Shown here: piece by piece, positions 1 to 64,000 of the stretch
Position numbering within the stretch: the stretch's first letter is position 1
Layout of the letters: the number at the start of each line of letters is the position of its first letter
NCBI GenBank assembly: GCA_965214865.1
Contig: CBDCCN010000002.1
Coordinates: 210,026 to 274,025 of the forward strand
DNA: 64,000 nt
Direction of reading: 5' to 3'
Origin: Vicinamibacterales bacterium
Lineage (GTDB): Bacteria > Acidobacteriota > Vicinamibacteria > Vicinamibacterales > UBA8438
Made by a program: the position numbers and the translations under genes
Notes under the pieces: generated by a model
The model's database searches: none
Told to the model about the DNA's origin: nothing
The model's input: the letters and a program-made list of their open reading frames with translations, nothing else

Positions 1-2441
1 TCGACGACGAGCCCGAGAGCGCGCCGGGTTTCATCCGTGTCGAGTTTCCGAGTCCGAATGGTTTCCTGGAGGGCGACCCGCCCCCCGGCATCGACTGTTC
101 GGACCGCGTGGTCGGGCATCTTCCGGAGGTCTGTTCACCCGGCCAGCCGATCGTCCTGTACGCCACCGACCGTCTCCCGGAGGATCTCGTGTACGACCTG
201 TCGACGGTCGCCGAGACTGCCCGGCCGGGTTTCGACTACGTGCCGATCCGGCAGCGTCGCCTCGAGCTCCACGAGGGCGGTCTGCAGTTCTTCGACCCCA
301 CCGAGCCGCTGCGGCTGCGGATCATTCCCGATCTGCTCTCGGAACCTGGTCCTCCGGAGCTCTTTCATCTCGTCCTCCGTGCTCTTGTTCCCGGCGAGGC
401 CGAGCCGTACTTCGTCGAGATCATCCCGATCCCGATCGAGGACGACGACGCGGCGGCCGGAGGGTTCGTTTTCGGTGTCGCCGGCAGCGAGCCGTGCAGT
501 GCGGGCGGTCGGGTCCTGCACGTCGACGAGCCGCCCCCGGACTCCGGTTCGCCGTTCGTGGCCGCCTTCGACCTGTCGGTGTGGATCGGCTCGTCGGCCG
601 CTTCGCCGGACGGCTGTTCGGTTCCCGACAAGCGGCTCGAGTTCGTTCCCCGCCTCGTTCGCGGCGGCTCCGCGGGCGCCGCGCCCGCCGATCCCGGCGC
701 CGATCTGGTTCTCGTTTCCCGCTCGTTGCGCTTCTTTCCCGGCGAGACGGCGGTCCTGGAGCTGCTGATCTTTCCGGACGAGCTCGCCGAAGGGGCCGAG
801 GTCGTCGACGTCGCGATCGGCGGGCGGCGGCTCGTCGTGCGCATCGCCGACTATCAGGTCGATCGTGTCCTCGAGGCCGGCCGGCAGGCGTCTTTCCTCC
901 GTTACGGTCGTCTGCTCGGGGCCGAGATGGCCGACTCCCTGGCCGCGCGGTTCGCGTGCGCGTCGGCCGCGGCGTGCAGCGGCGGTGATGCGGCCCCGGC
1001 GTTTTCGTATCCGGCGGGTCCTTCCCGCTCCGTCCTGATGGCCCGCTTCGCCGGGTTGCTGCGCTCGTTTGCGCCGTCCGCCGGTTCCGATGGTTCCGCG
1101 GTTCCGTTCGCTCCGCCGGCTGGGCCCGGGTTCGCGCCCGGGCTGTTGCGGTCGGTCGGCCGGGCCGCGGACGGCCTCTTTTATCAGGGCGATCCGCTCC
1201 AGTGGGCCAACGGCGCCTCCCGGCGTGGGCCGACCCCGTGGTCGTTGTGGTTCCGGTCGTCGTGGCGTGAGGTGTCGGACAGTGCTCCGACGGGTCGCTT
1301 GCTGCGCACCAGTCTGCTGACCGGCGTCGGCGGGCTCGACCGCGCTGTTGGAGCGTTGCGGGTCGGCGGCCTGTTCGGGCTCGCCCTCGGCCGCGACGGC
1401 CTCCGGTACGCGCATGTGCGGCGCGGTTTCCCCGGTGCGGCCGGGTGGGACGATCGTCCGACCCGCTGGTACGTGGCGGCGCCGTACGTCGGCTTCGTCC
1501 CGCACGCCCGTTCGCGCTTGTGGCTGTCCGTCGGCCGCGCGTGGGGCGGTGTCGCGGACCCCCCGGTTCTGGTCTCCGAGACCGCGCATCCTCTCGGCGT
1601 CGACAGTGAATGGTTGTTCTCGCCCCGGGTGTCGATGTCGCTCGTCGGCGGCGGCGGTTCGGTCACTGTCACCCGGTTCGGGGGTGTCGGTGTCGACCTG
1701 GAGGCCGATCTGTTCCGCGCCGCGGTCGCCCCGTCGACGGAAGTCGTGCGCCGCGCCCGCGTCACTGCTGACGGTCCGGCGGCAGTCGGTGCCGCTGCCG
1801 GGAGCGTCGTCGAGCAGTTCGAGATCCCCGTTTCGGACGCCGCGGCGGTTTCGCGCCGGCGCCTCGGCGTCCGCTTCGGTTCCCGCGTCGGCGGACCGTC
1901 GGTCGCGTCGCATCTGTCGGTCGCTCTCGCGCACCGTTGGGACGCCGGCGCCGACGTGGCGTGGGTCTGGTCCGGTGACGCCGGGACCGCTTCTCCGGCT
2001 GCGGTGTCGGCGTCCGACGTGTCGGTCGATTATCGGTTCCAGCCGGTCCATCGGCGATTCGCGTTCACGGTCCGGCTGCAGCTGCAGGTCGGCGGTGGCG
2101 TCGGTCCGGCCGCCGCGGGTCCGCCCCGCGGGTCGTCGCGGTCGGTGGCGCTCGACGGTGGTTTCCGGTGGGGGGCGTCGGAGACGCAGGCCGGGTGGGC
2201 GTTCGCGGTGCGGCCCGCCTATGGGGTTCCGAACGCCGGCCTGCCCGGCTGGTGGCGGCGCGACGTGCTGTCGCCGGCGGGTCTGCGTTGGCTGCAGCCC
2301 GTGCCGGCGCTCGACGCCGAGGCTGCGTACGCGTTCGCGAACGGTGCCCGTCTCGCACTTACGGCGGGGCGGCGGTTTGGAGCGGCGACGGTGCCCGCTG
2401 CGGGCGTAGGTGCCGGTGTGCGGTTCGACAGGCGTTGGTAG
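1..2441 (+). CDS. Large secreted/outer-membrane protein, 5'-partial (Calx-beta-like repeats, aromatic C-terminus)
   Basis: The frame is open from nt 3 with no stop, so the gene starts upstream of the window. It has recurring 'G.DY...L.F.PGE....L.I..D...E..E.F.L.L'-type segments resembling Calx-beta modules. The C-terminus ...GVRFDRRW ends in an aromatic residue, as OM beta-barrels do. Confidence 0.5.
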   Translation, partial: DDEPESAPGFIRVEFPSPNGFLEGDPPPGIDCSDRVVGHLPEVCSPGQPIVLYATDRLPEDLVYDLSTVAETARPGFDYVPIRQRRLELHEGGLQFFDPTEPLRLRIIPDLLSEPGPPELFHLVLRALVPGEAEPYFVEIIPIPIEDDDAAAGGFVFGVAGSEPCSAGGRVLHVDEPPPDSGSPFVAAFDLSVWIGSSAASPDGCSVPDKRLEFVPRLVRGGSAGAAPADPGADLVLVSRSLRFFPGETAVLELLIFPDELAEGAEVVDVAIGGRRLVVRIADYQVDRVLEAGRQASFLRYGRLLGAEMADSLAARFACASAAACSGGDAAPAFSYPAGPSRSVLMARFAGLLRSFAPSAGSDGSAVPFAPPAGPGFAPGLLRSVGRAADGLFYQGDPLQWANGASRRGPTPWSLWFRSSWREVSDSAPTGRLLRTSLLTGVGGLDRAVGALRVGGLFGLALGRDGLRYAHVRRGFPGAAGWDDRPTRWYVAAPYVGFVPHARSRLWLSVGRAWGGVADPPVLVSETAHPLGVDSEWLFSPRVSMSLVGGGGSVTVTRFGGVGVDLEADLFRAAVAPSTEVVRRARVTADGPAAVGAAAGSVVEQFEIPVSDAAAVSRRRLGVRFGSRVGGPSVASHLSVALAHRWDAGADVAWVWSGDAGTASPAAVSASDVSVDYRFQPVHRRFAFTVRLQLQVGGGVGPAAAGPPRGSSRSVALDGGFRWGASETQAGWAFAVRPAYGVPNAGLPGWWRRDVLSPAGLRWLQPVPALDAEAAYAFANGARLALTAGRRFGAATVPAAGVGAGVRFDRRW

Positions 2442-2452
2442 GGGGGCGTGTG

Positions 2453-3418
2453 ATGCGGTATGGCGCTGGTTGCGTGTGGTCGGCGGCGGCGGCGGTGCTC
2501 CTGGTCGTGCTCGTCGGTGTCGCTTTCCCGGCGGCCGCCCAGGATGCCGGCCGCGGCGCTCCGCCGTTACCGGTGCCGGTGGCGGCGGGTGGTGACGGGC
2601 CGGTGCAGGACGCCGGCCCGGGCGCGGATCCCGGGCCGTGGCCGCGCGTCGCGGTCGGCTTCGGTGCAGGCGGCGCGTTCGGCGGTGACCTGTGGCGCGC
2701 CGTGACCGACTGCGGGCTCGGCGGCGACGGCGCCCGCGGTTCCGTGTGCGGCGCGTCGAACCCGTTCTGGCGCGAGTGGGGCGAGTACCTCGCGGACGCC
2801 GATTGCGTCACCCGTGCCGGGGCCGGGGCCGCCTGTCTGGACGGCACGTACCCGAGGGCTTTCGGTCCCGCCGTCGAGGCGGCGACCGCGTTCCGGATCT
2901 GGCGTGGTCTCGGGGCCGGTGTCGCCGGTGCTTGGCGGGCGCGGCAGGGACGCATCGCCGTGGTGGCGTACTTTCCCGATTCGTTGGTCGCCGGTGCCTA
3001 TCAGGTGCTCGACAGCGAGACCGGACTCGAATGGGGTGACGTGTGGTCGTGGCACGTGGGGCCGCGGTGGACGTACCGGCTGTCCGCGCGGACCGACGTG
3101 ACGGTCTCGGCCGGCCCGTCGTGGTTCTCGGTGCGCTGGCCGTTGGTCGACGATGTCGCGGAGTTGCGCTACGAGCCGGGCGACTACCTGCGGCGGGAGC
3201 CGGTGTTCGGTCGGCCGGTGGTCGTCGAGCGCAGGGGGTCCGGCTTCGGCTGGCACGCCGCGGGGGATCTGAGCTGGTATCCGTGGGGCCGGATCGGCCT
3301 CGGCGTGACGGGCCGCTGGAGCCGCGCCGATGTCGTGTTGTGGAGGGAGCCGGACGGCGGTGTCCCCGCCCCGGTGGGCGGCTTGGATGTCACCTTCGGG
3401 TTGCGTCTGCGGTTCTAG
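2453..3418 (+). CDS. Outer-membrane beta-barrel-like protein with signal peptide
   Basis: ATG at 2453 follows a G-rich RBS-like stretch. The N-terminus MRYGAGCVWSAAAAVLLVVLVGVAFPAAAQD looks like a signal peptide. The C-terminus ...VTFGLRLRF is the terminal-Phe signature of OM barrels. Confidence 0.55.
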   Translation: MRYGAGCVWSAAAAVLLVVLVGVAFPAAAQDAGRGAPPLPVPVAAGGDGPVQDAGPGADPGPWPRVAVGFGAGGAFGGDLWRAVTDCGLGGDGARGSVCGASNPFWREWGEYLADADCVTRAGAGAACLDGTYPRAFGPAVEAATAFRIWRGLGAGVAGAWRARQGRIAVVAYFPDSLVAGAYQVLDSETGLEWGDVWSWHVGPRWTYRLSARTDVTVSAGPSWFSVRWPLVDDVAELRYEPGDYLRREPVFGRPVVVERRGSGFGWHAAGDLSWYPWGRIGLGVTGRWSRADVVLWREPDGGVPAPVGGLDVTFGLRLRF

Positions 3419-3452
3419 GTGGTGCGGTCGGGACGGCGGAAGGGCACGGGTG

Positions 3453-5486
3453 ATGGTGATGGCGTATCGGTTCGCCCTGTCGGCGGCGGCGTTCGTGTCG
3501 GTCGGTATGGTCGCGACTGCGGCGGCGCAGGACGGCGCGCCGGCCGGCGCAACCGGGTTCGTGGCGGCTGCCGAGCACGGCGGCCCGGCGGTCGCGTCGG
3601 CGTCGGCGTTGGTGGACGAGGCTGCCGCCCGTGGGGATCTCGTCCCGGCGGGTTCGTTCGCTGCTTCGGGCGGTGGTCGCCGCGAGTTCTATCGCTGGAC
3701 GGTGGCCGGCGTGCCGGTGCTCAGCGGGTCGGTGGCCCGGTTCGTTGACGCCGACGGGCTTCCCGTTTTCGTCAGCGGTGCCGTGGAGCGTGCCGCGTGG
3801 ATGGACGATCCCGGTCTGGCTGCCGCGGCGGCAGCCTTGGTGTCGGGCGGGTGGGCCGCGTGGGAGCGCGCGGTCGCGGGGTTCGAGCAGCGTACGGGGC
3901 TGCACGCTGCTCCCCGGTCTGCTGTCGAGGCCGCCGCGGCCGCGGTGGGCGGGCCGGCCGCGCCTCCCGCTGTGGTGCTGCCGCCGGCGCCGGTCGCCGG
4001 GGCTCGCGGCCTCGCCGCCTGGGAGGTGCCTGCCTCGGACCTGCGCCGCTACTACGTGGGTTCCGACGGGGACGTCATCTGGTTCGAGGATGCGGTCTCT
4101 CGCCAGCACGGCCCTCCGCGCGCGGAGGGCGGCGTCCCGGTCGTCGGTGCCGGTATCGGCTACGACGGCGAGCAGAAGCTGCTGTCGGTGTGGCGCGGCG
4201 GCGGCGAGTACCGCGCGCACGACCTGCGCCGCGTGCCCGGCATCTACACGTTCGACGGGGCGTTCAACGCCCGTCGGGTCACCCGGTTGGTCGGCTGCGA
4301 AGGCCGTGCCCCGGTCGGGCTGGAGCGGCGGTTGCTCGCCCATGGTCCCGGTAACTTCTGGCCGCCCACGGTTACCGACGCGCACGCGCATCTCGGTTGG
4401 TCGTACGACTATTTCCGGCGCCTGCACGACTGGTGGGGCCTGTACGCCCGCGCGGTTCCGGTGGTGGCTGTCATCAATCCCGTCGGGTCGGCGTGCGTGG
4501 GCGGGGTCGCCGACAACGCTTTCTGGGTTTCCCCGCCGTGGGGTCCGTTCGGTCAGGGTGTGGCCGTCTTCGGGCTCGCCGAATCCGGTCGTTCCGGTTT
4601 CCGGCCGCTCGTCGGTCTCGATGTTGTCGCCCACGAGCTCACGCACGGCGTCGTCAACTACGCGGTTCGGGCCCGTACCGGGTCGTCGGCCGGTCTTCGT
4701 CGGCATGTGGTCCGGCGCTCGGGTGCCCGCAGTTACCTGTTGCCCGGCGGCGTGCACGTCGGCTGCACCCCCGAGCCGACTCCGGTCCGCTATCGTGTCG
4801 CCCCGTCCGGCGAGGAACGGTACGGGCACGTCCTTTGCCGGGCGGGTCGCCTGCAGCAGGGTTTCGACGACGGCGGCGCCGTCAACGAGGCGCTCGCGGA
4901 CGTCTTTGCGGTCGCGGTGTCCCGCGATGCGGCGCGCCGCGGCCTTCCGGTGGCCGCCGACTGGGCGGTCGGGTCGATTCGTTCGCTGCGCCGTCCGGAT
5001 GAAGCGGAGCGGTTCCTCGGCGGTTACCCCGCGCATTGGGATCACCGTTACGAGCAGGTTCTCTTCTGGGACCCGGACTGGCCGTGGTTCGTCGGCTGCA
5101 CGAACGCGTACGTGCGGTATCGCGCGGACGGTGTCGTCCTCGCCGGCCCGGTGGATGGCATGCTGACTGGAGTGTCGTGCCTGTCCCATCCGAATTCGAC
5201 GGTCCTGTCGCATGCCTTCTATCTCTCGGTAGCCGGTCGGGGCGCGTACGGGACCGCACCGGGTGTGTACGTGGAGGGTGTCGGCGATGCTGAGCGTGAT
5301 CTCGTCGAGGCGGTCTGGTTCCGCGCGGTGCGGGATCTGTTTCCGGCCTCGGTGACGCTGCACCAGGCGGCCGCGATCATCCGGCAGGCGGCGCGTGAGC
5401 AGATGGGCCCGTTCGGCCACCACGCGGTTTATCGCGCGGTGTCGGACGCCTTCCGGGCGGTCGGTCTCGATTCGGGTCCCGGGTAG
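3453..5486 (+). CDS. Thermolysin-like (M4 family) zinc metallopeptidase, secreted
   Basis: Signal peptide (..MVATAAAQD). HExxH motif (VVAHELTHGV) and a downstream GAVNEALADVF (NExxSD-like) motif. The spacer between the two motifs is unusually long, about 80 aa. Confidence 0.8.
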   Translation: MVMAYRFALSAAAFVSVGMVATAAAQDGAPAGATGFVAAAEHGGPAVASASALVDEAAARGDLVPAGSFAASGGGRREFYRWTVAGVPVLSGSVARFVDADGLPVFVSGAVERAAWMDDPGLAAAAAALVSGGWAAWERAVAGFEQRTGLHAAPRSAVEAAAAAVGGPAAPPAVVLPPAPVAGARGLAAWEVPASDLRRYYVGSDGDVIWFEDAVSRQHGPPRAEGGVPVVGAGIGYDGEQKLLSVWRGGGEYRAHDLRRVPGIYTFDGAFNARRVTRLVGCEGRAPVGLERRLLAHGPGNFWPPTVTDAHAHLGWSYDYFRRLHDWWGLYARAVPVVAVINPVGSACVGGVADNAFWVSPPWGPFGQGVAVFGLAESGRSGFRPLVGLDVVAHELTHGVVNYAVRARTGSSAGLRRHVVRRSGARSYLLPGGVHVGCTPEPTPVRYRVAPSGEERYGHVLCRAGRLQQGFDDGGAVNEALADVFAVAVSRDAARRGLPVAADWAVGSIRSLRRPDEAERFLGGYPAHWDHRYEQVLFWDPDWPWFVGCTNAYVRYRADGVVLAGPVDGMLTGVSCLSHPNSTVLSHAFYLSVAGRGAYGTAPGVYVEGVGDAERDLVEAVWFRAVRDLFPASVTLHQAAAIIRQAAREQMGPFGHHAVYRAVSDAFRAVGLDSGPG

Positions 5487-5696
5487 GCCGGGTGCTCGTT
5501 CCACGGGGTCTTCAGAGAGGCCGGTGCGGCGCGTCCGCGCCGGCTGTCGTCTGTACGGTCTGTTGCTCGCCCGATGTCGGTGGGTGTCCGGCCGGGCTGT
5601 CGTCGCGGCAGTGTCGGTGTCGGGCGGGCGGCGCGGCCAAGCGTGTCCGTGGGGCTGGTCGGCTGCGTGCCGGTGTGCCGATCGTCGTGCCGCCGC

Positions 5697-6149
5697 TCAG
5701 GCGGTGGCCTCGCCTCCCGGCGTAGTCGGTGTCGGCGCGTCGATCGGGTCGGCGGTCGTCTTCGTCTTCGGCGCCGGCCGGTTCTTTTTCTGCGATGCCG
5801 TCCGCTGCTCCCGGCGTGTCCGCCGTCTGTCCCGTGTGGCCGGCTTGGCGGGCTTGGCTGCGGCGGTTTCGTCCGCCGTGGTCTGCCGTCCGTCCCCCTG
5901 TGCGGCGATCCGCTCGACCAGTTCGAGGATCTGTGTGAGCGTCGCGCTGGCGATCTGGGTCTCGGCGGTTGCGGTGACGAGTTTCAGCGTGTTCTTGCGC
6001 ACTTCTTCGAGTTTCTTGCTTCCCTCGCCGTCGCCCGTGCCGCCGTCCTGCGTGTTGTCGAAGATCTTGCGCACCGTTTGGCGCACTTCTTCCAGGTCCA
6101 TTTGGGTTTTCGCGTTCAGCGTCACTGGCGGTTCGTCGCGCCACAGCAT
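5697..6149 (-). CDS. Hypothetical protein with Lys/Arg/Pro-rich C-terminal tail
   Basis: High GC3 and a non-shadow-like composition (..MDLEEVRQTVRKIFDNTQDGG..LTQILELVERIAAQ..). A TM-like ORF piece (MDIDLPTGLLLAATVATLTATIGAL.., starting at 6285) lies upstream in another frame with no stop of its own. A frameshifted N-terminal extension is therefore possible. Confidence 0.5.
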   Translation of the reverse strand: MLWRDEPPVTLNAKTQMDLEEVRQTVRKIFDNTQDGGTGDGEGSKKLEEVRKNTLKLVTATAETQIASATLTQILELVERIAAQGDGRQTTADETAAAKPAKPATRDRRRTRREQRTASQKKNRPAPKTKTTADPIDAPTPTTPGGEATA

Positions 6150-6377
6150 CGATGGTCTCGTGGACGAGCTCCGCGGTTTCGGCGGCTGACCGTGCGGCGC
6201 CGGCCGCCCGCAGCGCTCCGATCGTCGCCGTCAGCGTCGCGACCGTCGCGGCGAGCAGCAGTCCTGTCGGCAGGTCGATGTCCATGTCGGGGTCGGTCCT
6301 CTCCGGCTGGGTGGTCGCTGTTCCCGGTCTCATCGACCGGTGTTGCGGTGTCGTCCGCTGCACGAGTGCGTGCTTTC

Positions 6378-6683
6378 TCAGCAGTATAGGTATGGATGGT
6401 TTCGCTTCCGTCGGCGCCGTTGCTGCTGCGTCGCTGCTTGGCCCAACGCGTTGGGCTCACTGGTCGTCCGGCGTTGCCGGCGTCCGCGTTGTGGTTTCTT
6501 GCAGCTCGTCGTACGCGGTTGCTGACCGTCTGCTTCGCCCAACGCGTTGCTGCTTGCTCGTTCCGGCGTCCGCAGTCCCTGTGGTGAGGTCGTCCGGTGT
6601 GGTCCGCGGGGCTTCTCCCAGCCGGACGACCGCGCCGGCGGTGCGGTCGTCGGCGCGGTGAGCGTGAACTCTTCGGTCGGCAT
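6378..6683 (-). CDS. Possible small highly basic protein (very uncertain)
   Basis: ATG at 6683 is preceded by AAAGGAAG. GC3 is only moderate, and a competing overlapping frame (6457..6741) looks equally plausible. Confidence 0.2.
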   Translation of the reverse strand: MPTEEFTLTAPTTAPPARSSGWEKPRGPHRTTSPQGLRTPERASSNALGEADGQQPRTTSCKKPQRGRRQRRTTSEPNALGQAATQQQRRRRKRNHPYLYC

Positions 6684-6801
6684 GACGTTCTTCCTTTCGC
6701 ATCGCTCGGAGTTCCGTTCTGCGTGCCACGGTAGCTTGCATTTGGCCGCCGGTGCGGGCCGTCTTGCGTTCCCCGCCCCGTCGGCTCGTGCGCTTGCCGG
6801 C

Positions 6802-8907
6802 TCAGTGGCTGTATGCGGGCGCCGCGACGGCGGCCATTCGTTCCGGCGTGCGGTGCTCGCTGCGGTTGGGCGGTTGCGTTTCTGGCGCTTTCGGCGCCGA
6901 CCCGTGGTCGAGCAGGTCGCGGGGGATGTCGGCCAGGAAAGGCGACGGCGAGGTTAGCTGCTTGCGGTCCCCGGACCCGTAGATCGACGGCACCGTAATG
7001 TGCAGCTCCGTGCGTGCCCGGGTCATGCCGACGTAGGCGAGCCGCCGTTCTTCTTCGGTGGCTTTCGCCGTGTCGGCTGCGTCCTTGAGGGTCCGCTTGT
7101 GCGGCAGCCGCTCCTTGTCGAAGCCTGCGAGGATCACGGTGTCGAACTCGAGACCTTTCGCGCTGTGGAGCGTCGACAGGGTCACGTTGGTCTCGCGTTC
7201 TTCACCTTCGCGGCGTGCGCGGATCATCTGCTGGGTGTGCTGCAGGAACTTCTCCAGTACGGTCTCGCCGCCTGGTCCGCCGTTCCGGTCCCCGTCGTCG
7301 TTGCGCATGTTCGCTTCGAAGTTCGCCGCGTCGTTGGCCAGCTCGGACAGGTTCTCGAGACGTTCCTTGGCGTGCGGGTCGTTCGACTCCCTCAGGTGGT
7401 TCCGCAGTCCGCTGTCGTCGACGGCGAAGTCGACCAGCTTCTCGAGCGGCAGCCGCGCGGCGGCCTCCTGGAGCCGTGTCGCGAACGCGAGCCGCTGTTC
7501 GAGCGTTTCCTGCTTGCGCGGACTGAGCGTCTGTTGCGCCACGGCGGTCTCGGTCCGGTTCCAGTACGTTGCCCTGCCGCTCGCGGCGCCCGTGGCCGGC
7601 AGCTGCCGGATCGTGTCCCGGTCGGCCTTGTCGAGCGGCGTTTTCGGCCTGATGGTCAGGAACCGTTCCGCCGCCCCGTCGTTCGCGCGCGGGTCGGCTG
7701 CCACGTACAGGCAGCTGAGTGCGTCCTGGATCTCGGCCCGTTCGTAGAAGCTCGTCCCGCCGCTGATCCGGTACGGGATGCCGGCGCTGCGGAAGCCCGC
7801 TTCCATGGCGCGCGACTGGGCGTTCGTGCGGTACAGCACCGAGACGGTGCCGTTGTCGCGATCGATCCGCTCGCGGGCCGCCGTGACCGCGTACTGGGCT
7901 TCGGTGGTCGCGTCGCGGGTCCGGTGGACGCGGGGCCGTTCGCCTTGCGCGGCCGCCGTCTCCAGGCTTCGTTCGACCCGGTCGGTGTTGTTGTTGATCA
8001 GCGCGTTGGCGGCGGCGAGTATCGATCCGGTCGATCGGTACGTCATCTTGAGGTCGACCCGCTGCGCGCCCGCGAAGTCGTGCTCGAAGTTCAGGATGTT
8101 GTTCAGCTCCGCGCCCCGCCAGCCGTAGATCGCTTGGTCGGGGTCGCCGACGGCGAACACGTTCCCGCTGTCGCGGGTCAGCTGGTGGACCAGCACGTAC
8201 TGGGGCAGGTTCGTGTCCTGGTATTCGTCCACGAGCACGTGAGCGAGGCTGCGGCTGTGCCGCTCACGGACGTCCGGGTGCTCGTGGAACAGTTCGACGG
8301 TCTTCAGCAGCATGTCGTCGAAGTCGACGGCGCCGTTCGCGGCCAGCTTCGCCTGGTAGCTGGTGGCGAGCATTGCCGTCCTCTTGCCCTCGACGCTGTA
8401 GCTGGATGGTTCGCTACTCGGCTGCATGTGGTTCTTCGCGTGGCTGATTTCCTTCAGCACCGCTCGCGGCGGGAGCGCCCGCGGGTTGACGTCGTTCTCG
8501 ATCATCGTCTCGGCCATTAGGCGCGTCTGGTCCCTGCCGGTGACGATCGAGAAGTCGCGCGGGACGCCGACCCGTTCGCCGTCGCGGCGCAGGATCCGTC
8601 CGCACAGGCTGTGGAACGTGCTGATCTGGACTGCTTCGGCGTCGATCGGGCCGAGGATCCCCCCTACCCTTTCCTCCATCTCCTTGGCGGCCTTGCGGGT
8701 GAATGTGACCGCGGCGACTGCGCCGGCCGGCACGCCGCGCGCCAGCACGAGGTAGGCGATCCTCGTGCAGATGACCTTCGTCTTTCCGGACCCCGGCCCG
8801 GCCAGCACCAGCACGGGCCCGTCGGGCGCCGTGACGGCCTCCCGCTGGCGGCCGTTCAGGTCCCCGAGCAGCGGCTCGATGTAGTCGGCGTGGGTCTGGT
8901 CGTCCAT
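6802..8907 (-). CDS. UvrD/Rep/PcrA-type superfamily 1 DNA helicase
   Basis: Walker A (LAGPGSGKTKV), VTFTRKAAKEM, VDEYQDTN, and the C-terminal motifs TLHSAKGLEFD and YVGMTRAR. ATG at 8907 has GGAG upstream; an alternative ATG lies at 8943. Confidence 0.9.
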   Translation of the reverse strand: MDDQTHADYIEPLLGDLNGRQREAVTAPDGPVLVLAGPGSGKTKVICTRIAYLVLARGVPAGAVAAVTFTRKAAKEMEERVGGILGPIDAEAVQISTFHSLCGRILRRDGERVGVPRDFSIVTGRDQTRLMAETMIENDVNPRALPPRAVLKEISHAKNHMQPSSEPSSYSVEGKRTAMLATSYQAKLAANGAVDFDDMLLKTVELFHEHPDVRERHSRSLAHVLVDEYQDTNLPQYVLVHQLTRDSGNVFAVGDPDQAIYGWRGAELNNILNFEHDFAGAQRVDLKMTYRSTGSILAAANALINNNTDRVERSLETAAAQGERPRVHRTRDATTEAQYAVTAARERIDRDNGTVSVLYRTNAQSRAMEAGFRSAGIPYRISGGTSFYERAEIQDALSCLYVAADPRANDGAAERFLTIRPKTPLDKADRDTIRQLPATGAASGRATYWNRTETAVAQQTLSPRKQETLEQRLAFATRLQEAAARLPLEKLVDFAVDDSGLRNHLRESNDPHAKERLENLSELANDAANFEANMRNDDGDRNGGPGGETVLEKFLQHTQQMIRARREGEERETNVTLSTLHSAKGLEFDTVILAGFDKERLPHKRTLKDAADTAKATEEERRLAYVGMTRARTELHITVPSIYGSGDRKQLTSPSPFLADIPRDLLDHGSAPKAPETQPPNRSEHRTPERMAAVAAPAYSH

Positions 8908-8971
8908 CGCTTGATCCGCTCCGCGGTTTCCCGAACGGTTCACCGGCCCGGTCCTTTCGCGGTCCGCCGGT

Positions 8972-9613
8972 CTACCGGCTGTGCTGCGGTGCGCCCCGTT
9001 CGCGCTCCAGCGCGGCCGCGTGCCCGAGCGCGGGCGTCGGCGCCACCGGCGGCGGCGGGAAGTCGGCCCCGCCGCCGCGTGCGATGGTCGGCATGCTGTT
9101 CGGCCGGTCCATCACGTCGGTCCGCGCGAAGTCCTGCGGTCCGTAGCTGGACTTCTGGAACACCGTGGTCACGGATGCGCGTCCCGGCGACTCCGGGTGT
9201 CTGGGGTCCCGTTTGGCGGCCTCGCGGGGCGGCAGCGCCGCCGTGCGCGTCTCCGGGCCGGTTGCGTCGGCCGGCCGTGTCCCGCCGGCGTGCCGGCTGA
9301 TCGCGGCGAGCTGCATTTCGCGCCGGTGCGCTTCGAGCGCGCTCCGCAGGTTGTCGCCGGTCAGTCCGTCGCCGGCCCGCGTCTGGCCGGGGGCGTCGCG
9401 GGTGTGCATCTCGTTGCTGGACGCGATGCGGTCGAAGTGCGCGTCGATCCCGTGGCCGGCGTCGGCCGCGGCGGTCCCCCGGGCCGCGCGCGCGCGGATG
9501 TTCGCGACCGTTGTCCCGACGGCTTCGCGGACGTGCGGGCGGCGCGCGTCGGTCAGCGACTGCTCGGTCGGTTCCAGCGTCTCCCGTCGGTCGTCGTGTC
9601 GATCGGCTGCCAT
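8972..9613 (-). CDS. Hypothetical protein (low-complexity, charged)
   Basis: ATG at 9613 sits 4 nt after GGAGGG. It lies upstream of the helicase on the same strand. Confidence 0.5.
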   Translation of the reverse strand: MAADRHDDRRETLEPTEQSLTDARRPHVREAVGTTVANIRARAARGTAAADAGHGIDAHFDRIASSNEMHTRDAPGQTRAGDGLTGDNLRSALEAHRREMQLAAISRHAGGTRPADATGPETRTAALPPREAAKRDPRHPESPGRASVTTVFQKSSYGPQDFARTDVMDRPNSMPTIARGGGADFPPPPVAPTPALGHAAALERERGAPQHSR

Positions 9614-9706
9614 CGTCCCTCCGCTGGCCGTGTCGGCCGGGTTCGGGTTCGTCCTTTGGTGTCCGTGCCTGCTTCCGGTACTCTTGCGAGCGTACCGGAC
9701 TCGCTG

Positions 9707-9727
9707 GCGGAACCGGGGCGGTTCCGC
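9707..9727. promoter_or_regulatory. Perfect 9-bp inverted repeat (GCGGAACCG-ggg-CGGTTCCGC) in a divergent intergenic region; candidate operator
   Basis: Read directly between the divergent starts at 9613 (-) and 9749 (+). A second inverted repeat, CCGGTAC-n10-GTACCGG, lies at 9675..9698. Confidence 0.3.
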
Positions 9728-9748
9728 GGTCACGGAGCACGAGCGGCC

Positions 9749-10231
9749 ATGCGTGTGATGCTCTTCCTCGGCTACTACGGGCTCGCGATGCTGTTCGGGT
9801 TTCTCCTCCGGGGCAGGTTCGACCAGTGGATGTACGCGAAGCCGCATATGCAGGAACGCCTGATCGTGTGGGCTGCCGATGCGGTGTCCCACGTCGAGCA
9901 GGGCGGCGAGGACCCGCTCGTCGTGCCGTTGACCGTCGACCCGCCGGCGTGGTCGCCGGTCATGCGGGCGACGCCGCTCGGCCGGTTCGTCCGTGCGGCC
10001 GCCGACCCGGGCCGCGCGGTGCCGGACGCCTCGCCGCCGGTGCGCTCCGGTCGTCCTCCGGAACGCGCGGTGCCGATCGAGCCCGGTACCGAGGCCCCGG
10101 TGTCGCTGGCGGCGGCGGCGCCGGCTGCGGCCGCCCCGGTGCCGCCGCCGGACGCGGTTCCTTCTCGGGCGGCTCCTGCGGACGCGGGCTACGGTGCGTC
10201 GGCGGCGGTGCGTTCCGGCGATCCGGTGTGA
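9749..10231 (+). CDS. Hypothetical membrane-anchored protein with Pro/Ala-rich tail
   Basis: ATG at 9749. The N-terminus is hydrophobic (MRVMLFLGYYGLAMLFGFLL). Confidence 0.5.
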   Translation: MRVMLFLGYYGLAMLFGFLLRGRFDQWMYAKPHMQERLIVWAADAVSHVEQGGEDPLVVPLTVDPPAWSPVMRATPLGRFVRAAADPGRAVPDASPPVRSGRPPERAVPIEPGTEAPVSLAAAAPAAAAPVPPPDAVPSRAAPADAGYGASAAVRSGDPV

Positions 10232-10278
10232 CGGTCCGGCCGGGCCCGTGAGGGCCGGCGGTAGTCGGGGAGGTACAG

Positions 10279-12054
10279 GTGGCGGACGACCGACAGGACG
10301 GCGGCGAGCGGTACGAGATCGACGGGCGCACGTACCGGGTCCATCCGGTCGCGGCCCTCTTCCCGCTGATCGAGGGGCGCGACTACGACGACCTGGTCGG
10401 CGACGTCCGCGCGCGCGGCGTGCAGGTGCCGGTCACCGTCTCCGGCGACCAGATTGTCGATGGACGGAACCGTGTTCGGGCGGCGCTCGACGCGGAGGTC
10501 GAGGTCCCGCTGCGCGAGCTCTCGGCCGGCGAGACGGCGGTCGCGGTCGCGACCAGCTACAACCTGATGCGCCGTCAGCTCAGTCCGTCCCAGCGCACCG
10601 TGATCGCGTCCGAGCTGATGCGCCTGCGCGTGCCGCAGGGCGGTTCGCCGCCGTTTGACCGCAACGGCGGCGGCGCTGCACCGGCATCGGACGGCTCGGA
10701 TTCGACCGACGGCGGCCTGTCGTTGCCGTTCGGCGCCCCGCCGGACCCGCCGGTGTCGCCCGATGCGTCCTCTGGCGGGCCTGCCCGTCGGGCTTCCGGG
10801 GTCCGTGCTCGGGCCGGGTCCGGTTCCCGGAGTTCTCGCGCCGACCCTGCTCCCGACGTCGGTCCGTCCAGCCGCCCGCAGCCTGACGGTGCGGCGCTCG
10901 ACGGCGGTCTGCCGGTCGACCGGCTGGTCGGTTCCGGTTCCGGGCCGGACTCGGTCTCCGGTGCTGCTTCTCCGGCGGCCGACGGCGACGGGCCTGCCGA
11001 ACCGGCTGCGGATTCTGCCGCTCCTTTCGACACCGTCGCAGGTGCCGATGGCGCTGGTGACGACGCCGAGCCGGGCGGCGAGCCGCTTGTCCGCCGCCAG
11101 TCCGAAGCCGCGGAGATGATGGGCGTCAGCCCCGAGTACCTGCGCGAGTTCGAGCGTGTCCGCGAGCAGGCTCCGGACCTCGTCGATCCCGTCAAGGACG
11201 GCCTGCTGACGGTCCGCGACGCGTACGCGATCCGCCAGGAGGATCTGGAGGTGCGCCGCCGCGCGGTCGAGAAGTGCCGCGCGGCCCGCGACGCCGGCCG
11301 GACGCTGTCGGCCGTCAATGCGGTCAAGTTGCTCGCCGGCAAGCCGCCGCGCTCGAAGTCGAAGTCGAAGGCCGCGGTTTCCGATGATGCCGATCTGCCT
11401 CCTCTGCCGTCGGTGACGCACGTGCCGGGCGCCGGTTCGCTCGGCGGCGGTCAGGCTGCGGCTGCGGCGCCGGCGGCGGTGCCTGCCGCGGGGGCGGCAG
11501 TCGGCGGAGCGGTTGACGGTGGGGCGGCTCCCGTCCCGCGGGCGGGGGTCGCGGACTCAGCGCTTCGGAACGGCGAGCTGTTCGTGCCGGCCCTCGTGCT
11601 CGCGGGCACGCGCATCGTCCTCGGCGAGATCGATCTCGATCCGTGCTCGTCGGAGGCCGCGCAGGAACGGGTCGCTGCGGCCGAGTGGTACGGGCGCTCG
11701 CAGGACGGTCTGTCGAACCCGTGGCGCGGCACGGTGTGGGTCTTCCCGCCGTTCGGCGCCGTCGACGCGTTCGCGTCGCACTTCGATCAGGAGCTGCGTG
11801 CCGGGCGCGTCCGTCAGGCCGGCTTCATGGGGCCGGCGTCGTTCGGCGAACCGTGGGCGCAGAAGCTGCTCGGTCTCCCGCAGCTGACGGCTGTCGTGGT
11901 GTCGCGCAAACCGACGTCGTTTCCGTCGTCCGACGGGTCGGATGTCCGGTCCGACTACGGGATGGCGGTGTTCTTCTTCGGCGTTGATTTGTCCGCGGTG
12001 CGGCGCAGCTACGCCCCGTGGGGCGCGGTGCTCGCCCCGGCTGCGGCGGGCTGA
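10279..12054 (+). CDS. ParB-like N-terminal domain / HTH / phage Dam-like (N6-adenine methyltransferase-like) C-terminal domain fusion
   Basis: GTG start 5 nt after GGGGAGG. The N-terminus is ParB-like (..VQVPVTVSGDQIVDGRNRVRAA..). A long low-complexity linker follows. The C-terminus shows IDLDPCSS...DGLSNPWRGTVWVFPPFG, laid out like phage-type Dam enzymes but with FPPF where (N/D)PP(Y/F) is expected. Confidence 0.75.
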   Translation: MADDRQDGGERYEIDGRTYRVHPVAALFPLIEGRDYDDLVGDVRARGVQVPVTVSGDQIVDGRNRVRAALDAEVEVPLRELSAGETAVAVATSYNLMRRQLSPSQRTVIASELMRLRVPQGGSPPFDRNGGGAAPASDGSDSTDGGLSLPFGAPPDPPVSPDASSGGPARRASGVRARAGSGSRSSRADPAPDVGPSSRPQPDGAALDGGLPVDRLVGSGSGPDSVSGAASPAADGDGPAEPAADSAAPFDTVAGADGAGDDAEPGGEPLVRRQSEAAEMMGVSPEYLREFERVREQAPDLVDPVKDGLLTVRDAYAIRQEDLEVRRRAVEKCRAARDAGRTLSAVNAVKLLAGKPPRSKSKSKAAVSDDADLPPLPSVTHVPGAGSLGGGQAAAAAPAAVPAAGAAVGGAVDGGAAPVPRAGVADSALRNGELFVPALVLAGTRIVLGEIDLDPCSSEAAQERVAAAEWYGRSQDGLSNPWRGTVWVFPPFGAVDAFASHFDQELRAGRVRQAGFMGPASFGEPWAQKLLGLPQLTAVVVSRKPTSFPSSDGSDVRSDYGMAVFFFGVDLSAVRRSYAPWGAVLAPAAAG

Positions 12055-12073
12055 TCGGTCGCGGAGCCGAGTC

Positions 12074-12625
12074 GTGTTTTCCCGCACTTGGGTGTCCGTG
12101 CTCGGCGCTTCCGTGCTGTTCTACCTGTTCAACGCCGCCATGCGTCCCGACGCGGGGTCAGTGCCGCCGACATCCGCCGACGTGCTGTTCGACGACCCGC
12201 TCGAGCAGCTCGCCCACTGTCTTGAGGACGTGCCGCTCCGCGCCGCAGAGGCGGCCGCGGTGGCTGTCCCGCCGCCCTCGGTCGAGTCCCTGTACCGCGC
12301 TTCCTGCCGGTCGGTTGTTACGGGTCCGTCGTTCACCCCGTTCGCTTCCCGGTACGGCGATCTCGCCCGCGATGTCGCGGCCGCGCTGCTGCGCCGCCAG
12401 GAGGCGTACGCGCGCGGCGTGCTGGCCGCCTCCGACGGTGCGGGTCTGGACCCGGACGTCGTCTGGCATGCCGCTCTCGGCCGTGCGGCGGTCGAGTTGC
12501 GTGCCTTCGGCGCCGACCTGCAGCGGTTCTACCGCGAGGCCGGTTCGGGTGTTCTGCTGCCGCCGATTGACGTCGGTCCCGACGTCACGCCGGCCGCTTC
12601 CGGGGGCTCGGTTCGTGGACGCTGA
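12074..12625 (+). CDS. Hypothetical membrane-anchored protein
   Basis: GTG at 12074 sits 7 nt after GGAG. The N-terminus has a TM-like segment (WVSVLGASVLFYLF). Confidence 0.45.
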   Translation: MFSRTWVSVLGASVLFYLFNAAMRPDAGSVPPTSADVLFDDPLEQLAHCLEDVPLRAAEAAAVAVPPPSVESLYRASCRSVVTGPSFTPFASRYGDLARDVAAALLRRQEAYARGVLAASDGAGLDPDVVWHAALGRAAVELRAFGADLQRFYREAGSGVLLPPIDVGPDVTPAASGGSVRGR

Positions 12626-12683
12626 CCCGGGCGCTCGCGCCGGCATCGTTCCGGCGTTGCTCCGCTACCTCGTTCCTGTCCGC

Positions 12684-13454
12684 TTGCAGCGGTACCGGCT
12701 GGTGGCCGCGGCCGCCGTGCCGCTGTTGATCACTGTCGCGGCGTGCGGTGGCGGTACGCTGCTGCCCCTGTCCGGCTCGTCGGCCGACCCGGTCGCCGGG
12801 TCGGCTGCGCGCTTGGCGCGCATCGGTTTGTTCGCGTCGCCCGCTGCGGCTGCTTCGGCGATGCCTCTCTCGTCGGTTCGTTCAGATCGCGCCCCGGCGG
12901 GTCGCGTCCGCTTGCGCGGCGTTGCGTCGCCGGCGCGCCTCCCTCGTGCGTGGCGGGGCCTCGCGGTCCGTCCGCCGGACTCGTGTGCGTACGACCCCGC
13001 CTACTACCGTGCGCCGCGCTCGTGGCCCCGTTTGCGGTCGGCGGTGCCGGGCCGCTGGAGGGAGCTCGCTGGCTGTGCGTTGTTCGAACCGGGCGGCCGC
13101 ATCGTCGAGGACCGGGTGATCGTGCCCCGTGATGCGCACGCTGCGGGCCTCTGTGGTGCGCCGCCCGGCGTGCGGGTCGCGTTCGCCCGTGATCCCGACA
13201 ACCGGCTGTTCCTCCCGGCAGCGGTCGCCCTCGCGCGGCGCGGCCCGGCGCCCGAACGCCCCGTTGACGTCTGGCTCCCGTTGGCGAACCGTTGCTGGTA
13301 CATCCGTGCACAGGTGCGGCTCCGCCGCCGCTACGGGCTGTCCGTCGCGGCCGTGGAGGTTCGGGCGTTCGCGGCTGTCCTGTCGGGCTGTCCGGCTGCG
13401 GTGCCGACGCCGTCGTGCCGGCCCGGCGCGTTCTGGGACCCGTCATGGCGGTGA
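12684..13454 (+). CDS. Putative lipoprotein
   Basis: A TTG start gives MQRYRLVAAAAVPLLITVAAC, which has a lipobox-like VAAC. The mature part contains several Cys. Confidence 0.5.
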   Translation: MQRYRLVAAAAVPLLITVAACGGGTLLPLSGSSADPVAGSAARLARIGLFASPAAAASAMPLSSVRSDRAPAGRVRLRGVASPARLPRAWRGLAVRPPDSCAYDPAYYRAPRSWPRLRSAVPGRWRELAGCALFEPGGRIVEDRVIVPRDAHAAGLCGAPPGVRVAFARDPDNRLFLPAAVALARRGPAPERPVDVWLPLANRCWYIRAQVRLRRRYGLSVAAVEVRAFAAVLSGCPAAVPTPSCRPGAFWDPSWR

Positions 13455-13969
13455 TGTGGCGTCGTCGCGGCGCGGCGCGGTTCCCTTTCCGCCGGCTCCG
13501 CCGCCGCGTACGCGTCGTCGTGCGTCGGTTCTGTTCCCGCATGCTCGTCGTCGCGGTCGTCACGGCGTGGACGTATCCGTTCGTGTTGGCCCTCTGGTCG
13601 GCCCATCTCCAGTCGTTTGTGGCCGGCCGGCTGGTCATCGGGAGCGCCGCTCCGGTTCCGGTTGTCGGCGCCGCGGTCGTGCTGGTACCGCAGCCGCGCT
13701 CTCCTGCACCGGAAGCCTTGGCGGCGTATGGGCGGATCGATCCCGGTCCCGGCGTCGACGGGTCCACGGTCGAGCAGCTCGCGGTCTGGTTGTGGCCGGA
13801 TGTCGATGGCTTCTTCGCCGCACAGCACCTCGCGCCGCGTCTTCCGTACCGGATCGAGGTCCGCAGGGCCGGCTGCCAGCCCGTCGACTTCGGCGTCCGC
13901 CGTTTCGCGCTCTTGTCGGTCTCGTCGCGGCGGCTCCGGCTGGAGGTTCCCCGGTGTCCGTCTTCGTGA
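13445..13969 (+). CDS. Hypothetical Arg-rich N-terminus plus TM protein
   Basis: ATG at 13445 or 13454 overlaps the upstream stop (TGATG), which suggests translational coupling. TM segment MLVVAVVTAWTYPFVLAL. Confidence 0.45.
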   Translation: MAVMWRRRGAARFPFRRLRRRVRVVVRRFCSRMLVVAVVTAWTYPFVLALWSAHLQSFVAGRLVIGSAAPVPVVGAAVVLVPQPRSPAPEALAAYGRIDPGPGVDGSTVEQLAVWLWPDVDGFFAAQHLAPRLPYRIEVRRAGCQPVDFGVRRFALLSVSSRRLRLEVPRCPSS

Positions 13970-14523
13970 CCGTCCGGACTGTGTGGATGCGCGCCCGCGC
14001 CCGCGCGGCGTCCGTCCGTGTCCGCTGGTCGTGGCGCCGCCGCCGTTTCGTTGCCCGCCGGAAGGCGTCGCTCGCCGCGCTGTGCGTCGTCGTCACCGTC
14101 GCCGGCTCGTACCATTCTCCGGTCGTCTACTGGCAGTGGCGGGCCACGATCTTGTCGGGGGCGCCGTCGTTGGGCGGTCGCATTTCCGTGCAGCCGCCCA
14201 GCCGGGGCGGTGTCGTCCGTGCGGCCTCGGTGCGGCTTGTTCCGGTGGGGCCGGTCTTCGGTGGCCTACACCGGTTCCTGTCGCCGCCGCGCGCGGTCGT
14301 GCTCACGCCGTCGTTCGGCGGCCGCTGGCAGGCGTCGTGGTTCGCCGCGCCGCGCTTGCGGCCCGGGTGGTCCTACGCGGTCGTCGTCGCGGCGGAGCGT
14401 TGCCGGCCCGTGATGGCCGGGTTGGTGCCGGTCGGCTTTGTGGCCGCGCGGCGCGTCGATACCGTGATCGCGTCCTGCTGGCCCGAGCCTCCGCTTCGGC
14501 GTTCCCGGCCGCTTGGTCGCTGA
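13954..14523 (+). CDS. Hypothetical Arg-rich N-terminus plus TM protein (architectural paralog of the previous gene)
   Basis: GTG at 13954 sits 7 nt after GGAGG and overlaps the upstream gene by 16 nt. TM segment LAALCVVVTVAG. Confidence 0.45.
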   Translation: MSVFVTVRTVWMRARARAASVRVRWSWRRRRFVARRKASLAALCVVVTVAGSYHSPVVYWQWRATILSGAPSLGGRISVQPPSRGGVVRAASVRLVPVGPVFGGLHRFLSPPRAVVLTPSFGGRWQASWFAAPRLRPGWSYAVVVAAERCRPVMAGLVPVGFVAARRVDTVIASCWPEPPLRRSRPLGR

Positions 14524-14916
14524 ACTGTTTCGTCGTCCGCACGGCCTCTGTACTGCTCCCGCTCTCTGTCCCCGTTGTTGCCGTGGTGGTTCAGACCCAC
14601 GCGTTCGCGGTTGTCTTGCCGGCCGGCCCGCCGGCTGGTCTGTTCATGGGCTCGTCGCTACCCTGGTTCGTCTCGTGCGGCCGTCCAGGATCGCGTCCAG
14701 GATCCGTTTTCTTTCGGCGCTTTTCTCTGCCATTTTGTGCTCGATTGTGCTGTGCCCGGCTCGTCCGACTCGTCCCTGCTCGTTCGGCGGGGTTGCGTTG
14801 CCGGGACGTCGTTCGACCCACTCTCGCGGTGTGTCGCCGGACCTCGGACTCCTTTCGAATCAATGCTTTACGGTGCAGCGTGCTCGTTCGCCCGGTTCGT
14901 CCCGGCCGCCGTATGG

Positions 14917-15387
14917 TTACCGTTCGGGTGGCGTTGGCGGCTTGATGTCTCTGTTCTTGGTGGCGAGCGCCCCGAACAGGTACTCGCCTACGTCGTCGGG
15001 AACGTCGCGGCGGTGCTCCCAGAGGAGGTCGCCGGTCGCCGCGTCGAGCGCCTGGATGACGTCGTTCGGGTTCGGCATGTACATGACGCCGCCGTAGGCG
15101 AGCGGGGTGCCCGACTGGAAGCCCTCGGTGAGCCCCCGCGTCCAGACCATGCGCAGTTCGCCCACGTTGTCCGTGTCGATCTGATCCAGCGGGCTGTAGC
15201 CCCAGCCGTCGAGGGTGCGGCGCCACGTCAGCCAGTCGCCGTCGGCCGGCTGCTGGAGCATGGCGTCGGTGACCGGCGTGAAGTCGTCGTCGGACTGCGC
15301 GCCGACCGGGGACGCGCCCGACGTCAGCGGCACGACGGCGAGAACGGCGAGGGCTGCGCACCGCGGCGCGGGAGGCGAGGTATGCAT
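14917..15387 (-). pseudogene. N-terminal fragment (about 148 aa) of a PQQ-dependent dehydrogenase (quinoprotein)
   Basis: It aligns residue-for-residue with the N-terminus of the 29383 gene ([58 protein letters not shown]). Similarity stops at ..ATKNRD, around nt 14950. The ORF then runs 8 codons into unrelated sequence and stops. Confidence 0.8.
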
Positions 15388-15464
15388 CGTTCGGCTCCTG
15401 GTTCCTGTGAGGTCACACGTTGCCTGCCCCGCCGCGGCCGGCGCCGGGCACGTGGGTCATCCGG

Positions 15465-18026
15465 TCAGAGCGCTCCCAGCGCGCGGCGCTGCCGCTCCAG
15501 CCGGTGCGCGCGTTGCCGGGCGAAGCGGGCGACGCCCTGGTAGATCGACTCCTCGTCGAGGCGCGCCTCGGCGATCACGTCCGGCTCCGTGCCCCCGCTC
15601 CGCCAGCGGTCGTCGAAGTCGGCGTAGAGCGAGTACTCCTCGGTGAGGGAGCCGAGACTGGGAATCGGAGGCGCCCGTTTGGTCATCGTGCTGACGACCA
15701 TGCAGTCGTAGCGCGACGCGTCGGGCAGCAGCTTCTCCCGGTATTCCGCCGGCTGGACCGCGAACAGCTCGGTGCTGATCACGGCCACGATGCGCACGTT
15801 GAGGCCCGCGGCCTCGAGGCGCGGAATCACGTCGACCAGGTTCTTCGTCGAGCTCGATCCCTGCACGAAGACGGTGCCCATCGGCGGCGCGCCGGGGTCG
15901 TACTCCCGGATCAGATAGAGCCCCTTCGCCGCCGCCTTCAGGTCGGTGTCGGCGAAGGTCGACCGGTCCGTCACCAGGAAGTCCGGCCGCGCGACGTGGA
16001 TGACGATGATGCCGACCTCCTTGACCGCCAGCGCCTGCTGGACGGCGGCGAAGTAGCCGGGGGCCACGTCGTTGTAGTCCCAGAAATAGAGGTTGACGAC
16101 CTGGCCGCGCGGCAGCAGGGTCCACACCTGCGGCGCGAAGATCCCGAAGTGGGTGCGGGCGTCGGCCGCCGTCTCCGGACCCGAATGGCCGGCCAGCACG
16201 TGCAGCACCCCGAGCTGGAAGGGGCTGTCCTGGTTCATCTGCGAGAACACCCGCGCCGGGGTGTACATCAGCGGCGTGAACGCGCCGTAGGTGCCCGAGA
16301 TGCCCCACACCCCGGCGTACCTGCCGGGGTCGGTCGATGCGTTCTGGCTGACCAGCCCGATGATGGTCGACGCGTTGCCCGCCTCCTGTATCGCCGCCTT
16401 CAGCCGCGTGCCGTACGGGTTGTCGACCGGGTCGTAGTGGCCGAGCAGGTTCGCCTTCTCGACGTTGATCGAGCCGGACAGGTCCGCCGCCAGCGTCATG
16501 AAGCGCCCGCCGGTGACGTAGTTCAGCCAGGCGCCGATCTCGCTGACGGCCCGCCGCGGTCCCTTCTTCTCTCCCGGTTCGAGGAACAGGGAGATCCGCC
16601 GCTCGACATCCTTGCCGGTGTGCGGGTTGCGCACCACCACGTCCTGCGGCTGCGTCGGCAGGTTCTCCACCTGCAGGCGCTCGTCGAGGAACGGGTCGGC
16701 GGTGGGGTCGATGCCCAGCGACAGCGCGCGGTCGACCGTCGCCGCGACGTCGAGCACCCGCTCGGCGAGCCACGCGCGCAGCCCCGCCCGGCGCTCCATC
16801 ACCGACATCACCGCGTCCACGTTCGTCTTGAACTGGATCAGGCGCTCCGCCTCGGTCGCCGGCACCCCGTCGCGGATGCCGTCGAAGCGGACGCCGTAGG
16901 CCTGCTCGAAGGACTCCGCCAGCGCGACGAAGTAATCGCTGTTCATCTTGAACGCGTAGGGGTGGGACGGGTAGCCGACGATCTGCTCTCGCCCGCCGAT
17001 CCGCCCGTCGCGGGCCGCCGGCCACCAGCCCTTGACGGTCGGGCCGACCAGGATCATCGGCCGCCGGTCGTCGGCCGGCCACTCCTCCATGGCCCTGAAC
17101 GCGGCCAGTACCTGGTCGAAGTCGTTCCCGTTCTCGACCGTGAAGACGTTCCAGCCCCACGAGACCCACTGCCGGACGATGTCGTAGTCCGCGTAGCGCG
17201 GCTTGACCACGCCGCCGACCAGGCTGTCGTCGATCCCCGCGTTGTTCTGCGACACGATCACCCGCAGCCGCTTGCCGACCTGCTGCGCCAGGGCGATGTT
17301 CTTCAGCTCCTGCGCATGCCCCTCGGTCAGGGCGAACTCGCCTTCGAGCGCCATGACCTTCAGCCCCGGCGGCGCCCCCACGTAGTCCCAGAACAGCGCC
17401 TTGCCCGCGGCGGTGGCGATGCCGATGCCGGACGGACCGCCGTTGACGTCGTTCGTCACGTCGATGGACTCGGCGTGTCCCGACAGTGCGCGGATGCCGC
17501 GGCCCTTCGCGTCCGCGAAGAGCGGGTGATCGGTGAGGCCGTTTTCCGCCAGCAGCGTCGCCAGCGCGCCGGCCCCGCGGCGGAACCCCAGCGCGTCGAT
17601 CGGCAGCATCGCCACCTCGGGGTCGCAGGCGAAACGCGCGTCGCCGGTCTCTTCGTGCCGCCGCCGCAGCGCCTCGTACAGGATCATCCACAGTGCGTAA
17701 CAGGTCGGTATGCAGTGACCGCCGGCGAGCATGAACTTGTCGGCGTAGGCGAACTTCGGCTCCCGCAGGTCGTAGCGCAGCCCGCCCGATGCCGGCCCCG
17801 CCAGGTGACAGGCCACGTTGTAGGGCGTGTAGGCCAGCGGCCCGCCGAAGTGCCCGGTCTGGGCGTAGTTGCCCATCAGACACAGGCTCATCGCGGTCAT
17901 GAAGGCGACGTCTCCGAACCGTTCGCGGTCGTAGTCGGGCAGCTCGACCGCATGGGCTTCGAGCCGGTCCGCCGCCGAGACGGTGTGCAGGGTGACGGCC
18001 TGCCGGACGGACGCTGGTGTGGTCAT
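15465..18026 (-). CDS. Transketolase-like TPP-dependent enzyme (fused N- and C-terminal modules)
   Basis: Motifs GHFGGPLAY, GGHCIPTCYAL, GGPSGIGIATAAG and ALEGEFALTEGHAQE are typical of the transketolase family. ATG at 18026; an alternative start lies at 18053. Confidence 0.7.
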   Translation of the reverse strand: MTTPASVRQAVTLHTVSAADRLEAHAVELPDYDRERFGDVAFMTAMSLCLMGNYAQTGHFGGPLAYTPYNVACHLAGPASGGLRYDLREPKFAYADKFMLAGGHCIPTCYALWMILYEALRRRHEETGDARFACDPEVAMLPIDALGFRRGAGALATLLAENGLTDHPLFADAKGRGIRALSGHAESIDVTNDVNGGPSGIGIATAAGKALFWDYVGAPPGLKVMALEGEFALTEGHAQELKNIALAQQVGKRLRVIVSQNNAGIDDSLVGGVVKPRYADYDIVRQWVSWGWNVFTVENGNDFDQVLAAFRAMEEWPADDRRPMILVGPTVKGWWPAARDGRIGGREQIVGYPSHPYAFKMNSDYFVALAESFEQAYGVRFDGIRDGVPATEAERLIQFKTNVDAVMSVMERRAGLRAWLAERVLDVAATVDRALSLGIDPTADPFLDERLQVENLPTQPQDVVVRNPHTGKDVERRISLFLEPGEKKGPRRAVSEIGAWLNYVTGGRFMTLAADLSGSINVEKANLLGHYDPVDNPYGTRLKAAIQEAGNASTIIGLVSQNASTDPGRYAGVWGISGTYGAFTPLMYTPARVFSQMNQDSPFQLGVLHVLAGHSGPETAADARTHFGIFAPQVWTLLPRGQVVNLYFWDYNDVAPGYFAAVQQALAVKEVGIIVIHVARPDFLVTDRSTFADTDLKAAAKGLYLIREYDPGAPPMGTVFVQGSSSTKNLVDVIPRLEAAGLNVRIVAVISTELFAVQPAEYREKLLPDASRYDCMVVSTMTKRAPPIPSLGSLTEEYSLYADFDDRWRSGGTEPDVIAEARLDEESIYQGVARFARQRAHRLERQRRALGAL

Positions 18027-18182
18027 GGCGTTGCTGGCGTTGCGGCCCGGCACGCGATTCGCGCGAGCCGGGCAGGGATCGCATACTACACGCCGGGCGG
18101 CTCGGTGTCAGCCCGCACCGCCGATGCTCGTCGAGACGCGGGCCAGGCGCGGCGCAGGTCATGAAACGGAGACAGTCGAGCC

Positions 18183-18941
18183 ATGCACTTCAATGCCAAG
18201 GCCGTCCTGGTGACCGGCGCATCCAGGGGCATCGGGCGCGCGATCGCCCGGCAGTTCGCCGGACGCGGCGCGCGGGTCGCCGTGCACTACCGCAGCGGGC
18301 GCGCCGAGGCGGAGCAGACACTGGCCGGATTGCCCGGAGGACCGCACCTGATCGTCCAGGCCGATGTCGGCGACCCCGGCGCCGTGGAACGCATGGTCGA
18401 CACGGCGGCGACCGGCCTCGGCCGCATCGACGTCCTGGTCAACAACGCCGGGATCTACGAGGCGCATCCGCCGGCCGAGGTGTCCTACGAAGAGTGGCAG
18501 GCGGGCTGGCGGCGGACGCTGGAGACGAATCTGCTCGGCGCCGCCAACGCCGCCTGGTGCGCCGCCCGGCACATGATCCGGCACGGCGGCGGCCGCATCG
18601 TCAACGTCTCGTCACGCGGCGCGTTTCGCGGCGAGCCGGACGCCCCCGCCTACGGGGCCAGCAAGGCCGGCATGAACGCGATGAGCCAGTCCCTCGCGCT
18701 GGCCCTGGCCCCGTACGGCATCTTCGTAGGAGCCGTCGCCCCCGGCTTCGTCACCACCGATCGGGTGGCGCACCGGCTGGACGGCCCGGAAGGAGAGGAC
18801 ATCCGCCGGCAGAGTCCGCTCGGCCGCGTGGCGACGCCGGACGAAGTGGCGTACGCGGTGGCCTTCCTGGCGTCCGCGGGGGCGGAGTTCGCGACCGGGG
18901 CGATCATCGACGTCAACGGCGCGTCGTACCTGCGCTCCTGA
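18183..18941 (+). CDS. Short-chain dehydrogenase/reductase (FabG-like)
   Basis: TGASRGIG cofactor motif, NNAG, and catalytic YGASKAG. Confidence 0.9.
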
Positions 18942-19022
18942 TCACCGCGGGGGCGCCACAACCGCTTCGAGCGCGCCTCACACGAGCTGCGACAGCAGGG
19001 TCCTGGCCGAAACCACATCCCG

Positions 19023-19847
19023 TCATGGCTGGTCTTCGGCCTCGGTCTCCGGCCGGAAGCTCGCGTCGGGCAGGTACCGGACGAGCCACTGCTCGCTGCG
19101 GCGCACGACGCCCGACAGCTTCCCCAGGACTTCCTGCGCCCCGTGCGCGCCGAGGGCGCGGGCCAGCGGCGACCCCTGGTCGAGCGCGGCGAAGCTGCCG
19201 ACGTGGAAGAAGTGGACGTAGCCGCTCTCGCCACCAAAGGTCAGAGCGCCGGAGGTGTGGTGCATCTCCGCCTTCTCGAAGTGCGGCAGCACGTCCCCGG
19301 CCATCACCCGCAGGTAGTCCTGCTCGCGGCCGGAGGCGACCGAGACCACCTGGACGACCGTCAGCGACGGCTCCGCGTCGTCGGGCAGCGGGTTGTCGAG
19401 CCCCGGCGTGGTGCGGAGCGCGTAGGTGGTGCGGTTGGTGATGACGCGCCGGATGCGGCTGATGACGGCGGCGCGCGCGGGATCGGCGTCGGCGGCGCGG
19501 TCGAAGCGCGCGAAGGTGGCGAGCGGGGTCATGACGAGGAACCGGTAGGTGTCGCCGAAGACGGCGGTCCGGCTGACGTTGCGCCAGGGCACGCCGGCTT
19601 CGCGATCGAGGACCGAGAGCTCGCGCTGCGCGGCCAGGAACTCGTCGACGCGGCCGGGATCTACATCGACGATGGTCATCTCGATCCAGGGCGCGACGTC
19701 CTGGGCCGCGGCGGCGCCTGGAACGACGCCGGCCAGGATCAGGACGACAACCATCCACCGCCCTGCCCCGTTCACACGACTTCGCAGGCGTGGCGACAGG
19801 GCGCGGGTCAGGAACCCGCTCGGTTTCTCGACGAGTTCGGTGTTCAT
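19023..19847 (-). CDS. Hypothetical secreted protein
   Basis: A hydrophobic signal-like segment (WMVVVLILAGVVPGAAAAQD) and ordinary globular composition. The start is uncertain. Confidence 0.55.
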   Translation of the reverse strand: MNTELVEKPSGFLTRALSPRLRSRVNGAGRWMVVVLILAGVVPGAAAAQDVAPWIEMTIVDVDPGRVDEFLAAQRELSVLDREAGVPWRNVSRTAVFGDTYRFLVMTPLATFARFDRAADADPARAAVISRIRRVITNRTTYALRTTPGLDNPLPDDAEPSLTVVQVVSVASGREQDYLRVMAGDVLPHFEKAEMHHTSGALTFGGESGYVHFFHVGSFAALDQGSPLARALGAHGAQEVLGKLSGVVRRSEQWLVRYLPDASFRPETEAEDQP

Positions 19848-19935
19848 GAGCTGCACGGCGCGTGTCGCGCTGGGACAGAAGAAGAGACTCGACCCGCTTG
19901 CCGGCAACCGGGGTTGAGGAGACTCCGACCAGCGC

Positions 19936-21795
19936 TCAGCACGACACGCAGTTGTGGTTGTTCTTCGAACCCAGACTTTCCAGCAGCGCCACCGTCTCCG
20001 GTATCGGCGAGACGCGCTGCACCGGACCGTTGGCCATGTCGGCCGTGGTCTGGCCGCGCCGGCTCACGGCGGTCACGTCGCCCCCCTGCTCGACCAGGTA
20101 GAGGATGAGCTCGTTGTCCCCGCGCGCCGCGGCGTGGTGGATGGCGTTGTAGCCGTTGTGGTCCCGCTGGTTGACGTCGGCGCCCAGCTCGACCAGATAC
20201 TCGACCGTGTCCAGCCAGGCGTCCGGCGCATGCCGGTGGGCGTTGCCGGCGAAGCCCTCGCCGTAGCCGACCCCGGAGGCGGCGTGGATCGGATATACCC
20301 CCGGGTCGCCCGCCTTGTACGCCGGCAGGCCGGATGGATCGGGACCCATCGTCGTCAGGTCGGTGGCCACCCACAGGCCGGGCGCGGCCGGCAGCGCCGC
20401 GAACGGGTCCGGTCCGTCGTCGTTCTGCGCCGTGGTGCCGCCCCTCGCTCTGCGCGGCGGCGGCGCCCTGGTGGGAACGTGCGGATCCGCGCCGTGCTCG
20501 ACCAGCAGGCGCATCGCCGGCAGATCGGTCGCGTAGGCGGCGCGCCAGAAGGCGGTGGCGCCCTCGGTGTCGACGAGGCCGCAGTTCCGGTTGCCGCACC
20601 CGCTGTAGACCATGTACCAGGGATGGCGCGTCAGGCGCGCGTCGGGGTCGGCCCCCGCCTCGAGCAGGGCCAGCATGACGTCCAGGTAGGTCGCCTGCTG
20701 GAAGCCGTGCTGCTGCGGCTGCGGGAACCGGGTGCGCGGCTGCCACTCGGCGTTGACGGTCGCCCACAGCGGCGTCACCCCGTTGAGGCTGGACGCGACG
20801 TCGGGGTCGGCCCCGCGCTCGACGAGCATCAGGGCCAGGTCGAACTGGGCGTTGATCGTCGCCATCAGCAGGGGGCCGGTGCCGTCCCCCGCCGATACCC
20901 GGTCGATGTCCGCCCCGCCGTCGAGCAGCGCCGCCGCCGCATCCATGTACCCCTGCCGGGCCGCGTGCAGCAGCGCCGTCAGTCCGCCCTGGGTCTCGAT
21001 GGCGGGCGGCCGCGCGTCGGGATCCTCCTCGGGTTCCGGGGCCTCCCCGGACAGGTAGCGCTCGCGGCCCGCGAGCACCGCAGCCTGGATCTGGCTCGGC
21101 GTCGCCTGCACGTCGCCCGCCTCGAACGCCTCCATCACGCTCCGCTGCCGCCGCTGGGCCTCCGCGGCCAGCCGGCGATCGGCGACGAGATCGACCGTCT
21201 TCGAGGTGACGTCGGGATCGGCCCCGCGTTCCAGCAGCGTGCGGATGGCGTCCACGCGGTCCCGGGCCGCGGCGAAGATCAGCGGCGTCTGACCCCACGC
21301 CGCCTCCCGGGCGTCCACCTCGGCCCCGTGGTCGAGCAGGGCGGTGATCGCGGCGACGCTGCCGGCGGCGGCCGCCAGGTGCAACGGGGTCACGCCGCTG
21401 GTGCTCGTCGCGGCCATCGCGTCCGCTCCCGCCGACAGCAGCAGCTCGACCACCTGCGCATGGCCGGCGGTGCTCGCCACGTGCAGCGGCGTGTAGAGGC
21501 CGATACGCGTCACCGCGTCCACGGTGGCGCCGGCGTGAATCAGCGCCGCGGCCATCTCCGCGTCGCCGCGGTCGGCGGCCCAGTGCAGCGCCGACATGCC
21601 GTCCCCGTGCGCGGCGTTGGCGTCCTCGCCCCGCGCCAGCAACGCCCGCACCGCCGCCGCGGCGCCCTGCCGCGCGGCGTCGGCCACCGGCGTCGCGGCG
21701 GGGGCGGCCGACAAGCCGGCCCCGAGACCGACAACCGCGAGGAGCAGCACCGCGGCCGCGATCCCCGCACGACTCGACGTCGGAATCCGATGCAC
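19936..21795 (-). CDS. Ankyrin-repeat protein with signal peptide
   Basis: GTG at 21795 sits 7 nt after GGAGGG. Signal peptide AAAVLLLAVVGLGAG. Many ANK units (G.TPLH.AA..G....V..LL..GAD). The track ORF extends to 22869, but that part overlaps the DUF1552 gene. Confidence 0.8.
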   Translation of the reverse strand: MHRIPTSSRAGIAAAVLLLAVVGLGAGLSAAPAATPVADAARQGAAAAVRALLARGEDANAAHGDGMSALHWAADRGDAEMAAALIHAGATVDAVTRIGLYTPLHVASTAGHAQVVELLLSAGADAMAATSTSGVTPLHLAAAAGSVAAITALLDHGAEVDAREAAWGQTPLIFAAARDRVDAIRTLLERGADPDVTSKTVDLVADRRLAAEAQRRQRSVMEAFEAGDVQATPSQIQAAVLAGRERYLSGEAPEPEEDPDARPPAIETQGGLTALLHAARQGYMDAAAALLDGGADIDRVSAGDGTGPLLMATINAQFDLALMLVERGADPDVASSLNGVTPLWATVNAEWQPRTRFPQPQQHGFQQATYLDVMLALLEAGADPDARLTRHPWYMVYSGCGNRNCGLVDTEGATAFWRAAYATDLPAMRLLVEHGADPHVPTRAPPPRRARGGTTAQNDDGPDPFAALPAAPGLWVATDLTTMGPDPSGLPAYKAGDPGVYPIHAASGVGYGEGFAGNAHRHAPDAWLDTVEYLVELGADVNQRDHNGYNAIHHAAARGDNELILYLVEQGGDVTAVSRRGQTTADMANGPVQRVSPIPETVALLESLGSKNNHNCVSC

Positions 21796-21815
21796 CGGCC
21801 TTCCCTCCTGGCCCG

Positions 21816-23297
21816 TCAATCGCCGCCTGCGGCTCCGCTTTGCCGCCCAACCAACCTCACCAGTCTGTCTGCACCGTATCTCTGCGGCGCAGACTGGATG
21901 GCGTCCGCCGCGGACAGCGCGAACGTGCCCGTGCTGTCGCCGAAGCGGTCCATCTCCAGCCCCAGCGACTGCATCAGCGTCAGCATCGCGTTCGCCATCG
22001 GCGTCCCGTCCGCCGCCTTCAGGTGCAGGTTGCCGGTCAGGCGGCCGTTGGCCCGGCCGAGCAGGATCAGCGGGCAGCGCCGGTGGTTGTGGATGTTGGC
22101 GTCGGCCATCGGCGAGCCCCAGATGATCGCCGTCTTGTCGAGCAGCGACGCGTCCCCCTCCATGGTGTCCCGCATCTTCTCGAGGAAGTACGGGAGCTGG
22201 CCGACGCGATAGGCGCAGATCGTGTTGAAGTCCATGATCCGCTCTTCGTTGTTCCCGTGGTGCGAGGCGGGGTGGAACGGCCGGTTGGTGCCGCTCTCCG
22301 GGAACACGCGGTTCTGCGCGTCGCGGCCCGTCTTGAACGAGATCACCCGCGTCATGTCCGTTTCCATGGCCAGCACCTGGAGATCGAACAGGAGCTGCAT
22401 GTGCTCGGAGAACGAGTCGGGCACGCCGCGCGGGGCGTCGGGGAGCTCCCGCGTCTCGCCGCCGTCGTTGCGCCCCTCGACCATCTGGATGCGGCGCTCG
22501 ACCTCGCGGACGTCGTCGAGGTAGCGGTCCATGCGGCGCCGGTCCACCGCGCCCAGTTCCCTGCGGACCTCGGCCACGTCGTTCAGGATCCAGTCGAGGA
22601 TGCTGCGACGCGTGGCCCGGCGCTCGGCCCGCTCCTCGGGGGTGCCGCCCGCCCCGAACAGCAGCTCGAACGCCACCCGCGGGTCGCGGATCATCGGCAG
22701 CGGCTCGCTCGGCGACGACCAGCTTATCGAGTCGGTGTAGGCGCACGAGTAGTTGTAGGTGCAGCCGCCCGCCTGGTCCAGGTTCTCGATGCACAACTGC
22801 ATCGACGGCATCGGCGTCGACTGGCCGAACCGCTGCGCGTAGAGCTGGTCGAGCGACGTGCCGACCCACAGGTCCGAGCCCTGGGTCTGCTTCGGATGGG
22901 ACTGCGTCAGGAAGACCGCGGACGAGCGGAAGTGATCACCGCCGATCTCCGGCGGGCTGAACGCCTCGGCCATGCGCACGTCGGTGTTGCTGACGATGGT
23001 CAGGTAGTCGCGGAACGGCTCGAGCGACTTCAGCGCGTTGTCGGGCAGCAGCTCGAAGTCCGCCCCCACCGCGGCCGGCGCGAACAGATGGCGGCTCGCC
23101 CCCCACTCGTTGCAGCCGGGGAGGCCGTGGACCTCCTCGATGCAGACCAGGCGCGTCACGTCCGCCGCGGCCGCCGCGACGGCCCGGCCGAGACGGCCCG
23201 CCGGGGCCATCGCGTCGAGGAACGGCAGCGCCACCGTGGCCCCCATTCCGCGCAGGAACGTCCGGCGAGGCAGGTGCTTTCCGGTGATGAACGACAT
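21816..23297 (-). CDS. DUF1552 family protein (Tat signal)
   Basis: The N-terminus MSFITGKHLPRRTFLRGMGATVALPFLDAM is the characteristic DUF1552 start. RBS GAGGAG. Confidence 0.85.
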   Translation of the reverse strand: MSFITGKHLPRRTFLRGMGATVALPFLDAMAPAGRLGRAVAAAAADVTRLVCIEEVHGLPGCNEWGASRHLFAPAAVGADFELLPDNALKSLEPFRDYLTIVSNTDVRMAEAFSPPEIGGDHFRSSAVFLTQSHPKQTQGSDLWVGTSLDQLYAQRFGQSTPMPSMQLCIENLDQAGGCTYNYSCAYTDSISWSSPSEPLPMIRDPRVAFELLFGAGGTPEERAERRATRRSILDWILNDVAEVRRELGAVDRRRMDRYLDDVREVERRIQMVEGRNDGGETRELPDAPRGVPDSFSEHMQLLFDLQVLAMETDMTRVISFKTGRDAQNRVFPESGTNRPFHPASHHGNNEERIMDFNTICAYRVGQLPYFLEKMRDTMEGDASLLDKTAIIWGSPMADANIHNHRRCPLILLGRANGRLTGNLHLKAADGTPMANAMLTLMQSLGLEMDRFGDSTGTFALSAADAIQSAPQRYGADRLVRLVGRQSGAAGGD

Positions 23298-23324
23298 GGT
23301 TTCTCCTCTTGCCCGGTCGCGCGT

Positions 23325-25730
23325 TCAGTCGCCCCGCTTGCGCTGGAACGCATCGCTTCTCACAACGCCCATGATGAACGACGCCATCCGGTAGTCGTCC
23401 GCCTCGGCCCCGCGCGCGACGGCGCGGACCGTCGGCTGATCGAAATGCTCGACCCGCCGGCCGGCGGCGAACGCCAGCAGGTTCTCCGTGAAGGTGCGCA
23501 CCAGCGGGATCGGCCGCGCCAGCAGCGCGTCGACCAGCTCGCTCGGGGACGTCACCGGGGTGCCGTCGTAGTAGTCGCCGCGCGTGTCGAGCGGGACCCC
23601 GTTCTCGCGCAGGCGCCACCTGGCCGTGACGTCGAAGTTGTCGAGGGCCAGCCCGATCGGATCGATCAGCCGGTGACACGAGCTGCAGCTCGGGTTCGAC
23701 CGGTGCGCCTCCATCCGCTCGCGGGTGGTCAGGCGCCGGCCGTCCCGGACCCCCTCGGTGTCCTCCAGGGCCGGGATGTCGGGCGGCGGAGGCGGAGGCG
23801 GGGTGCCGAGCAGCACCTCCATCACCCACTTGCCCCGCAGCACCGGCGAGGTGCGGTTGGCGAGCGACGTGAGGACGAGCATGCTGCCGTGGCCCAGAAT
23901 CCCGCGGCGCGTGTCGTCGGGGTACCGCACGCGCCGGAAGTGGCGCCCCGCCACGCCCGGAATCCCGTAGTGGCGCGCGAGCCGCTCGTCGACGAACGTG
24001 TAGTCGGCCCGGTAGAGGTCGAGCAGGCTGCGGTTCTCCCGCACCAGGTCGGCGAAGAACAGCTCCGTCTCGCGGCGCATCGCCCGCGCGAGGTTCTCGT
24101 CGTAGTTCGGATAGAAATTGGGGTCCGGCCGGACCTTGTCCATGTCCTGGAGCCGGAACCATTGCCCGGCGAACCGGCGGCCGAGCGCAGCGGCCCGCGG
24201 ATCGGCGAGCATGCGCAGCGCCTGCCGGTCCAGCTCGTCCGGCGACAGGCTTCCGGCGTCGGCCAGCGCCTGCAGCTCGTCGTCCGGCGGGGTGCCCCAC
24301 AGGAAGAACGACAGGCGCGACGCGAGATCGACGTCGCTCAGGCGGTAGCCCCGTTCCGGCGCGTCGACCGGCTCGCGCTCGAGCCGCAGCACGAAGTGGG
24401 GGCTCGCGAGCAGCGCCTCCAGGGCCGTCCGCACGCCCACCTCGAAGCCGCCGGCAGCGGCCCCCTCGTCGAAGAACCGCAGCAGGTCGTCCACCTCGCG
24501 GTCGGTCAGGGTGCGCCGATAGGCCTCGCGGCCCAGCCGGGCGAGGATGCGGCGCGCGCACGGCCGCGCCTCGGCCGGCGCGGTCGGCCGGCAGGTGAAG
24601 ATGCGCCGCCGGCTGGGCGTCTCCGACAGGCCGGTCGCGTTCCGGGGCCCGGTGATGACGAGGTCGCGGACGTGCGGCAGCGTCGTGACGCCCGCCCCGC
24701 CGGAGCCGCCGCCGGCGAAGGACCAGTCGTGCGGGCGGATCAGGTCCTCGTAGGGCCCGTGGTGCCGCCGGATGAAGGCCGCGGCCACCCGATGCGCGCC
24801 GGCCCGGACGAAGACCGGCCGCGTCGCGGTGCTCACCCCGCCCCGGCCGTCCGCGTCGACGCGCCGGTCGGTGTTGTAGTGCAGCAGGGCCACCCGCTCG
24901 CCGTCGATCGAGACGTCGATGTCCTCGATGCGCGTGTTGGCCCCGGAAGTGAAAGTCAATCCGAAGACGTACTCCGCGTCGGCCGGAAACACGTGGTCGA
25001 CCACCAGGCCGCCGCGCGTCCCGTAGGGCGCCCCCGCGACGTGATCCCACGGGTGCTGCGATACGTACTCCGAGTTGGTGTAGGTGTGATCGACGGCCCG
25101 GCCGCCGCGCTCGCCCACCGCGAGCCGGGCGATGGCGCTCGCCGCGTTCAGATACGCCTCCAGCAGTGTGGCCGACAGCGTCTGGGCGTCGGCGATGTTG
25201 TCGAAGTTGGCGCTGACCGGATCGAGCGGCAGCCAGTCGCCGGCGTCCACGTCCAGCACCAGCAGGTCGCGGATGGCCTGTTCGTACTCGGCGCGGTTGA
25301 GGCGCTGGAAGGGCCGGCTGCCCGGATCCGGGGCGAGCGCGGCGGCTTCGTCCAGGCGGCGCTCCAGGGTTTCGACCAGCGTCAACAGCGCGGCGGGGGC
25401 CGGGCGGCGGGGACCCGGCGGCGGCATCATGCCGGCCCGCAGCTTGCGGACCATCCGCTCGGCGACGTCGGCGTGCCCGGCCGCTTCCCTCACGTCGAAC
25501 CGCTGGAGCGACAGGTTGCCGCGCCGGGCGCGGTCGTTGTGGCACGCCATGCAGGTGCCCCGCACCACGCGGTTGGCCTCGGCGTCGACCCGCGCGGTCT
25601 GCGCGACGCGCACCGCCGCCGGTCCCGACTCCGCGGCCGGCGCGGGCTCCGCCGCCGCCGTTCCCACCGCGGCCACCGCTGCCGCAAGCACGACGCCCGG
25701 GCCGACGACGACGGCAACTCTTCGTATCAT
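23325..25730 (-). CDS. DUF1587/DUF1592/DUF1595/DUF1588/DUF1585-type multidomain protein with CxxCH haem-binding motif
   Basis: ATG at 25730, a signal peptide, and CMACHNDRARRGNLSL. It is the usual upstream partner of DUF1552. Confidence 0.8.
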   Translation of the reverse strand: MIRRVAVVVGPGVVLAAAVAAVGTAAAEPAPAAESGPAAVRVAQTARVDAEANRVVRGTCMACHNDRARRGNLSLQRFDVREAAGHADVAERMVRKLRAGMMPPPGPRRPAPAALLTLVETLERRLDEAAALAPDPGSRPFQRLNRAEYEQAIRDLLVLDVDAGDWLPLDPVSANFDNIADAQTLSATLLEAYLNAASAIARLAVGERGGRAVDHTYTNSEYVSQHPWDHVAGAPYGTRGGLVVDHVFPADAEYVFGLTFTSGANTRIEDIDVSIDGERVALLHYNTDRRVDADGRGGVSTATRPVFVRAGAHRVAAAFIRRHHGPYEDLIRPHDWSFAGGGSGGAGVTTLPHVRDLVITGPRNATGLSETPSRRRIFTCRPTAPAEARPCARRILARLGREAYRRTLTDREVDDLLRFFDEGAAAGGFEVGVRTALEALLASPHFVLRLEREPVDAPERGYRLSDVDLASRLSFFLWGTPPDDELQALADAGSLSPDELDRQALRMLADPRAAALGRRFAGQWFRLQDMDKVRPDPNFYPNYDENLARAMRRETELFFADLVRENRSLLDLYRADYTFVDERLARHYGIPGVAGRHFRRVRYPDDTRRGILGHGSMLVLTSLANRTSPVLRGKWVMEVLLGTPPPPPPPDIPALEDTEGVRDGRRLTTRERMEAHRSNPSCSSCHRLIDPIGLALDNFDVTARWRLRENGVPLDTRGDYYDGTPVTSPSELVDALLARPIPLVRTFTENLLAFAAGRRVEHFDQPTVRAVARGAEADDYRMASFIMGVVRSDAFQRKRGD

Positions 25731-25859
25731 GGATACACGCTCCGAGCCACGCGCGGGGTGGCGTATCAGTTTGCCCCGTCTGCGCCCAGGATTCAAGACC
25801 GATGGGCCGAAAACGGCGGCCCGCGTCAGCGCCGGCGCGGCTCGACGTGACACCTGTCC

Positions 25860-25901
25860 GACAGCCGGCGGAGATGTCCCGACAGCCGGCGGAGATGTCG
25901 T
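25860..25901. repeat. Perfect tandem duplication of a 21-bp unit (CCGACAGCCGGCGGAGATGTC x2) in a divergent intergenic region
   Basis: Read directly. It lies between the starts at 25730 (-) and 26059 (+). Confidence 0.9.
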
Positions 25902-26058
25902 CGACCGCGCGCGTGAGGGCGTCCGGAACGCTCGCAGCGCCGCCGACGCGCAGGTTCCCCGCCGGCGCGGAGGGCGATATGATGGGCAGGGCCGCCGCGA
26001 TCCGTGTCGGCCATCCGCAACTTCGCACCCAGTACCAACGCAACCCACGGAGCCCGCC

Positions 26059-27495
26059 ATGCACTTCGTACGCTCGCTCTGGACAACCGCCCTGATCATC
26101 GCCGCCGCGGCCCTGCCGGCCGAGGCGCAGGTGGAGGCCCTGCCCGACCCCGTTCCCGACCCGATCCGGAAGGGCGACCTGATCGTGGAGGCCACCGAGT
26201 TCGTTCGCGCGCCGCGGACCGAGGAGTCGGCCCTGGACGCCATCACGAATCTGGCCTACGCCCGCATCCAGTACCTGACGCCGGTAGGGGACGGCTCGGG
26301 GCGCCTCGTCCTCAACGACCTGCGCGGGCTGCTGTACATGACCGACGAGAACGGGATGGCGCCGGTCACCTACCTGGACGTTCGCACCCGGGACGTCGGC
26401 TTCGACGACTCGATGTTCCCCAACGAGACCGGGCTGGTGGGAGTGGCGTTCCACCCGCAGTTCGCCGACGCCGGCGCGCCGGGGTTCGGCAAGTTCTACA
26501 CCGCGTACAGCGCCCGGTCGGACAGCGGCCGCGCGGACTACCTCGACGGCGACGCCGAAAGCCACGAGAGCGTGATCCGGGAGTGGACGGCCGACGATCC
26601 GCGGGCGAACGTGTTCAGCGGCACGTCGCGGGAGGTCTTCCGGATCGGCCAGTTCGCCGGCAACCACAACGTCGGCGTCATCGCGTTCAATCCCACGGCC
26701 GCCGCGGGATCCCCGGACTACGGGCTCCTGTACGCCAGCCTCGGGGATGCCGGAGCGGCCAACGATCCCCGCGACTTCAGCCAGTCCCTCGGCGAACCCC
26801 ATGGTGCGATCATCCGCATCGATCCCCTCGCCGGCGACGGAAACAGGGGGTACGGCATACCGCCGGACAATCCCTTCGCGGGCGAGGCGGGCGTCGCCCC
26901 CGAGATCTGGGCCTACGGTCTGCGGCATGCGCAGCAGTTCTCCTGGGACACGGACGGGCGGATGTTCCTGGGCGACATCGGCCAGAACTTCGTGGAAGAG
27001 GTCAATCTGGGCGTGCCCGGCGCCAACTACGGCTGGCGGCTCCGGGAGGGCACGTTCGCAACGGGCTACGCGGTCGGAGCCCGGCGCCCGGGACGGGTGT
27101 ATCCGCGCCCGGCGCAGGACGACCGTCCCTTCGTGTATCCCGTAGCCCAGTACGACCACGGCGACGGCAACGCCATCGGCGGCGGGTTCGTCTACCGCGG
27201 CCGGGCCATTCCCGCTCTGCAGGGCAAGTACGTCTTCACCGACTTCCCGCGCGGCCGGGTGCTGTACATCGATGCGGACACGCTCGTGACCGGTCGCCTC
27301 GCCGAAATCCGGGAACTCCGGCTGATAGTGGGCGGCCAGGAACGCGACCTCGTCGAGGTGGCGGGGTTCCCCAACACCTACGGCCGCGGCGACCGGGTGG
27401 ACGCGCGCCTCGGGATCGACTCCGCCGGGGAGCTCTACCTGCTGACGAAGGGTGACGGCTGGGTCCGGAAGCTGGAGCCGGCGCGAGCGCGCTAG
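26059..27495 (+). CDS. Soluble PQQ-dependent sugar (glucose/sorbosone) dehydrogenase family protein
   Basis: Signal peptide. Motifs GLVGVAFHPQF, LYASLGDAG, GYGIPPDNPF and WAYGLRHAQQFSWD. Confidence 0.85.
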   Translation: MHFVRSLWTTALIIAAAALPAEAQVEALPDPVPDPIRKGDLIVEATEFVRAPRTEESALDAITNLAYARIQYLTPVGDGSGRLVLNDLRGLLYMTDENGMAPVTYLDVRTRDVGFDDSMFPNETGLVGVAFHPQFADAGAPGFGKFYTAYSARSDSGRADYLDGDAESHESVIREWTADDPRANVFSGTSREVFRIGQFAGNHNVGVIAFNPTAAAGSPDYGLLYASLGDAGAANDPRDFSQSLGEPHGAIIRIDPLAGDGNRGYGIPPDNPFAGEAGVAPEIWAYGLRHAQQFSWDTDGRMFLGDIGQNFVEEVNLGVPGANYGWRLREGTFATGYAVGARRPGRVYPRPAQDDRPFVYPVAQYDHGDGNAIGGGFVYRGRAIPALQGKYVFTDFPRGRVLYIDADTLVTGRLAEIRELRLIVGGQERDLVEVAGFPNTYGRGDRVDARLGIDSAGELYLLTKGDGWVRKLEPARAR

Positions 27496-27601
27496 GGCGC
27501 CGGGGCCACCGGAGCGCAGGTGCACGGGACGAGGCTCCACGCGGCTCACGCTCGTTACCTGCGCGGCGGTGATGCCGCGCAGGTAACCGTCGGTGGTCGT
27601 G

Positions 27602-28941
27602 TCAGACGGCGGCGAGCGTCTGCGCCATGTTGCCGAGCGCCCGTTCCACCAGTCGGCGCGACGTGGCGATGTTCATCCGCATGCGCCCGGCGCCGCCCAG
27701 GCCGTAGGCGGACCCCGGGTTCAGGTGGATGTGCGCGTGGTCCACCAGGTAGCGCTGGAACTCCAGTTCCGGAGTCGCGGACCCGTCCGCCGCCCGCTGC
27801 ATGCCGGCCGCTTCCATGGCCGCGCCGACGTCGAGCCACGCCAGGTACGTGCCCTCCGGCTTGACGGTCTCCACGCCCGGTACGTTCGAGCGGACGTACG
27901 CCTCGACGAAGTCCTGCGTCCCGTCGATGTACTCCAGAAGCTGGTCGAGCCAGTCCTCGCACTCGTTGTAAGCCGCCTCGGCCGCGACGATCCCGAGGGT
28001 GTTCATCGCCTGCCGGTGCTGTCCGACCCCCCGGATCCGGTCCAGGTAGTCGGGGTGGTCGAGAACAGGTAGGCGCACTTCATCATGGACAGATTGAAGG
28101 ACTTGCTCACCGACTTGTACGTGACGCTGTTGCGGACGACGGCCTCGTCGTCGAGCGTGGCGAACGGCGTGTAGGTATGGCCCTTCGTGACGAAGTCGCA
28201 GTGGATCTCGTCGGCGAGCACCACGACGCGGCGGCGGTTGCAGATCTCGCCGAGGGTCATCAGGTCGGACCGCGACCAGACGTTGCCGGTGGGATTGTGC
28301 GGGTTGCACAGGATGAACGCGTGCGTATCGTGGTCGATGCGGCGCTCCAGATCCTCGAAGTCCATCCGGTAGCGGCCCTTGACGAGTTGCAGCGGGCTCT
28401 CCTCGGCGACGCAGCCGACGACGCGGATGTCGGTGTAGAACCCGTTGTAGCCCGGCGTCTGCATGATCACCTTGCTGCCGGGCGGGCAGAAGGCGCGCAG
28501 GGTGCTGATGATGCCGGGGTGGACGCCGGGCGCGTGCAGAATCGTGTCGGGGTCGATGTCGAGCCCGTAGCGCCGCCGGTTCCAGTCGACGATCGACTCC
28601 TTGTAGGACGCCGGTATCGACAGGTAGCCGTAGTTCTCGTGCCCGATGCGGTCACGCAGGGCCCGGCTGATGGCCGGCGCGATCCGGAAATCCTGGTCGG
28701 CGGTGCCCATGCCGACCTCGATCTTGTCGCGGCCGTAGCGGGCGATCTGGGCGTCCCACTTCGACGAGTCGGTTCCGATACGGTCGTAGATGGTGTCGAA
28801 GTCGTAGCGGTCGCCCCGGCGCTGCACCGCGCCGCCGGCTTCCGCCGCCAGCGGGACCCCGGCGCCGACGGCGCCCGCGACCGCGGTCATGCCGGTACTG
28901 CGCAGGAAGGCGCGCCGGTCGAGCGGACTGAGCTTGGACAT
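27602..28941 (-). pseudogene. PatB/MalY-type PLP-dependent C-S lyase/aminotransferase with Tat signal; frame disrupted near 28070
   Basis: The N-terminal 290 aa are in the 28003..29256 frame (MSKLSPLDRRAFLRSTG.., ..NPHNPTGNVW.., ..SVSKSFNLSMMKCAYL). The C-terminal 150 aa continue in the 27602..28309 frame (LDHPDYLDRIRG...). RBS GAGGAG lies before ATG 28941. Confidence 0.8.
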
Positions 28942-29382
28942 GTGCGGACTCCTCTCGTATTGCCTCGACTCGTATTGCCTCGACGTTCGACCACCGCCGG
29001 CGCGGGCGGCGTCGCCGTCCTGCCGCGCCGGCGCCGTCGTACGCCGTCGATGACAGCATAGATCGACCGGCCGCAGAAACAACTCCCTGGTCTTCGACGC
29101 GCCGACGCTCCGCAGTCGCCGCCTCCCCGTTGCGCCGCGCAGCAACGGTCGAAAATCGAGGCGGTCCTTGCGGATGCCCTGTCCCGCCCTTGACGCTGAC
29201 CACCGCATCGGCAGGCTGGCCCGACCGGCAATCCTGGCGGATGCCGGCGCCAGCACGTATCCTCAAGCAGGAATGTGACGCGCGACGCGCGCCGAGTCGG
29301 CCCGCATCCGAACGGAGGAACCCAACCGCAGGGTCACCTCCCCCGCCGCCAAGGGCGGCCGGCGCACGAGCGGAGGAACCAC

Positions 29383-30672
29383 ATGCAGACGCCTGCCGAT
29401 CGTTCCCGTCGAGGACTCCTGGTTGCCGCCCTGCTCCCGGCCTGCGCCGCGGCCCCAGCGGTACTGCACGCGCAGAGCGAGTCGGAGTTCGCGCCGGTCA
29501 CCGACGCGATGCTCCGGGCGCCGTCGCCGGACGACTGGCCGATGTGGCGCCGCACCCTGGACGGCTGGGGTTACAGCCCCCTCGACCGGATCGACCGCGG
29601 CAACGTGGGCGACCTGCGCCTCGTCTGGTCCCGCGCCCTGCGCGCCGGGGGCCGGCAGCAGGGCGCCCCGCTGGTCTACGACGGCGTCCTGTACATGCCG
29701 AATCCGAGCGACGTCATCCAGGCCATCGACGCGGCCACCGGGGACCTGCTGTGGGAGTACCAGCGGCCGCTGCCCGACGACGCGTGCGAGCGCATCATGC
29801 CCGGCGTGTGCACGACGAACCGGAACCTCGCCATCTACGACGATCTGATCATCGACACCAGCGTCGACGAGTTCGTGTTCGCCCTCGACGCGAAGACCGG
29901 CGAGCTGGTCTGGGAGACGCAGGTGCTCGACTACCGGACCCATCCCGCGAACCAGAGCACCGGGCCGATCATCGCCGACGGCAAGGTCGTCTCCGGGCGA
30001 AGCTGCATGCCCGCGGCCGGACCGGACGCCTGCGTCGTCACCGCGCACGATGCGCGGACGGGCCAGGAACTGTGGCGGCGCCGCACCATCCCGCGGCCCG
30101 GCGAGCCGGGCGACGAGACGTGGGGAGGCCTGCCGGACGCAGAGCGCCGGCACGTCGGGACGTGGATGGCGCCGAGCTTCGATCCCGAGCTGAACCTCCT
30201 CTACATCGGCACGTCGGTGACCTCGCCGGCCCCGAAGTTCATGGTGGGGGGCGCCGACAACCGGCACCTGTACCACAACTCCACCCTCGCCCTCGACGCC
30301 GACACCGGCGAAATCGTCTGGTACTACCAGCACCTGAACGACCACTGGGATCTCGACCATCCCTTCGAACGCCTGCTCGTCGATACGGTGGTGCGGCCGG
30401 ACCCGGCGGCGGTGCGCTGGATCAATCCGCGGCTGCAGCCGGGCGAAGAGCGCCGGGTGATGACCGGCATCCCGGGCAAGACCGGCGTCGTCTACACCCT
30501 CGACCGCGCGACGGGAGAGTTCCTGTGGGCGACGCCCACCGTGGCGCAGAACGTCATCAGCAGCATCGACGGCGCGACCGGCGCGGTCTCCGAGAACCCG
30601 GAGCTGGTCTTCGGCGGCTTCGGGCAGGAGGTCCTCACCTGCCCCACCGCCATGGGCGGCAAGGACTGGGAG
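29383..30672 (+). pseudogene. PQQ-dependent dehydrogenase, 5' portion (about 430 codons) interrupted by an inserted element
   Basis: ATG at 29383 follows GGAGG, with a signal peptide and quinoprotein propeller sequence up to ..CPTAMGGKDWE. The next 21 codons (SVDSSTDNPMYPVFIEKTAI*) are element-derived. Confidence 0.85.
30663..30672. repeat. Left copy of the 10-bp direct repeat GGACTGGGAG (candidate att core)
   Basis: An identical 10-mer occurs at 40944..40953. Joining the two copies restores one in-frame PQQ dehydrogenase. Confidence 0.7.
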
Positions 30673-30750
30673 TCCGTCGACAGCTCGACCGACAACCCAA
30701 TGTATCCCGTATTCATTGAGAAAACGGCGATCTGAACGGGTCCGAAAAGG

Positions 30751-30799
30751 CCGGAAAGCGGCTGGCAGAACCGGAAACGGCTGGCAGTGCGGCTGGCAG
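30751..30799. repeat. Left subterminal cluster of 3 direct CGGCTGGCAG repeats (two as CCGGAAA(G)CGGCTGGCAG)
   Basis: Copies at 30759..30768, 30778..30787 and 30790..30799, which is 87 to 127 bp inside the left junction. Confidence 0.8.
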
Positions 30800-30822
30800 T
30801 CGACCGGGTTTTGACGAGAGCT

Positions 30823-31410
30823 TCATGCGTCACTCCGGGCGGCGACTTCAAGCGTCTTCGCGTATCCGAACGCGCCGAGTGCGAGTCTCCAGAGGTCGAT
30901 GTTCTCGGTAAGGTCGCCCCGCGTTCCGCTCGCCCGGGTTTCCAGATGGTACCGCGTGCGCTCGAATGTGCACCGGTGATGATGGACGATCGCCTTCAAG
31001 CCGCCGGCTCCCGTCGGGTGCATCCCGTGGTCGAGGCGTGTTCCCCTCGTTCGCTCACTGAGCCGTTGTACGGCCGCAGCGATTCCCTGTTGGTCCGCCG
31101 GGCCGAGGTCGTTCCAAAGGTCTTCGAGATCGTGCGTCTTGAAGCACTCGCCGTTCGGACTGGCTCTGATGGCGATGGCCTTCATGCTCTGTTCGGCCGA
31201 GAGGGCGAGCACGGCGGCGGCGGTCCAGGTGATCGCGTTGCGCCATTCCCGTTCGTTCATGAGCGGCTGGCCGGTTACTTTCGCGAACAGGGTGTTGTTC
31301 GCCGCCATCTCGTCGCGGTTTTGCCAGACCGTTTGAGAAGCACCTGCGAGAGTACGCTCCGCCATGCGGAGCCAGTCGAGCCAATTCTGTTGGAGGAGTC
31401 TCTGCGCCAT
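30823..31410 (-). CDS. HEPN-domain-like protein
   Basis: ATG at 31410. The segment ..SAEQSMKAIAI...FKTHDLEDLWNDL.. and the later ..FERTRYH.. resemble the classical HEPN pattern (E..LKA....KTHDL..L ... aRYp). No adjacent nucleotidyltransferase partner was seen. Confidence 0.5.
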   Translation of the reverse strand: MAQRLLQQNWLDWLRMAERTLAGASQTVWQNRDEMAANNTLFAKVTGQPLMNEREWRNAITWTAAAVLALSAEQSMKAIAIRASPNGECFKTHDLEDLWNDLGPADQQGIAAAVQRLSERTRGTRLDHGMHPTGAGGLKAIVHHHRCTFERTRYHLETRASGTRGDLTENIDLWRLALGAFGYAKTLEVAARSDA

Positions 31411-31451
31411 CGTCCCTGTTGGGTTGGCGACATCGTACTGCCGAGCGCGAC

Positions 31452-32083
31452 CTACGGCGCGGCCACTTCCACCAACTCGCCGTGGCGCACCGCGAAGCTG
31501 CGGGTGACCGGCACAGTGGGGGCGTCGGCGAAGGGCGCGTCGACGGCCCGGTCGAGCAGGCGAACCGTGACAATCGCCCCATCGATCTCCACAGAGCGTA
31601 CGTGAACGCGGTCGCCGAGCAGCACGCTGCCAGCGTGATGCGGCCGGCCCTCGCGGTCGCGTGGAGAACACGCCGCTCCCGCCAGGGTGAGTGACCAGCA
31701 CGGCCGCAATGTCCGCACTGCCGTTTCTGTCGAGGTCGCCGGTGGCGACCAGCTCCAGCCTCACCGTGAGGATGCTGGCGGGAACCCCCGGCGACCGGCT
31801 CCCTGAACTCGCCGTCCCGCAGGGTGACGTGGCCGGCATCGCGGAACCCGGTGGCGTACGTCGCGTCGCGCGCGGCGCCGGCATCAAGGCCCGCGGGTCC
31901 GCCCATCGCACAGCCCCCGAGCGCCAAGAGCACGACTCCGCCGGCCAGCTTGCGGATGTTCCGACCATCCTGGTGCGGGACTCGCTCGCCGCACGAGCCA
32001 GCCTCAAGCACGATCCAGAGCACGATGGCGACGATACCACGCTCCCCGGCTGACCCTTCGAGACTGGACCGCACGCACCGCAA
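31452..32083 (-). pseudogene. Decayed lipoprotein gene spread over three frames
   Basis: Lipobox piece (LAGGVVLLALGGC..ATYATGFRDAGHVTLRDGEFREP) in one frame. Next comes ASILTVRLELVATGDLDRNGSADIAAVLVTHPGGSGVF in a second frame. The third frame gives DREGRPHHAGSVLLGDRVHVRSVEIDGAIVTVRLLDR... The apparent shifts are near 31785 and 31665. Confidence 0.4.
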
Positions 32084-32569
32084 GGGAGGGAGATCCGCGC
32101 CAGAGAATCAAGAGCGAACATCGTGCCGGCCGGCGAACCATGAGAGCAGATCGGACACGAAGATGCCGTGAGAGCGTGTAAATTGACCCCCTTCGATGAT
32201 TACAGCGAACTTACAGCCGAAATTACACGCATCCTCTCGAAAAACCCCGGAATCATTGACCAAACCGAACACCAACAAACCAACCTCGGAACACATAAAG
32301 GGTCGGGGAAAAAGAGGGAGCGACCCACCGCAAAACTGGCGTTTTGCGGTCCCGGCCGATGTTCCTGCGTCACACCCGCCGGGCCGGGTCGCTCCCCAAC
32401 GAAGGGGTCCCTCCGGGAAGGGTTGCCACGCTCGCGACCGGCTGCCACCGACTGGCCTCGCGCCAGTCTGGTGATGCTCCGGTCCCGGCGCAACGCAGGT
32501 GCGGCGGCGTTGTCGGTTGACGGTCCCCATTCGGAACGACGCCCTTGCGATATACACTTCCACGCCATC

Positions 32570-33797
32570 ATGACGGATCAGGTTTCGAGCCTCAACGAGA
32601 CGCTCGTGTCCCTGCGAGCCGACCGGGACGCGCGGCGCTTCGACGGAACGCAGTTCGAGGACGCCGTGCTTCGGCACGCCGCAGGCATCCCGAGTTGGGA
32701 GATCGCCGAGTGCTGGCGCTACCTGGAGTGGCCGGAGCGTACGGCGGTGGGCGTCCCCCTGCCGTCGCACGACGCCGGCATCGACCTCGTGGCCGTCAAG
32801 CGTGACGGTTCCCGCGTGGCGATCCAGTGCAAGGCGCGGAGCGGTGACGGATCGGTGACGACGAAGCAGGTGCAGCAGCTTGCCGGCGCTGCGCCGGCGT
32901 CGGTGTTCGCCGAGCGCTGGATGGTGGCGGAAGCCCGCCGGAGCGCGGCGACGACGGACGCCGCCGACGTCGCCGACGTGACGTTCATCGACTTCGAGGC
33001 GGCGCTGGCCGAGGCGCGGGACAGTGCGCGGGAGCACTCGGCGACCGAACCCGACCCGCGGACGGCCATGCAGGACGAGGCCGTGGCGGCGTGCGTGCGG
33101 GCGCTCCGCGCCGGGCTGCCGGAACACCGGGGCCGCTGGTGCGGCCACGACCCGCCGGGGCTGGATGCCGCGCGACGCGGCGCGTGCGACGCTCGTGCTG
33201 CCGTGCGGGACCGGCAAGACCCGCGTGTCGATGCGGATCCTGTCGGCGTTGTCGGAGCCGGGCGACCTCGGCGTGGTGCTCGTGCCGAGCATCGCGCTGA
33301 TCGCCCAGGTGCGGCGGGAGTACCTGTCGCACCTCGGCCTTCCGGTGCGGGCGCTTGCCGTGTGCAGCGACGAGACGGCGGGCCATGTCGATGCCGAGCG
33401 GGATCCGGATCTGGCGGCGGACCCGACGCGCGACACTGGACAGGTCCGCGCCGCCGACATCGGCTGCCGGGTCGCCCAGAACGCCGAGGCGGTGGCGGAG
33501 TGGCTGCGCGCTGGCCTGGACTCGACCGACCTTCGCATCATCTTCTCGACCTACCAGTCGGCGCACCACACGGCGGACGCGCTGCGGTCGGAGCGCCAGT
33601 TCGCGCAAGTCCTGATCCTCGACGAGGCTCACCGGACGGCGCAGTTGCGGCCGGCGAAGAGCCGGCGGCAGGACGAGCAGGGTACACGGCTCGCCTTCGG
33701 CTTCGCGAGACGAACCACTGTTGCGGGCCGTGTGCCGCATCCACGGGGGCGCTGTGGAAGTGCCCGGTCTGGGGACGCCCGGTCAACGTCGCGCTGA
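32570..33797 (+). pseudogene. Mrr-type restriction endonuclease domain fused to a DEAD/DEAH helicase; frameshifted and 3'-truncated
   Basis: The N-terminus has DAGIDLVAVKRDGSRVAIQCKARSG (PD-(D/E)xK, Mrr-like). After a frame change near 33120..33170 the helicase motifs I (LPCGTGKT), Ia (LVPSIAL) and II (LILDEAHRTA) appear. No later helicase motifs are present. Confidence 0.65.
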
Positions 33798-34002
33798 ATC
33801 TGAAGGTCGGCGAGGCGGGCGCCCCCAGCCCGTTGGAAATCTCGCGGGCGATCGTCGCCGATCACGCCTGCACCGGGGCCGCGAGATTCCCACACTCCCA
33901 CAGCGGTCGTCGTCGATGACTGACACGGAAACGACGTTCATCGGAAGATGTGTCATGATGTGAGCCCGCAAGCATTAACCCGTCCACGGGATCGGGGCAA
34001 CC

Positions 34003-34645
34003 TCAGTGAGTCTTGCGCACCAGCGCTTCGTGCACGCGTTGGGGCAACTGCGAGCGGGAGAATTCGGCGAAGGCGCGCGAGAAGACAGACTCGCTCGGCA
34101 CCTGGCTCCGCCGCTCCCAGCCGCAAAGGCGCCGTAGCGCCACGTCGGTGTCCAAGCGGTCCAGCAGCACGCGCGTGGTCGGCATGTCGTAGACCGCCTT
34201 GGCCACGAATGCCCGCGCCAGCGCGGCGCGGTCGCTCGGCGGACGCCCCGGCGCCCCAAACTGCGGGGGAATCCACTGCTCGATGCGGATGACCTCCAAG
34301 GTCTGCACCAACTGTTGCTGCTTGGCGGTCAGTGGCCCCAACTCCTGCTCCAGATTGGGGAACAGCGCCTCCTGAATCGACTGCCAGTAGGGGCGAAGGA
34401 ATCTCGCAGACGGTTCATGCTTCGTTCGACCTCCTGTGCAAATGTCCTTCTGGAACCATATCAAGCAGCAACGCGATGAGCGAGGCGCCAAGAGCCGTGC
34501 GCAACGCCGAGTTGCAGCTCGCATACACCCGTTGTGCTACCCTTGGCCGACTGCTCCACGGCTTCCTGCCCTGTCGGGCAAGAAAACCACCCCATCGCCG
34601 AGGTTCTGCAAGAGCCTCCAGAGTTTAGTAGGGTATGCGCCGGAA
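34003..34645 (-). mobile_element. Truncated, diverged copy of the IS found at 37400..38964 (left end plus about 135 N-terminal transposase codons)
   Basis: It encodes ..PYWQSIQEALFPNLEQELGPLTAKQQQLVQTLEVIRIEQWIPPQFGAPGRPPSDR..VRKTH, about 90% identical to the intact transposase N-terminus. The terminal sequence GTTCTGCAAGAGCCTCCAGAGTTTAG matches the IS inverted repeat. A 1-nt deletion follows the ATG, and the copy ends abruptly at 34003. Confidence 0.75.
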
Positions 34646-34685
34646 CCGTGGAGCCACGGTCCCGGCGAAGGTCCCGGCGAAGAGG

Positions 34686-35171
34686 TCAGCCGAACAGCAC
34701 GCCGAGCACGTCCGCTTCGCGCTCGGCATCGAGCAGGCCGATCCAGGCGTGCGTTACCATCCCGTCGCCGTCGACCAGCAGCAGGGTCGGCGTTCCCTGG
34801 ACAGGCAGCGTGTCACGTTGAACGAACATGACTGAATCAGGAGTGATGCCTTCGGACGCCAAGTAGCCCTCGATGCCGGCGTCGAAAGGCGGGGCGACAA
34901 CGACGATCTCAACGTCTTGGCTGTCGCGCTCGAGCAAGCGCCGGTAGAACGGCATCGACTGCTGGCAGAACCGGCAGTCGGACCGTAGCACCATCAGCAG
35001 GGTGCGGCCATCGAGGTCGAGAACGTCGCCTGCTCGAAACTCGACAAGCTCCGACTCGGACATGCCGGCGACGCCTGATGGCCGGAATTGCGATCCCACC
35101 AAGACCAGAATGGCTACGGCGACCGCGATCGTCGCGCCGTCTGCAAGCTGGCTGAGCCGCGCGCCTGTCAC
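34686..35171 (-). CDS. Membrane-anchored thioredoxin-fold (TlpA/ResA-like) thiol:disulfide oxidoreductase
   Basis: N-terminal TM segment and a CRFC (CxxC) motif in the context LLMVLRSDCRFCQ. The GTG start overlaps the upstream stop (GTGA). Confidence 0.7.
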   Translation of the reverse strand: MTGARLSQLADGATIAVAVAILVLVGSQFRPSGVAGMSESELVEFRAGDVLDLDGRTLLMVLRSDCRFCQQSMPFYRRLLERDSQDVEIVVVAPPFDAGIEGYLASEGITPDSVMFVQRDTLPVQGTPTLLLVDGDGMVTHAWIGLLDAEREADVLGVLFG

Positions 35172-35881
35172 CGCTCTACCTCCGGCAGTTCGCGGACGGC
35201 GTAGCCGGACGGAATCCCGAACGTGTCCGCCGGCAGGGAGGCCCGTTCCGCGGATCGCAGCCGCTCGCCCGTCATGCTGCCGTCGGGCAAGTGCATCTCC
35301 CGGACAACGACCTCATCGGACTCGTCATCGATCCAGAGAACGGTCAAGGTGCCGTCCTGATGCTCCGTTGTCCACGCCCGCAAGACCATCGGGCCGTACG
35401 TCCTAAAGCCGCCCGAAGGTGACATTTCACCGCCATGATCATGCGCGTCGTCGAGACTGTGGTCGTGACCGTGTTCGGTCGTTGGCGCGGGCAGGAAGGA
35501 GACAATCGAAGGAACCGGCGCTTGCGGTTCCCAGTATGCACCCCGCGGGCCACGGATGGCGTTCTCCAGATCGTGGCTGATCGTGATCCGCTCGAACCGG
35601 GTTCTGATCTCCGTGGACTCGAAGGTCTCGCCTGATGGCGGGAACGGTCGACGTACATCCCGGCGCCACAGCGACACGTGCTTCGGCGTCAGGTACATTG
35701 TGCCCGTTCCAAGGCTGATCGTCTCCCCCTCGCCCGACTCGAATACCCGCTCGAACGTCACGACGACACCGGAGACCCCGCCGTTCTGCTGCTCGGCCGC
35801 CATGACGGCGCACGCGAGAAGCACAGCCAGCGACGTTGCGCCAACGACGATCCGTCGATACGACCTCAAGTTGTTGGTCAT
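35168..35881 (-). CDS. Hypothetical secreted protein with His-rich patch (EHGHDHSLDDAHDHGG)
   Basis: Signal peptide (VVGATSLAVLLACAVMAAEQ). It is coupled to the thioredoxin-like gene by a 4-nt overlap. Confidence 0.55.
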   Translation of the reverse strand: MTNNLRSYRRIVVGATSLAVLLACAVMAAEQQNGGVSGVVVTFERVFESGEGETISLGTGTMYLTPKHVSLWRRDVRRPFPPSGETFESTEIRTRFERITISHDLENAIRGPRGAYWEPQAPVPSIVSFLPAPTTEHGHDHSLDDAHDHGGEMSPSGGFRTYGPMVLRAWTTEHQDGTLTVLWIDDESDEVVVREMHLPDGSMTGERLRSAERASLPADTFGIPSGYAVRELPEVER

Positions 35882-35938
35882 GCCCTTATCCTCCTCGTCC
35901 CGTTCCAGAAGGCCCTCGTTCCCGAGAGTTCTCGACGA

Positions 35939-36241
35939 TTAGCTGTACAGGCAGTTCTGGTTGTGGAAATGCTCGTGCCGGCCGCACCCGTCACCGTTCG
36001 TCGTGAAAACACATCGTTCGATATGGTATTCCTTACCCCACCAGACGAAGCATTCGCCGTCGGGGCCGGACTCTTGCGCGCATCTCCGAAAGCCGTCGGG
36101 CCTGCACGTGATGCTCTCAGTGAAACACGTGCAGGAGCTACTGTAGGGGTCGATCCGGCTGTCCGCCGAAAGCATGTCGGTCGAGACCAGCAGCAGCAAT
36201 ACCGCGGAGAGCACAACGAGCCGCAGAATAGATCGCCGCAT
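35939..36241 (-). CDS. Small secreted Cys-rich protein (8 Cys in about 75 mature residues)
   Basis: Signal peptide MRRSILRLVVLSAVLLLLVS. Cysteines occur at SSSCTCF, ITCRP, RRCAQ, GECFV, ERCVF, DGCGR and QNCLY. GC is locally lower. Confidence 0.55.
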   Translation of the reverse strand: MRRSILRLVVLSAVLLLLVSTDMLSADSRIDPYSSSCTCFTESITCRPDGFRRCAQESGPDGECFVWWGKEYHIERCVFTTNGDGCGRHEHFHNQNCLYS

Positions 36242-36340
36242 CAGGAACCTCCCACGAAGTGCCGGGCCATCAACTGGCCCGACGGACGGACGTGGTACAC
36301 GATAGCCGCTCCGGAGGCTTTCGCGGAACTGGGGGTTTTC

Positions 36341-37156
36341 CTAGGCCGCTAGCGCGGCTTCATCGAGCGTCGCAATGGCCGCCCGGACCGACGCGATCTC
36401 CTCGTCACGACGCACCTGCTCTGCGACACGCGCCGCCGCGGCCTCGCAGTGCGCGTCGACGACAGCAGGTGTGGATACCCAGCCGTCGAGCACCTGTCCC
36501 GCGGCCGCGAGACGGTCGGCGTTCCGGCCCACGACGACGACTTCGACGGCGCGGCCCGCCGCCAGCAGCGCCGCCCACAACCCGGCATGCTGCCCGCCCC
36601 AGGTCCGCAGGGCGCTCTGCGTCTCCTCCTCCGGCTGGACCAACACGAACGTCGCCCGCTCGGCGTCGAGCGCCAGCGGCAGCCTGTGGACGAAAGGCCG
36701 GCGGCGGGAGCCGTCCGCGCCGGCGTACACCCGGCCCGGCCACACGTCCCGCGGCACCCCCGCGGCCGTGAACGCCGCCACCTTCTCGCCGTCGGCCGGC
36801 AGCCACGGCGCGTCGAGGTGGTCGATCACGTAGTCGAGCGCCAGCAGCCGGCGCAACGCCACGACCGGAGTCGCGTCGCGCCGAGGGCGAAGGTGCTCCA
36901 CGCCCAACGCCCGGTAGAGTTCGCGGTCCACGATCCGGCACAGCAGCCCCGGATCGTTCCGGGAATCCTCCGGCATCGCTGCCGGGCCGCATCCGGAATC
37001 GTGCGGAATCTCCGTCGAAGTTCTGCGGAACACCCTCCGGAGCAGCGCGGAGGTCGCGCCGCGCAACGTCGATGGCGCGAGCTGGTCCCCGCCGTCCTCC
37101 CGCCGAGCCACCGACCGCGCGGCCACATCCACGGGACGGTCCTCGAAATCGGTCAT
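36341..37156 (-). CDS. Hypothetical protein
   Basis: ATG at 37156 sits 7 nt after GGAGGAG. Composition is globular. No motif was recognised. Confidence 0.5.
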   Translation of the reverse strand: MTDFEDRPVDVAARSVARREDGGDQLAPSTLRGATSALLRRVFRRTSTEIPHDSGCGPAAMPEDSRNDPGLLCRIVDRELYRALGVEHLRPRRDATPVVALRRLLALDYVIDHLDAPWLPADGEKVAAFTAAGVPRDVWPGRVYAGADGSRRRPFVHRLPLALDAERATFVLVQPEEETQSALRTWGGQHAGLWAALLAAGRAVEVVVVGRNADRLAAAGQVLDGWVSTPAVVDAHCEAAAARVAEQVRRDEEIASVRAAIATLDEAALAA

Positions 37157-37399
37157 CGCCCGGCTCCTCCGAATGGCGCGCCCAACCAGACGCACACCGA
37201 GCGCCTCCGCCGACCGTGCCGACTCGACAGGCATGGAGGCAGTTTACCTGACTGTCAATGGCCGCACAACGGCCATTCTCTCGTGTGCTGCCCAGCCCCC
37301 GAGGTCGCGTCGATGGCGCGCTGTTCAGCAACGTTTATTGCCGTATGTCCGGGCATCTGGCGGTCCAGTCCGGTCCCACGGCGTGCGCTCGTGGCTGAC

Positions 37400-38964
37400 T
37401 TTGAAATATGAGCTTCTTGCAAAACCCTGCGGAGAGGCGATTTTCGGTCTGGACAAGCGCAGGCAGGATGCCGGTGGGCAGTTGCGTTCGACGAGAGGGT
37501 AACATGGCAGCAACTCGGCGTTGAGCGTGTCGCTCACCGCTTTGGTATTCGCGGGAGGTCAACTGCAGCATGCCCCGTATGCGAGATTCCTTCGCCCCCT
37601 ACTGGCAGTCGATTCAGAATGCGCTGTTTCCCGATCTGGAGCAGGAGCTGGGACCACTGACCGCCAAGCAGCAGCAGTTGGTGCAGACCTTGGAGGTCCT
37701 CCGCATCGAGCAGTGGATTCCCCCGCAGTTTGGGGCGCCGGGGCGTCCGCCGAGCGACCGCACTGCGCTGGCGCGGGCATTCGTGGCCAAGGCGGTCTAC
37801 GACATGCCGACCACGCGGATGCTGCTGGACCGCTTGGACACCGACGTGGCGCTCCGGCGTCTATGCGGCTGGGAGCGGCGGAGCCAGGCGCCGAGCGAGT
37901 CGGTCTTCTCGCGCGCCTTCGCCGAATTCGCCCGCTCGCAGTTGCCCCAACGGGTGCACGAGGCGTTGGTCCGCAAGACCCACGGCGACCAGTTGGTGGG
38001 CCATCTCTCCCGCGACTCGACGGCCATCGAGGTCCGCGAGAAGCCTGCCGTCAAGGAGAAGGCGCCGACGCCTCCCAAGCGCAAGCGGGGACGGCCGAAG
38101 AAGGGCGAAGAACGGCCGAAGCGGCGCACACGGCTCGAACGGCAGTCCACCATGACCCTGCCCGAGATGCTCGACGACCTGCCGACCGACTGCGATGTCG
38201 GCACGAAGAAGAACAGCAAGGGATACCGCGACACCTGGGTCGGCTACAAGCTGCACATCGACGTGGCCGACGGCCAGGTCCCCATCAGTTGCCTGTTGAC
38301 CTCGGCCTCGACGCATGACAGCCAAGCCGCCATTCCCCTGGCGACGATGGCGGCCGAACGGGCGACCAACTGCCATGACCTGATGGATTCGGCCTACGAT
38401 GCCGAAGCGGTCCACGAACACAGCCGCTCACTCGGCCACGTCCCGTTGATTGACATCAACCCCCGCCGCGACAAGGCGCTGGCCGAGGAGCTGAAAGCTG
38501 AAGCCCGGCGCCTGCGGTGCATCGGCTTCCAGCTTCCTGAGCAGGTCCGGTACAACGAACGCACCGCGGGTGAGCGCGTCAATGGCCGACTGAAGGACGA
38601 GTTCGGTGGCCGCCATGTACGCGTCCGTGGCGCCTCGAAGGTGATGTGCCATTGCATGTTCGGCATCCTCGCCCTCACTGCCGACCAGCTCCTGCGCCTT
38701 GTGACATAACCGACGTGTCGGCGGACCGGCCGCATCCCATCGCCATGGCCGGACCGCCATCAGCGCATCTACCCGTGTCCCTCAACGCCCGTCGAGAACA
38801 CCGTCGAAGCCGGCTGTCTCAGCCCTCTCCGCTTGCCCACACGTGCTGTAGAACGAGATCGGAGGCGACAAACCCAAGGGCGATGGGACTCCAAGCAGGA
38901 AGGACCGCCATCAGCCCATCGAGCCGAATCCCCCACGAGTTCTGCAAGTGGCTCAAATAAGAAA
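37400..38964 (+). mobile_element. Insertion sequence of about 1.57 kb (IS4/IS5-like, DDE transposase) with imperfect terminal inverted repeats
   Basis: IRL is TTTGAAATATGAGCTTCTTGCAAAAC (37400..). IRR is GTTCTGCAAGTGGCTCAAATAAGAAA (..38964). About 18 of 25 positions match. No clear target-site duplication was found. Confidence 0.7.
37570..38709 (+). CDS. DDE transposase (IS4/IS5 superfamily)
   Basis: 379 aa, with ..HLSRDSTAIEV.., ..GYKLHIDV.., ..LMDSAYDA.. and ..NERTAGERVNGRLKDEFG.., a typical DDE_Tnp_1 layout. Confidence 0.85.
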   Translation: MPRMRDSFAPYWQSIQNALFPDLEQELGPLTAKQQQLVQTLEVLRIEQWIPPQFGAPGRPPSDRTALARAFVAKAVYDMPTTRMLLDRLDTDVALRRLCGWERRSQAPSESVFSRAFAEFARSQLPQRVHEALVRKTHGDQLVGHLSRDSTAIEVREKPAVKEKAPTPPKRKRGRPKKGEERPKRRTRLERQSTMTLPEMLDDLPTDCDVGTKKNSKGYRDTWVGYKLHIDVADGQVPISCLLTSASTHDSQAAIPLATMAAERATNCHDLMDSAYDAEAVHEHSRSLGHVPLIDINPRRDKALAEELKAEARRLRCIGFQLPEQVRYNERTAGERVNGRLKDEFGGRHVRVRGASKVMCHCMFGILALTADQLLRLVT

Positions 38965-38985
38965 ATTATTATTGTTCGCGTGCAG

Positions 38986-39678
38986 ATGGACTTCATCGGC
39001 GAGCGCCTCCGCGAGACCCGCAAGCTGCGCGGTCTCACCCAGTTGCAGCTCGCGCACCGCACCGGCATCGCGCGGCACCTGATCCCGATGGTCGAGCACG
39101 GCAAGTCGGGCCTGTCGCCGGCCAACCTGTCGGCCGCCGCCCAGGCACTGCGCGTCTCGGTCGACTACCTGTTCGGGCTCACCGACGACCCGACGCCCGC
39201 CGCCCAGCTCGCCTCGCGGGTCCGGGCGCTCGAAGACGACAGCGCCCGCGCCGGGGCGCTCGACGAGGGCGACTTCGTCGGCGTCTGGGAGGTGGCCACC
39301 GCCGCGGGCGGCGGGGCCGAGGTCGACCGCGAGCGGGTCATCGGCCGCATCAAGTTCCGGCGGGCGTGGCTCACGAGCCATGGCCTCGCCGCCGGCGACT
39401 GCCGCATCATCCAGGTGCTCGGGGAGTCGATGGAGCCCACCCTGGTGGACGGCTGCTCGATCCTCGTCAACCACGCCAGCCGGCGGCGGCGCGAAGGCGG
39501 CATCTACGTGGTCCGAACCGCCGACGGCTTGATCGTCAAGCGCGCCGGCAAGGAAGCGGACGGGAGCTGGCTGCTCGTCAGCGACCACCCCGACAAGCGG
39601 GCGTGGCCGACGCTGCCCTGGCCCGACGACGCGGCCGTGCTCGGCGAGGTCCGCTGGACCGCGCGGACGTTTCTGTGA
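38986..39678 (+). CDS. CI/LexA-like repressor (XRE HTH plus S24 peptidase domain)
   Basis: HTH (LRGLTQLQLAHRTGIARHLIPMVEHG). S24 Ser/Lys dyad context (VLGESMEPTL ... GLIVKRAG). The ATG lies only about 22 bp from the IS right end. Confidence 0.85.
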   Translation: MDFIGERLRETRKLRGLTQLQLAHRTGIARHLIPMVEHGKSGLSPANLSAAAQALRVSVDYLFGLTDDPTPAAQLASRVRALEDDSARAGALDEGDFVGVWEVATAAGGGAEVDRERVIGRIKFRRAWLTSHGLAAGDCRIIQVLGESMEPTLVDGCSILVNHASRRRREGGIYVVRTADGLIVKRAGKEADGSWLLVSDHPDKRAWPTLPWPDDAAVLGEVRWTARTFL

Positions 39679-39690
39679 GGGAGAGAGTCT

Positions 39691-40881
39691 ATGGAACCGA
39701 TCGTCAGTGAGATCGAGGGCGTCCGACCCGATGCGGCGGAGTGGGCGATGGCCGTGCCGGTGGCGAAGCCGCGGCAAGCCGGGGAGCGGGGAGCATCGAA
39801 GGCCGGCGCCGGCAAGCCAGCCGCACGCCGCCGCGTGCGGGTCGCCGAGGGCATCTACCGGGACCGGCACGGACTGGCCGCCACGGTCAAGGTCAACGGC
39901 ATCCAGCGCGAGGTCCGTTTCCCGCCCGGCACGCCGCTCAGGACCATTCGGGCGAAGCGTGACGAGCTGCGGGCCAGCCTGCGGACACTCCCGGCAGGCG
40001 GCCGGCACACCCTCAGCCACGACGCCGGGCGGTACCTCGATCAGGTGGAGAGCACCCTGATCAGCTTCGGCGACCGCCGCCGCGAACTGCTGGCGTGGCT
40101 GCCGCGGTTCGGGCACCTGCGGACGACGGCGCTCCCGGCGCACCTGCCGATGCTCAACGCCCAGCTTCACGAGTGGCGCCGGACGCTCGCCGCCTCGACC
40201 TGCAACCACCGCCGCCACGCCCTGACGAACCTCGTCCGCGTGCTCTACGGCCGCCGCGCCTCGTTCGACCTGCTCGACCTCGTCCGCTTCGCCCCGCCGC
40301 CCCCGAAGCCCCGCTGGGTCGACCGCCGCCACATCGCTGCGGTTCTGGCGGAGATCCCGGCCGGATCCGTTACCGGCGTGCGGCTGGAGCTGATGCACTG
40401 GACCGGGATGCGGCCGTCGCAGATGGGCAGACTCCGCGCGGATGACTTCCGGCTCGACGAGCCGATCCCCTACGTGGCGGTTCCGCGAGGGAAGGGCGGC
40501 CGGATCGCCGCCGTCCCGCTGGTGCCGGAGGGCGTCGCCGCCGCGCGCGCCTTCCTCGACGCCGAAGCCTTCGGGCCGTGGCCCCGCAGCAGCGTCAACC
40601 GGGCGCTCGCCCGAGCAGCGCGCAAGGCCGGCCGGCCGGTGTTCACCACCTACCAGATCCGGCACTCGTTCGCAGCCGGCCTGCGCCGGGCCGGGACGGA
40701 CGTGGCGGACATCCAGGACCTCTATGGACACACCCGGCCCGAGACGACCATGATCTATGCGCCACCGGAGCTGGCGAAGCATCTGGCGGCGCTCGAACGG
40801 CTGCGCAGCGACGACGCGGAGGGCGGGCCGGAACCGGCTGGCCAGCCCGTTCTGGCTGGCACTAACGGCTGGCAGGGTTAA
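39691..40881 (+). CDS. Tyrosine recombinase/phage-type integrase
   Basis: Catalytic signature elements HWTGMRPSQM (Arg), IRHSFAAGLRRAG (HxxR) and GHTRPETTMIYA (Tyr). It starts 12 nt after the repressor stop and lies next to the right junction. Confidence 0.9.
   Translation: MEPIVSEIEGVRPDAAEWAMAVPVAKPRQAGERGASKAGAGKPAARRRVRVAEGIYRDRHGLAATVKVNGIQREVRFPPGTPLRTIRAKRDELRASLRTLPAGGRHTLSHDAGRYLDQVESTLISFGDRRRELLAWLPRFGHLRTTALPAHLPMLNAQLHEWRRTLAASTCNHRRHALTNLVRVLYGRRASFDLLDLVRFAPPPPKPRWVDRRHIAAVLAEIPAGSVTGVRLELMHWTGMRPSQMGRLRADDFRLDEPIPYVAVPRGKGGRIAAVPLVPEGVAAARAFLDAEAFGPWPRSSVNRALARAARKAGRPVFTTYQIRHSFAAGLRRAGTDVADIQDLYGHTRPETTMIYAPPELAKHLAALERLRSDDAEGGPEPAGQPVLAGTNGWQG
40828..40875. repeat. Right subterminal cluster of GGCTGGC(A) repeats (CCGGAACCGGCTGGCCAG, CTGGCTGGCAC, ACGGCTGGCAG), same orientation as the left cluster
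   Basis: It lies 69 to 116 bp inside the right junction, within the 3' end of the integrase ORF. Confidence 0.7.
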
Positions 40882-40943
40882 CGCGTGACGCACATAATGG
40901 ATTTGAATAAGCTGGTTACGGCGTTCGTCGTTAGCGTGATACC

Positions 40944-40953
40944 GGACTGGGAG
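40944..40953. repeat. Right copy of the 10-bp direct repeat GGACTGGGAG (candidate att core)
   Basis: Identical to 30663..30672. Confidence 0.7.
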
Positions 40954-41436
40954 GCGGGGGCCTACAGCCCGCGCACCAACATGATGTACATGCCGCTGCG
41001 CAACGCCTGCGCGCGGATGGCGCCGCTCGACGATGGGGGCCGGTCGCTCTACAGCCTCAGCATGCGCAACGAGCTGGCGCCCGGCACCGACCGGCTCGGC
41101 GCGGTGTGGGCGATCTCCGCGGAGACCGGCGTGACGGCGTGGACCTGGGAGCAGCGCGCCGCCACGATGTCGCTGGCGGTGACGGCCGGGGGCCTCGTCT
41201 TCGTCGGCGACGTCAACGGCCGGTTCCGCGCCCTCGACGACGAGACCGGCGCGGTGCTCTGGGAGGTCAACCTCGGGTCGCCGGTCAGCGGCTTCCCCGT
41301 GACCTATGCGGTCGACGGCCGGCAGTACGTCGTGGCGGGCACCGGCACGGGCGGCAACGCCTCGCGCTGGAGCGCGATGACCCCGGAGCTGCGGCCGAGC
41401 AGCGGCAACAACCTCTTCGTCTTCGCGTTGCCTTAG
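40954..41436 (+). pseudogene. PQQ-dependent dehydrogenase, 3' portion (about 160 codons)
   Basis: ..AGAYSPRTNMMYMPL...GGLVFVGDVNGRFRALDDETGAVLWEVNLGSPVSGFPVTYAVDGRQYVVAGTG.. are the typical last propeller blades. The track ORF start at 40885 is element sequence. Confidence 0.85.
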
Positions 41437-41557
41437 GGCATAGCAGAGCGACCGGGTAACGGGCAAGTTATTTGGCGTGATCCCAACCGCAAAACGGCCG
41501 TCGCAAGAGCACGCTACGAACGCGCCGTGGCGCACCGGAAACGCGCCGAACAAGCCG

Positions 41558-41773
41558 TCATTCACTCGGCGCCTCCGGCCGGCTTATCCGCTGCGCAGCA
41601 ACCGCGATGCCGGGATCGTCTTCGTCCGGTGCGGACCGCGCGATCAACTCCGCGGAATGATCAGCGATACGATCCACGTCCTGGACCAGCAGATCGAGTA
41701 AATCCGCGATCCGTTCGGTCGCGATCCGTATCCGCTCCAGGTTCCGCGCATCGATTTGATCCTGCCGAGTCAT
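41558..41773 (-). CDS. Possible small helical protein (uncertain)
   Basis: MTRQDQIDARNLERIRIATERIADLLDLLVQDVDRIADH.. has non-shadow composition. An upstream piece (MPHLSRFVRDGQTEAALQTVDRINRLL..) lies in another frame. Confidence 0.3.
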   Translation of the reverse strand: MTRQDQIDARNLERIRIATERIADLLDLLVQDVDRIADHSAELIARSAPDEDDPGIAVAAQRISRPEAPSE

Positions 41774-42039
41774 CGTGAGGTCTCCAATCCTGAATCATGA
41801 CGGCCGCCGCCAGCAGCCGGTTGATGCGGTCAACCGTCTGTAGCGCCGCCTCCGTTTGCCCGTCCCGAACGAAACGCGACAGATGCGGCATGGCATCGAT
41901 TGGTAGTCGTTCATGATTTGCGACACGGCTGTCCGGGTCAGAACGTGTGGCGGAATCCAACTCAATCCCGTATAGAATGGGTGAAATGGATGTTGTAGCC
42001 AAGACGGCCCCGACTCCCCGCAGAACCAAGCGCCGAGGT

Positions 42040-42192
42040 CGCCACCCCGACAAGGCCCTCTCGTTCGCCTTCGTCCGTTCCGCCCCGCCCGGTCGGCACG
42101 CAGACGGCAACGGCTTGTACCTGTTCGTCTAGCCGACCGGCACCCGAAGCCGGGTCCAGCGGCTCGTCATCCGCGGCCGGCGCCGCCGGTAG
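42040..42192 (+). pseudogene. Remnant of a P4-type integrase N-terminal (arm-binding, DUF4102-like) domain with an in-frame TAG
   Basis: ..ALSFAFVRSAPPGRHADGNGLYLFV*PTGTRSRVQRLVIRGRRRR* matches the signature 'l.Da.vraa.p....l.DggGLyL.V.ptG.ksW..ry...Gkrr'. No catalytic domain follows. Confidence 0.55.
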
Positions 42193-42545
42193 CGCAAGGG
42201 CCGTGTTCGCACAGGGCGAGACGATCGGAGAATGCCGCTACACCTTGTTCGGCGATCGTTATATGAGCACGCGGTCAATCGACAGGCCCGACGTGTTCCT
42301 GTTGGACGAGTGCACCGGGAGAACCTGGATTCTCAGCCGCAATAGGGGGGAATGGTTCCCGATCGACCGGTGATGAACTGACTTGGTGGCCACCGCGGCG
42401 GTCGCGCAGGAGCCGGACGACGAAGCGCCCGCCCACCGCCCACCGGCTTCCTGCTGGCGGCGCTGCCGATGAAGAGAGCGGGCGGCACGGGCGCGCCGGT
42501 CAGAACCGTCGCGCTGATCCCGCCGTCCTGACGCGGCGCCGGCTC

Positions 42546-43814
42546 TCATTCAGGGAGATACGGAATCGTCTGCGGGCCCTCGGGCAGGACGCACACCCGC
42601 GCGCCCGGGCCGGCCCGGTCGAGCTGCTCGCGCGTCGTCTCGGCGACGTCGTCGATGGGCGTCAGATGCGCTGCCCGGACTTCGTCCGGCGCGAGGCCGT
42701 CGGTCTTCAGGAATACGGCGGCGCGCTGCTGGATCTGCGCCTGAATCTGCACCTCCCACTGATCGTGCCGGTTGTGGCCCGGCGCGCAGATCATCTTCAG
42801 CAGCGCCTCCGGCGTCTCCCGCGCGCGGAGAATGTCCCCGTACTCGCCGTGCGACGGCAGCCCGTCGGCGCACTCGGCGGCGCAGACGATGGCCCCGCCC
42901 GGCCTGACCACCTGCGCCGCCGCCGACATGCCCTTCACGCTCTGGTACAGGTTCTGGTCGAGCGGGTAGCCGCTGTTCGTGGTCACGACCACGTCGAACG
43001 GTGCGTCGAAGGCCTGCATGGCGCTCTGCTTGACGCGAGCCGCCATCGTCCCGTGCACGGCGAAGATCTCCCCCGCCGCGACGCTCGTGATCCGCCGGTC
43101 GCGGTTGATCGCCACGTCGACGCTGAAGTGGACGCCCACGTGCGCCGCGATGCGGCGAATCGCGTCGTGGATCGGGTTGCCCTCGGTGACGCCCCAGCGC
43201 GCGTTCGGGCTGCCGATCATCTCCGCGTCGTGCAGCCGCATCGTCGTCCGGAACCCGGCCAGCCCCGGCGCCACCAGCTTCGGCCCGCCGCTGAAGCCGG
43301 CGAAGAAGTGCGGCTCGACGAACCCTGTCGTTATGCGGAAGTCGGCGTCGACCCAGTGCCGGTTCAGCCAGACCGGCACGTTCGGCTCCACCTCGCCCAG
43401 ATGCACCAGTCCGTCCTCGTCGAAGGCGCTGTGGTTGACGATGCGGTAGCGGTCGACGATCGGCTCGCCGAGCATCTCGATCAGTTCGCCGCGGTCGTTC
43501 GGGCGATGCGTCCCGGCGGCGATCAGAATGACGATCCGGTCGTCGGGCACGTGGGCCAGTTCGCCCAGCAGGACGGGCAACAACGTGTGGCTGGGCATCG
43601 GCCGGGTGACGTCGCAGACCGAGATGGCGACGGTCCGGTCGGACTCGACGAGCGACGCGAGCGGCGGCGTCTCCAGCGGCATCCGCAGGGCGTGGCGGAT
43701 GGCCGCCGCCTCGTCCGGCAGGCCGTCGACGTAGGACGGCTCCAGCACCGTCGTGCGGCCGTCGGGGAACTCGACCGGCAGGCGTCCGCGGCCGTAGGCG
43801 AGATCGACGTTCAT
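42546..43814 (-). CDS. larA: LarA-like nickel-dependent (lactate) racemase family protein (DUF2088)
   Basis: 422 aa, with ..AISVCDVTRPMP.., ..ILIAAGTHRP.., ..TTGFVEPHFFAGFSGGPK.. and ..SVKGM.., which are characteristic LarA blocks. Confidence 0.8.
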   Translation of the reverse strand: MNVDLAYGRGRLPVEFPDGRTTVLEPSYVDGLPDEAAAIRHALRMPLETPPLASLVESDRTVAISVCDVTRPMPSHTLLPVLLGELAHVPDDRIVILIAAGTHRPNDRGELIEMLGEPIVDRYRIVNHSAFDEDGLVHLGEVEPNVPVWLNRHWVDADFRITTGFVEPHFFAGFSGGPKLVAPGLAGFRTTMRLHDAEMIGSPNARWGVTEGNPIHDAIRRIAAHVGVHFSVDVAINRDRRITSVAAGEIFAVHGTMAARVKQSAMQAFDAPFDVVVTTNSGYPLDQNLYQSVKGMSAAAQVVRPGGAIVCAAECADGLPSHGEYGDILRARETPEALLKMICAPGHNRHDQWEVQIQAQIQQRAAVFLKTDGLAPDEVRAAHLTPIDDVAETTREQLDRAGPGARVCVLPEGPQTIPYLPE

Positions 43815-43945
43815 GGCGGAATCATACCGCGCCCGCGCGAAGCTTCCTGCGGACCTGCGGCGCCCGCAGGGCACGGCCGGCAGCGTGTCCGGGAGTCTGC
43901 GCCGCTTCTGCGGCGCAGACTCCCGGCCCGCCGCCCGATACGAAT

Positions 43946-44503
43946 TCACGCCGCGCCGACCGCCAGGACGCGCCGGACACCCGCCCCCGCCTCGGCGGCG
44001 CGCGCGACGATCTGCTCGTCGCTCAACGTGCTGAGCGGGTGCGTGACGACCACCGGTTCGAGAAGTTCGGCCCCGAGCGCCGTCCGCTGCACGTCGGCCT
44101 CGTGCAGGAACGCGTCGGTCACGATGACCGCCGTCGGGACGCCCCGCTCCTCCAGGCCGACCGCGTCGTGCAGACTGCACGACGTGCACGACCCTCAATC
44201 GCCTATCGCGGTAATCACCGCGTCGTTCTCGGCCGCGATCCGGTCGAGCAGGTCCGCCTCGGCCGGGCGCGAGAAGCTCGGCTTGGTGTAGAGGTTCACG
44301 CCGGCCAGCGTCAGATCCGCCTCCAGCCCGCTGACGACGTGGCGGAGCAGCTTCGAGGCGTTCCACTTGGCGTTGTCCAGCACGCCGATCCGCACCCCCT
44401 CCAACGTCGTCAGGCGGGCCGCCGGCTCGCGCGGCTCTGCAGTGACCGTCCCGCGGGGGTCGTAGACGATCCGTCCGTCCGGCAGTCGTCGTTCGCCGGT
44501 CAT
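43946..44503 (-). CDS. UGSC-motif selenoprotein (in-frame TGA = Sec at 44195..44197)
   Basis: The ORF track stops at the TGA (..AVITAIGD*). The same frame continues GSCTSCSLHDAVGLEERGVPTAVIV...THPLS.. to a TGA at 43946. Both halves are conserved in the paralog at 50762..51295, and a hairpin follows the TGA. Confidence 0.75.
44164..44184 (-). promoter_or_regulatory. Candidate bacterial SECIS hairpin (CGUCGUGC-AGUCU-GCACGACG)
   Basis: A perfect 8-bp stem starts 11 nt 3' of the UGA, with a 5-nt loop containing GU. Confidence 0.55.
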
Positions 44504-44533
44504 CGGCCGCTGCTCCGGATCACGTGGCCGGCC

Positions 44534-45646
44534 TCAAAGCGTGCACGTCCCGTCTTCGCACTCGCCGGTCGCCGGCGGCCGTCCGTCGATCGCCCGCAGC
44601 ACCGGCGACGTCATGTGGCCCCACCCGGGCAGGAACGCCGAGAACCGGCCGGCCGCGCCGCCCGCCACGAACAGATGGATGTCGTCGGCTGACGGCACGA
44701 TGGGGATGCGTGCTCCCGGCTCGCGCTTGTACCAGCGCGGGAGGTTCCGGTTGTAGATCTTCCCGTAGCGCCCTCCGAAGCTGATGTCGTCGAACGTGTT
44801 GGTCGTCGCCCACCAGAGGTAGCGCCGCACATCCTGCCGGGTCCACTGCCTCGCGGCGATCGTCGCGGCGTGCTCCGGGCCGATCACGACGGCGCACGAG
44901 CCGCTGCTGACGGCGTTGTTGTGCGCGATGGTGCTCATCGCCGAGGCGATGCTGTCGAGGATCCCTTCCGGGTCGTCGGCCACGTGGTTGGTGACGCTGT
45001 GCGGGCCCTCGGCGGCGATGCAGAAGACGGTGCTGTCCTCGGGGCGGTAGCCGTGCTCGACGTGGTACGGCGCCCACGGACCCGCCTCTTCGTTTTCGGC
45101 GATACAGAAGGTGTACTTGCCGGGGTGGCCCAGCGTGCTCTTGTCGAGCTCGCCGGGCCAACCGCCGCCGACGTTGAGCAGCACGAGACGGATGGCGCGG
45201 CCGATGGTGGCGTTGGCCCGGAAGCCCGAGCCGAAGACGTTCGGGCCGGCGTTCAGCCCGATCTCGTGCCGGACGGGCCCGTTCACCACGACCAATGGCG
45301 CCGCCATGTGGGTGGTCGCCTGCACGCCGTGGAGGTTGAAGGGACCGCTCGTCAGCGCCAGGAGCGCGGCCCGCACGACCGGCCCGTATTCCGGCCGGCA
45401 GCCGGCGAGCACCAGGTTGATCGCCAGCACCTCGCGCGTCAGGTTGCCCCAGCGCGGCGGGATGCGGGCTTCGAGACGGTCGGGCTCGCCCCCGAGCGCG
45501 TCGACCATCGCCGCCACCGTCGCCGGCGTGGGCGGGACCACGGGCAGGCCGTCCGTCCAGCCCTGCTCGAAGTAGTACTCGATCAGGTCCGCCGTTTCGC
45601 CGGCGTGCGGCGCATCCCGGGCGATCGGCATCGCCGGCGTCGTCAT
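44534..45646 (-). CDS. Conserved hypothetical protein, partner of the UGSC selenoprotein (GLPVVPPT / AGCRPEY / FNLHGVQATT / RANATIGRA motifs)
   Basis: 370 aa, about 50 to 55% identical by eye to residues about 190..420 of the 51643..53309 product. Its stop lies 30 nt before the UGSC start. The C-terminus carries GECEDGTC. Confidence 0.7.
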   Translation of the reverse strand: MTTPAMPIARDAPHAGETADLIEYYFEQGWTDGLPVVPPTPATVAAMVDALGGEPDRLEARIPPRWGNLTREVLAINLVLAGCRPEYGPVVRAALLALTSGPFNLHGVQATTHMAAPLVVVNGPVRHEIGLNAGPNVFGSGFRANATIGRAIRLVLLNVGGGWPGELDKSTLGHPGKYTFCIAENEEAGPWAPYHVEHGYRPEDSTVFCIAAEGPHSVTNHVADDPEGILDSIASAMSTIAHNNAVSSGSCAVVIGPEHAATIAARQWTRQDVRRYLWWATTNTFDDISFGGRYGKIYNRNLPRWYKREPGARIPIVPSADDIHLFVAGGAAGRFSAFLPGWGHMTSPVLRAIDGRPPATGECEDGTCTL

Positions 45647-45736
45647 GCGCCGCTCGGAGTGACCGGCCGAAGCACGAGTGTCTTGACGACGGCGGACGGC
45701 ATGTTGGGACTCTCCTCCACCGGGGCCGAATGCAGT

Positions 45737-47842
45737 CTACCGTACGTCCTTGAATCCCCGGCCCGCCTCCGCGAGCCGCTTCAGCAGCGGGGCCGGCTTC
45801 AGCCACTCGCCGTGCTCGTCGTGGAGGCGGCTCATCGTGTCGTAGATCGTCCGAAGGCCGACCAGGTCGGCCCAGAACATCGGCCCGCCGCGGTAGCGCG
45901 GAAAGCCGTAGCCGTGCATCCAGATGACGTCGATGTCGCCGGCGCGCAGGGCGAGGCCCTCGTCGAGGATCTTCGCGCCCTCGTTGACGAGCGGATACAG
46001 GCACCGCGGGACGATCTCGTCGTCGCCGATCGCACGCCGCTCGATCCCGAGCTCCGTCGAGACGCCGGCGATGAGCGCGTGGATGGCCGGATCCGGAATC
46101 GGGACGCGGCTGCCCTTCTCGTAGCGGTACCAGCCGGCGCCGGTCTTCTGCCCGTAGCGGCCCTGCTCGCAGATGCGGTCGGCGATCGGCGAGTAGCGCA
46201 GGTGGGCCGGCCGGGTCGGCGCCTGCGCCTTCCGCACCCGCCAGCTCACGTCGAGCCCGGCGAGATCCGCCATCCGGTAGGGCCCCATCGGCAGGCCGAA
46301 GTCGTAGACGACCCGATCGATCTGCTCCGGCAGCGCCCCTTCCTCCAGCAGGAAGTCGGCCTGCCGGCGGTAGGCGTAGAGCATCCGGTTGCCGACGAAG
46401 CCGTCGCAGACGCCGACCAGCACGCCCACCTTGCCCAGCTTCTTCGAAAGCTTCATGACGGTGGCGATGGTCTGCGCCGACGTGCGGGCGCCGCGCACGT
46501 TCTCCATCAGCTTCATGACGTTCGCCGGACTGAAGAAGTGGGTGCCGATGACCTGCTCCGGCCGCGACGTGGCGGCGGCGATGGCGTCGACGTCGAGGGT
46601 CGACGTGTTGGTGGCCAGGATCGCTCCCGGCTTGCACACGCGGTCGAGCCGGGCGAACACCTCCTTCTTGAGCGGCAGCTCCTCGAATACCGCCTCGATC
46701 ACGACATCGGCCGCGCCGAGGTCCGCGTCGTCGAGGGTCGGCGTGATGCGCGCCAGCCGGGCGTCCATCTCCGCCTGCGACAGCCGTCCCTTCGAGACGG
46801 TCGCCGCGTAGTTCCGGCGGACGACGGCCATGCCGCGGTCGAGCGCCTCCTGCGACGATTCGAGAACCGTGACCGGCAGGCCGGCGTTGGCGACGCTCAT
46901 CGCGATGCCGCCGCCCATGGTGCCGCAGCCGACGACTCCCGCCGCCGCTATCGGCCGCACCGGGGTATCCTTCGGCACGTCCGGGATCTTCGCCACCTCG
47001 CGCTCGGCGAAGAAGGCATGCCGCTGCGCCGCCGACTGGTCCGATTCGCGGAGCCGGTCGAACACCGCCCGCTCGTTCTTCAGCGCCTCGGCGTACGGCA
47101 TCGTCAGCGCCTTCTCCACGCAGTCGACGCAGGCGTACGGCGCATCGAAGCCGCGGGCGCGCTTCGCCATCTTCCGGCGGAAGTTCTCGAAGATCTCCGG
47201 CCGGCCGCGCGCCGCGTCCAGGTGCTCCTCCAGCCTCGACGCCCGCCGCAAGGGCGCGCCGTCGGCCGCGAACTGCCGGGCCCGCGCGATCGCCGTCTTC
47301 ACCAGGTCGCCTTCGACGCACTCGTCCACGAAGCCGAACTCGACCGCCTTGTCCACCGGGTGAAGCTTCCCGCCGACGATCACGTCGAGCGCCGCCTCGA
47401 CGCCGATGAGCCGCGGCATGCGTTGCGTGCCGCCCGCGCCGGGCAGGATGCCGAGCGTCACTTCCGGCAGGCCGAGCCGCGTGCCGGGGGCGGCGAGCCG
47501 TAGGTGGCACGCCAGGGCCACCTCCATCCCGCCGCCTGCCGCCACTCCGTGGATGGCGGCGACCACCGGCTTCGGCGACGCCTCGATCGCGTCCAGAACC
47601 GCGGGCAGGGACGCCGCGCCCGGCGGCGGCGGCGCGCTGAACTCCCGGATGTCGGCCCCGCCGCAGAACATCCGGTCCGCGCCGGCGAGGACGATCGCCC
47701 TGACGGCGTCGTCGGCCAGCGCCTCGGCCACGCGCTCGCCGAGGGCGGCGCGCATGGCCCAGCTCAGACCGTTGACCGGCGGGTTGTCCAGACGCAGCAG
47801 CGCAACGTCGTCGTGGCGTTCGAACGTGACGGAACCGGGCAT
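45737..47842 (-). CDS. Bifunctional enoyl-CoA hydratase / 3-hydroxyacyl-CoA dehydrogenase (FadJ/FadB-like)
   Basis: N-terminal crotonase fold (LDNPPVNGL.., FCGGADIREF). NAD-binding GVVGCGTMGGGIA. 3HCDH C-terminal domains. RBS AGGAAGG before ATG 47842. Confidence 0.9.
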   Translation of the reverse strand: MPGSVTFERHDDVALLRLDNPPVNGLSWAMRAALGERVAEALADDAVRAIVLAGADRMFCGGADIREFSAPPPPGAASLPAVLDAIEASPKPVVAAIHGVAAGGGMEVALACHLRLAAPGTRLGLPEVTLGILPGAGGTQRMPRLIGVEAALDVIVGGKLHPVDKAVEFGFVDECVEGDLVKTAIARARQFAADGAPLRRASRLEEHLDAARGRPEIFENFRRKMAKRARGFDAPYACVDCVEKALTMPYAEALKNERAVFDRLRESDQSAAQRHAFFAEREVAKIPDVPKDTPVRPIAAAGVVGCGTMGGGIAMSVANAGLPVTVLESSQEALDRGMAVVRRNYAATVSKGRLSQAEMDARLARITPTLDDADLGAADVVIEAVFEELPLKKEVFARLDRVCKPGAILATNTSTLDVDAIAAATSRPEQVIGTHFFSPANVMKLMENVRGARTSAQTIATVMKLSKKLGKVGVLVGVCDGFVGNRMLYAYRRQADFLLEEGALPEQIDRVVYDFGLPMGPYRMADLAGLDVSWRVRKAQAPTRPAHLRYSPIADRICEQGRYGQKTGAGWYRYEKGSRVPIPDPAIHALIAGVSTELGIERRAIGDDEIVPRCLYPLVNEGAKILDEGLALRAGDIDVIWMHGYGFPRYRGGPMFWADLVGLRTIYDTMSRLHDEHGEWLKPAPLLKRLAEAGRGFKDVR

Positions 47843-48143
47843 GCGCGACCTTCCTGTGTTTCCGGCGCCGGGCGCGCGATCCGGGGTTTCAGCGCGGCGC
47901 TCGGCCGTCGGGGAATATCCGGGATGCAGCGAACGCCCCACCGCGCACGATCGCCGCGATGGACGGAGCGCCGGCCCCGACCGCAACGATTATAGTTGCC
48001 GCGCGAGTCGGGTCTCCGGGCGTCCCGGGCGTCACTGCGCGCGGGACGACGAAGGCCCCTGGCGGGCATCCCCGCCGCCGACGCCGCCGAATCCGCTCCA
48101 GCACGATCGGCGCCCGTCGGCGGCGCCGGCTTATACTGGACCG

Positions 48144-48935
48144 ATGCCTCCCCAGGCCGCGGAACACCTCGATCCGGAATCCCTGGTGGCGCGGATCATC
48201 GCCGAGCTCCAGGCCAATCCGGCGGCGCAGCGGATGCTGCTGCGCGCCATGCTGACGAACGAGTTCCTGGGGATGCCGGCGCGTCTGGACGCCATCGAGC
48301 CCGACGTCGGCGAGATCAAGCAGCGCGTCACCACACTGGAGCGCGACGTCGCCGAGATCAAGCAGCGCGTCACCACCTTGGAGCACGATGTCGGCGAGAT
48401 CAAGCAGCGCGTCACCACACTGGAGCGCGACGTCGCCGAGATCAAGCAGCGCGTCACCACCTTGGAGCACGACGTCGGCGAGATCAAGATCGACGTGGCG
48501 GCCCTCAGGGGATACAGCCTGGAAGTCAGGATGCACAAGTGGATCCGCCCGTTCCTCAGCCAGAAGCTGGGGTTACGCCGGGCACACGTCGTGCAGGGGG
48601 CCGTTACGGACCCGGACCGCGATCTGCAGGAGGCGGTGTACGAAGCGGTCGATACGGATCGCATCACGATCGGACAGGAAGCCCGCGTCTTCGCGACCGA
48701 CCTCATCCTGCGGGCGCGCGCGAAGGACCGGGCCAACGTGTGGGTCGCAGTCGAGGCGTCCAACGCTGTCGACGGACGCGACGTCGAACGGGCGCGCGAG
48801 TCGGCAGACGCACTTCAGGCGATCTTCGGGGAGCAATCGACGGCCGTCGTAACGGGGCATTCCATCCCGGCCGAACCGCGGCGACTCGCAGCCGCGAGCG
48901 GCGTCGAGGTGTTCCTCGTCGCCCCCAACCGCTGA
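48144..48935 (+). CDS. Coiled-coil repeat protein with C-terminal PD-(D/E)xK-like (DUF3782-like) domain
   Basis: It has 4.4 tandem 14-aa units, DV(G/A)EIKQRVTTLE(R/H). The C-terminal segment ..ATDLILRARAKDRANVWVAVEASNAVDGRDVERA.. resembles nuclease-fold D...E.S/K cores. Confidence 0.6.
   Translation: MPPQAAEHLDPESLVARIIAELQANPAAQRMLLRAMLTNEFLGMPARLDAIEPDVGEIKQRVTTLERDVAEIKQRVTTLEHDVGEIKQRVTTLERDVAEIKQRVTTLEHDVGEIKIDVAALRGYSLEVRMHKWIRPFLSQKLGLRRAHVVQGAVTDPDRDLQEAVYEAVDTDRITIGQEARVFATDLILRARAKDRANVWVAVEASNAVDGRDVERARESADALQAIFGEQSTAVVTGHSIPAEPRRLAAASGVEVFLVAPNR
48303..48488 (+). repeat. Coding tandem repeat: 42-bp unit x4.4, organised as a perfect 84-bp duplication
   Basis: Units start at 48303, 48345, 48387, 48429 and 48471. 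Units 1 and 2 are repeated as units 3 and 4; a C/T difference at 48305 vs 48389 is the only one I noted. Confidence 0.9.
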
Positions 48936-49043
48936 CCGTACGATCGCCCCGACCGGTGGCTTGCGAGCCCCCACGGGTTTCATGCCAATCCCGGATCGGC
49001 CGGCGCGCGGCGCAGCGACGCAGCCTGCTTCAGGCGGGCGCGT

Positions 49044-50603
49044 CTACAACCGTCGCCGCGTGACCGGTCGGTCGCCTGACAGCATGGCGTAGAACCCGTC
49101 GCGGTCCCCGGACGTGTCGGTCGTGAACCGCGAAATCACCGGGATGACGACCAGCGGCACGAAGGTCGTGACGTAGGACGGGTCGATGCCTTCCCCGTCC
49201 ACCGTGAGGCAGTAGACGAGCAGCCGGTACAGGGCCGAGGCGCCTTCCGGTGCGCTGATCCCGGCGGCGAGGGCCAGCTTGAGGAGCGCGAACCAGATCA
49301 GCCCCGCCCCGTAGCCGGTCGCCATCCCCCACCAGGCGCCCCGCTCGGTCGTCCGCGGCCAGTAGATGACGTAGCCGACGGCGATGGCCGGCGGCACCAC
49401 CATCGCGAAGCCGAACAGCAGGAGGTCGAGAATCGAGATGCTGGTCCGGGTGGCGACCACCCAGGCGGCCAGGGCGGCGACGACGGCGTAGACGACGGTC
49501 GTCGCCCGGTAGGCCCGGAGCCTTCGCGCCGAGTCGTAGCGGCGGGTGAACGGCAGCCAGTCGCGGACGAACATCGTCGCGCTCGACAGCAGGATCGGGC
49601 CGCCGGACGAGATGACCGCGGCGAGCACCGCGGCCAGGGCCACGCCGCCGACCACCGGGCTGATCTCCGAGGCGAGCGTCGTCAGGTTGCGGTAGCCGCC
49701 GAGTCCGGCGTCGAGCCCGTAGCGCGCCGTCGTCAGGATGGCGATCAGGCCGGCCAGCATCGGCATCAGGGCCGCGATGACTCCCGCAGCGACGAACGCG
49801 GGCGCGATGTGCCGCTCGTTCCGCGCCGCCGCCGCGTAGTTCGTGTAGACCGAGGCGGCCGGCGTGTGGATCGCGGCCGAGAAGATCATCGCGAAAACGG
49901 GGAGCCACCCCGCGCCGGTGAATCCCCACCACGCCGCGGTGTCGCGCGACGCCGCCGCCAGGTGCCCGCCGACGGCCGCCGTCACCCCGCTCCAGCCCCC
50001 GAGCTGCTCGATGCCCAACAGCCCGACCCCCAGCAGCCCGACGAGCACCACGACGCAATGGATGAGATTCGTGACCGCCGTCCCCCACAGGCCCCCGAGC
50101 GAAACGTAGGTGGCGAAGATGGCGGCCGCCACCAGCACCCCGGAGAACATCGACAGCGGCGTCAGGGTGCTGACGATGACGCCGATGACGTACGCCTCGA
50201 TCAGGTTGACGATGACGTACTCGGTCTGCACGCAGAGGCTGGTCAGCCACTGGCAGCGGCGGTTCTCCCAGCGGAGCGTGAAGATCTCTCCGACGGTCTG
50301 CAGCCGCAGCCGGCGGTAGTGGACCGCGAAGAACAGGCCGACGAGCGACAGCGCCAGGAACGTGGCGACGCCGTACCACCAGAGGTTCCAGACCCCGCCG
50401 CTGATGACGTCGCCGGCCACGCCGTAGGTGCCGGCGCCGCCGATGCGCGTCCCCGCGACGCCCACCGCCACCAGCACCGTCGACATCCCGCCGCCGGCCG
50501 CCGCCCAGCCGGTCGACGTGGTCGTCCGCCGCGCCATCAGGCTGCCGATGGCGGTGGCGGTGATCAGGTAGAGGACGATGACGCCGACCGCGATCGTGTC
50601 CAT
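49044..50603 (-). CDS. Sodium:solute symporter (SSS) family transporter
   Basis: 519 aa and highly hydrophobic, with roughly 13 TM-like segments. The N-terminus MDTIAVGVIVLYLITATAIGSLMARR is typical of SSS proteins. Confidence 0.8.
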   Translation of the reverse strand: MDTIAVGVIVLYLITATAIGSLMARRTTTSTGWAAAGGGMSTVLVAVGVAGTRIGGAGTYGVAGDVISGGVWNLWWYGVATFLALSLVGLFFAVHYRRLRLQTVGEIFTLRWENRRCQWLTSLCVQTEYVIVNLIEAYVIGVIVSTLTPLSMFSGVLVAAAIFATYVSLGGLWGTAVTNLIHCVVVLVGLLGVGLLGIEQLGGWSGVTAAVGGHLAAASRDTAAWWGFTGAGWLPVFAMIFSAAIHTPAASVYTNYAAAARNERHIAPAFVAAGVIAALMPMLAGLIAILTTARYGLDAGLGGYRNLTTLASEISPVVGGVALAAVLAAVISSGGPILLSSATMFVRDWLPFTRRYDSARRLRAYRATTVVYAVVAALAAWVVATRTSISILDLLLFGFAMVVPPAIAVGYVIYWPRTTERGAWWGMATGYGAGLIWFALLKLALAAGISAPEGASALYRLLVYCLTVDGEGIDPSYVTTFVPLVVIPVISRFTTDTSGDRDGFYAMLSGDRPVTRRRL

Positions 50604-50761
50604 GGGGGCGCTCGGTTCGGGCTGGACGTCTGGTCCGCCGACTCGCACCCCTGTCCGCGCGACGCCGACGACCGGCAGACCTTGCCGCTCCGCCGGTCGT
50701 TCGATCGAGCAGGCAGCGAGTCGGCCGTGGCGACGGGCAGGAAACCGCCACGACAGGACCG

Positions 50762-51295
50762 CTAGTGCGTGATCGCCTCGACGATGGCCTCGTACGCCGC
50801 GCGCGCCTTGGCGCGCATCTCGTCGTCCGTGGCGTCCTGGATGGGGTGCGGCACGTAGACGGCCTTGTCCGCCACGTCCGGCATGCCGAGCGCCACGGAC
50901 TGCCGCTCCGCCGCCTCGACGAACTCGGTGGACGCCACCATCACCGTGGGAATGCCCCGCGCCTCGTAGTCGACCAGGTCGTGCACACTGCACGACGTGC
51001 AGGACCCTCAATCGGCGAGGGCCTGAATCACCGCCTTGCACCGCTCGGCCACCTCCTCGCGGAGGTCGGCCGGGGCCGGCCGCGTGAAGGTCGGCTTGCG
51101 CAACCGGACGACGTCGAGCCCCGGCTGCCGGGAACGCAGCAGCGTCTCGAGCTCGTCGCAGAAGACGTCGCCGCGCGGTTTCGAGATGTCGACGATCCCG
51201 ACCGTGCCGGACAGCGCGCCGCCCCGCGCCGCGAGGCGACGGCCGATCGGCTCGCGTTCGTCGGTCGGATCGAGTATGACGGAAGAGTCGTGCAT
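50762..51295 (-). CDS. UGSC-motif selenoprotein, paralog 2 (in-frame TGA = Sec at 51008..51010)
   Basis: ATG at 51295 follows GGGAGG. ..AVIQALAD-TGA-GSCTSCSVHDLVDYEARGIPTVMV..VPHPI.. continues in frame to a TAG at 50762. A hairpin follows the TGA. Confidence 0.75.
50978..50996 (-). promoter_or_regulatory. Candidate bacterial SECIS hairpin (GUCGUGC-AGUGU-GCACGAC)
   Basis: A 7-bp stem starts 12 nt 3' of the UGA. Its position and loop match the first locus. Confidence 0.5.
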
Positions 51296-51401
51296 GCGGC
51301 CTCCCGACTGGATGCGGCCCACTCTAGCACACCCTGTTCCGTGACTCGCCCGGGCCGCTCCAATCCTCCGGCCACCTGATCGCTCGTGATAGCATGAATT
51401 C

Positions 51402-51608
51402 GTGTTCGACACTCATGCGATAGCCCGCGCCTTGGCAAACGCCGACCTCACGCCGGCACAGGTTGACGCAATCACCGACGCCGTGCGGCAGGCGGCGGAA
51501 CACGAAGGACGGGATCTCGTCACCCGCGCCGACCTCTATCGCGCGCTCCTGCTCCAGACGGGCGTGCTCGTCGGGGCTGGGATCGCCGTCCTGCGGTTGC
51601 TCGGCTGA
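51402..51608 (+). CDS. Small DUF1640-like protein with C-terminal TM segment
   Basis: MFDTHAIARALANADLTPAQVDAITDAVRQA....DLVTRADL... then GVLVGAGIAVLRLLG. Confidence 0.5.
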   Translation: MFDTHAIARALANADLTPAQVDAITDAVRQAAEHEGRDLVTRADLYRALLLQTGVLVGAGIAVLRLLG

Positions 51609-51642
51609 CCCCTACGGGTCCGTGTAGAACAACTTCAGGAAA

Positions 51643-53309
51643 CTACTCTTGCGTCGGCGCCGGAACCGGGGCATCGATCACCTGCGTAACCGCCTTCGAT
51701 CCCAGCCCGCCGCTCGCCCACCCGCCGACCGCGGCGGAGAACTTCCCCGCCGTGCCGCCGGCCACCATGATCAGGACGTTCTCCGGCTGCGAGAACTTCG
51801 GGAACGGCCGGTCCAGCGCCGCCGCCGTCGGGCGGCCGTCGGGACCGAGCCAGTCCCGCGGCAACGCGCGGACGCCGGTCCCCTTCTGGCATTCCTCGTC
51901 GGGGAGCACGTCGCGCAACGGGCGGGCCGTCACCTCCTGAATCCGGGCGCGGAGGTCGTCCTTCGTAAAGCCGTCGCGCTCGAAGGTGCGCGCGTGCTCG
52001 GGCGAGACCACCAGCAGCGCCTGATCCATGCCGTGCAGCTTGACGTGGCGATGGCTTCGAGCGAGAACCCCATGCTGGCGGCCAGCGACCGGGAGCTGCG
52101 CGAGAGCTGGTCGCGGATGGCGCGCGGCGCCTCGGCGGCGAAGACGGTGACGGTGCTCTGGCCGCGGTCGAAGCCGCGTTCGACGTGGAGCGGCTCCCAG
52201 CAGCTCGCCTCTTCGTTCTCGCCGATGCAGGCGCCGAACTTGCCGGGCTGGCCGAGCGTCGCCATGTCGACCTCGCCGGGACGGCCGCCGCCGACGTTGC
52301 GGACCACGAGCTGCAGGGCGCGGCCGATGGTGGCGTTGGCGCGCGTCCCCTGGCCGAAGACGTTGCGCCCGCAGTTGAGCCCGATCGCGTGGCGGACGGG
52401 TCCGTTGACGACGAGGAGCGGACCGACGAAGTAGGTGGTGGCCAGCACGCCGTGCAGGTTGAAGGCGTCGGTGCAGGCCGCTTCGACCGCGGCGATGACC
52501 ACCGGCAGGTACTCGGGCCTGCACCCCGCCATGACGGCGTTGACGGCGATCTTCTCCACCGTGGCCGGGGCCAGGTTGGGCGGCACGTCGGCCACCACGT
52601 CGGCGGGCCGCCGCGCGGTGCCGGCCAGCATCCGCGCCACCCGTTCCTCGGTCGGCGGCACCACCGGCAGGCCGTCGGTCAGGCCCTGCCGGTCCAGAAA
52701 CTCGAACGGGTCGAGGTCGGCCGGCATGCGGACCCGCCGTGCGGCCAGCCTCGACGAGTCGCGCCGGGCCGCCAGCCGCCGGGCGACGTCCGGATCGTGG
52801 ACCTTCGATCCGCAGCCGGGCCGCACGTCGGGCAGCGGCTCGCCCTCGCGCTCGACCACCGGCGCCGGGCTGCCGCACCGTTCGGCGGCGAGGCCGACCA
52901 GCGCCAGCAGGTCCGCCCGGCCGAAGCCCTCGAAGCTCGCCAGCACGTTGGCGTCCTCGGCGGCCAGCACCAGGGCGGGCACGGCGTCGAAGCCGTACTC
53001 CTCGGAGACGAGCAGCTCGGCGTCGAGGGCACGGGGGAACGTGAGTCCGTGCCGGTCTGCGAACGCGGCGGTCAGCGCCGCGTCGTCCTGCGACACGCCC
53101 AGGACGCGCAGGCCGGACCCGGACAGCGCCCGGTGCACCCGCTCGACGAGCGGCGCGGTCAGGTCGCACGTGGCGCAGTCGTGCTTGAAGAAGAAAATCA
53201 GCGTCGCGGGCGCGGCAGGACCATCGGGCCCGAACCCGCAGGGGGCGCCCGCGGCGTCGCGCAGCGCGAACGGGGCGGCCTTCGTGCCGGGAGTGGGAAG
53301 CGTCGACAT
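51643..53309 (-). pseudogene. Redoxin (thioredoxin-fold, CATC) domain fused to the UGSC-partner domain; frame disrupted near 52050
   Basis: The N-terminus LIFFFKHDCATCDL..LGVSQDD is AhpC/TSA/TlpA-like. It is followed by GLTDGLPVVPPT..AGCRPEY..FNLHGVLATT..RANATIGRA. After ..SLAASMGFSLEAIA the homologous C-terminus (HVKLHGMDQALLVVSPEHARTF...MVAGGTAGKFSAAVGGW..) continues in the 51643..53520 frame. Confidence 0.7.
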
Positions 53310-53340
53310 GGCGACGCCAGTATAAAATAGGGGCCGGTCG

Positions 53341-54822
53341 ATGAAGTCCGCGCTGACGGGTCTGCTGGCGGTCGTGATGGGCGCCAGCGCTGTCGTCGCC
53401 GCGCCGCGTCACGCCTTGTCCGCCTCTACTGCCTCTCCGGGAAAACACCGAGCGCTGTCCAGCCACGCCGGCGACGGTTCCGACGAACGGTTCGTCCCGG
53501 TAGCCGGCCCCAGGGAACACAGGGCGTTACCGATCCGCGGCGGCAGCGGGGACTTCGTCCGCATGAACGACTCGAGCGCCGGGGCGGCGCAGCCACCGCG
53601 GCAGCCGAACGGCGCCGACTCGCTCCGCGTCTTCCTCGACTGCGGCCCGTGCGACGACGAGTTCCTCCGCCGCGAGATCACCTTCGTGAACTACGTGCGC
53701 GACCGGCGCGACGCGCAGGTCCACGTGCTGGTCACCCGCGAGAACACCGGCGGCGGCGGGGACGCGTGGACGCTGGACTTCTACGGCCTCGACGAATTCA
53801 CCGGCATGGACGACCAGCTCGTCTTCTACACGACGCAGGACGACACCGACGACAGCGAGCGCCGCGCGCTGGCGCAGATGCTGCGCCTCGGCCTGGTCCG
53901 GTACGCCGCGCAGACGCCGCTCGGCCAGCAGCTCGAGGTGTCGACCCGCCCGAGCGGACCGCTGGGCGCGCGCCGCGCGGCGAACGCCCGGCCGGAAGAC
54001 GATCCCTGGAACTTCTGGGTCTTCCGCACTCGGCTCAACATGTTCTTCGACGCGGAAGAGCGCGAGTCGACGCGGTCGCTCAGCGGGTCGCTCTCGGCCA
54101 ACCGCGACACGGAGATGTGGAAGATGCGCGTCGGCTTCTTCACCAACTACCGGGAGGACGCCTTCGAGCTCACCGACTCCACGTTCACCAACGTCCGGCG
54201 CAGCTCCTCGCTCGACGCCCGCTTCGTCAAGAGCGTCGGCGAGCACGTGGGCATCGGCTTCGGCGGGTCGGCCATCAGCTCCAACTTCCGGAACCAGGAC
54301 CTGACGCTGCGCGCGGCGCCCGCGATCGAATACAACTTCTTCCCGTACTCCGAGTCGACGCGGCGGCAGTTCACGATGACCTACACCGCCGGGTACAACG
54401 CCTTCAACTATCTCGAGCCGACGATCTTCGACCGGCTGGAGGAGCGGCGCGCCAACCACGCCGTGCAGAGCTCGTTCCTGGTCAACGAGCCGTGGGGCGA
54501 GAGCGAGATCACCATGGAGTTCTCGCAGTTCCTCGACCAGCCGGACCAGCGCCGGCTCGTGCTGTACGGCGAGCTCGACATCCGTCTGTTCCGCGGGTTC
54601 TTCCTCCGCTTCGACGCCGACAGCTCGCTGATCCGCGACCAGATCTACCTGCCCCGCCGCAACGCCACCGACGCCGAGATCCTGGTGCGCCAGCGCCAGC
54701 TCGCCACCGACTACGAGTGGCAGTTCCGGATCGGGTTCACCTACTCGTTCGGGTCGATCTTCAACAACGTGGTGAACTCGCGGTTCGCCGGATCGAGCGG
54801 CGGCTTCACGCGCGCCTTCTGA
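53341..54822 (+). CDS. Putative outer-membrane beta-barrel protein
   Basis: Signal peptide MKSALTGLLAVVMGASAVVAA. The C-terminal half has alternating beta-strand-like patterns and ends ..GGFTRAF (terminal Phe). Confidence 0.6.
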   Translation: MKSALTGLLAVVMGASAVVAAPRHALSASTASPGKHRALSSHAGDGSDERFVPVAGPREHRALPIRGGSGDFVRMNDSSAGAAQPPRQPNGADSLRVFLDCGPCDDEFLRREITFVNYVRDRRDAQVHVLVTRENTGGGGDAWTLDFYGLDEFTGMDDQLVFYTTQDDTDDSERRALAQMLRLGLVRYAAQTPLGQQLEVSTRPSGPLGARRAANARPEDDPWNFWVFRTRLNMFFDAEERESTRSLSGSLSANRDTEMWKMRVGFFTNYREDAFELTDSTFTNVRRSSSLDARFVKSVGEHVGIGFGGSAISSNFRNQDLTLRAAPAIEYNFFPYSESTRRQFTMTYTAGYNAFNYLEPTIFDRLEERRANHAVQSSFLVNEPWGESEITMEFSQFLDQPDQRRLVLYGELDIRLFRGFFLRFDADSSLIRDQIYLPRRNATDAEILVRQRQLATDYEWQFRIGFTYSFGSIFNNVVNSRFAGSSGGFTRAF

Positions 54823-55016
54823 CCGACCCGCCCGCGCGACGTCCCCGCGGGTCAGTAGAACGGTGCAGACTCCCGGTGAAGGTTGGTTTGGGCGGCCGGG
54901 ACGAACGCGGGAAGCGGAGACGGGAATCGATCGGAGTCTCGGCGCCGCCCGGCCATCCGAGGGTCTCCGGTGGTCCGAGCCGGATATGACGAGGTTGGCG
55001 TTCCGCAATGCCGGCG

Positions 55017-56183
55017 TCAGCAGAACGCCCGGATCAACTCGACCAGCACGTCCCGGCAGGCGTGCACGGAATCCATCTCGACGTACTCCTCCGGACCGTG
55101 GAGGCCCGCGCCGGTCGGGCCGAACAGCACCGCCGGCGTCCCCGCGCGCCCCAGAATCGCGGCGTCGGTCCAGAAGGACATGCCGGTCGGGCCGGCGTCG
55201 AGCCCGCGCCGGCGAAGGACCTGCCGCAACTCGCGGCAAATCGGGTGGCCGTCCGCGATTTCGTGGGGTGGACGCGTCAGCAGTTGCCGCGCCGAGGCGT
55301 CGAAGTCACCGTCCTCCTGCGCGAGCGATGCCAGCGCCTCCCGGACTTCCGTCAAGCCGATGTCCGACGGCTCTCCCGTCACCGTGCGGCGCTCGACCCC
55401 GAGCACGCAGCGGTCGGGATAGACGCTGAGGGCCTGCCCGCCGTGAATGGTCGACGCGTGGAGTGACGCCCTTCCCAGCCGCGGGTGGGTCGGCCCCGCT
55501 TCGAGACCGGCCTCGACCGCCTCCAGTCGTCCGAGCACGCGGCCCATGTGCAGAATGGCGTCGCGTCCGTCGGCGGGGCGGCTGCCGTGGGCGGCGCGCC
55601 CGCGCGTCTCGACCTCCACCCACTCGAACCCCTTGTGCGCGGTCGCCACCCGCAGATCCGTCGGCTCCGTCACCACCGCCCCGTCGGCCGAGTGCTCTTC
55701 GACCAGCGCTTCCGCGCCGGCGCTGGCATGCTCCTCGTCGGCCACCGCCGCCACCACCAGGCGCCCGCGCCGGAGCCCTCCGCTCCGCGCTGCCTCGACG
55801 GCCGCGTCGACCATCGCGGCCACGCCGCTCTTCATGTCCTGGCTGCCCCGCCCGTGGAGCCGTCCGTCCCTGACGACCGGGTCGAACGGCGCGGTCATCC
55901 CCTCGACGCCCACCGTGTCCGTGTGGCCGCAGAGCAGCAGCGCGCGGCCCGGCGCCGGGCCCTCGACGACTCCGACGACGTTCGGGCGACCGGGCGCCAC
56001 GTCGGTCAGCTCTACGTCGATACCGCCGGCCCGAAGCGCGGCCGCGATCCGCCCGGCTACGGCCGCCTCGCCGGCGCCGCCGGGGACCAGCGAAGGATTG
56101 ACCGAATCGATGGCGATCAGGTCGCGCGCCAAGCGGATGACGGAATCCAAGAAACTGGTGCTCCCGCGTATCGGCGCCAGCAC
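55017..56183 (-). CDS. M20 family metallopeptidase (ArgE/DapE-like deacylase)
   Basis: LIAIDSVNPS.., LLLCGHTDTVG, GRGSQDMKSG and AVADEEHAS. The start is uncertain: GTG at 56183 is preferred because the ATG at 56390 would overlap the divergent gene at 56345. Confidence 0.8.
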   Translation of the reverse strand: MLAPIRGSTSFLDSVIRLARDLIAIDSVNPSLVPGGAGEAAVAGRIAAALRAGGIDVELTDVAPGRPNVVGVVEGPAPGRALLLCGHTDTVGVEGMTAPFDPVVRDGRLHGRGSQDMKSGVAAMVDAAVEAARSGGLRRGRLVVAAVADEEHASAGAEALVEEHSADGAVVTEPTDLRVATAHKGFEWVEVETRGRAAHGSRPADGRDAILHMGRVLGRLEAVEAGLEAGPTHPRLGRASLHASTIHGGQALSVYPDRCVLGVERRTVTGEPSDIGLTEVREALASLAQEDGDFDASARQLLTRPPHEIADGHPICRELRQVLRRRGLDAGPTGMSFWTDAAILGRAGTPAVLFGPTGAGLHGPEEYVEMDSVHACRDVLVELIRAFC

Positions 56184-56344
56184 AGGATCTGCGACCGGCC
56201 AACGCGAATCGATGGTAGCAGCCGGATGAGCCGTTTCCCGGCGGCCTGACGCATTCCCCTGCAAATGCGCCGGCGACACCGGATGGCCACGGGCACGGAG
56301 CACCTGGTTCCAGCCTCGGCATCCCCGGCGCGGAGGGACACAAG

Positions 56345-56797
56345 ATGACTCGACCCACTCTCGTTCTCGGTCTCCTGACGGTGGCGGCAACGGTAGCCGC
56401 GTCGCCCGCCGAGGCGCAGACCACCTCAGACCACCTCTCCTTCGACCGGCTGGCGCTCCTGATCAATCAGGGCGACCGGATCAGCGTAACCGACCGCAAC
56501 GGGCGTGAACTCCACGGACGGCTCATCGATCTGTCCCCCGGCGTGCTCTCGTTGCGTATCGATTACGCCCGCCACGACCTGGAAGAAGCCGAAATCTCCA
56601 TCGTCCGCCGGCGGCATCGCGACTCGCTCAAGAACGGCGCCATCTCGGGATTCATCTCCGGCGCCGTCGTGGCGGCGATTCTGATGAGGGGCGCTGGGGA
56701 ATACCACCCTGGCCACTTTGGGTTTGGTCTTCTCTTCGGAGCCGCCGGGGCGGCTATCGGCATCGGATTCGACGCGGCGTACGCCGCTCGCAGGTGA
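56345..56797 (+). CDS. Hypothetical secreted/membrane protein
   Basis: Signal peptide (LVLGLLTVAATVAASPAEAQ) and a C-terminal Gly-rich TM-like region. Confidence 0.55.
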   Translation: MTRPTLVLGLLTVAATVAASPAEAQTTSDHLSFDRLALLINQGDRISVTDRNGRELHGRLIDLSPGVLSLRIDYARHDLEEAEISIVRRRHRDSLKNGAISGFISGAVVAAILMRGAGEYHPGHFGFGLLFGAAGAAIGIGFDAAYAARR

Positions 56798-57063
56798 TCT
56801 ACACGGCGCGGCGTTCCACGCGGCGGGTTGCCGTCTCCCCCCTGCTGTCGCGCGACCGCCGGGGTCTGTCGGTGTCGCTCGGGTTCTGAACCGTCGACTG
56901 GTTCTCGGACGGCCTCGGTCCGAGTTCCGCAGCCCTGCCGGCCGCCGGTGCGGCGTGAGGCAGACGTCCGCCCACGCCGCCTTGCGGTCGAGGAGCGTGG
57001 GGGAGCCGGCCGACGAACTGCAGGGCGTCTCGGCCGTGGCGAGGCGCCTGCGGCCGGCCGTCG

Positions 57064-57717
57064 TCACGCCGGCTCGAGATAGTCCTCCCACAACTCCACG
57101 CAGACCTCGTCGCGCTGGTGCCCGCGATCGCCCCACAGCTCCCGGGCCGTGAAACACACCGTGTAGACGTGCTGCGGGAAGTCCCCGAACTGCTGCCCGC
57201 GCTCGTCGGTGTCCTGGAGCGCATAGACGCCGTTGTCGCGGACCACCGTGCCCCGCCTGCCGCGCGCGTAGCCCGGCAGCCGGGTGTGTCCCGGGGGATC
57301 GACGTTCCGCGCGCGGACCGTGTCGCCCGTGCGGAACCGCGCCGGCACGTCCAGATCGAGGAGCCCGAACCCCAGCGGGGCCTGCGGCGGACGCCCGCGC
57401 CGCTCGGGCCGCGGCGCCTGCGGATCGGCCGCCCCGCTCGCCAGCTCGGCCTCGGTGACCACCCCGTGCGCCCGGAGCAGGTTGACGAGCGCCGCGAACC
57501 ACCGCTCGTAGTACGAGAAGCGCAGATAGTCCGCCGCCGGGACCCTCTCCTGCGCGAACCGAAAGCTGCCCCAGTTGCCGCCCAGCCCCCAGGGCGCGAG
57601 CAGGCGGCGCAGGCCGAAGACCCGCCCCTCCCACGGCGCGTGGAAGACCGGCTCGCTCGGCTCGGGCTCGACCGGCCCCGTGCCGCGCATCCCGCCCATG
57701 TCGTGGACGCCCTTCAT
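57064..57717 (-). CDS. nthB: Nitrile hydratase beta subunit
   Basis: The N-terminus MKGVHDMGGM..., ..PWEGRVF.. and ..YYERW.. form the typical NHase beta signature. Confidence 0.9.
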   Translation of the reverse strand: MKGVHDMGGMRGTGPVEPEPSEPVFHAPWEGRVFGLRRLLAPWGLGGNWGSFRFAQERVPAADYLRFSYYERWFAALVNLLRAHGVVTEAELASGAADPQAPRPERRGRPPQAPLGFGLLDLDVPARFRTGDTVRARNVDPPGHTRLPGYARGRRGTVVRDNGVYALQDTDERGQQFGDFPQHVYTVCFTARELWGDRGHQRDEVCVELWEDYLEPA

Positions 57718-57858
57718 CCGCAGCTTCCCTCGGCGAACGGCGACGGAGATGCGGCCAGCCGGTCTCTCCGGCCCCGTGCGGGCGCTTCGAGGCAGACGCC
57801 CTCCCGCGGGCCTTCGACGAGATGCGACCAGCCAGTCTCTCCGGGTCCCGTGCGGGCT

Positions 57859-58257
57859 CTAGTGCGACTTCCGCAACACCACCGGCTGACCGTGCGGCGT
57901 GTGCCGATAGGCGTCGGCCCAGGCCTCCTTGCGATCCAGCAGCGCGGGCGAATCGGTGAGCCCCTTGTCGGCGGCCAACCGCTCGAGGACGGCCACCCAA
58001 TGGTGATAGTACCGGGAGCCGTCGTCGGGCTCGCCGTGGTCGGCCGCCGCCCGCAGCTCATCGGCCAGCGCCGCCGCCCACTCCTTCCAGGTGAAGTGGC
58101 CCTGCTCGGACAGCTTCACCGCGAGCGCGAACGCCTGCGCCTGCCAGGGGGCGGCGAACACCGGCCCCCCCTCGTCCCGCGGCAGCGGCGGCAGCGCGGC
58201 GACCCGCTCGGCGTCGACGCGCCGCCCAGGCGGCCGGCCGTCCTCACGCGAGCTCAA
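57859..58257 (-). CDS. Nitrile hydratase accessory (activator, beta-homolog) protein
   Basis: ..PVFAAPWQAQAFALAVKLSEQGHFTWKEWAAAL...YYHHWVAVLERL.. is the typical accessory protein pattern. Confidence 0.8.
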   Translation of the reverse strand: MSSREDGRPPGRRVDAERVAALPPLPRDEGGPVFAAPWQAQAFALAVKLSEQGHFTWKEWAAALADELRAAADHGEPDDGSRYYHHWVAVLERLAADKGLTDSPALLDRKEAWADAYRHTPHGQPVVLRKSH

Positions 58258-58260
58258 GGT

Positions 58261-58986
58261 TCAGCCCCCGGGGGCGGCGACCCGGGCGACGCCGATCATC
58301 GCATCGCGGGTGACGAGCCCGGCAAGCGCCTCTTCGGAGAGCCCTTCCGTGCCGGCCGGCCGTTCCGGCAGCACCAGGTAGCGGATCTCGGCCGTGCTGT
58401 CCCAGACCCGCACCTCGGCGTCGTCCGGCAGCTCGATCCCGAATTCGCGCAGCACGGCCCGCGGCTCGATCACCGCCCGCGCCCGGTACGGAGCCGACTT
58501 GTACCAGACCGGCGGGAGGCCGAGCGTGGGCCACGGATAGCAGGAGCAGAGGGTGCACACCACCAAGTTGTGGACCGCGGGCGTGTTCTCGACCACGACC
58601 ATGTGTTCGCCCTGCGCGCCCGTGAAGCCGAACTCCGCGATCGCCGCGGTTCCGTCCGCGAGCAGCCGGGCCTTGTACTCGGGATCCGTCCAGGCGCGGG
58701 CCACGACCTGCGCGCCGTTCCGGGGGCCGATCCGATTCTCGTAGGCGTCGACCACCGCATCGAGCTCGGCGGGGTCGATCATCTCCTTCTCCACCAGAAT
58801 CGACTCCAGCGCGCGCACCCGCAACGCGATGTCGTCGGGCACCACCTGGTGGTCGTGGTCGTGCTCCGCGGAGGCAGCCTCCGCTGCGCCGGCCGCCTCG
58901 GCCCCGCCCGCCACGCCGGCGGCACCCGCGGCGGCTTCCTTCAGAAACTCCCCGCGGCCGACGCCCCTGGGTTCGGAACCCGCCAT
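58261..58986 (-). CDS. nthA: Nitrile hydratase alpha subunit, cobalt type, with an N-terminal extension of about 40 aa
   Basis: Metal centre [11 protein letters not shown] (Thr indicates Co-type). ATG at 58986 sits 6 nt after GGAGGAG. The extension contains [19 protein letters not shown], which is Tat-like but has RG instead of RR. Confidence 0.9.
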
Positions 58987-59074
58987 GGCCTCTCCTCCGC
59001 GTGCCAGCCTGGAAATCGTCGCCTTGCGGCCCCGCTTTCCGCCCAACCGACCCTCGCCGGGAGTCTGCCCCGAT

Positions 59075-61174
59075 CTACGGCGCAGCCCCCTGGTCGGGAA
59101 GCGCGAGGGCGATCAGCTCCGGCACCCGGCCGCCGCCGACCGTCAGCGCGATGTACTGCCGCCCGTTGACCAGGTAGGTCATCGGTGTCCCGATGGCGCC
59201 GCCCGGCAGATCGATCTGCGCCAGATCCTCACCGGTCGCCTTGTCGAACGCCACCAGCCGCGGCCCGTCGTTCGTCCCGCCCGCGGTGAGGGCGTAGATG
59301 AGCAGGTCCGGGGTCAGGAGCGGCCCGGCCCGGCTGCTGTCGCCGCCGAGCGGCGGCAGGTCGAGATCGCGCAGCAGCCGGTGGTTGCGGATCCGGTCGC
59401 CGTCACCCATCGGCTTCATCCAGACGTGCTCTCCGGTGTTCATGTCGATGGCGGTCATGCGCGAGTAGGGCGGCTTGAAGAGCGGCAGCCCCTGCGGCAT
59501 CTGCGGCCGCGTCCGGGTCGGGCCGCGCCGCTCGATGACGGCCAGCGTGGCCCCTTCGCCGGGCTCCGGCTCGCGGTACTGCATCACCGAGTAGGCGTTG
59601 TTGGAGGGCACGTAGAGGATGCCGGTCTCCGGATCGACGGCCGCCCCGGACCAGTTGGCGCCGCCGCCGGCGCTCGGCCGCTGGATGGTCCCGTCCCACA
59701 TCGGCGGCGTGAAGATCGGGCCGAGCCGGTAGCCCTCGACCGCCTCGATCGCCATCTGCCGGATCTCCGGCGTGAAGTCGACGAGGTCGTCGATCACCGC
59801 GCCCTGGTACTCGAACGGCTCCGGCTTCGTCGGGAACGGCTGCGTCGGCGACGGCCGCTCGCCCGGCACGTCGGTGTCGGTCGCCACCGGCCGTTCCTCG
59901 ATCGGCCAGATCGGCTCGCCGGCGGCCCGGTCGAAGGCGTACAGGAAACCCTGCTTGCTGACCTGCGCCAGCGCCTTCACCGGCCGGCCGTCCACCACCA
60001 CGTCGAGCAGGTTGGGGGCCGCCGGGAAGTCCCAGTCCCAGAGGCCGTGGTGGACCGCCTGGAAGTGCCACTCGCGCTCCCCCGTCTCGATGTCGAGGGC
60101 GACGACGCTCTCGGCGAACAGGTTGTCGCCGAGCCGGTGCCCGCCGTAGTAGTCCGGCGCCGGCGTGTTCGTCGGCAGATACAGGAGGCCCAGCTCCGGG
60201 TCGGCGCTCATGAACGACCAGACGCCTACCTTGCCGGTCACGCGCCACGAATCGCCCTCCCAGGTGTCGTTGCCGTACTCGTCACCCTGCGGGATGGTGT
60301 GGAACATCCACTTCATGCGGCCGGTCCGGACGTCGAAGCCGCGCATCCACCCGGGCGGCGCCTCCCGCGTGATGTTGTAGGACGAGATGGACGAGGGCGT
60401 GACGACGGTGTCGCCGACCACGAGCGGCGGCGACTGCACCGAATAAAGCAGCGCGTTCAGCCAGTCGCGGTCCCCGCGCTCAGCGCGCGGGATGCCCGCG
60501 GTCAGGTCCACCCAGCCGTCGTCGCCGAAGTCCGGACAGGGACGGCCGGTTTTCGCGTCGACGCAGATGAGGTAGCCGTTGCCGGTCCCGAACAGGATCC
60601 GTTCGTCCTCGCGCGCCGGGCCGTCGGACCAGTACGCGACCCCGCGCTGGTTCCAGCGCGCGGTCATGGTCGTGGTGCCCTCCTCGTAGGTCTTGGGGTT
60701 GTAGACCCAGAGCGTCTCGCCCGTCTCGGCGTCGATGGACGCGGCCTGCGAGGTGGGCATGTTGATGAAGAGGCGGCCCCCGACCATCAGCGGCGTGGCC
60801 TTCAGGTTCGTGACGTAGGGCGGCTGCGCGTCGCGCCAGCGGTTCGGATCGCGGCGCAGCAGCTCCTCGAAGATGAGCCGCGAGTCGGCCCACCACTCGC
60901 CCCCGTCCGGCGTGTCGATGCTCAGGAACGCGTCGGCCGACAGCCAGCGCCAGGCGATCTCCAGGTCGCCGAAGTTGGCCCGGTCGATCTGGTCGAGAGG
61001 GGAGTATTTGGTGCCGCCGAGGTCGCCGCCGTAGGTCGGCCACTCGCCGTTGGCCGGGGCGCCTTGCTGAGCGAGCGCCGGGACACCCGCCGTCGCAGCC
61101 AGGGCCAGGACGACCATTCCGGTCGCGCCGATCCGCATCCAGCATGTTCCATTGCGCATAGGTTGCCTCGTCAT
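59075..61174 (-). CDS. PQQ-dependent dehydrogenase (quinoprotein, 8-bladed propeller), intact
   Basis: Signal peptide, then [21 protein letters not shown], with propeller repeats throughout. The start may be an internal ATG (61159 or 61138). Confidence 0.85.
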
Positions 61175-61365
61175 GCGTTGCCGCCGAAGGCAGTTGGTGT
61201 GCGGCCATCATAGCGCAGCGCCGCAGCCACCCGCTCAGGCGGGGTCCGGCGGCGTTGCCGGCGTCACGGACGGAAAGTAGCTGCGGTGGCGGCCGGCCTG
61301 CAGCAGGTCTCCCCGATCGATGTGGGAACACGAACCGCGACGCATGCCGCCGGGACCGCCCCGCT

Positions 61366-61695
61366 TCAGGCAGCCGCCTGTCGCCGGCGCACCACGCGGA
61401 ACCCGAACCGACGGTCGGGGCTGGGCGTCTCGCGCACGCCGGCGTAGAGCTCCTCGACGCGCCGTCGGGCCCGCCGGAAACGCGGCGTCAGCAACCACAG
61501 CGCCGGACGCTGGTGCGTGACGCGCGTCGCGAGCAGCGTGCGCACGAACACGATCACGTCGTCCAGGTACTCGCCGGGCGCCGTTCCCGCAGCCAGCGTG
61601 CCGAGCTGATCCGCAGCGATGCGCTGCAGGGCATACAGACCGGGAACGGGACTGCCGAGGGGCCACCGCGCGATCTCCCGGCGGGTGATGCGCAC
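61366..61695 (-). CDS. Possible hypothetical protein (start unclear)
   Basis: Good GC3 and plausible sequence (..GLYALQRIAADQLGTLAAGTAPGEYLDDVIVFVRTLL..). Only a GTG at 61695 is available as a start. Confidence 0.3.
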   Translation of the reverse strand: MRITRREIARWPLGSPVPGLYALQRIAADQLGTLAAGTAPGEYLDDVIVFVRTLLATRVTHQRPALWLLTPRFRRARRRVEELYAGVRETPSPDRRFGFRVVRRRQAAA

Positions 61696-61781
61696 GATGT
61701 CCGCCAGACGCTCGAGGGCGCGGCGGCACGGACGGGCGGGATGCCGGCGCCGCTGTCTGCTCGATCGACACCCCCCAACCC

Positions 61782-62381
61782 TCAATGACGAATCCGAGGC
61801 CCGAGCACGCAGAGCGCGGCCGCTGCAGCCAGCTTGTGGTCCTTGCGCCACGGCGTTCCCGCCTCGCGGCCGAACCGGGCGATGAGCGCGGCGACCTCGG
61901 CCACGTCGACACCCATCGCTTCGGCGGCCAGCGCCGTCGGGTCGGTCCTGCGAGGGTACCTCCGGACCTCCATGCGCTGTTCGGCCGCGGCTTCGGCCAG
62001 GGATTCGCGGTACAGCATGCCGTCGGCGGCAAGGGTCAGAGGACGCGAGCTCAGAACCTCCTCGAGAGAGTCGGGCAGCCTGTCGTACGGACTCGCGGGC
62101 AGGATCAGCACCCGGGCGCGAAAGGTCGCCAGCATCGCCGAAAGCGCGGCGGTCGCGTGTTCCGCCGCGGACCGTCTCACCCGGTTCACGAGGTCGATCG
62201 CCGTTCCGGTGTCCAGCTTCGAGGCCTCGTGGTGGTAGGGCGCGCTCGGGAGGCCCTTGTCGATCAGCTCGACGCGCCGCCTGTCGAGAAAGACGGGCGC
62301 GGCGTCCTCCACCGCGAGAGTGACCAGCTCGGCCCGGGCGTAGTGGTCGGAGACTCCGATCACGGCTTCGGCGACACCCAT
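61782..62381 (-). CDS. Hypothetical protein
   Basis: ATG at 62381 (MGVAEAVIGVSDHYARAELVTLAV...). TACAAT lies 7 nt upstream, so the transcript may be leaderless. The rest of the 658-aa track ORF is antisense to the M16 peptidase. Confidence 0.5.
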   Translation of the reverse strand: MGVAEAVIGVSDHYARAELVTLAVEDAAPVFLDRRRVELIDKGLPSAPYHHEASKLDTGTAIDLVNRVRRSAAEHATAALSAMLATFRARVLILPASPYDRLPDSLEEVLSSRPLTLAADGMLYRESLAEAAAEQRMEVRRYPRRTDPTALAAEAMGVDVAEVAALIARFGREAGTPWRKDHKLAAAAALCVLGPRIRH

Positions 62382-62477
62382 CGACGGGATTGTACCGCGG
62401 CCGTTCTTCGCGGCGGCGCAACCCCGGCAGCGGGCGTTCCGTATAGTGAAGGCGACGAATACAACCCAGGAGCTTCC

Positions 62478-64000
62478 ATGACAAGACACCCCGGCCCCGT
62501 GCTCGTCCTCGGTCTCGCCGCATTCCTCGCCGCCGGTCCGCCCGCCGCCGCCCAGGAGCCGGTCGACATCCCCTACACCCGCTACGTGCTCGACAACGGC
62601 CTGCGGCTGATCGTCCACGAGGACCACAAGGCGCCGATCGTCGCCGTCAACGTCTGGTACGACGTCGGGGCGGCCGACGAGGCGCCCGGCAAGACCGGCT
62701 TCGCGCACCTGTTCGAGCACCTGATGTTCAACGGCAGCGAGCACTTCAACGACGACTACTTCAAGCCCTTCGACCGCGTCGGGGCCACCGGCATGAACGG
62801 CACCACCAACCAGGACCGCACCAACTACTTCCAGGTGGTGCCCACGACCGCCCTCGACATGGCGCTGTGGATGGAGTCGGACCGCATGGGGCACATGCTC
62901 GGCGCCGTCGATCAGGCCCGGCTCGACGAGCAGCGCGGCGTCGTGCAGAACGAGAAGCGGCAGGGCGAGAACCAGCCCTACGGCAAGGTGTTCCTGACCC
63001 TCTTCGAGAACACCTATCCGGACGGCCACCCCTACGACCACTCCACCATCGGATCGATGGACGATCTGAACGCCGCGTCGCTCGACGACGTCCGCACCTG
63101 GTTCGAGACCTGGTACGGGGCCGCCAACGCGGTGCTCGTGGTCGCCGGCGACGTCGATCCGGAGGACGTCAGGGCGCGGGTCGAGCGCCACTTCGGCCAC
63201 ATCCCGTCGGGGCCGCCCCTCGTCAAGCGGGACGTCGACCTCGCCCGCCGGACCGAGGAGAGCCGCATCGTGCTCCAGGACCGGGTGCCGCAGGCGCGCG
63301 TCGTCAAGGCCTGGAACGTCGCCGCGTTCAAGAACCCGGACCTCGATTACCTCGACCTCGCCGGCGACGTCCTGACCACCGGCCGCAGCTCGCGCCTCTA
63401 CCGGCGGCTGGTCTACGAGGATCAGATCGCCACCGACGTCGCCGCGTTCACCCTCGGACGCCAGTTCGGCAGCCTGTTCATCCTGCAGGCCACGGCCCAG
63501 CCGGGGCAGGACCTGGCCGCGGTGGAGGCGGCCCTCGACGAGGAGCTGAACGCGTTCCTCGAATCGGGCCCGAGCGCGGCCGAGCTGGCGCGGGCGCAAA
63601 CCAGCCGGCGGGCGTCCTTCGTCCGCGGCGTCGAGCGCATCGGCGGCTTCGGCGGCAAGTCGGACGTGCTGGCCGCCAGCGAGGTCTACCTCGGCAGCCC
63701 CGACGGCCACCGGCGGACGCAGGAGACGATCATGAACGCCACGCCGGCGGACGTCCACGCCGCCGCGGTCGAGTGGCTGAGCCGGGGCGCCCTGACCATC
63801 GAGGTGCAGCCCTTCCCCGCCTACGCCGCGGCCGAGACCGACGTGGACCGCTCGTCGGGACCACCCGAGGTCACCGAGTTTCCGTCGGCCTCGTTCCCCG
63901 AGCGTGAGACGACGCGCCTGTCGAACGGGCTCGACGTGATCCTCGCCCGGCGGGAGGCGGTTCCGGTGGTCGACTTCAACCTGCTGCTCGACGCGGGCTA
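62478..64000 (+). CDS. M16 (pitrilysin) family zinc peptidase, 3'-partial
   Basis: It is absent from the ORF track because it has no stop inside the window. ATG at 62478 follows AGGAG. It has a signal peptide and the inverted zinc motif FAHLFEHLMF (HxxEH). The frame stays open to the window end. Confidence 0.85.
   Translation, partial: MTRHPGPVLVLGLAAFLAAGPPAAAQEPVDIPYTRYVLDNGLRLIVHEDHKAPIVAVNVWYDVGAADEAPGKTGFAHLFEHLMFNGSEHFNDDYFKPFDRVGATGMNGTTNQDRTNYFQVVPTTALDMALWMESDRMGHMLGAVDQARLDEQRGVVQNEKRQGENQPYGKVFLTLFENTYPDGHPYDHSTIGSMDDLNAASLDDVRTWFETWYGAANAVLVVAGDVDPEDVRARVERHFGHIPSGPPLVKRDVDLARRTEESRIVLQDRVPQARVVKAWNVAAFKNPDLDYLDLAGDVLTTGRSSRLYRRLVYEDQIATDVAAFTLGRQFGSLFILQATAQPGQDLAAVEAALDEELNAFLESGPSAAELARAQTSRRASFVRGVERIGGFGGKSDVLAASEVYLGSPDGHRRTQETIMNATPADVHAAAVEWLSRGALTIEVQPFPAYAAAETDVDRSSGPPEVTEFPSASFPERETTRLSNGLDVILARREAVPVVDFNLLLDAG

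Follow-up and report, generated by a model that had tools for sequence, protein, structure and literature searches.

The split gene and the island within it

The window (the whole 64-kb stretch of DNA analysed here) contains a PQQ alcohol dehydrogenase gene in two parts, separated by an insert of 10,281 bp (30673-40953). The features of the locus are as follows:

29383..30672, + strand: 5' part of the PQQ alcohol dehydrogenase gene (Pfam PF01011, PDB 4cvb and homologue alignments)
30663..30672, + strand: left core copy GGACTGGGAG (attL), with which the N-terminal PQQ part of 12 metagenome contigs also terminates
30673..30800, + strand: left arm, homologous to arms in L020, L042, L083 and L086-L099
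30823..31410, - strand: 195-aa ORF, uncertain gene call (frame plot)
32316..32421, no strand: palindromic repeat of ~106 nt, with copies in other Vicinamibacterales loci
32570..33797, + strand: restriction enzyme pseudogene in two reading frames (PADLOC REase_MTase_IIG, Pfam ResIII)
34006..34518, - strand: IS fragment (DUF772), related to the full copy at 37409-38955
34686..36241, - strand: cargo region of three small ORFs (signal or membrane segments predicted), namely
34686-35171, - strand: thioredoxin-like ORF (weak Thioredoxin_2/Redoxin matches)
35168-35881, - strand: ORF of unassigned function, predicted signal/membrane segments
35939-36241, - strand: ORF of unassigned function, predicted signal/membrane segments
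36341..37234, - strand: 297-aa relic of a conserved 545-aa element gene (blastn to L004, L003, L010 and L063)
37409..38955, + strand: IS5/IS1182-type insertion sequence, 1547 bp (Pfam DDE_Tnp_1, DUF772)
38986..39678, + strand: CI/LexA/SetR-type repressor, 230 aa (Pfam, PHROG, motifs; start from homology with L002 and L004)
39691..40881, + strand: tyrosine integrase, 396 aa (Pfam PF00589, invariant columns, structure model)
40826..40943, + strand: right arm, conserved in 19 junctions
40944..40953, + strand: right core copy GGACTGGGAG (attR), invariant in 18 of the 19 junctions
40954..41436, + strand: 3' part of the PQQ alcohol dehydrogenase gene (alignments, tblastn)

The 5' part of the gene, with a Tat-like signal peptide, comprises 430 codons, and its frame enters the island for 20 codons before a stop at 30735. 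The 3' part corresponds to 160 codons and a stop, and neither half contains a stop or a frameshift. Joining 29383-30672 to 40954-41436 in silico gives an ORF of 590 aa, in agreement with the earlier note, which had claimed that deletion of 30673..40953 regenerates an ORF of about this length. This joined ORF matches PF01011 (Pfam, E 9e-63), and its residues 33-590 align in one stretch, gapless at the junction, with residues 11-569 of the PQQ alcohol dehydrogenase of PDB 4cvb (E 8e-135). It is 85-90% identical to acidobacterial proteins of ~590 aa over 94-100% of its own length, without indel. Both halves match the same homologues (85-87% identity for the N-terminal half, 89-92% for the C-terminal half), and the motif GGKDWE/AGAYSPRTN at the junction is nearly invariant in 120 homologues. 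Full eight-bladed propeller colinearity with the solved enzymes is found for the joined ORF only; the genomic gene as it stands lacks it, its last 160 residues being detached. Split into a 430-codon stump and a 160-codon tail, the dehydrogenase copy of the window is inactivated by the mobile-element remnant that it harbours. As for an empty site, which the earlier note had envisaged in related genomes, two loci (L084 and L085) have an intact gene, with its halves uninterrupted and a single core copy. Their similarity to the window is confined to the gene, and the search yielded no empty site at strain level whose flanks match as well.

Attachment sites and their recurrence

The 10-mer GGACTGGGAG is present in only two copies on both strands of the 64-kb window, at 30663-30672 and 40944-40953, for a chance per position that we estimate at ~2e-6 from the base composition of the window. 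It spans the codons for (G)DWE within the conserved motif GGKDWEAGAY. The order is gene 5' part, core and left arm at attL, and right arm, core and gene 3' part at attR. The 10-mer is a recombination core common to attP and attB, and not a transposon-style target duplication. The clean junctions with the 10-mer at both ends were already described in the earlier note, as was a drop of GC in parts of the insert, which we find to have a GC content of 0.678 (flanks ~0.71) with troughs to 0.61.

Arm-type repeats flank the core on both sides, i.e., in the heterobivalent, lambda-type manner, and they are conserved in relatives. The left arm begins with TCCGTCGACAG..CCCGTATTCATTG and contains three CGGCTGGCAG repeats, at 30759, 30778 and 30790. 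The right arm carries GGCTGGCCAG, GGCTGGCAC and CGGCTGGCAG repeats (three GGCTGGC(A/C) copies), followed by a spacer of ~66 nt with a GATACC end. Exact copies of CGGCTGGCAG number four in the 64-kb window, all on the + strand and all less than 190 bp from the island ends: those of the left end lie 87-127 bp inside the island and that of the right end 69-78 bp.

The same junctions recur in other genomes, which upholds the insertion proposed in the earlier note. Eighteen further attR junctions were found in 11 Vicinamibacterales genomes, up to four of them in a single genome (7.28 Mb). They lie in different PQQ paralogues, since the C-terminal parts are 62-93% identical to that of the window. 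Each reads right arm, ..ACC/GGACTGGGAG/GCCGGCGCCTACAGCCC, the PQQ part beginning exactly at AGAYSP. Recurrent attL sites were found in the 12 metagenome contigs (5 distinct) and in L083; there, the PQQ N-terminal part ends at residue 430 and is followed by the core and by homologous left arms with repeats at identical spacing. Moreover, attP-like sites (right arm, core, left arm) are present in L010, L020 and L042. At these junctions, the integrase of this PQQ-linked clade always uses one conserved motif of the PQQ alcohol dehydrogenases.

A probable decayed element of a conjugative family

The integrase and the CI/LexA-type repressor, whose presence just inside the right junction had been noticed earlier and is confirmed by Pfam, are co-oriented and both intact. 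The integrase matches PF00589 (E 2.5e-17) and possesses R241, K268, R324, H347 and Y356, all conserved without exception across 30 homologues; the first His position is occupied by Y321. In its predicted structure it resembles XerA, XerH, lambda Int and Tn1549 Int (matches of probability 1.00); residues 49-98, which have no Pfam match even at E 5, are modelled as a four-stranded sheet and a helix (pLDDT ~70-77). The gene starts 12 bp 3' of the repressor, and it reaches into the right-arm repeats with its last 15 codons. The repressor, which most likely starts at 38986 and not at 38833, combines an N-terminal HTH (HTH_19, 6e-10; HTH_3, 2e-9) with a C-terminal Peptidase_S24 domain (6e-12), and matches a PHROG transcriptional repressor (E 3e-33). 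As in LexA, CI and SetR, it has a Ser/Lys dyad (Ser148 in GESMEP, Lys185 in VKR), and several Ala-Gly pairs are candidates for its cleavage site. No recognisable excisionase was found in the window island.

The rest of the island is decayed. The IS5/IS1182-type insertion sequence (transposase at 37570-38709; NCBIfam IS1182/IS5 scores below the curated cut-offs) is bounded by terminal inverted repeats TGAGC..CTTGCA.AAC and flanked by a duplicated 4-bp target, AATA, at 37405-37408 and 38956-38959. It lies 27 bp 5' of the repressor start, where it cuts off the repressor/integrase operon from the region upstream, and its site is uninterrupted in L004 and L010. The IS fragment forms with it an inverted repeat of 388 nt, 94% identical. 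The 297-aa relic has suffered an internal deletion of ~660 bp and the loss of its 3' end, relative to the 545-aa gene (reference: L004 ORF 7421-9058), which runs divergent from the repressor; the relic has no family or PDB sequence match. The restriction pseudogene, frameshifted near 33150 and truncated, retains the N-terminal ~400 residues of a fused nuclease-helicase-methyltransferase restriction enzyme of ~1600 aa (positions 3-124 and 185-335 of the 1646 of the REase_MTase_IIG profile). For the interior 30800-36341, cargo ORFs and 195-aa ORF included, no homologue was found in other elements; the 195-aa ORF has no match in Pfam, PHROGs, PADLOC or NCBIfam, and the cargo ORFs have, besides the weak thioredoxin-like matches, a TrbB-like match below cut-off. 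The palindromic repeat has no Rfam match; copies 82-90% identical lie in L015, L047, L050 and L077, and L003 matches 32255-32422 at 75%.

No conjugation gene (secretion system, coupling protein, relaxase) was detected within 30673-40953 using Pfam, PHROGs, PADLOC and NCBIfam, nor any relaxase or mobilisation protein that would make the window island an integrative mobilisable element. On the other hand, relatives, the closest of which has a right module 97-99% identical to the window copy, carry within 10 kb of their integrase genes for VirB4/TraG P-loop, VirB9 (CagX), VirB2 (TrbC) and VirB3 proteins, as well as RepB primase, topoisomerase and ArdC-like genes. MobC/NikA-like genes are found in L002, and a type I restriction-modification system at the left end of L095. 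The transfer genes are assigned to the same element by proximity, because no left junction was recovered at those loci, where the islands exceed the 10-kb flank. The type IV secretion genes of the relatives make the family a conjugative one (ICE), and the insert is very probably a decayed, no longer self-transmissible remnant of such an ICE of Vicinamibacterales (Acidobacteriota). The window copy possesses an integration module and is bounded on either side by att sites; since it lacks the transfer genes that its relatives have, we file it as an ICE-derived remnant and not as an ICE, its ICE ancestry being inferred from these relatives. Hence, of the island described in the earlier note, the site-specific insertion stands, and an intact island or prophage gives way to a decayed conjugative remnant.

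In the mechanism that we propose, a lambda-type tyrosine integrase would have recombined the attP of the element with the 10-bp core GGACTGGGAG inside the PQQ alcohol dehydrogenase gene. The integrase may bind the CGGCTGGCAG arm repeats, probably through the N-terminal beta-sheet domain seen in the predicted structure, and may also contact inverted half-sites CGGAC/GTCCG around TGGGA in the reconstructed attP, strand exchange presumably taking place inside the core. Repressor and integrase would form one operon, and cleavage of the repressor during the SOS response could release the divergent operon. Precise excision, if the copy is still capable of it, would rebuild the 590-aa ORF.

Other origins have to be weighed against the conjugative remnant. 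In a defective prophage, i.e., a temperate phage that integrated and then lost its structural genes, one would expect the CI-like repressor and the integrase, which match phage families PHROG 4 and PHROG 1, and the integrase beside an att site with a divergent regulatory region, a layout typical of lambdoid phages. We nevertheless hold it improbable: these two genes give the only PHROGs matches of the window island, which contains no capsid, terminase, tail or lysis gene, and the 25 commonest of the 52 Pfam families matched by 91 ORFs, a sample from 15 related islands, include no phage structural one, these ORFs matching type IV secretion and plasmid-type families instead. Moreover, no close relative of the integrase was found in IMG/VR, PLSDB or GenBank phages (best matches 42-44% identical in IMG/VR, a single one of 28% in GenBank phages, none in plasmids). 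An old rearrangement or an assembly artefact, with a coincidental 10-bp repeat, would agree with the failure to recover a syntenic empty site, but it is next to impossible given the low chance of the 10-mer, the confinement of the arm repeats to the two island ends, and the recurrence of this core and of these arms in complete chromosomes from long reads and in metagenomes obtained independently.

Another reading is a gene-intervening element under regulation, comparable to skin in sigK or to the Listeria comK phage, which would be excised upon a signal such as DNA damage, so that the dehydrogenase is switched on again, and whose persistence would be adaptive. The perfect ORF obtained by in silico excision, the gene halves free of stops and frameshifts although the island interior is decayed, and the intact integrase, repressor dyad and arms are all compatible with it. 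It is however quite unlikely, as no excisionase was found, the IS separates the repressor/integrase operon from its upstream region, the loss of one of many PQQ paralogues per genome may be tolerated, and the same junctions lie beside full conjugative modules, as ordinary parasitic insertion predicts. We also give little credence to the idea that the elements of the clade, more than parasites of a redundant gene family, are reversible switches, in which DNA damage would lead to repressor cleavage, excision and restoration of the occupied paralogue. If it were true, one conjugative family would toggle a set of PQQ paralogues, of which as many as four are occupied in one genome, and recombination between occupied and empty cores could swap C-terminal modules between paralogues. 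One apparent example is P0030, whose identity to the window gene, 94% at first, falls to 69% within residues 430-447.

Target choice and known systems

The conjugative remnant can be compared with several known systems. In ICEBs1 of Bacillus subtilis, an immR-immA-int operon lies beside the att site, next to a divergent xis/conjugation operon, and the target is a tRNA-Leu gene. The present elements share with it a co-oriented repressor and integrase, nearly abutting at one end, an adjacent divergent gene set and, in the relatives, type IV secretion genes. They differ from it by a single HTH and S24 repressor, predicted to be self-cleaving, in place of a repressor/protease pair, and by a target in the middle of a protein-coding gene; the window copy moreover has no transfer genes. 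SXT/R391 ICEs possess SetR, a CI-like SOS-cleaved repressor, and integrate into the coding sequence of prfC, which stays functional because SXT provides a replacement 5' end. They likewise combine a CI/LexA-type S24 repressor with a tyrosine integrase whose core lies inside a protein-coding gene, but the integrases have no close sequence relationship (no plasmid match), and in the present case the gene gains no more than 20 unrelated codons from the left arm while the enzyme loses its last 160 residues. In gene-intervening or "active lysogeny" elements (skin in sigK, SPbeta in spsM, gin in gerE, phi10403S in comK; PMC5595907), excision has been demonstrated and is developmentally or infection-timed. 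As in these, the island lies inside an ORF that precise site-specific excision would rebuild; unlike them, it belongs to a conjugative family, one which targets many paralogues of one enzyme family.

The earlier note regarded insertion into a coding gene, rather than a tRNA gene, as unusual. This does not hold for mobile elements in general, for which such insertion is ordinary, but it does within this integrase family. Indeed, the integrases of the sister clades (57-81% identical) adjoin tRNA genes, 41 of 52 loci sitting 30-300 bp upstream of complete ones, which makes the PQQ target an exception. The right-arm repeats and their spacing align with those of the nearest, tRNA-Lys-linked clade, and the distance from the last arm repeat is 66 nt for the PQQ core and 67 nt for the tRNA-Lys(UUU) anticodon stem-loop of that clade. 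The elements resemble in this the lambda-type, heterobivalent integrases that target tRNA anticodon loops, but their target is a coding motif (AAG GAC TGG GAG), which insertion destroys rather than regenerates. The reconstructed attP core has a stem-loop-like dyad symmetry, and ARAGORN predicts no tRNA-like gene across attP. The integrase lineage has clearly been retargeted: a coding motif resembling the anticodon stem-loop of a tRNA has taken the place of that stem-loop, and the attP geometry is kept.

Vicinamibacterales are an abundant and almost uncultured soil lineage. No report of a PQQ-linked conjugative element family of Vicinamibacterales was found in the literature, and this previously undescribed family now has its attachment site, its arms and its regulatory module defined to the base. 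Being present in many copies, the enzyme family offers, in a conserved motif of its cofactor site, a multi-copy landing pad, which explains the several islands per genome and allows one to predict which PQQ dehydrogenase genes of soil MAGs will be taken for fragments in annotation.

A PQQ dehydrogenase gene divided at a 10-bp repeat

The ORF that starts at 29383 encodes a PQQ alcohol dehydrogenase until ..MGGKDWE, and then continues for 20 codons of unrelated sequence (SVDSSTDNPMYPVFIEKTAI), up to a stop at 30735. The rest of the gene lies 3' of 40953, as the reading frame AGAYSPRTNMMYMPL.., which stops at 41436. Both junctions carry the 10-mer GGACTGGGAG (30663-30672 and 40944-40953), hereafter the core, and this repeat, already seen in the earlier note, has no further copy on either strand of the 64-kb window. 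The note had also predicted that deletion of the insert would yield one ORF of about 590 aa. Indeed, when 29383-30672 and 40954-41436 were fused in silico, they gave a 590-aa protein that matches Pfam PF01011 (E 9e-63), aligns in a single continuous stretch with PDB 4cvb (33-590 to 11-569, E 8e-135, gap-free at the junction) and is colinear with acidobacterial proteins of about 590 aa, to which it is 85-90% identical. The junction motif GGKDWEAGAYSPRTN hardly varies in an alignment with the top 120 homologues, in which the N- and C-terminal halves are similarly close to the same proteins; alignment of the halves to different regions or paralogues, which the note had named as evidence against its reading, was not seen, and what the note observed holds in full. 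Two intact genes from other genomes (L084 and L085) have the halves contiguous and the core once; these best intact homologues share no flanking synteny with the window, so that a strain-level empty site was not obtained. Neither half of the gene contains a stop or a frameshift. In its present state, the dehydrogenase is without the C-terminal 160 residues and presumably has no activity.

The insert and its ends

Features of the insert
30673-40953: whole insert, 10,281 bp
30759, 30778 and 30790: CGGCTGGCAG in the left arm
32570-33797: first ~400 residues of a fused restriction enzyme of ~1600 aa, frameshifted and truncated
34006-34518: fragment of an insertion sequence (IS) related to the IS5/IS1182-type element
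36341-37234: relic, 297 aa, of a gene of 545 aa in relatives
37409-38955: IS5/IS1182-type element, 1547 bp, with inverted repeats and an AATA target duplication
38986-39678: HTH+S24 repressor, 230 aa, start set by homology
39691-40881: tyrosine integrase, 396 aa, 12 bases past the repressor
40866: CGGCTGGCAG in the right arm, with two degenerate copies adjacent

The integrase and the CI/LexA-type repressor that had been noticed just inside the right junction are both confirmed; the GC content of the insert is 0.678, against about 0.71 in the flanks. The integrase residues R241, K268, R324, H347 and Y356 are present and invariant in 30 homologues, and its structure model resembles the Xer, lambda and Tn1549 integrases. 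The repressor keeps its Ser/Lys dyad and starts 27 bp downstream of the IS5/IS1182-type element, which, lying in the regulatory region, parts the repressor-integrase operon from its upstream region; the IS site is uninterrupted in two related islands (L004 and L010). The interior of the insert is decayed. Comparison of the conserved 545-aa gene with Pfam, PHROGs, NCBIfam and PDB sequences gave nothing informative, and the other island ORFs have neither a recognisable family nor a counterpart in other elements. The island and its surroundings gave no Rfam match, and the whole window contains no tRNA gene. A palindromic sequence of ~106 nt at 32316-32421 (GGGAGCGACCC...GGGTCGCTCCC), also without an Rfam match, has 82-90% identical copies in four unrelated Vicinamibacterales loci and a 75% identical one inside another island (L003); it may represent a small RNA or a repeat of the REP/MITE type.

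Exact matches to CGGCTGGCAG occur four times in the 64-kb window, always in one orientation and no farther than 190 bp from an island end. Fusing the right arm to the left arm gives a candidate attP, in which the core region, ACCGGAC-TGGGA-GTCCGT, forms a dyad about the core. At 40835-40881, the right-arm repeats lie within the final 15 codons of the integrase gene (..PAGQPVLAGTNGWQG, then the stop), so that one and the same stretch encodes the C-terminus of the integrase and presumably contains the sites that this enzyme binds. We also considered attP as a disguised tRNA: ARAGORN found none at default settings, and its relaxed hits do not span the core.

Judging from the families involved, the integrase would bind the arms and the core, the repressor would control a divergent operon and be cleaved upon SOS induction, and excision would restore the dehydrogenase gene. 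Both att sites, the integrase and the repressor are intact in the window copy, and no excisionase is recognisable in the island.

Recurrence of the attachment sites and class of the element

Homologues of the integrase number in the hundreds, often several per genome. A scan of one genome per species retained 79 loci, nearly all from Vicinamibacterales MAGs. The right junction (attR) recurs at 18 of them, in 11 genomes, always as arm repeats, a ~66-nt spacer ending in ..ACC, GGACTGGGAG (once the variant AGACTGGGAG) and then GCCGGCGCCTACAGCCC; the other outcome named in the earlier note, an interruption shared by relatives without any repeat, was not seen. At these junctions, the PQQ C-terminal part starts exactly at AGAYSP and is 62-93% identical to that of the window, which means that different paralogues and orthologues are occupied. 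Four attR junctions are found in one 7.28-Mb Vicinamibacterales genome. Two of these (L016:11211 and L017:11211) have identical right arms and lie in two different PQQ paralogues, hence one element type was recently at two sites in one genome. The attP-like order (right arm, core, left arm), which is that expected of tandem or free elements, occurs at L010, L020 and L042, and L020 has three left-arm repeats at the same spacing as the window. A metagenome scan for the left junction (attL) gave 12 true sites (5 distinct), with the PQQ N-terminal part to residue 430, the core and a homologous left arm; one further attL, L083, is a single match, on a low-coverage contig, to a 45-aa query made of the N-terminal end and the island-encoded tail. 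Thus, the window island is bounded on both sides by genuine ends of the element, and its attachment site, the core, is conserved. We demonstrated in this way that the insertion is site-specific and occurs at this core. The PQQ fragment of the closest island (L004, Vicinamibacterales MAG CBDCCY010000004.1) is only 91% identical to that of the window, and it therefore represents another locus.

The relatives indicate what kind of element this is. We scanned 91 ORFs in the 10-kb stretches that precede 15 integrases with such junctions and found VirB4/TraG P-loop (6), VirB9/CagX (3), VirB2/TrbC (3), VirB3, RepB primase, topoisomerase and ArdC-like peptidase families, as well as numerous IS and further recombinases; the families listed for these ORFs include none of phage virions. 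One relative (L002) carries MobC/NikA-like genes, and the left end of another (L095) contains a type I restriction-modification system. The integrases of IMG/VR are only 42-44% identical, PLSDB contains none and GenBank phages gave one weak match. The most fitting description of the family is that of integrative conjugative elements (ICEs). Apart from its two ends and the repressor-integrase operon, the window copy has lost what makes up the element, including the transfer genes, and is therefore filed as an ICE-derived remnant. The islands related to it are full of IS copies (IS21, IS110 and IS66) and include a reverse transcriptase, and L004 contains adjacent tyrosine recombinase genes (3158-5301, minus strand) resembling a recombinase-in-trio element.

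Choice of target, and other possible scars in or near PQQ genes

At 41 of 52 loci, integrases 57-81% identical to that of the window are followed, 30-300 bp downstream, by a complete tRNA gene, and the nearest clade (76-81%) adjoins tRNA-Lys(UUU). The right arms of the PQQ and tRNA-Lys clades align without gaps and their arm repeats coincide; after the last repeat, ACC|GGACTGGGAG is reached at 66 nt in the former, versus ACC|TGACTTTTAA at 67 nt in the latter, where it is the anticodon stem-loop of tRNA-Lys. These alignments support, without proving, a retargeting of the integrase, away from the anticodon loop of a tRNA and towards a similar coding motif, and suggest that the putative exchange region is the 7-nt CTGGGAG. 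Coding genes are well-known insertion targets, and the mechanism follows the standard scheme; the novelty lies in the element family, of which we found no description in the literature, in its target and in the retargeting, as far as the latter is supported. The element resembles ICEBs1 in module layout and SXT/R391 in its CI-type repressor and coding-gene target; anticodon-loop-targeting lambda-type integrases and gene-intervening elements, e.g., skin or gin (PMC5595907), are also among the closest known systems.

A full-length PQQ dehydrogenase of the 7.28-Mb genome (P0030, L001:10001-11791) shares 94% identity with the window gene as far as the core and only 69% beyond it, the change falling within residues 430-447. 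This homologue, followed by a P4-like integrase fragment and a dnd (DNA phosphorothioation) cluster, may be the product of paralogue recombination at the core. It is the sole chimera compatible with such a breakpoint, and the idea that paralogue chimeras generally break there was rejected: among the other homologues, P0050 and P0073 break ~25 residues earlier, and P0065 near residue 280.

Two further features of the window were observed. A second integrase gene, P4-like, survives as a 5' remnant (41903-42186, plus strand) with a nonsense TAG and a truncation, 465 bp 3' of the PQQ gene stop codon. This gene is also found at L001:11853-12137, L002:11803-12092 and 7502-7786, L015:11753-12011 and L018:20571-20855; in four loci other than the window, it starts ~100 bp past the stop of different PQQ paralogues, and a mimic of the PQQ 3' end precedes an intact copy. 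These positions point to use of the 3' end of the same PQQ gene family by a second, unrelated family of integrases. Finally, a second PQQ dehydrogenase fragment (14917-15387, minus strand), a 156-aa ORF with a signal peptide, shows 62% identity to the split gene and matches only positions 1-88 of PF01011. The fragment adjoins a lower-GC3 region with a UvrD-type helicase and with ORFs that match no family, and may be another insertion or deletion scar.

Follow-up and report, generated by a model that had tools for sequence, protein, structure and literature searches.

A UGSC-family gene with an in-frame UGA and a SECIS-like hairpin in a Vicinamibacterales genome: a probable selenoprotein and its paralogue

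The window, a 64-kb stretch of DNA with 71% G+C from a MAG of Vicinamibacterales (Acidobacteriota), carries on its minus strand a gene whose reading frame contains an in-frame TGA. From its G+C content the host could be taken for an actinomycete, but it is an acidobacterium. The frame opens with ATG at 44503 and runs for 102 codons to ..AVITAIGD and the TGA at 44197..44195; past this codon, exactly 82 more sense codons (GSCTSCSLHDAVGLEERGVPTAVIVTDAF...THPLSTLSDEQ...) lead in frame to a final stop, TGA 43948..43946. The residues across the UGA are AIGD-U-GSCTSCSLHDAVGLEER, and the motif around the presumed selenocysteine (Sec) is U-G-S-C-T-S-C (UxxCxxC). Both halves have a coding-type composition, given their GC3 of 0.88 upstream and 0.94 downstream of the TGA. 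The features of this locus (locus 1) are the following:

43946..44503, minus strand: predicted UGSC-family selenoprotein gene, locus 1; 185 aa including Sec103 (from translation and family profiles)
44195..44197, minus strand: in-frame TGA, read as Sec (U103 of D-U-G-S-C-T-S-C; from the aligned Cys and TGA retention)
44164..44184, minus strand: core SECIS-like hairpin, a perfect 8-bp stem CGUCGUGC/GCACGACG with loop AGUCU
44184..44177, 44176..44172 and 44171..44164, minus strand: 5′ arm, loop and 3′ arm of this hairpin
44154..44194, minus strand: extended hairpin structure, predicted by folding (-23.3 kcal/mol)

The sequence-only reading had described an ORF ending in ..AVITAIGD at a TGA, a frame that runs on for 82 codons, and a perfect 8-bp stem with loop AGUCU placed 11 nt after the UGA; translation and sequence bear out all of this on the minus strand. 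It had also anticipated that automated callers would split the gene, and in public assemblies locus 1 is indeed called as two pieces, of 102 aa and 58 aa. No public assembly examined shows locus 1 or its paralogue whole: both genes are split or cut short, and fragments of 101-126 aa from the UGSC gene number in the dozens in the protein collection. The interval 43900..44560, which includes the TGA, shows zero differences in the contigs of four public runs, and the identical gene occurs in three other public assemblies. Since TGA ends 17 of the 23 long ORFs of the window as an ordinary stop, a reassignment of this codon is not indicated.

The genes around locus 1, and a second locus (locus 2) with its own hairpin and neighbors, are:

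42546..43814, minus strand: LarA-like gene (lactate-racemase family; Lar_N and LarA_C), downstream of the locus-1 UGSC gene
44534..45646, minus strand: partner gene 1, 370 aa, 30 nt upstream of the locus-1 UGSC gene
45737..47842 (start approximate), minus strand: FadB-like gene (enoyl-CoA hydratase/3-hydroxyacyl-CoA dehydrogenase fusion; ECH_1, 3HCDH_N and 3HCDH)
49044..50603, minus strand: sodium:solute symporter family gene (Pfam SSF), downstream of locus 2
50762..51295, minus strand: predicted UGSC-family selenoprotein gene, locus 2 (from a motif scan), with TGA at 51010..51008
50978..50996, minus strand: SECIS-like hairpin, locus 2; 7-bp stem GUCGUGC/GCACGAC, loop AGUGU, -10.9 kcal/mol
51643..53309, minus strand: partner gene 2, of the partner-1 family; 56% identity over 202 aa, AhpC/redoxin domain at the N-terminus

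The product of locus 2 is 36% identical to that of locus 1 and carries the same D-U-G-S-C-T-S-C motif. Each UGSC copy sits after a highly conserved gene without a Pfam family. For partner 1, searches give no Pfam or NCBIfam family match and at least 7999 homologues at E<=0.001; those among the matches listed are 74-94% identical and include MAGs of Acidobacteria, Nitrospinota and Entotheonella. The partner lies upstream of the UGSC gene in 47 of 52 Vicinamibacterales loci, in 24 of 27 proteobacterial loci and in all seven Cys-form loci. Downstream, the LarA-like gene follows the UGSC gene in 47/52 Vicinamibacterales loci, and the symporter gene follows the paralogue-2 gene in 20/38. The FadB-like gene, upstream of partner 1, is called as 701 aa in public assemblies. 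Partner 2 is broken in the window by a 1-nt deletion near 52046; the base is present in contigs from four runs, which makes an intact gene probable. A fusion of partner and UGSC protein by read-through was considered and rejected: the stop of the one and the start of the other share a frame here, but this arrangement is not conserved (the Amycolatopsis locus differs). In Amycolatopsis, a Cys-form host, a gene for a TrxR-like flavoprotein adjoins the pair.

If the TGA is translated as Cys, full-length locus 1 reaches 146.8 bits with the NCBIfam model NF041046 (cut-off 125), the match covering profile positions 2-145 of 147, and 186.2 bits with Pfam PF24696 (cut-off 25; positions 2-170 of 172). 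The family name given in the sequence-only reading, 'UGSC family (seleno)protein', is correct. The corresponding scores of locus 2 are 154.7 and 151.9 bits. An alignment with Cys homologues, which had been proposed as a check, places an invariant Cys at the U column: 11 full-length homologues (42-51% identical) carry DCGSC, with the Cys aligned with the TGA of locus 1, and a further 24 columns do not vary, of which nine lie past the TGA. UGSC has figured among the predicted selenoprotein families since 2007-2008, as Zhang and Gladyshev's 'UGSC-containing protein' (PMC1976440, PMC2398784), and is one of the most abundant of these families in aquatic metagenomes (PMC2398784); in the literature consulted, selenium incorporation into these proteins is a prediction only (PMC13188914). 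In the GOS paper, a domain called 'Unknown_1' is fused to UGSC. Locus 1 shares with the family the U-G-S-C motif and the hairpin after the UGA; Sec and Cys forms coexist in the family, as they do among the locus-1 homologues, and there is no essential difference. By profile and alignment, locus 1 is an added member of this already described family of predicted selenoproteins.

The motif codon of D-U-G-S-C is TGA in 121 of 121 matches, which come from 83 public loci of Vicinamibacterales, Entotheonella, Alpha- and Betaproteobacteria and Ca. Cybelea. At all 119 sites measured, 79-99 further codons follow the TGA before the frame closes. Over codons 12-66 past the TGA, the median dN/dS against the Vicinamibacterales loci is 0.23 for paralogue 1 (52 comparisons) and 0.14 for paralogue 2 (38 comparisons), at a dS of about 0.6. 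Immediately after the TGA, Gly+1 and Ser+2 use four codons each, with synonymous variation only and zero amino-acid changes. Judged from these substitutions, the coding sequence after the TGA is under purifying selection in the Vicinamibacterales relatives. Homologues that stop at the same position had been named beforehand as an outcome that would speak against Sec; what is found instead is a conserved downstream part under purifying selection, and full-length Cys homologues.

At locus 1, a spacer of 10 nt separates the UGA from the first stem base and the stem starts at the 11th nt. An 11-nt spacing between UGA and hairpin, which the sequence-only reading had taken as the classical requirement, reportedly goes back to work on E. 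coli fdhF by Liu et al. in 1998. The position of the stem stands, but the published consensus is expressed as the distance from the UGA to the apical loop, 16-37 nt (PMC13188914), and this distance is 18 nt at locus 1 (10 nt of spacer and 8 of stem). The same model specifies 3-9 nt for the apical loop, 4-16 bp for the upper stem, a G in loop position 1 or 2, usually followed by G or U, and a free energy of -7.5 kcal/mol or lower (PMC13188914). The locus-1 stem has 8-9 bp and its loop 5 nt, or 3 nt if the A and U of A-G-U-C-U, which can pair, close it; the G is at position 2 and is followed by U, and the loop of locus 2 (A-G-U-G-U) likewise contains the G. The computed energies are -13.3 kcal/mol for the locus-1 core and -10.9 kcal/mol for locus 2. 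The hairpin agrees with all four published criteria for a bacterial SECIS. Like the fdhF-type SECIS of E. coli, it is a stem-loop within the ORF, just past the UGA and at a distance in the consensus range, whose small apical loop displays G-U; however, the two sequences are unrelated, and the upper stem of locus 1 shows no evident bulged U. Searched against Rfam, the window as a whole gives no match at gathering thresholds, and the surroundings of the hairpin yield nothing but noise up to E = 10.

Perfect 8-bp hairpins with loops of 3-8 nt occur 30 times in the 64 kb, which corresponds to a chance level of about 0.4% for any given 9-nt interval. Compared with shuffles of the hairpin region, the folding energy is ordinary for 71% G+C (z = -0.93 for a 61-nt stretch, and -1.08); as these z-scores are not significant, fold energy is set aside as evidence, and the hairpin is convincing through its position and conservation. 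Across 91 distinct sequences, which are related and hence not independent, the stem is paired in 95.6% of cells. Two pairs show changes: GC is replaced by AU, with both bases altered, in 6 and 2 sequences, and by GU in 21; covariation is limited to these two pairs because the conserved peptide T-S-C...H-D fixes much of the stem. Codon choice is restricted as well: 98% of sequences use TCG for Ser+5, within the stem (entropy 0.12 bit), and Gly, Ser, Ala and Pro residues that are just as invariant but lie outside it have a codon entropy of 1.2-1.4 bit. The loop codon is AGT in 75, TGT in 27 and GTT in 1 of the distinct relatives, that is, AGT or TGT in 102/103, and AGT is a rare codon, with only 3.3% of the Ser codons in the genes of the window. 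A covariance model built from the hairpin alignment gives 72.3 bits at locus 2, with nothing else in the window above 22 bits. As a control, seven Cys-form loci (TGC or TGT at the motif codon), whose peptide differs (CGSC[TC]S[SCA]C[VI][NR]D), form only 2-6 of the 8 pairs at the hairpin position; the hairpin is missing from the Cys forms.

Neither tblastn with E. coli SelA, SelB and SelD nor ARAGORN finds selA, selB, selC or selD in the 64-kb window, which contains no tRNA gene of any kind, and no Sec machinery genes are found in the 10-kb flanks of 53 Vicinamibacterales loci. Over the window and all loci, matches to the machinery are confined to proteobacterial loci, where the UGSC gene has selA and selB (in 14-15 loci) and tRNA-Sec (in 13) no more than about 8 kb away. 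The four metagenome runs contain at least five tRNA-Sec-like contigs, none of which has the depth profile of the host (~17/58/38/4.5).

We put the probability at roughly 90% that a single gene occupies 44503..43946 (minus strand) and encodes a UGSC selenoprotein of 185 residues, with the UGA at 44197..44195 decoded as selenocysteine and not acting as a stop. By analogy with E. coli, the hairpin, starting 11 nt past the UGA and presenting the G-U of its apical loop 18 nt downstream, would be a bacterial SECIS element. Such an element would bind SelB-GTP-Sec-tRNA(Sec) and bring this complex to the ribosome paused at the UGA.

Were the TGA a genuine stop, the locus would consist of a truncated or split gene (102 aa, with or without 58 aa starting from GTG 44122) or of a decaying pseudogene. 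Gene callers yield exactly these 102-aa and 58-aa pieces, dozens of entries in the database stop near 102 aa, TGA is a normal stop here, and Sec machinery is not seen in the window or the locus flanks. Termination is nevertheless very improbable in view of a TGA that is kept at 121/121 sites across several phyla, with the frame open behind it in 119/119 and a downstream dN/dS of 0.14-0.23. Furthermore, the invariant GSCTSC, in which Gly+1 and Ser+2 vary synonymously only, falls in the stretch of 24 codons from the TGA to the next start codon, and the Cys-form homologues are single polypeptides. An error of sequencing or assembly, concealing a true TGC or TGT, is scarcely credible: a consensus error of one base does occur at least once in the window (the deletion at ~52046 in partner 2), but the locus-1 sequence is identical in four independent runs and three other assemblies, and all orthologues also have TGA.

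The conserved downstream frame would be explained by full-length translation alone, for example if the UGA were read through with a standard amino acid (Trp, Cys or Gly) by a near-cognate or suppressor tRNA after loss of the Sec machinery, of which the 64-kb window holds none. This is improbable, since a lineage without SelB has no reason to maintain a SECIS-type hairpin, frozen codons and a G-U loop. A nearly identical stem (loop UGUAU) is present in proteobacterial orthologues that lie beside selA, selB and tRNA-Sec, and several tRNA-Sec genes occur at high depth in the same metagenomes. Moreover, TGC is one step away from TGA, yet it is found at 0/121 sites.

Reading the TGA as Sec restores the 185-aa protein in the annotation and indicates that the Vicinamibacterales, an order of Acidobacteriota seen here only as uncultured MAGs, use selenocysteine and have two UGSC copies per genome. 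In the UGSC-family literature, no mention was found of a soil-type Vicinamibacterales host or of two paralogues each with a partner gene, and a literature search found no paper on selenocysteine in Vicinamibacterales. What is known of Sec decoding is left unchanged, and the finding is correct but ordinary. Leads to the function of UGSC come from its pairing with the unnamed conserved 370-aa protein and from occasional fusion or adjacency to thioredoxin-type proteins.

The AlphaFold model of a Cys homologue (P0038, pLDDT 90) is a five-strand α/β domain with the Cys just before helix 98-113. The U/C residue is located directly after a β-strand and just before the α-helix, a placement that suits a redox-active selenol or thiol centre. 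The best PDB matches of the model are flavodoxins, TIR domains and lumazine synthase, all with TM below 0.5; the predicted UGSC domain weakly resembles a flavodoxin-like α/β domain. A thioredoxin-like fold was suggested for UGSC proteins in 2008 (PMC2398784); the model does not seem to match it, and no thioredoxin is among the best 50 matches listed. Neither the UGSC profile nor the partner has a relative in the PDB by sequence search. The AlphaFold model of the partner is poor (pLDDT 58), and its Foldseek matches have TM 0.3 or less.

The selenoprotein B subunits of Stickland-type reductases (PrdB, GrdB, GrdF and GrdH) also have UxxCxxC around Sec and, like UGSC, are encoded beside a larger partner subunit. 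When 13 UGSC proteins are compared with the selenoprotein B models, PrdB matches 10 (best E 5e-4), GrdF three (0.0021) and GrdB four (0.0066), and each match covers the U/C-containing stretch of the UGSC protein. However, the scores are far under the family cut-offs (11-17 bits vs >600 for GrdB); locus 1 itself gives 11.6 bits against TIGR01917, below the family threshold of 602.2. In addition, no similarity of the UGSC partner to PrdA or GrdE is detectable, the window contains no grd or prd genes, with no grdA, grdC or grdD nearby, and the UGSC hosts here, unlike those of the PrdB/GrdB systems, are not Stickland-fermenting anaerobes. This suggests that UGSC and PrdB/GrdB may be distantly related, and that UGSC is not a member of the selenoprotein B family.

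From the gene order, the UGSC protein most likely works with the product of the adjoining upstream gene (370 aa), of which it would likely be the redox or selenol-carrying subunit, and the gene neighborhood points to acyl-CoA and hydroxy-acid metabolism. A more specific scheme is possible, though doubtful: UGSC and its 370-aa partner might form a two-subunit selenoenzyme, with UGSC as a distant, free-standing relative of the Sec part of PrdB/GrdB and the partner as a new catalytic or substrate-binding subunit, acting on an acyl-CoA or hydroxy-acid type of substrate. Reducing power might then arrive from a thioredoxin-type system, via the redoxin domain of partner 2 or via a flavoprotein such as the one beside the Amycolatopsis pair, and the module would be active in aerobic soil and water bacteria. 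If true, such a two-subunit UGSC reductase system would be one not previously described. Elsewhere in the window, adjacent same-frame ORFs of high GC3 at 21816..26255 were considered as a further selenoprotein and rejected, as they are two ordinary genes, DUF1592-type and DUF1552.

The sequence-only reading had taken locus 1 for a UGSC-type gene in which an internal TGA is decoded as selenocysteine (Sec), and this interpretation is supported, with the exception of the Sec machinery of the host genome. When the sequence was re-read, every element of that description (the TGA, the continuing frame and the hairpin) proved correct:

44503, minus strand: ATG start of the UGSC ORF of locus 1, with GGAG ten nt upstream
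44184..44177 and 44171..44164, minus strand: 5' arm CGUCGUGC, loop AGUCU and 3' arm GCACGACG of a hairpin with a perfect stem, ten nt after the TGA

The upstream frame comprises 102 codons, ending ..AVITAIGD before the TGA (44197..44195, minus strand), past which the same frame stays open for exactly 82 sense codons (GSCTSCSLHDAVGLEERGVPTAVIVTDAF...) up to a final TGA at 43948..43946. GC3 is 0.88 before the internal TGA and 0.94 after it, on both sides typical of real genes in this window of 71% G+C. Across 43900..44560 there are zero differences from the contigs of four independent public runs. The identical gene is present in three other assemblies, where it is called as separate genes of 102 and 58 aa, the kind of mis-annotation that had been forecast. 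Locus 1 is a sound annotation correction, of modest interest.

For profile searches of the locus 1 protein (185 aa), Cys was written at the TGA. The family named in the sequence-only reading was recovered: NCBIfam NF041046, "UGSC family (seleno)protein", gives a score of 146.8 bits (cut-off 125) and Pfam PF24696, "UGSC family", one of 186.2 bits. In protein searches, close relatives (68-100% identical) all end at 101-126 aa, which is the same stop, and distant relatives, with 46-56% identity in the aligned part, measure 180-200 aa. D-C-G-S-C occurs in 11/11 aligned full-length proteins at the columns of the window's D-TGA-G-S-C, and nine columns after the TGA are invariant in this alignment; the two motifs are a classic Cys/TGA pair. 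The "UGSC-containing protein" has figured among predicted selenoproteins, with its function unknown, since 2007 (PMC1976440) and was still uncharacterised in a 2026 review (PMC13188914). Locus 1 is a new member of this family, in a lineage (Vicinamibacterales) for which no selenoprotein literature was found. A motif scan of the window located a paralogue:

51295..50762, minus strand, TGA 51010..51008: UGSC locus 2, with D-U-G-S-C-T-S-C as in locus 1

Locus 2 is 36% identical to locus 1 and likewise scores above the family cut-offs; its hairpin is a 7-bp version (loop AGUGU, -10.9 kcal/mol).

Relatives were scanned with one genome per species, giving 80 loci, to which three assemblies of the source organism were added. 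The closest ~50 loci belong to Vicinamibacterales or Vicinamibacteraceae MAGs (Acidobacteriota), which places the source organism in that order, the remainder to Entotheonella, Alpha- and Betaproteobacteria and Ca. Cybelea. All 121 matches carry TGA at the motif codon and none carries TGC or TGT. The sequence-only reading had named homologues that end at the TGA, with no conserved coding sequence downstream, as the finding that would count against it. The opposite was found: the frame after the TGA is open for 79-99 codons in 119/119 sites measured, and over codons 12-66 past the TGA (hairpin excluded), the median dN/dS against Vicinamibacterales loci is 0.23 (paralogue 1) and 0.14 (paralogue 2), with dS ~0.6. 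All four synonymous codons occur both for the Gly and for the Ser directly after the TGA, with zero amino-acid changes. The retained TGA, the open frame, the low dN/dS and this synonymous-only variation together show that the region past the TGA is translated and under selection as protein. Because TGA is the normal stop of 17/23 long ORFs in the window, it is not globally reassigned in this genome.

The bacterial SECIS consensus consists of four criteria (PMC13188914), and the hairpin of locus 1 agrees with each of them:

Loop of 3-9 nt and stem of 4-16 bp (PMC13188914): 5-nt loop, 8-bp stem
G at loop position 1 or 2, with G or U usually next (PMC13188914): A-G-U-C-U, in which A and U can pair
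UGA-to-loop distance of 16-37 nt (PMC13188914): 18 nt
Energy of -7.5 kcal/mol or lower (PMC13188914): -13.3 kcal/mol

The window contains 30 perfect 8-bp small-loop hairpins, and one at the prescribed place is expected ~0.4% of the time. The folding energy of the 61-nt stretch is ordinary for its composition (z = -0.93) and alone proves nothing. Among 91 distinct sequences, 95.6% of the stem cells are paired; at pair 18-36, six sequences have A-U instead of G-C, and at pair 21-33 two have A-U and 21 have G-U, not one cell being unpaired there. Since most stem positions are constrained by the peptide T-S-C..H-D as well, synonymous sites are the more telling evidence. At Ser +5, 98% of sequences use TCG (codon entropy 0.12 bit), and at Thr +4, 89% use ACG (0.61 bit), whereas residues outside the stem that are just as invariant (Gly, Ser, Ala, Pro and Leu) show 1.2-1.4 bit. 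Of the distinct sequences, 75 have AGT as loop codon, 27 have TGT and one has GTT, never AGC or TGC, and AGT makes up only 3.3% of Ser codons in the window's genes; this pattern shows the loop G-U to be held at the RNA level. As a control, seven loci with a Cys codon (TGC or TGT) in place of the TGA were fetched by exact protein look-up. Their peptide after the motif differs (CGSC[TC]S[SCA]C[VI][NR]D) and they pair only 2-6 of the 8 stem positions at the equivalent place, so the hairpin accompanies the TGA. When the hairpin alignment was turned into a covariance model, this found only the two UGSC sites in the window, at 79 and 72 bits, all else scoring <22 bits.

The 64-kb window holds no tRNA genes at all and no SelA, SelB or SelD homologues (tblastn with E. 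coli queries; Pfam survey of the main ORFs), and Sec machinery was likewise not found in the flanks of the Vicinamibacterales loci. Among the proteobacterial loci, 14-15 have selA and selB no more than about 8 kb from the UGSC gene, and 13 have tRNA-Sec nearby, which is strong circumstantial support for reading the TGA of this family as Sec. These genes occur within a few kb of the UGSC gene and its upstream partner in Burkholderiales and other proteobacterial MAGs (related loci L058, L059, L066, L067, L069, L071-L073, L076-L078, L080, L081 and L083); L066 has two tRNA-Sec genes, and selD is also nearby in L059. Four public metagenome runs in which the organism occurs (X1-X4) contain tRNA-Sec-like contigs of at least five distinct kinds. 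Some of these reach high depth, and none has a depth profile clearly matching the source organism. One shared 98-nt tRNA-Sec-like core stands at 73-565x in these runs, a depth so high that selenocysteine users are abundant in the community.

Each UGSC gene of the window is preceded, on the same strand, by a member of one unnamed protein family, matched by no Pfam or NCBIfam model:

44534..45646, minus strand: partner 1, 370 aa
51643..53309, minus strand: partner 2, 56% identical to partner 1 over 202 aa, with an added N-terminal AhpC/redoxin domain

Partner 1 has at least 7999 homologues at E<=0.001; those listed are 74-94% identical to it, with Acidobacteria, Nitrospinota and Entotheonella MAGs among their sources. 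The UGSC gene directly follows the partner in 47/52 Vicinamibacterales, 24/27 proteobacterial and 7/7 Cys-form loci, in the last of which the partner is 64-72% identical. Other neighbours are FadB-like and LarA-like genes in Vicinamibacterales, and a CoA-transferase in 11/27 proteobacterial loci (10 on the same strand). After the partner/UGSC(Cys) pair of Amycolatopsis (L084, 4860..7575) come genes for a TrxR-like flavoprotein, an acyl-CoA dehydrogenase and a family III CoA-transferase. Glycine and proline reductases have the same motif, UxxCxxC, in their selenoprotein B subunits. The PrdB model is matched weakly by 10/13 UGSC proteins (best E 5e-4) and some match GrdB or GrdF; the reported matches span the UGSC stretch with the U/C residue, and since all scores are far below the family cut-offs they hint at a distant relationship rather than membership. 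A Cys homologue modelled with AlphaFold (pLDDT 90) forms a five-strand alpha/beta domain in which a helix begins just after the Cys; the model's best PDB matches are flavodoxin-like domains (TM <0.5), and no thioredoxin is among the matches listed. From gene order and motif only, the best inference is a two-protein module in which the UGSC protein would serve, alongside its partner, as the redox-active selenol subunit. This conserved module is the part of the finding worth an experiment.

The partner-2 gene is frameshifted in the window near 52046, where a CCC run is one base short relative to orthologues (L004, L006, L009). As the extra base is present at full depth in contigs of four independent public runs, the break is most likely a consensus error of this assembly and not a pseudogene. 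An inverted repeat with perfect 17-bp arms around a 4-nt loop (43889..43926, CCGGGAGTCTGCGCCGC / GCGGCGCAGACTCCCGG) lies within the 131-nt gap between the stop of UGSC locus 1 and the LarA-like start. No T-run follows it, and the first 25 related Vicinamibacterales loci examined show no conservation of it. Its arm recurs in two 15/17 copies at 54860..54876 and 59057..59073, and it may be a REP-like repeated palindrome. Between the two UGSC clusters lies a repeat ORF with only a sub-threshold FlaC_arch match, for which public assemblies call a shorter gene:

47364..48932, plus strand: tandem coiled-coil-type repeats, EIKQRVTTLE[RH]DV[AG]

Another apparent read-through candidate proved to be two ordinary genes that form a well-known pair:

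21816..26255, minus strand: DUF1592/DUF1588/DUF1587/DUF1585/DUF1595 gene and DUF1552 gene, adjacent, in the same frame, with a TGA between

A PQQ-dependent dehydrogenase gene is apparently split (29200..41433, plus strand) by what looks like an inserted mobile element of ~10 kb:

29200..30732, plus strand: N-terminal part (profile 1-337 of 595)
32982..33794: ResIII helicase fragment, between the halves
34006..34536 and 37525..38706: two transposase genes, between the halves
38710..39675: HTH/S24 repressor-like gene, between the halves
39679..40878: phage-type integrase, between the halves
40882..41433, plus strand: C-terminal end (profile 540-595 of 595)

The stretch 57064..61207 (minus strand) contains a nitrile hydratase cluster and, next to it, a full-length dehydrogenase of this type:

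57067..57858, minus strand: nitrile hydratase beta subunit
57862..58260, minus strand: short beta-like accessory ORF
58264..59112, minus strand: nitrile hydratase alpha subunit
59078..61207, minus strand: full-length PQQ dehydrogenase
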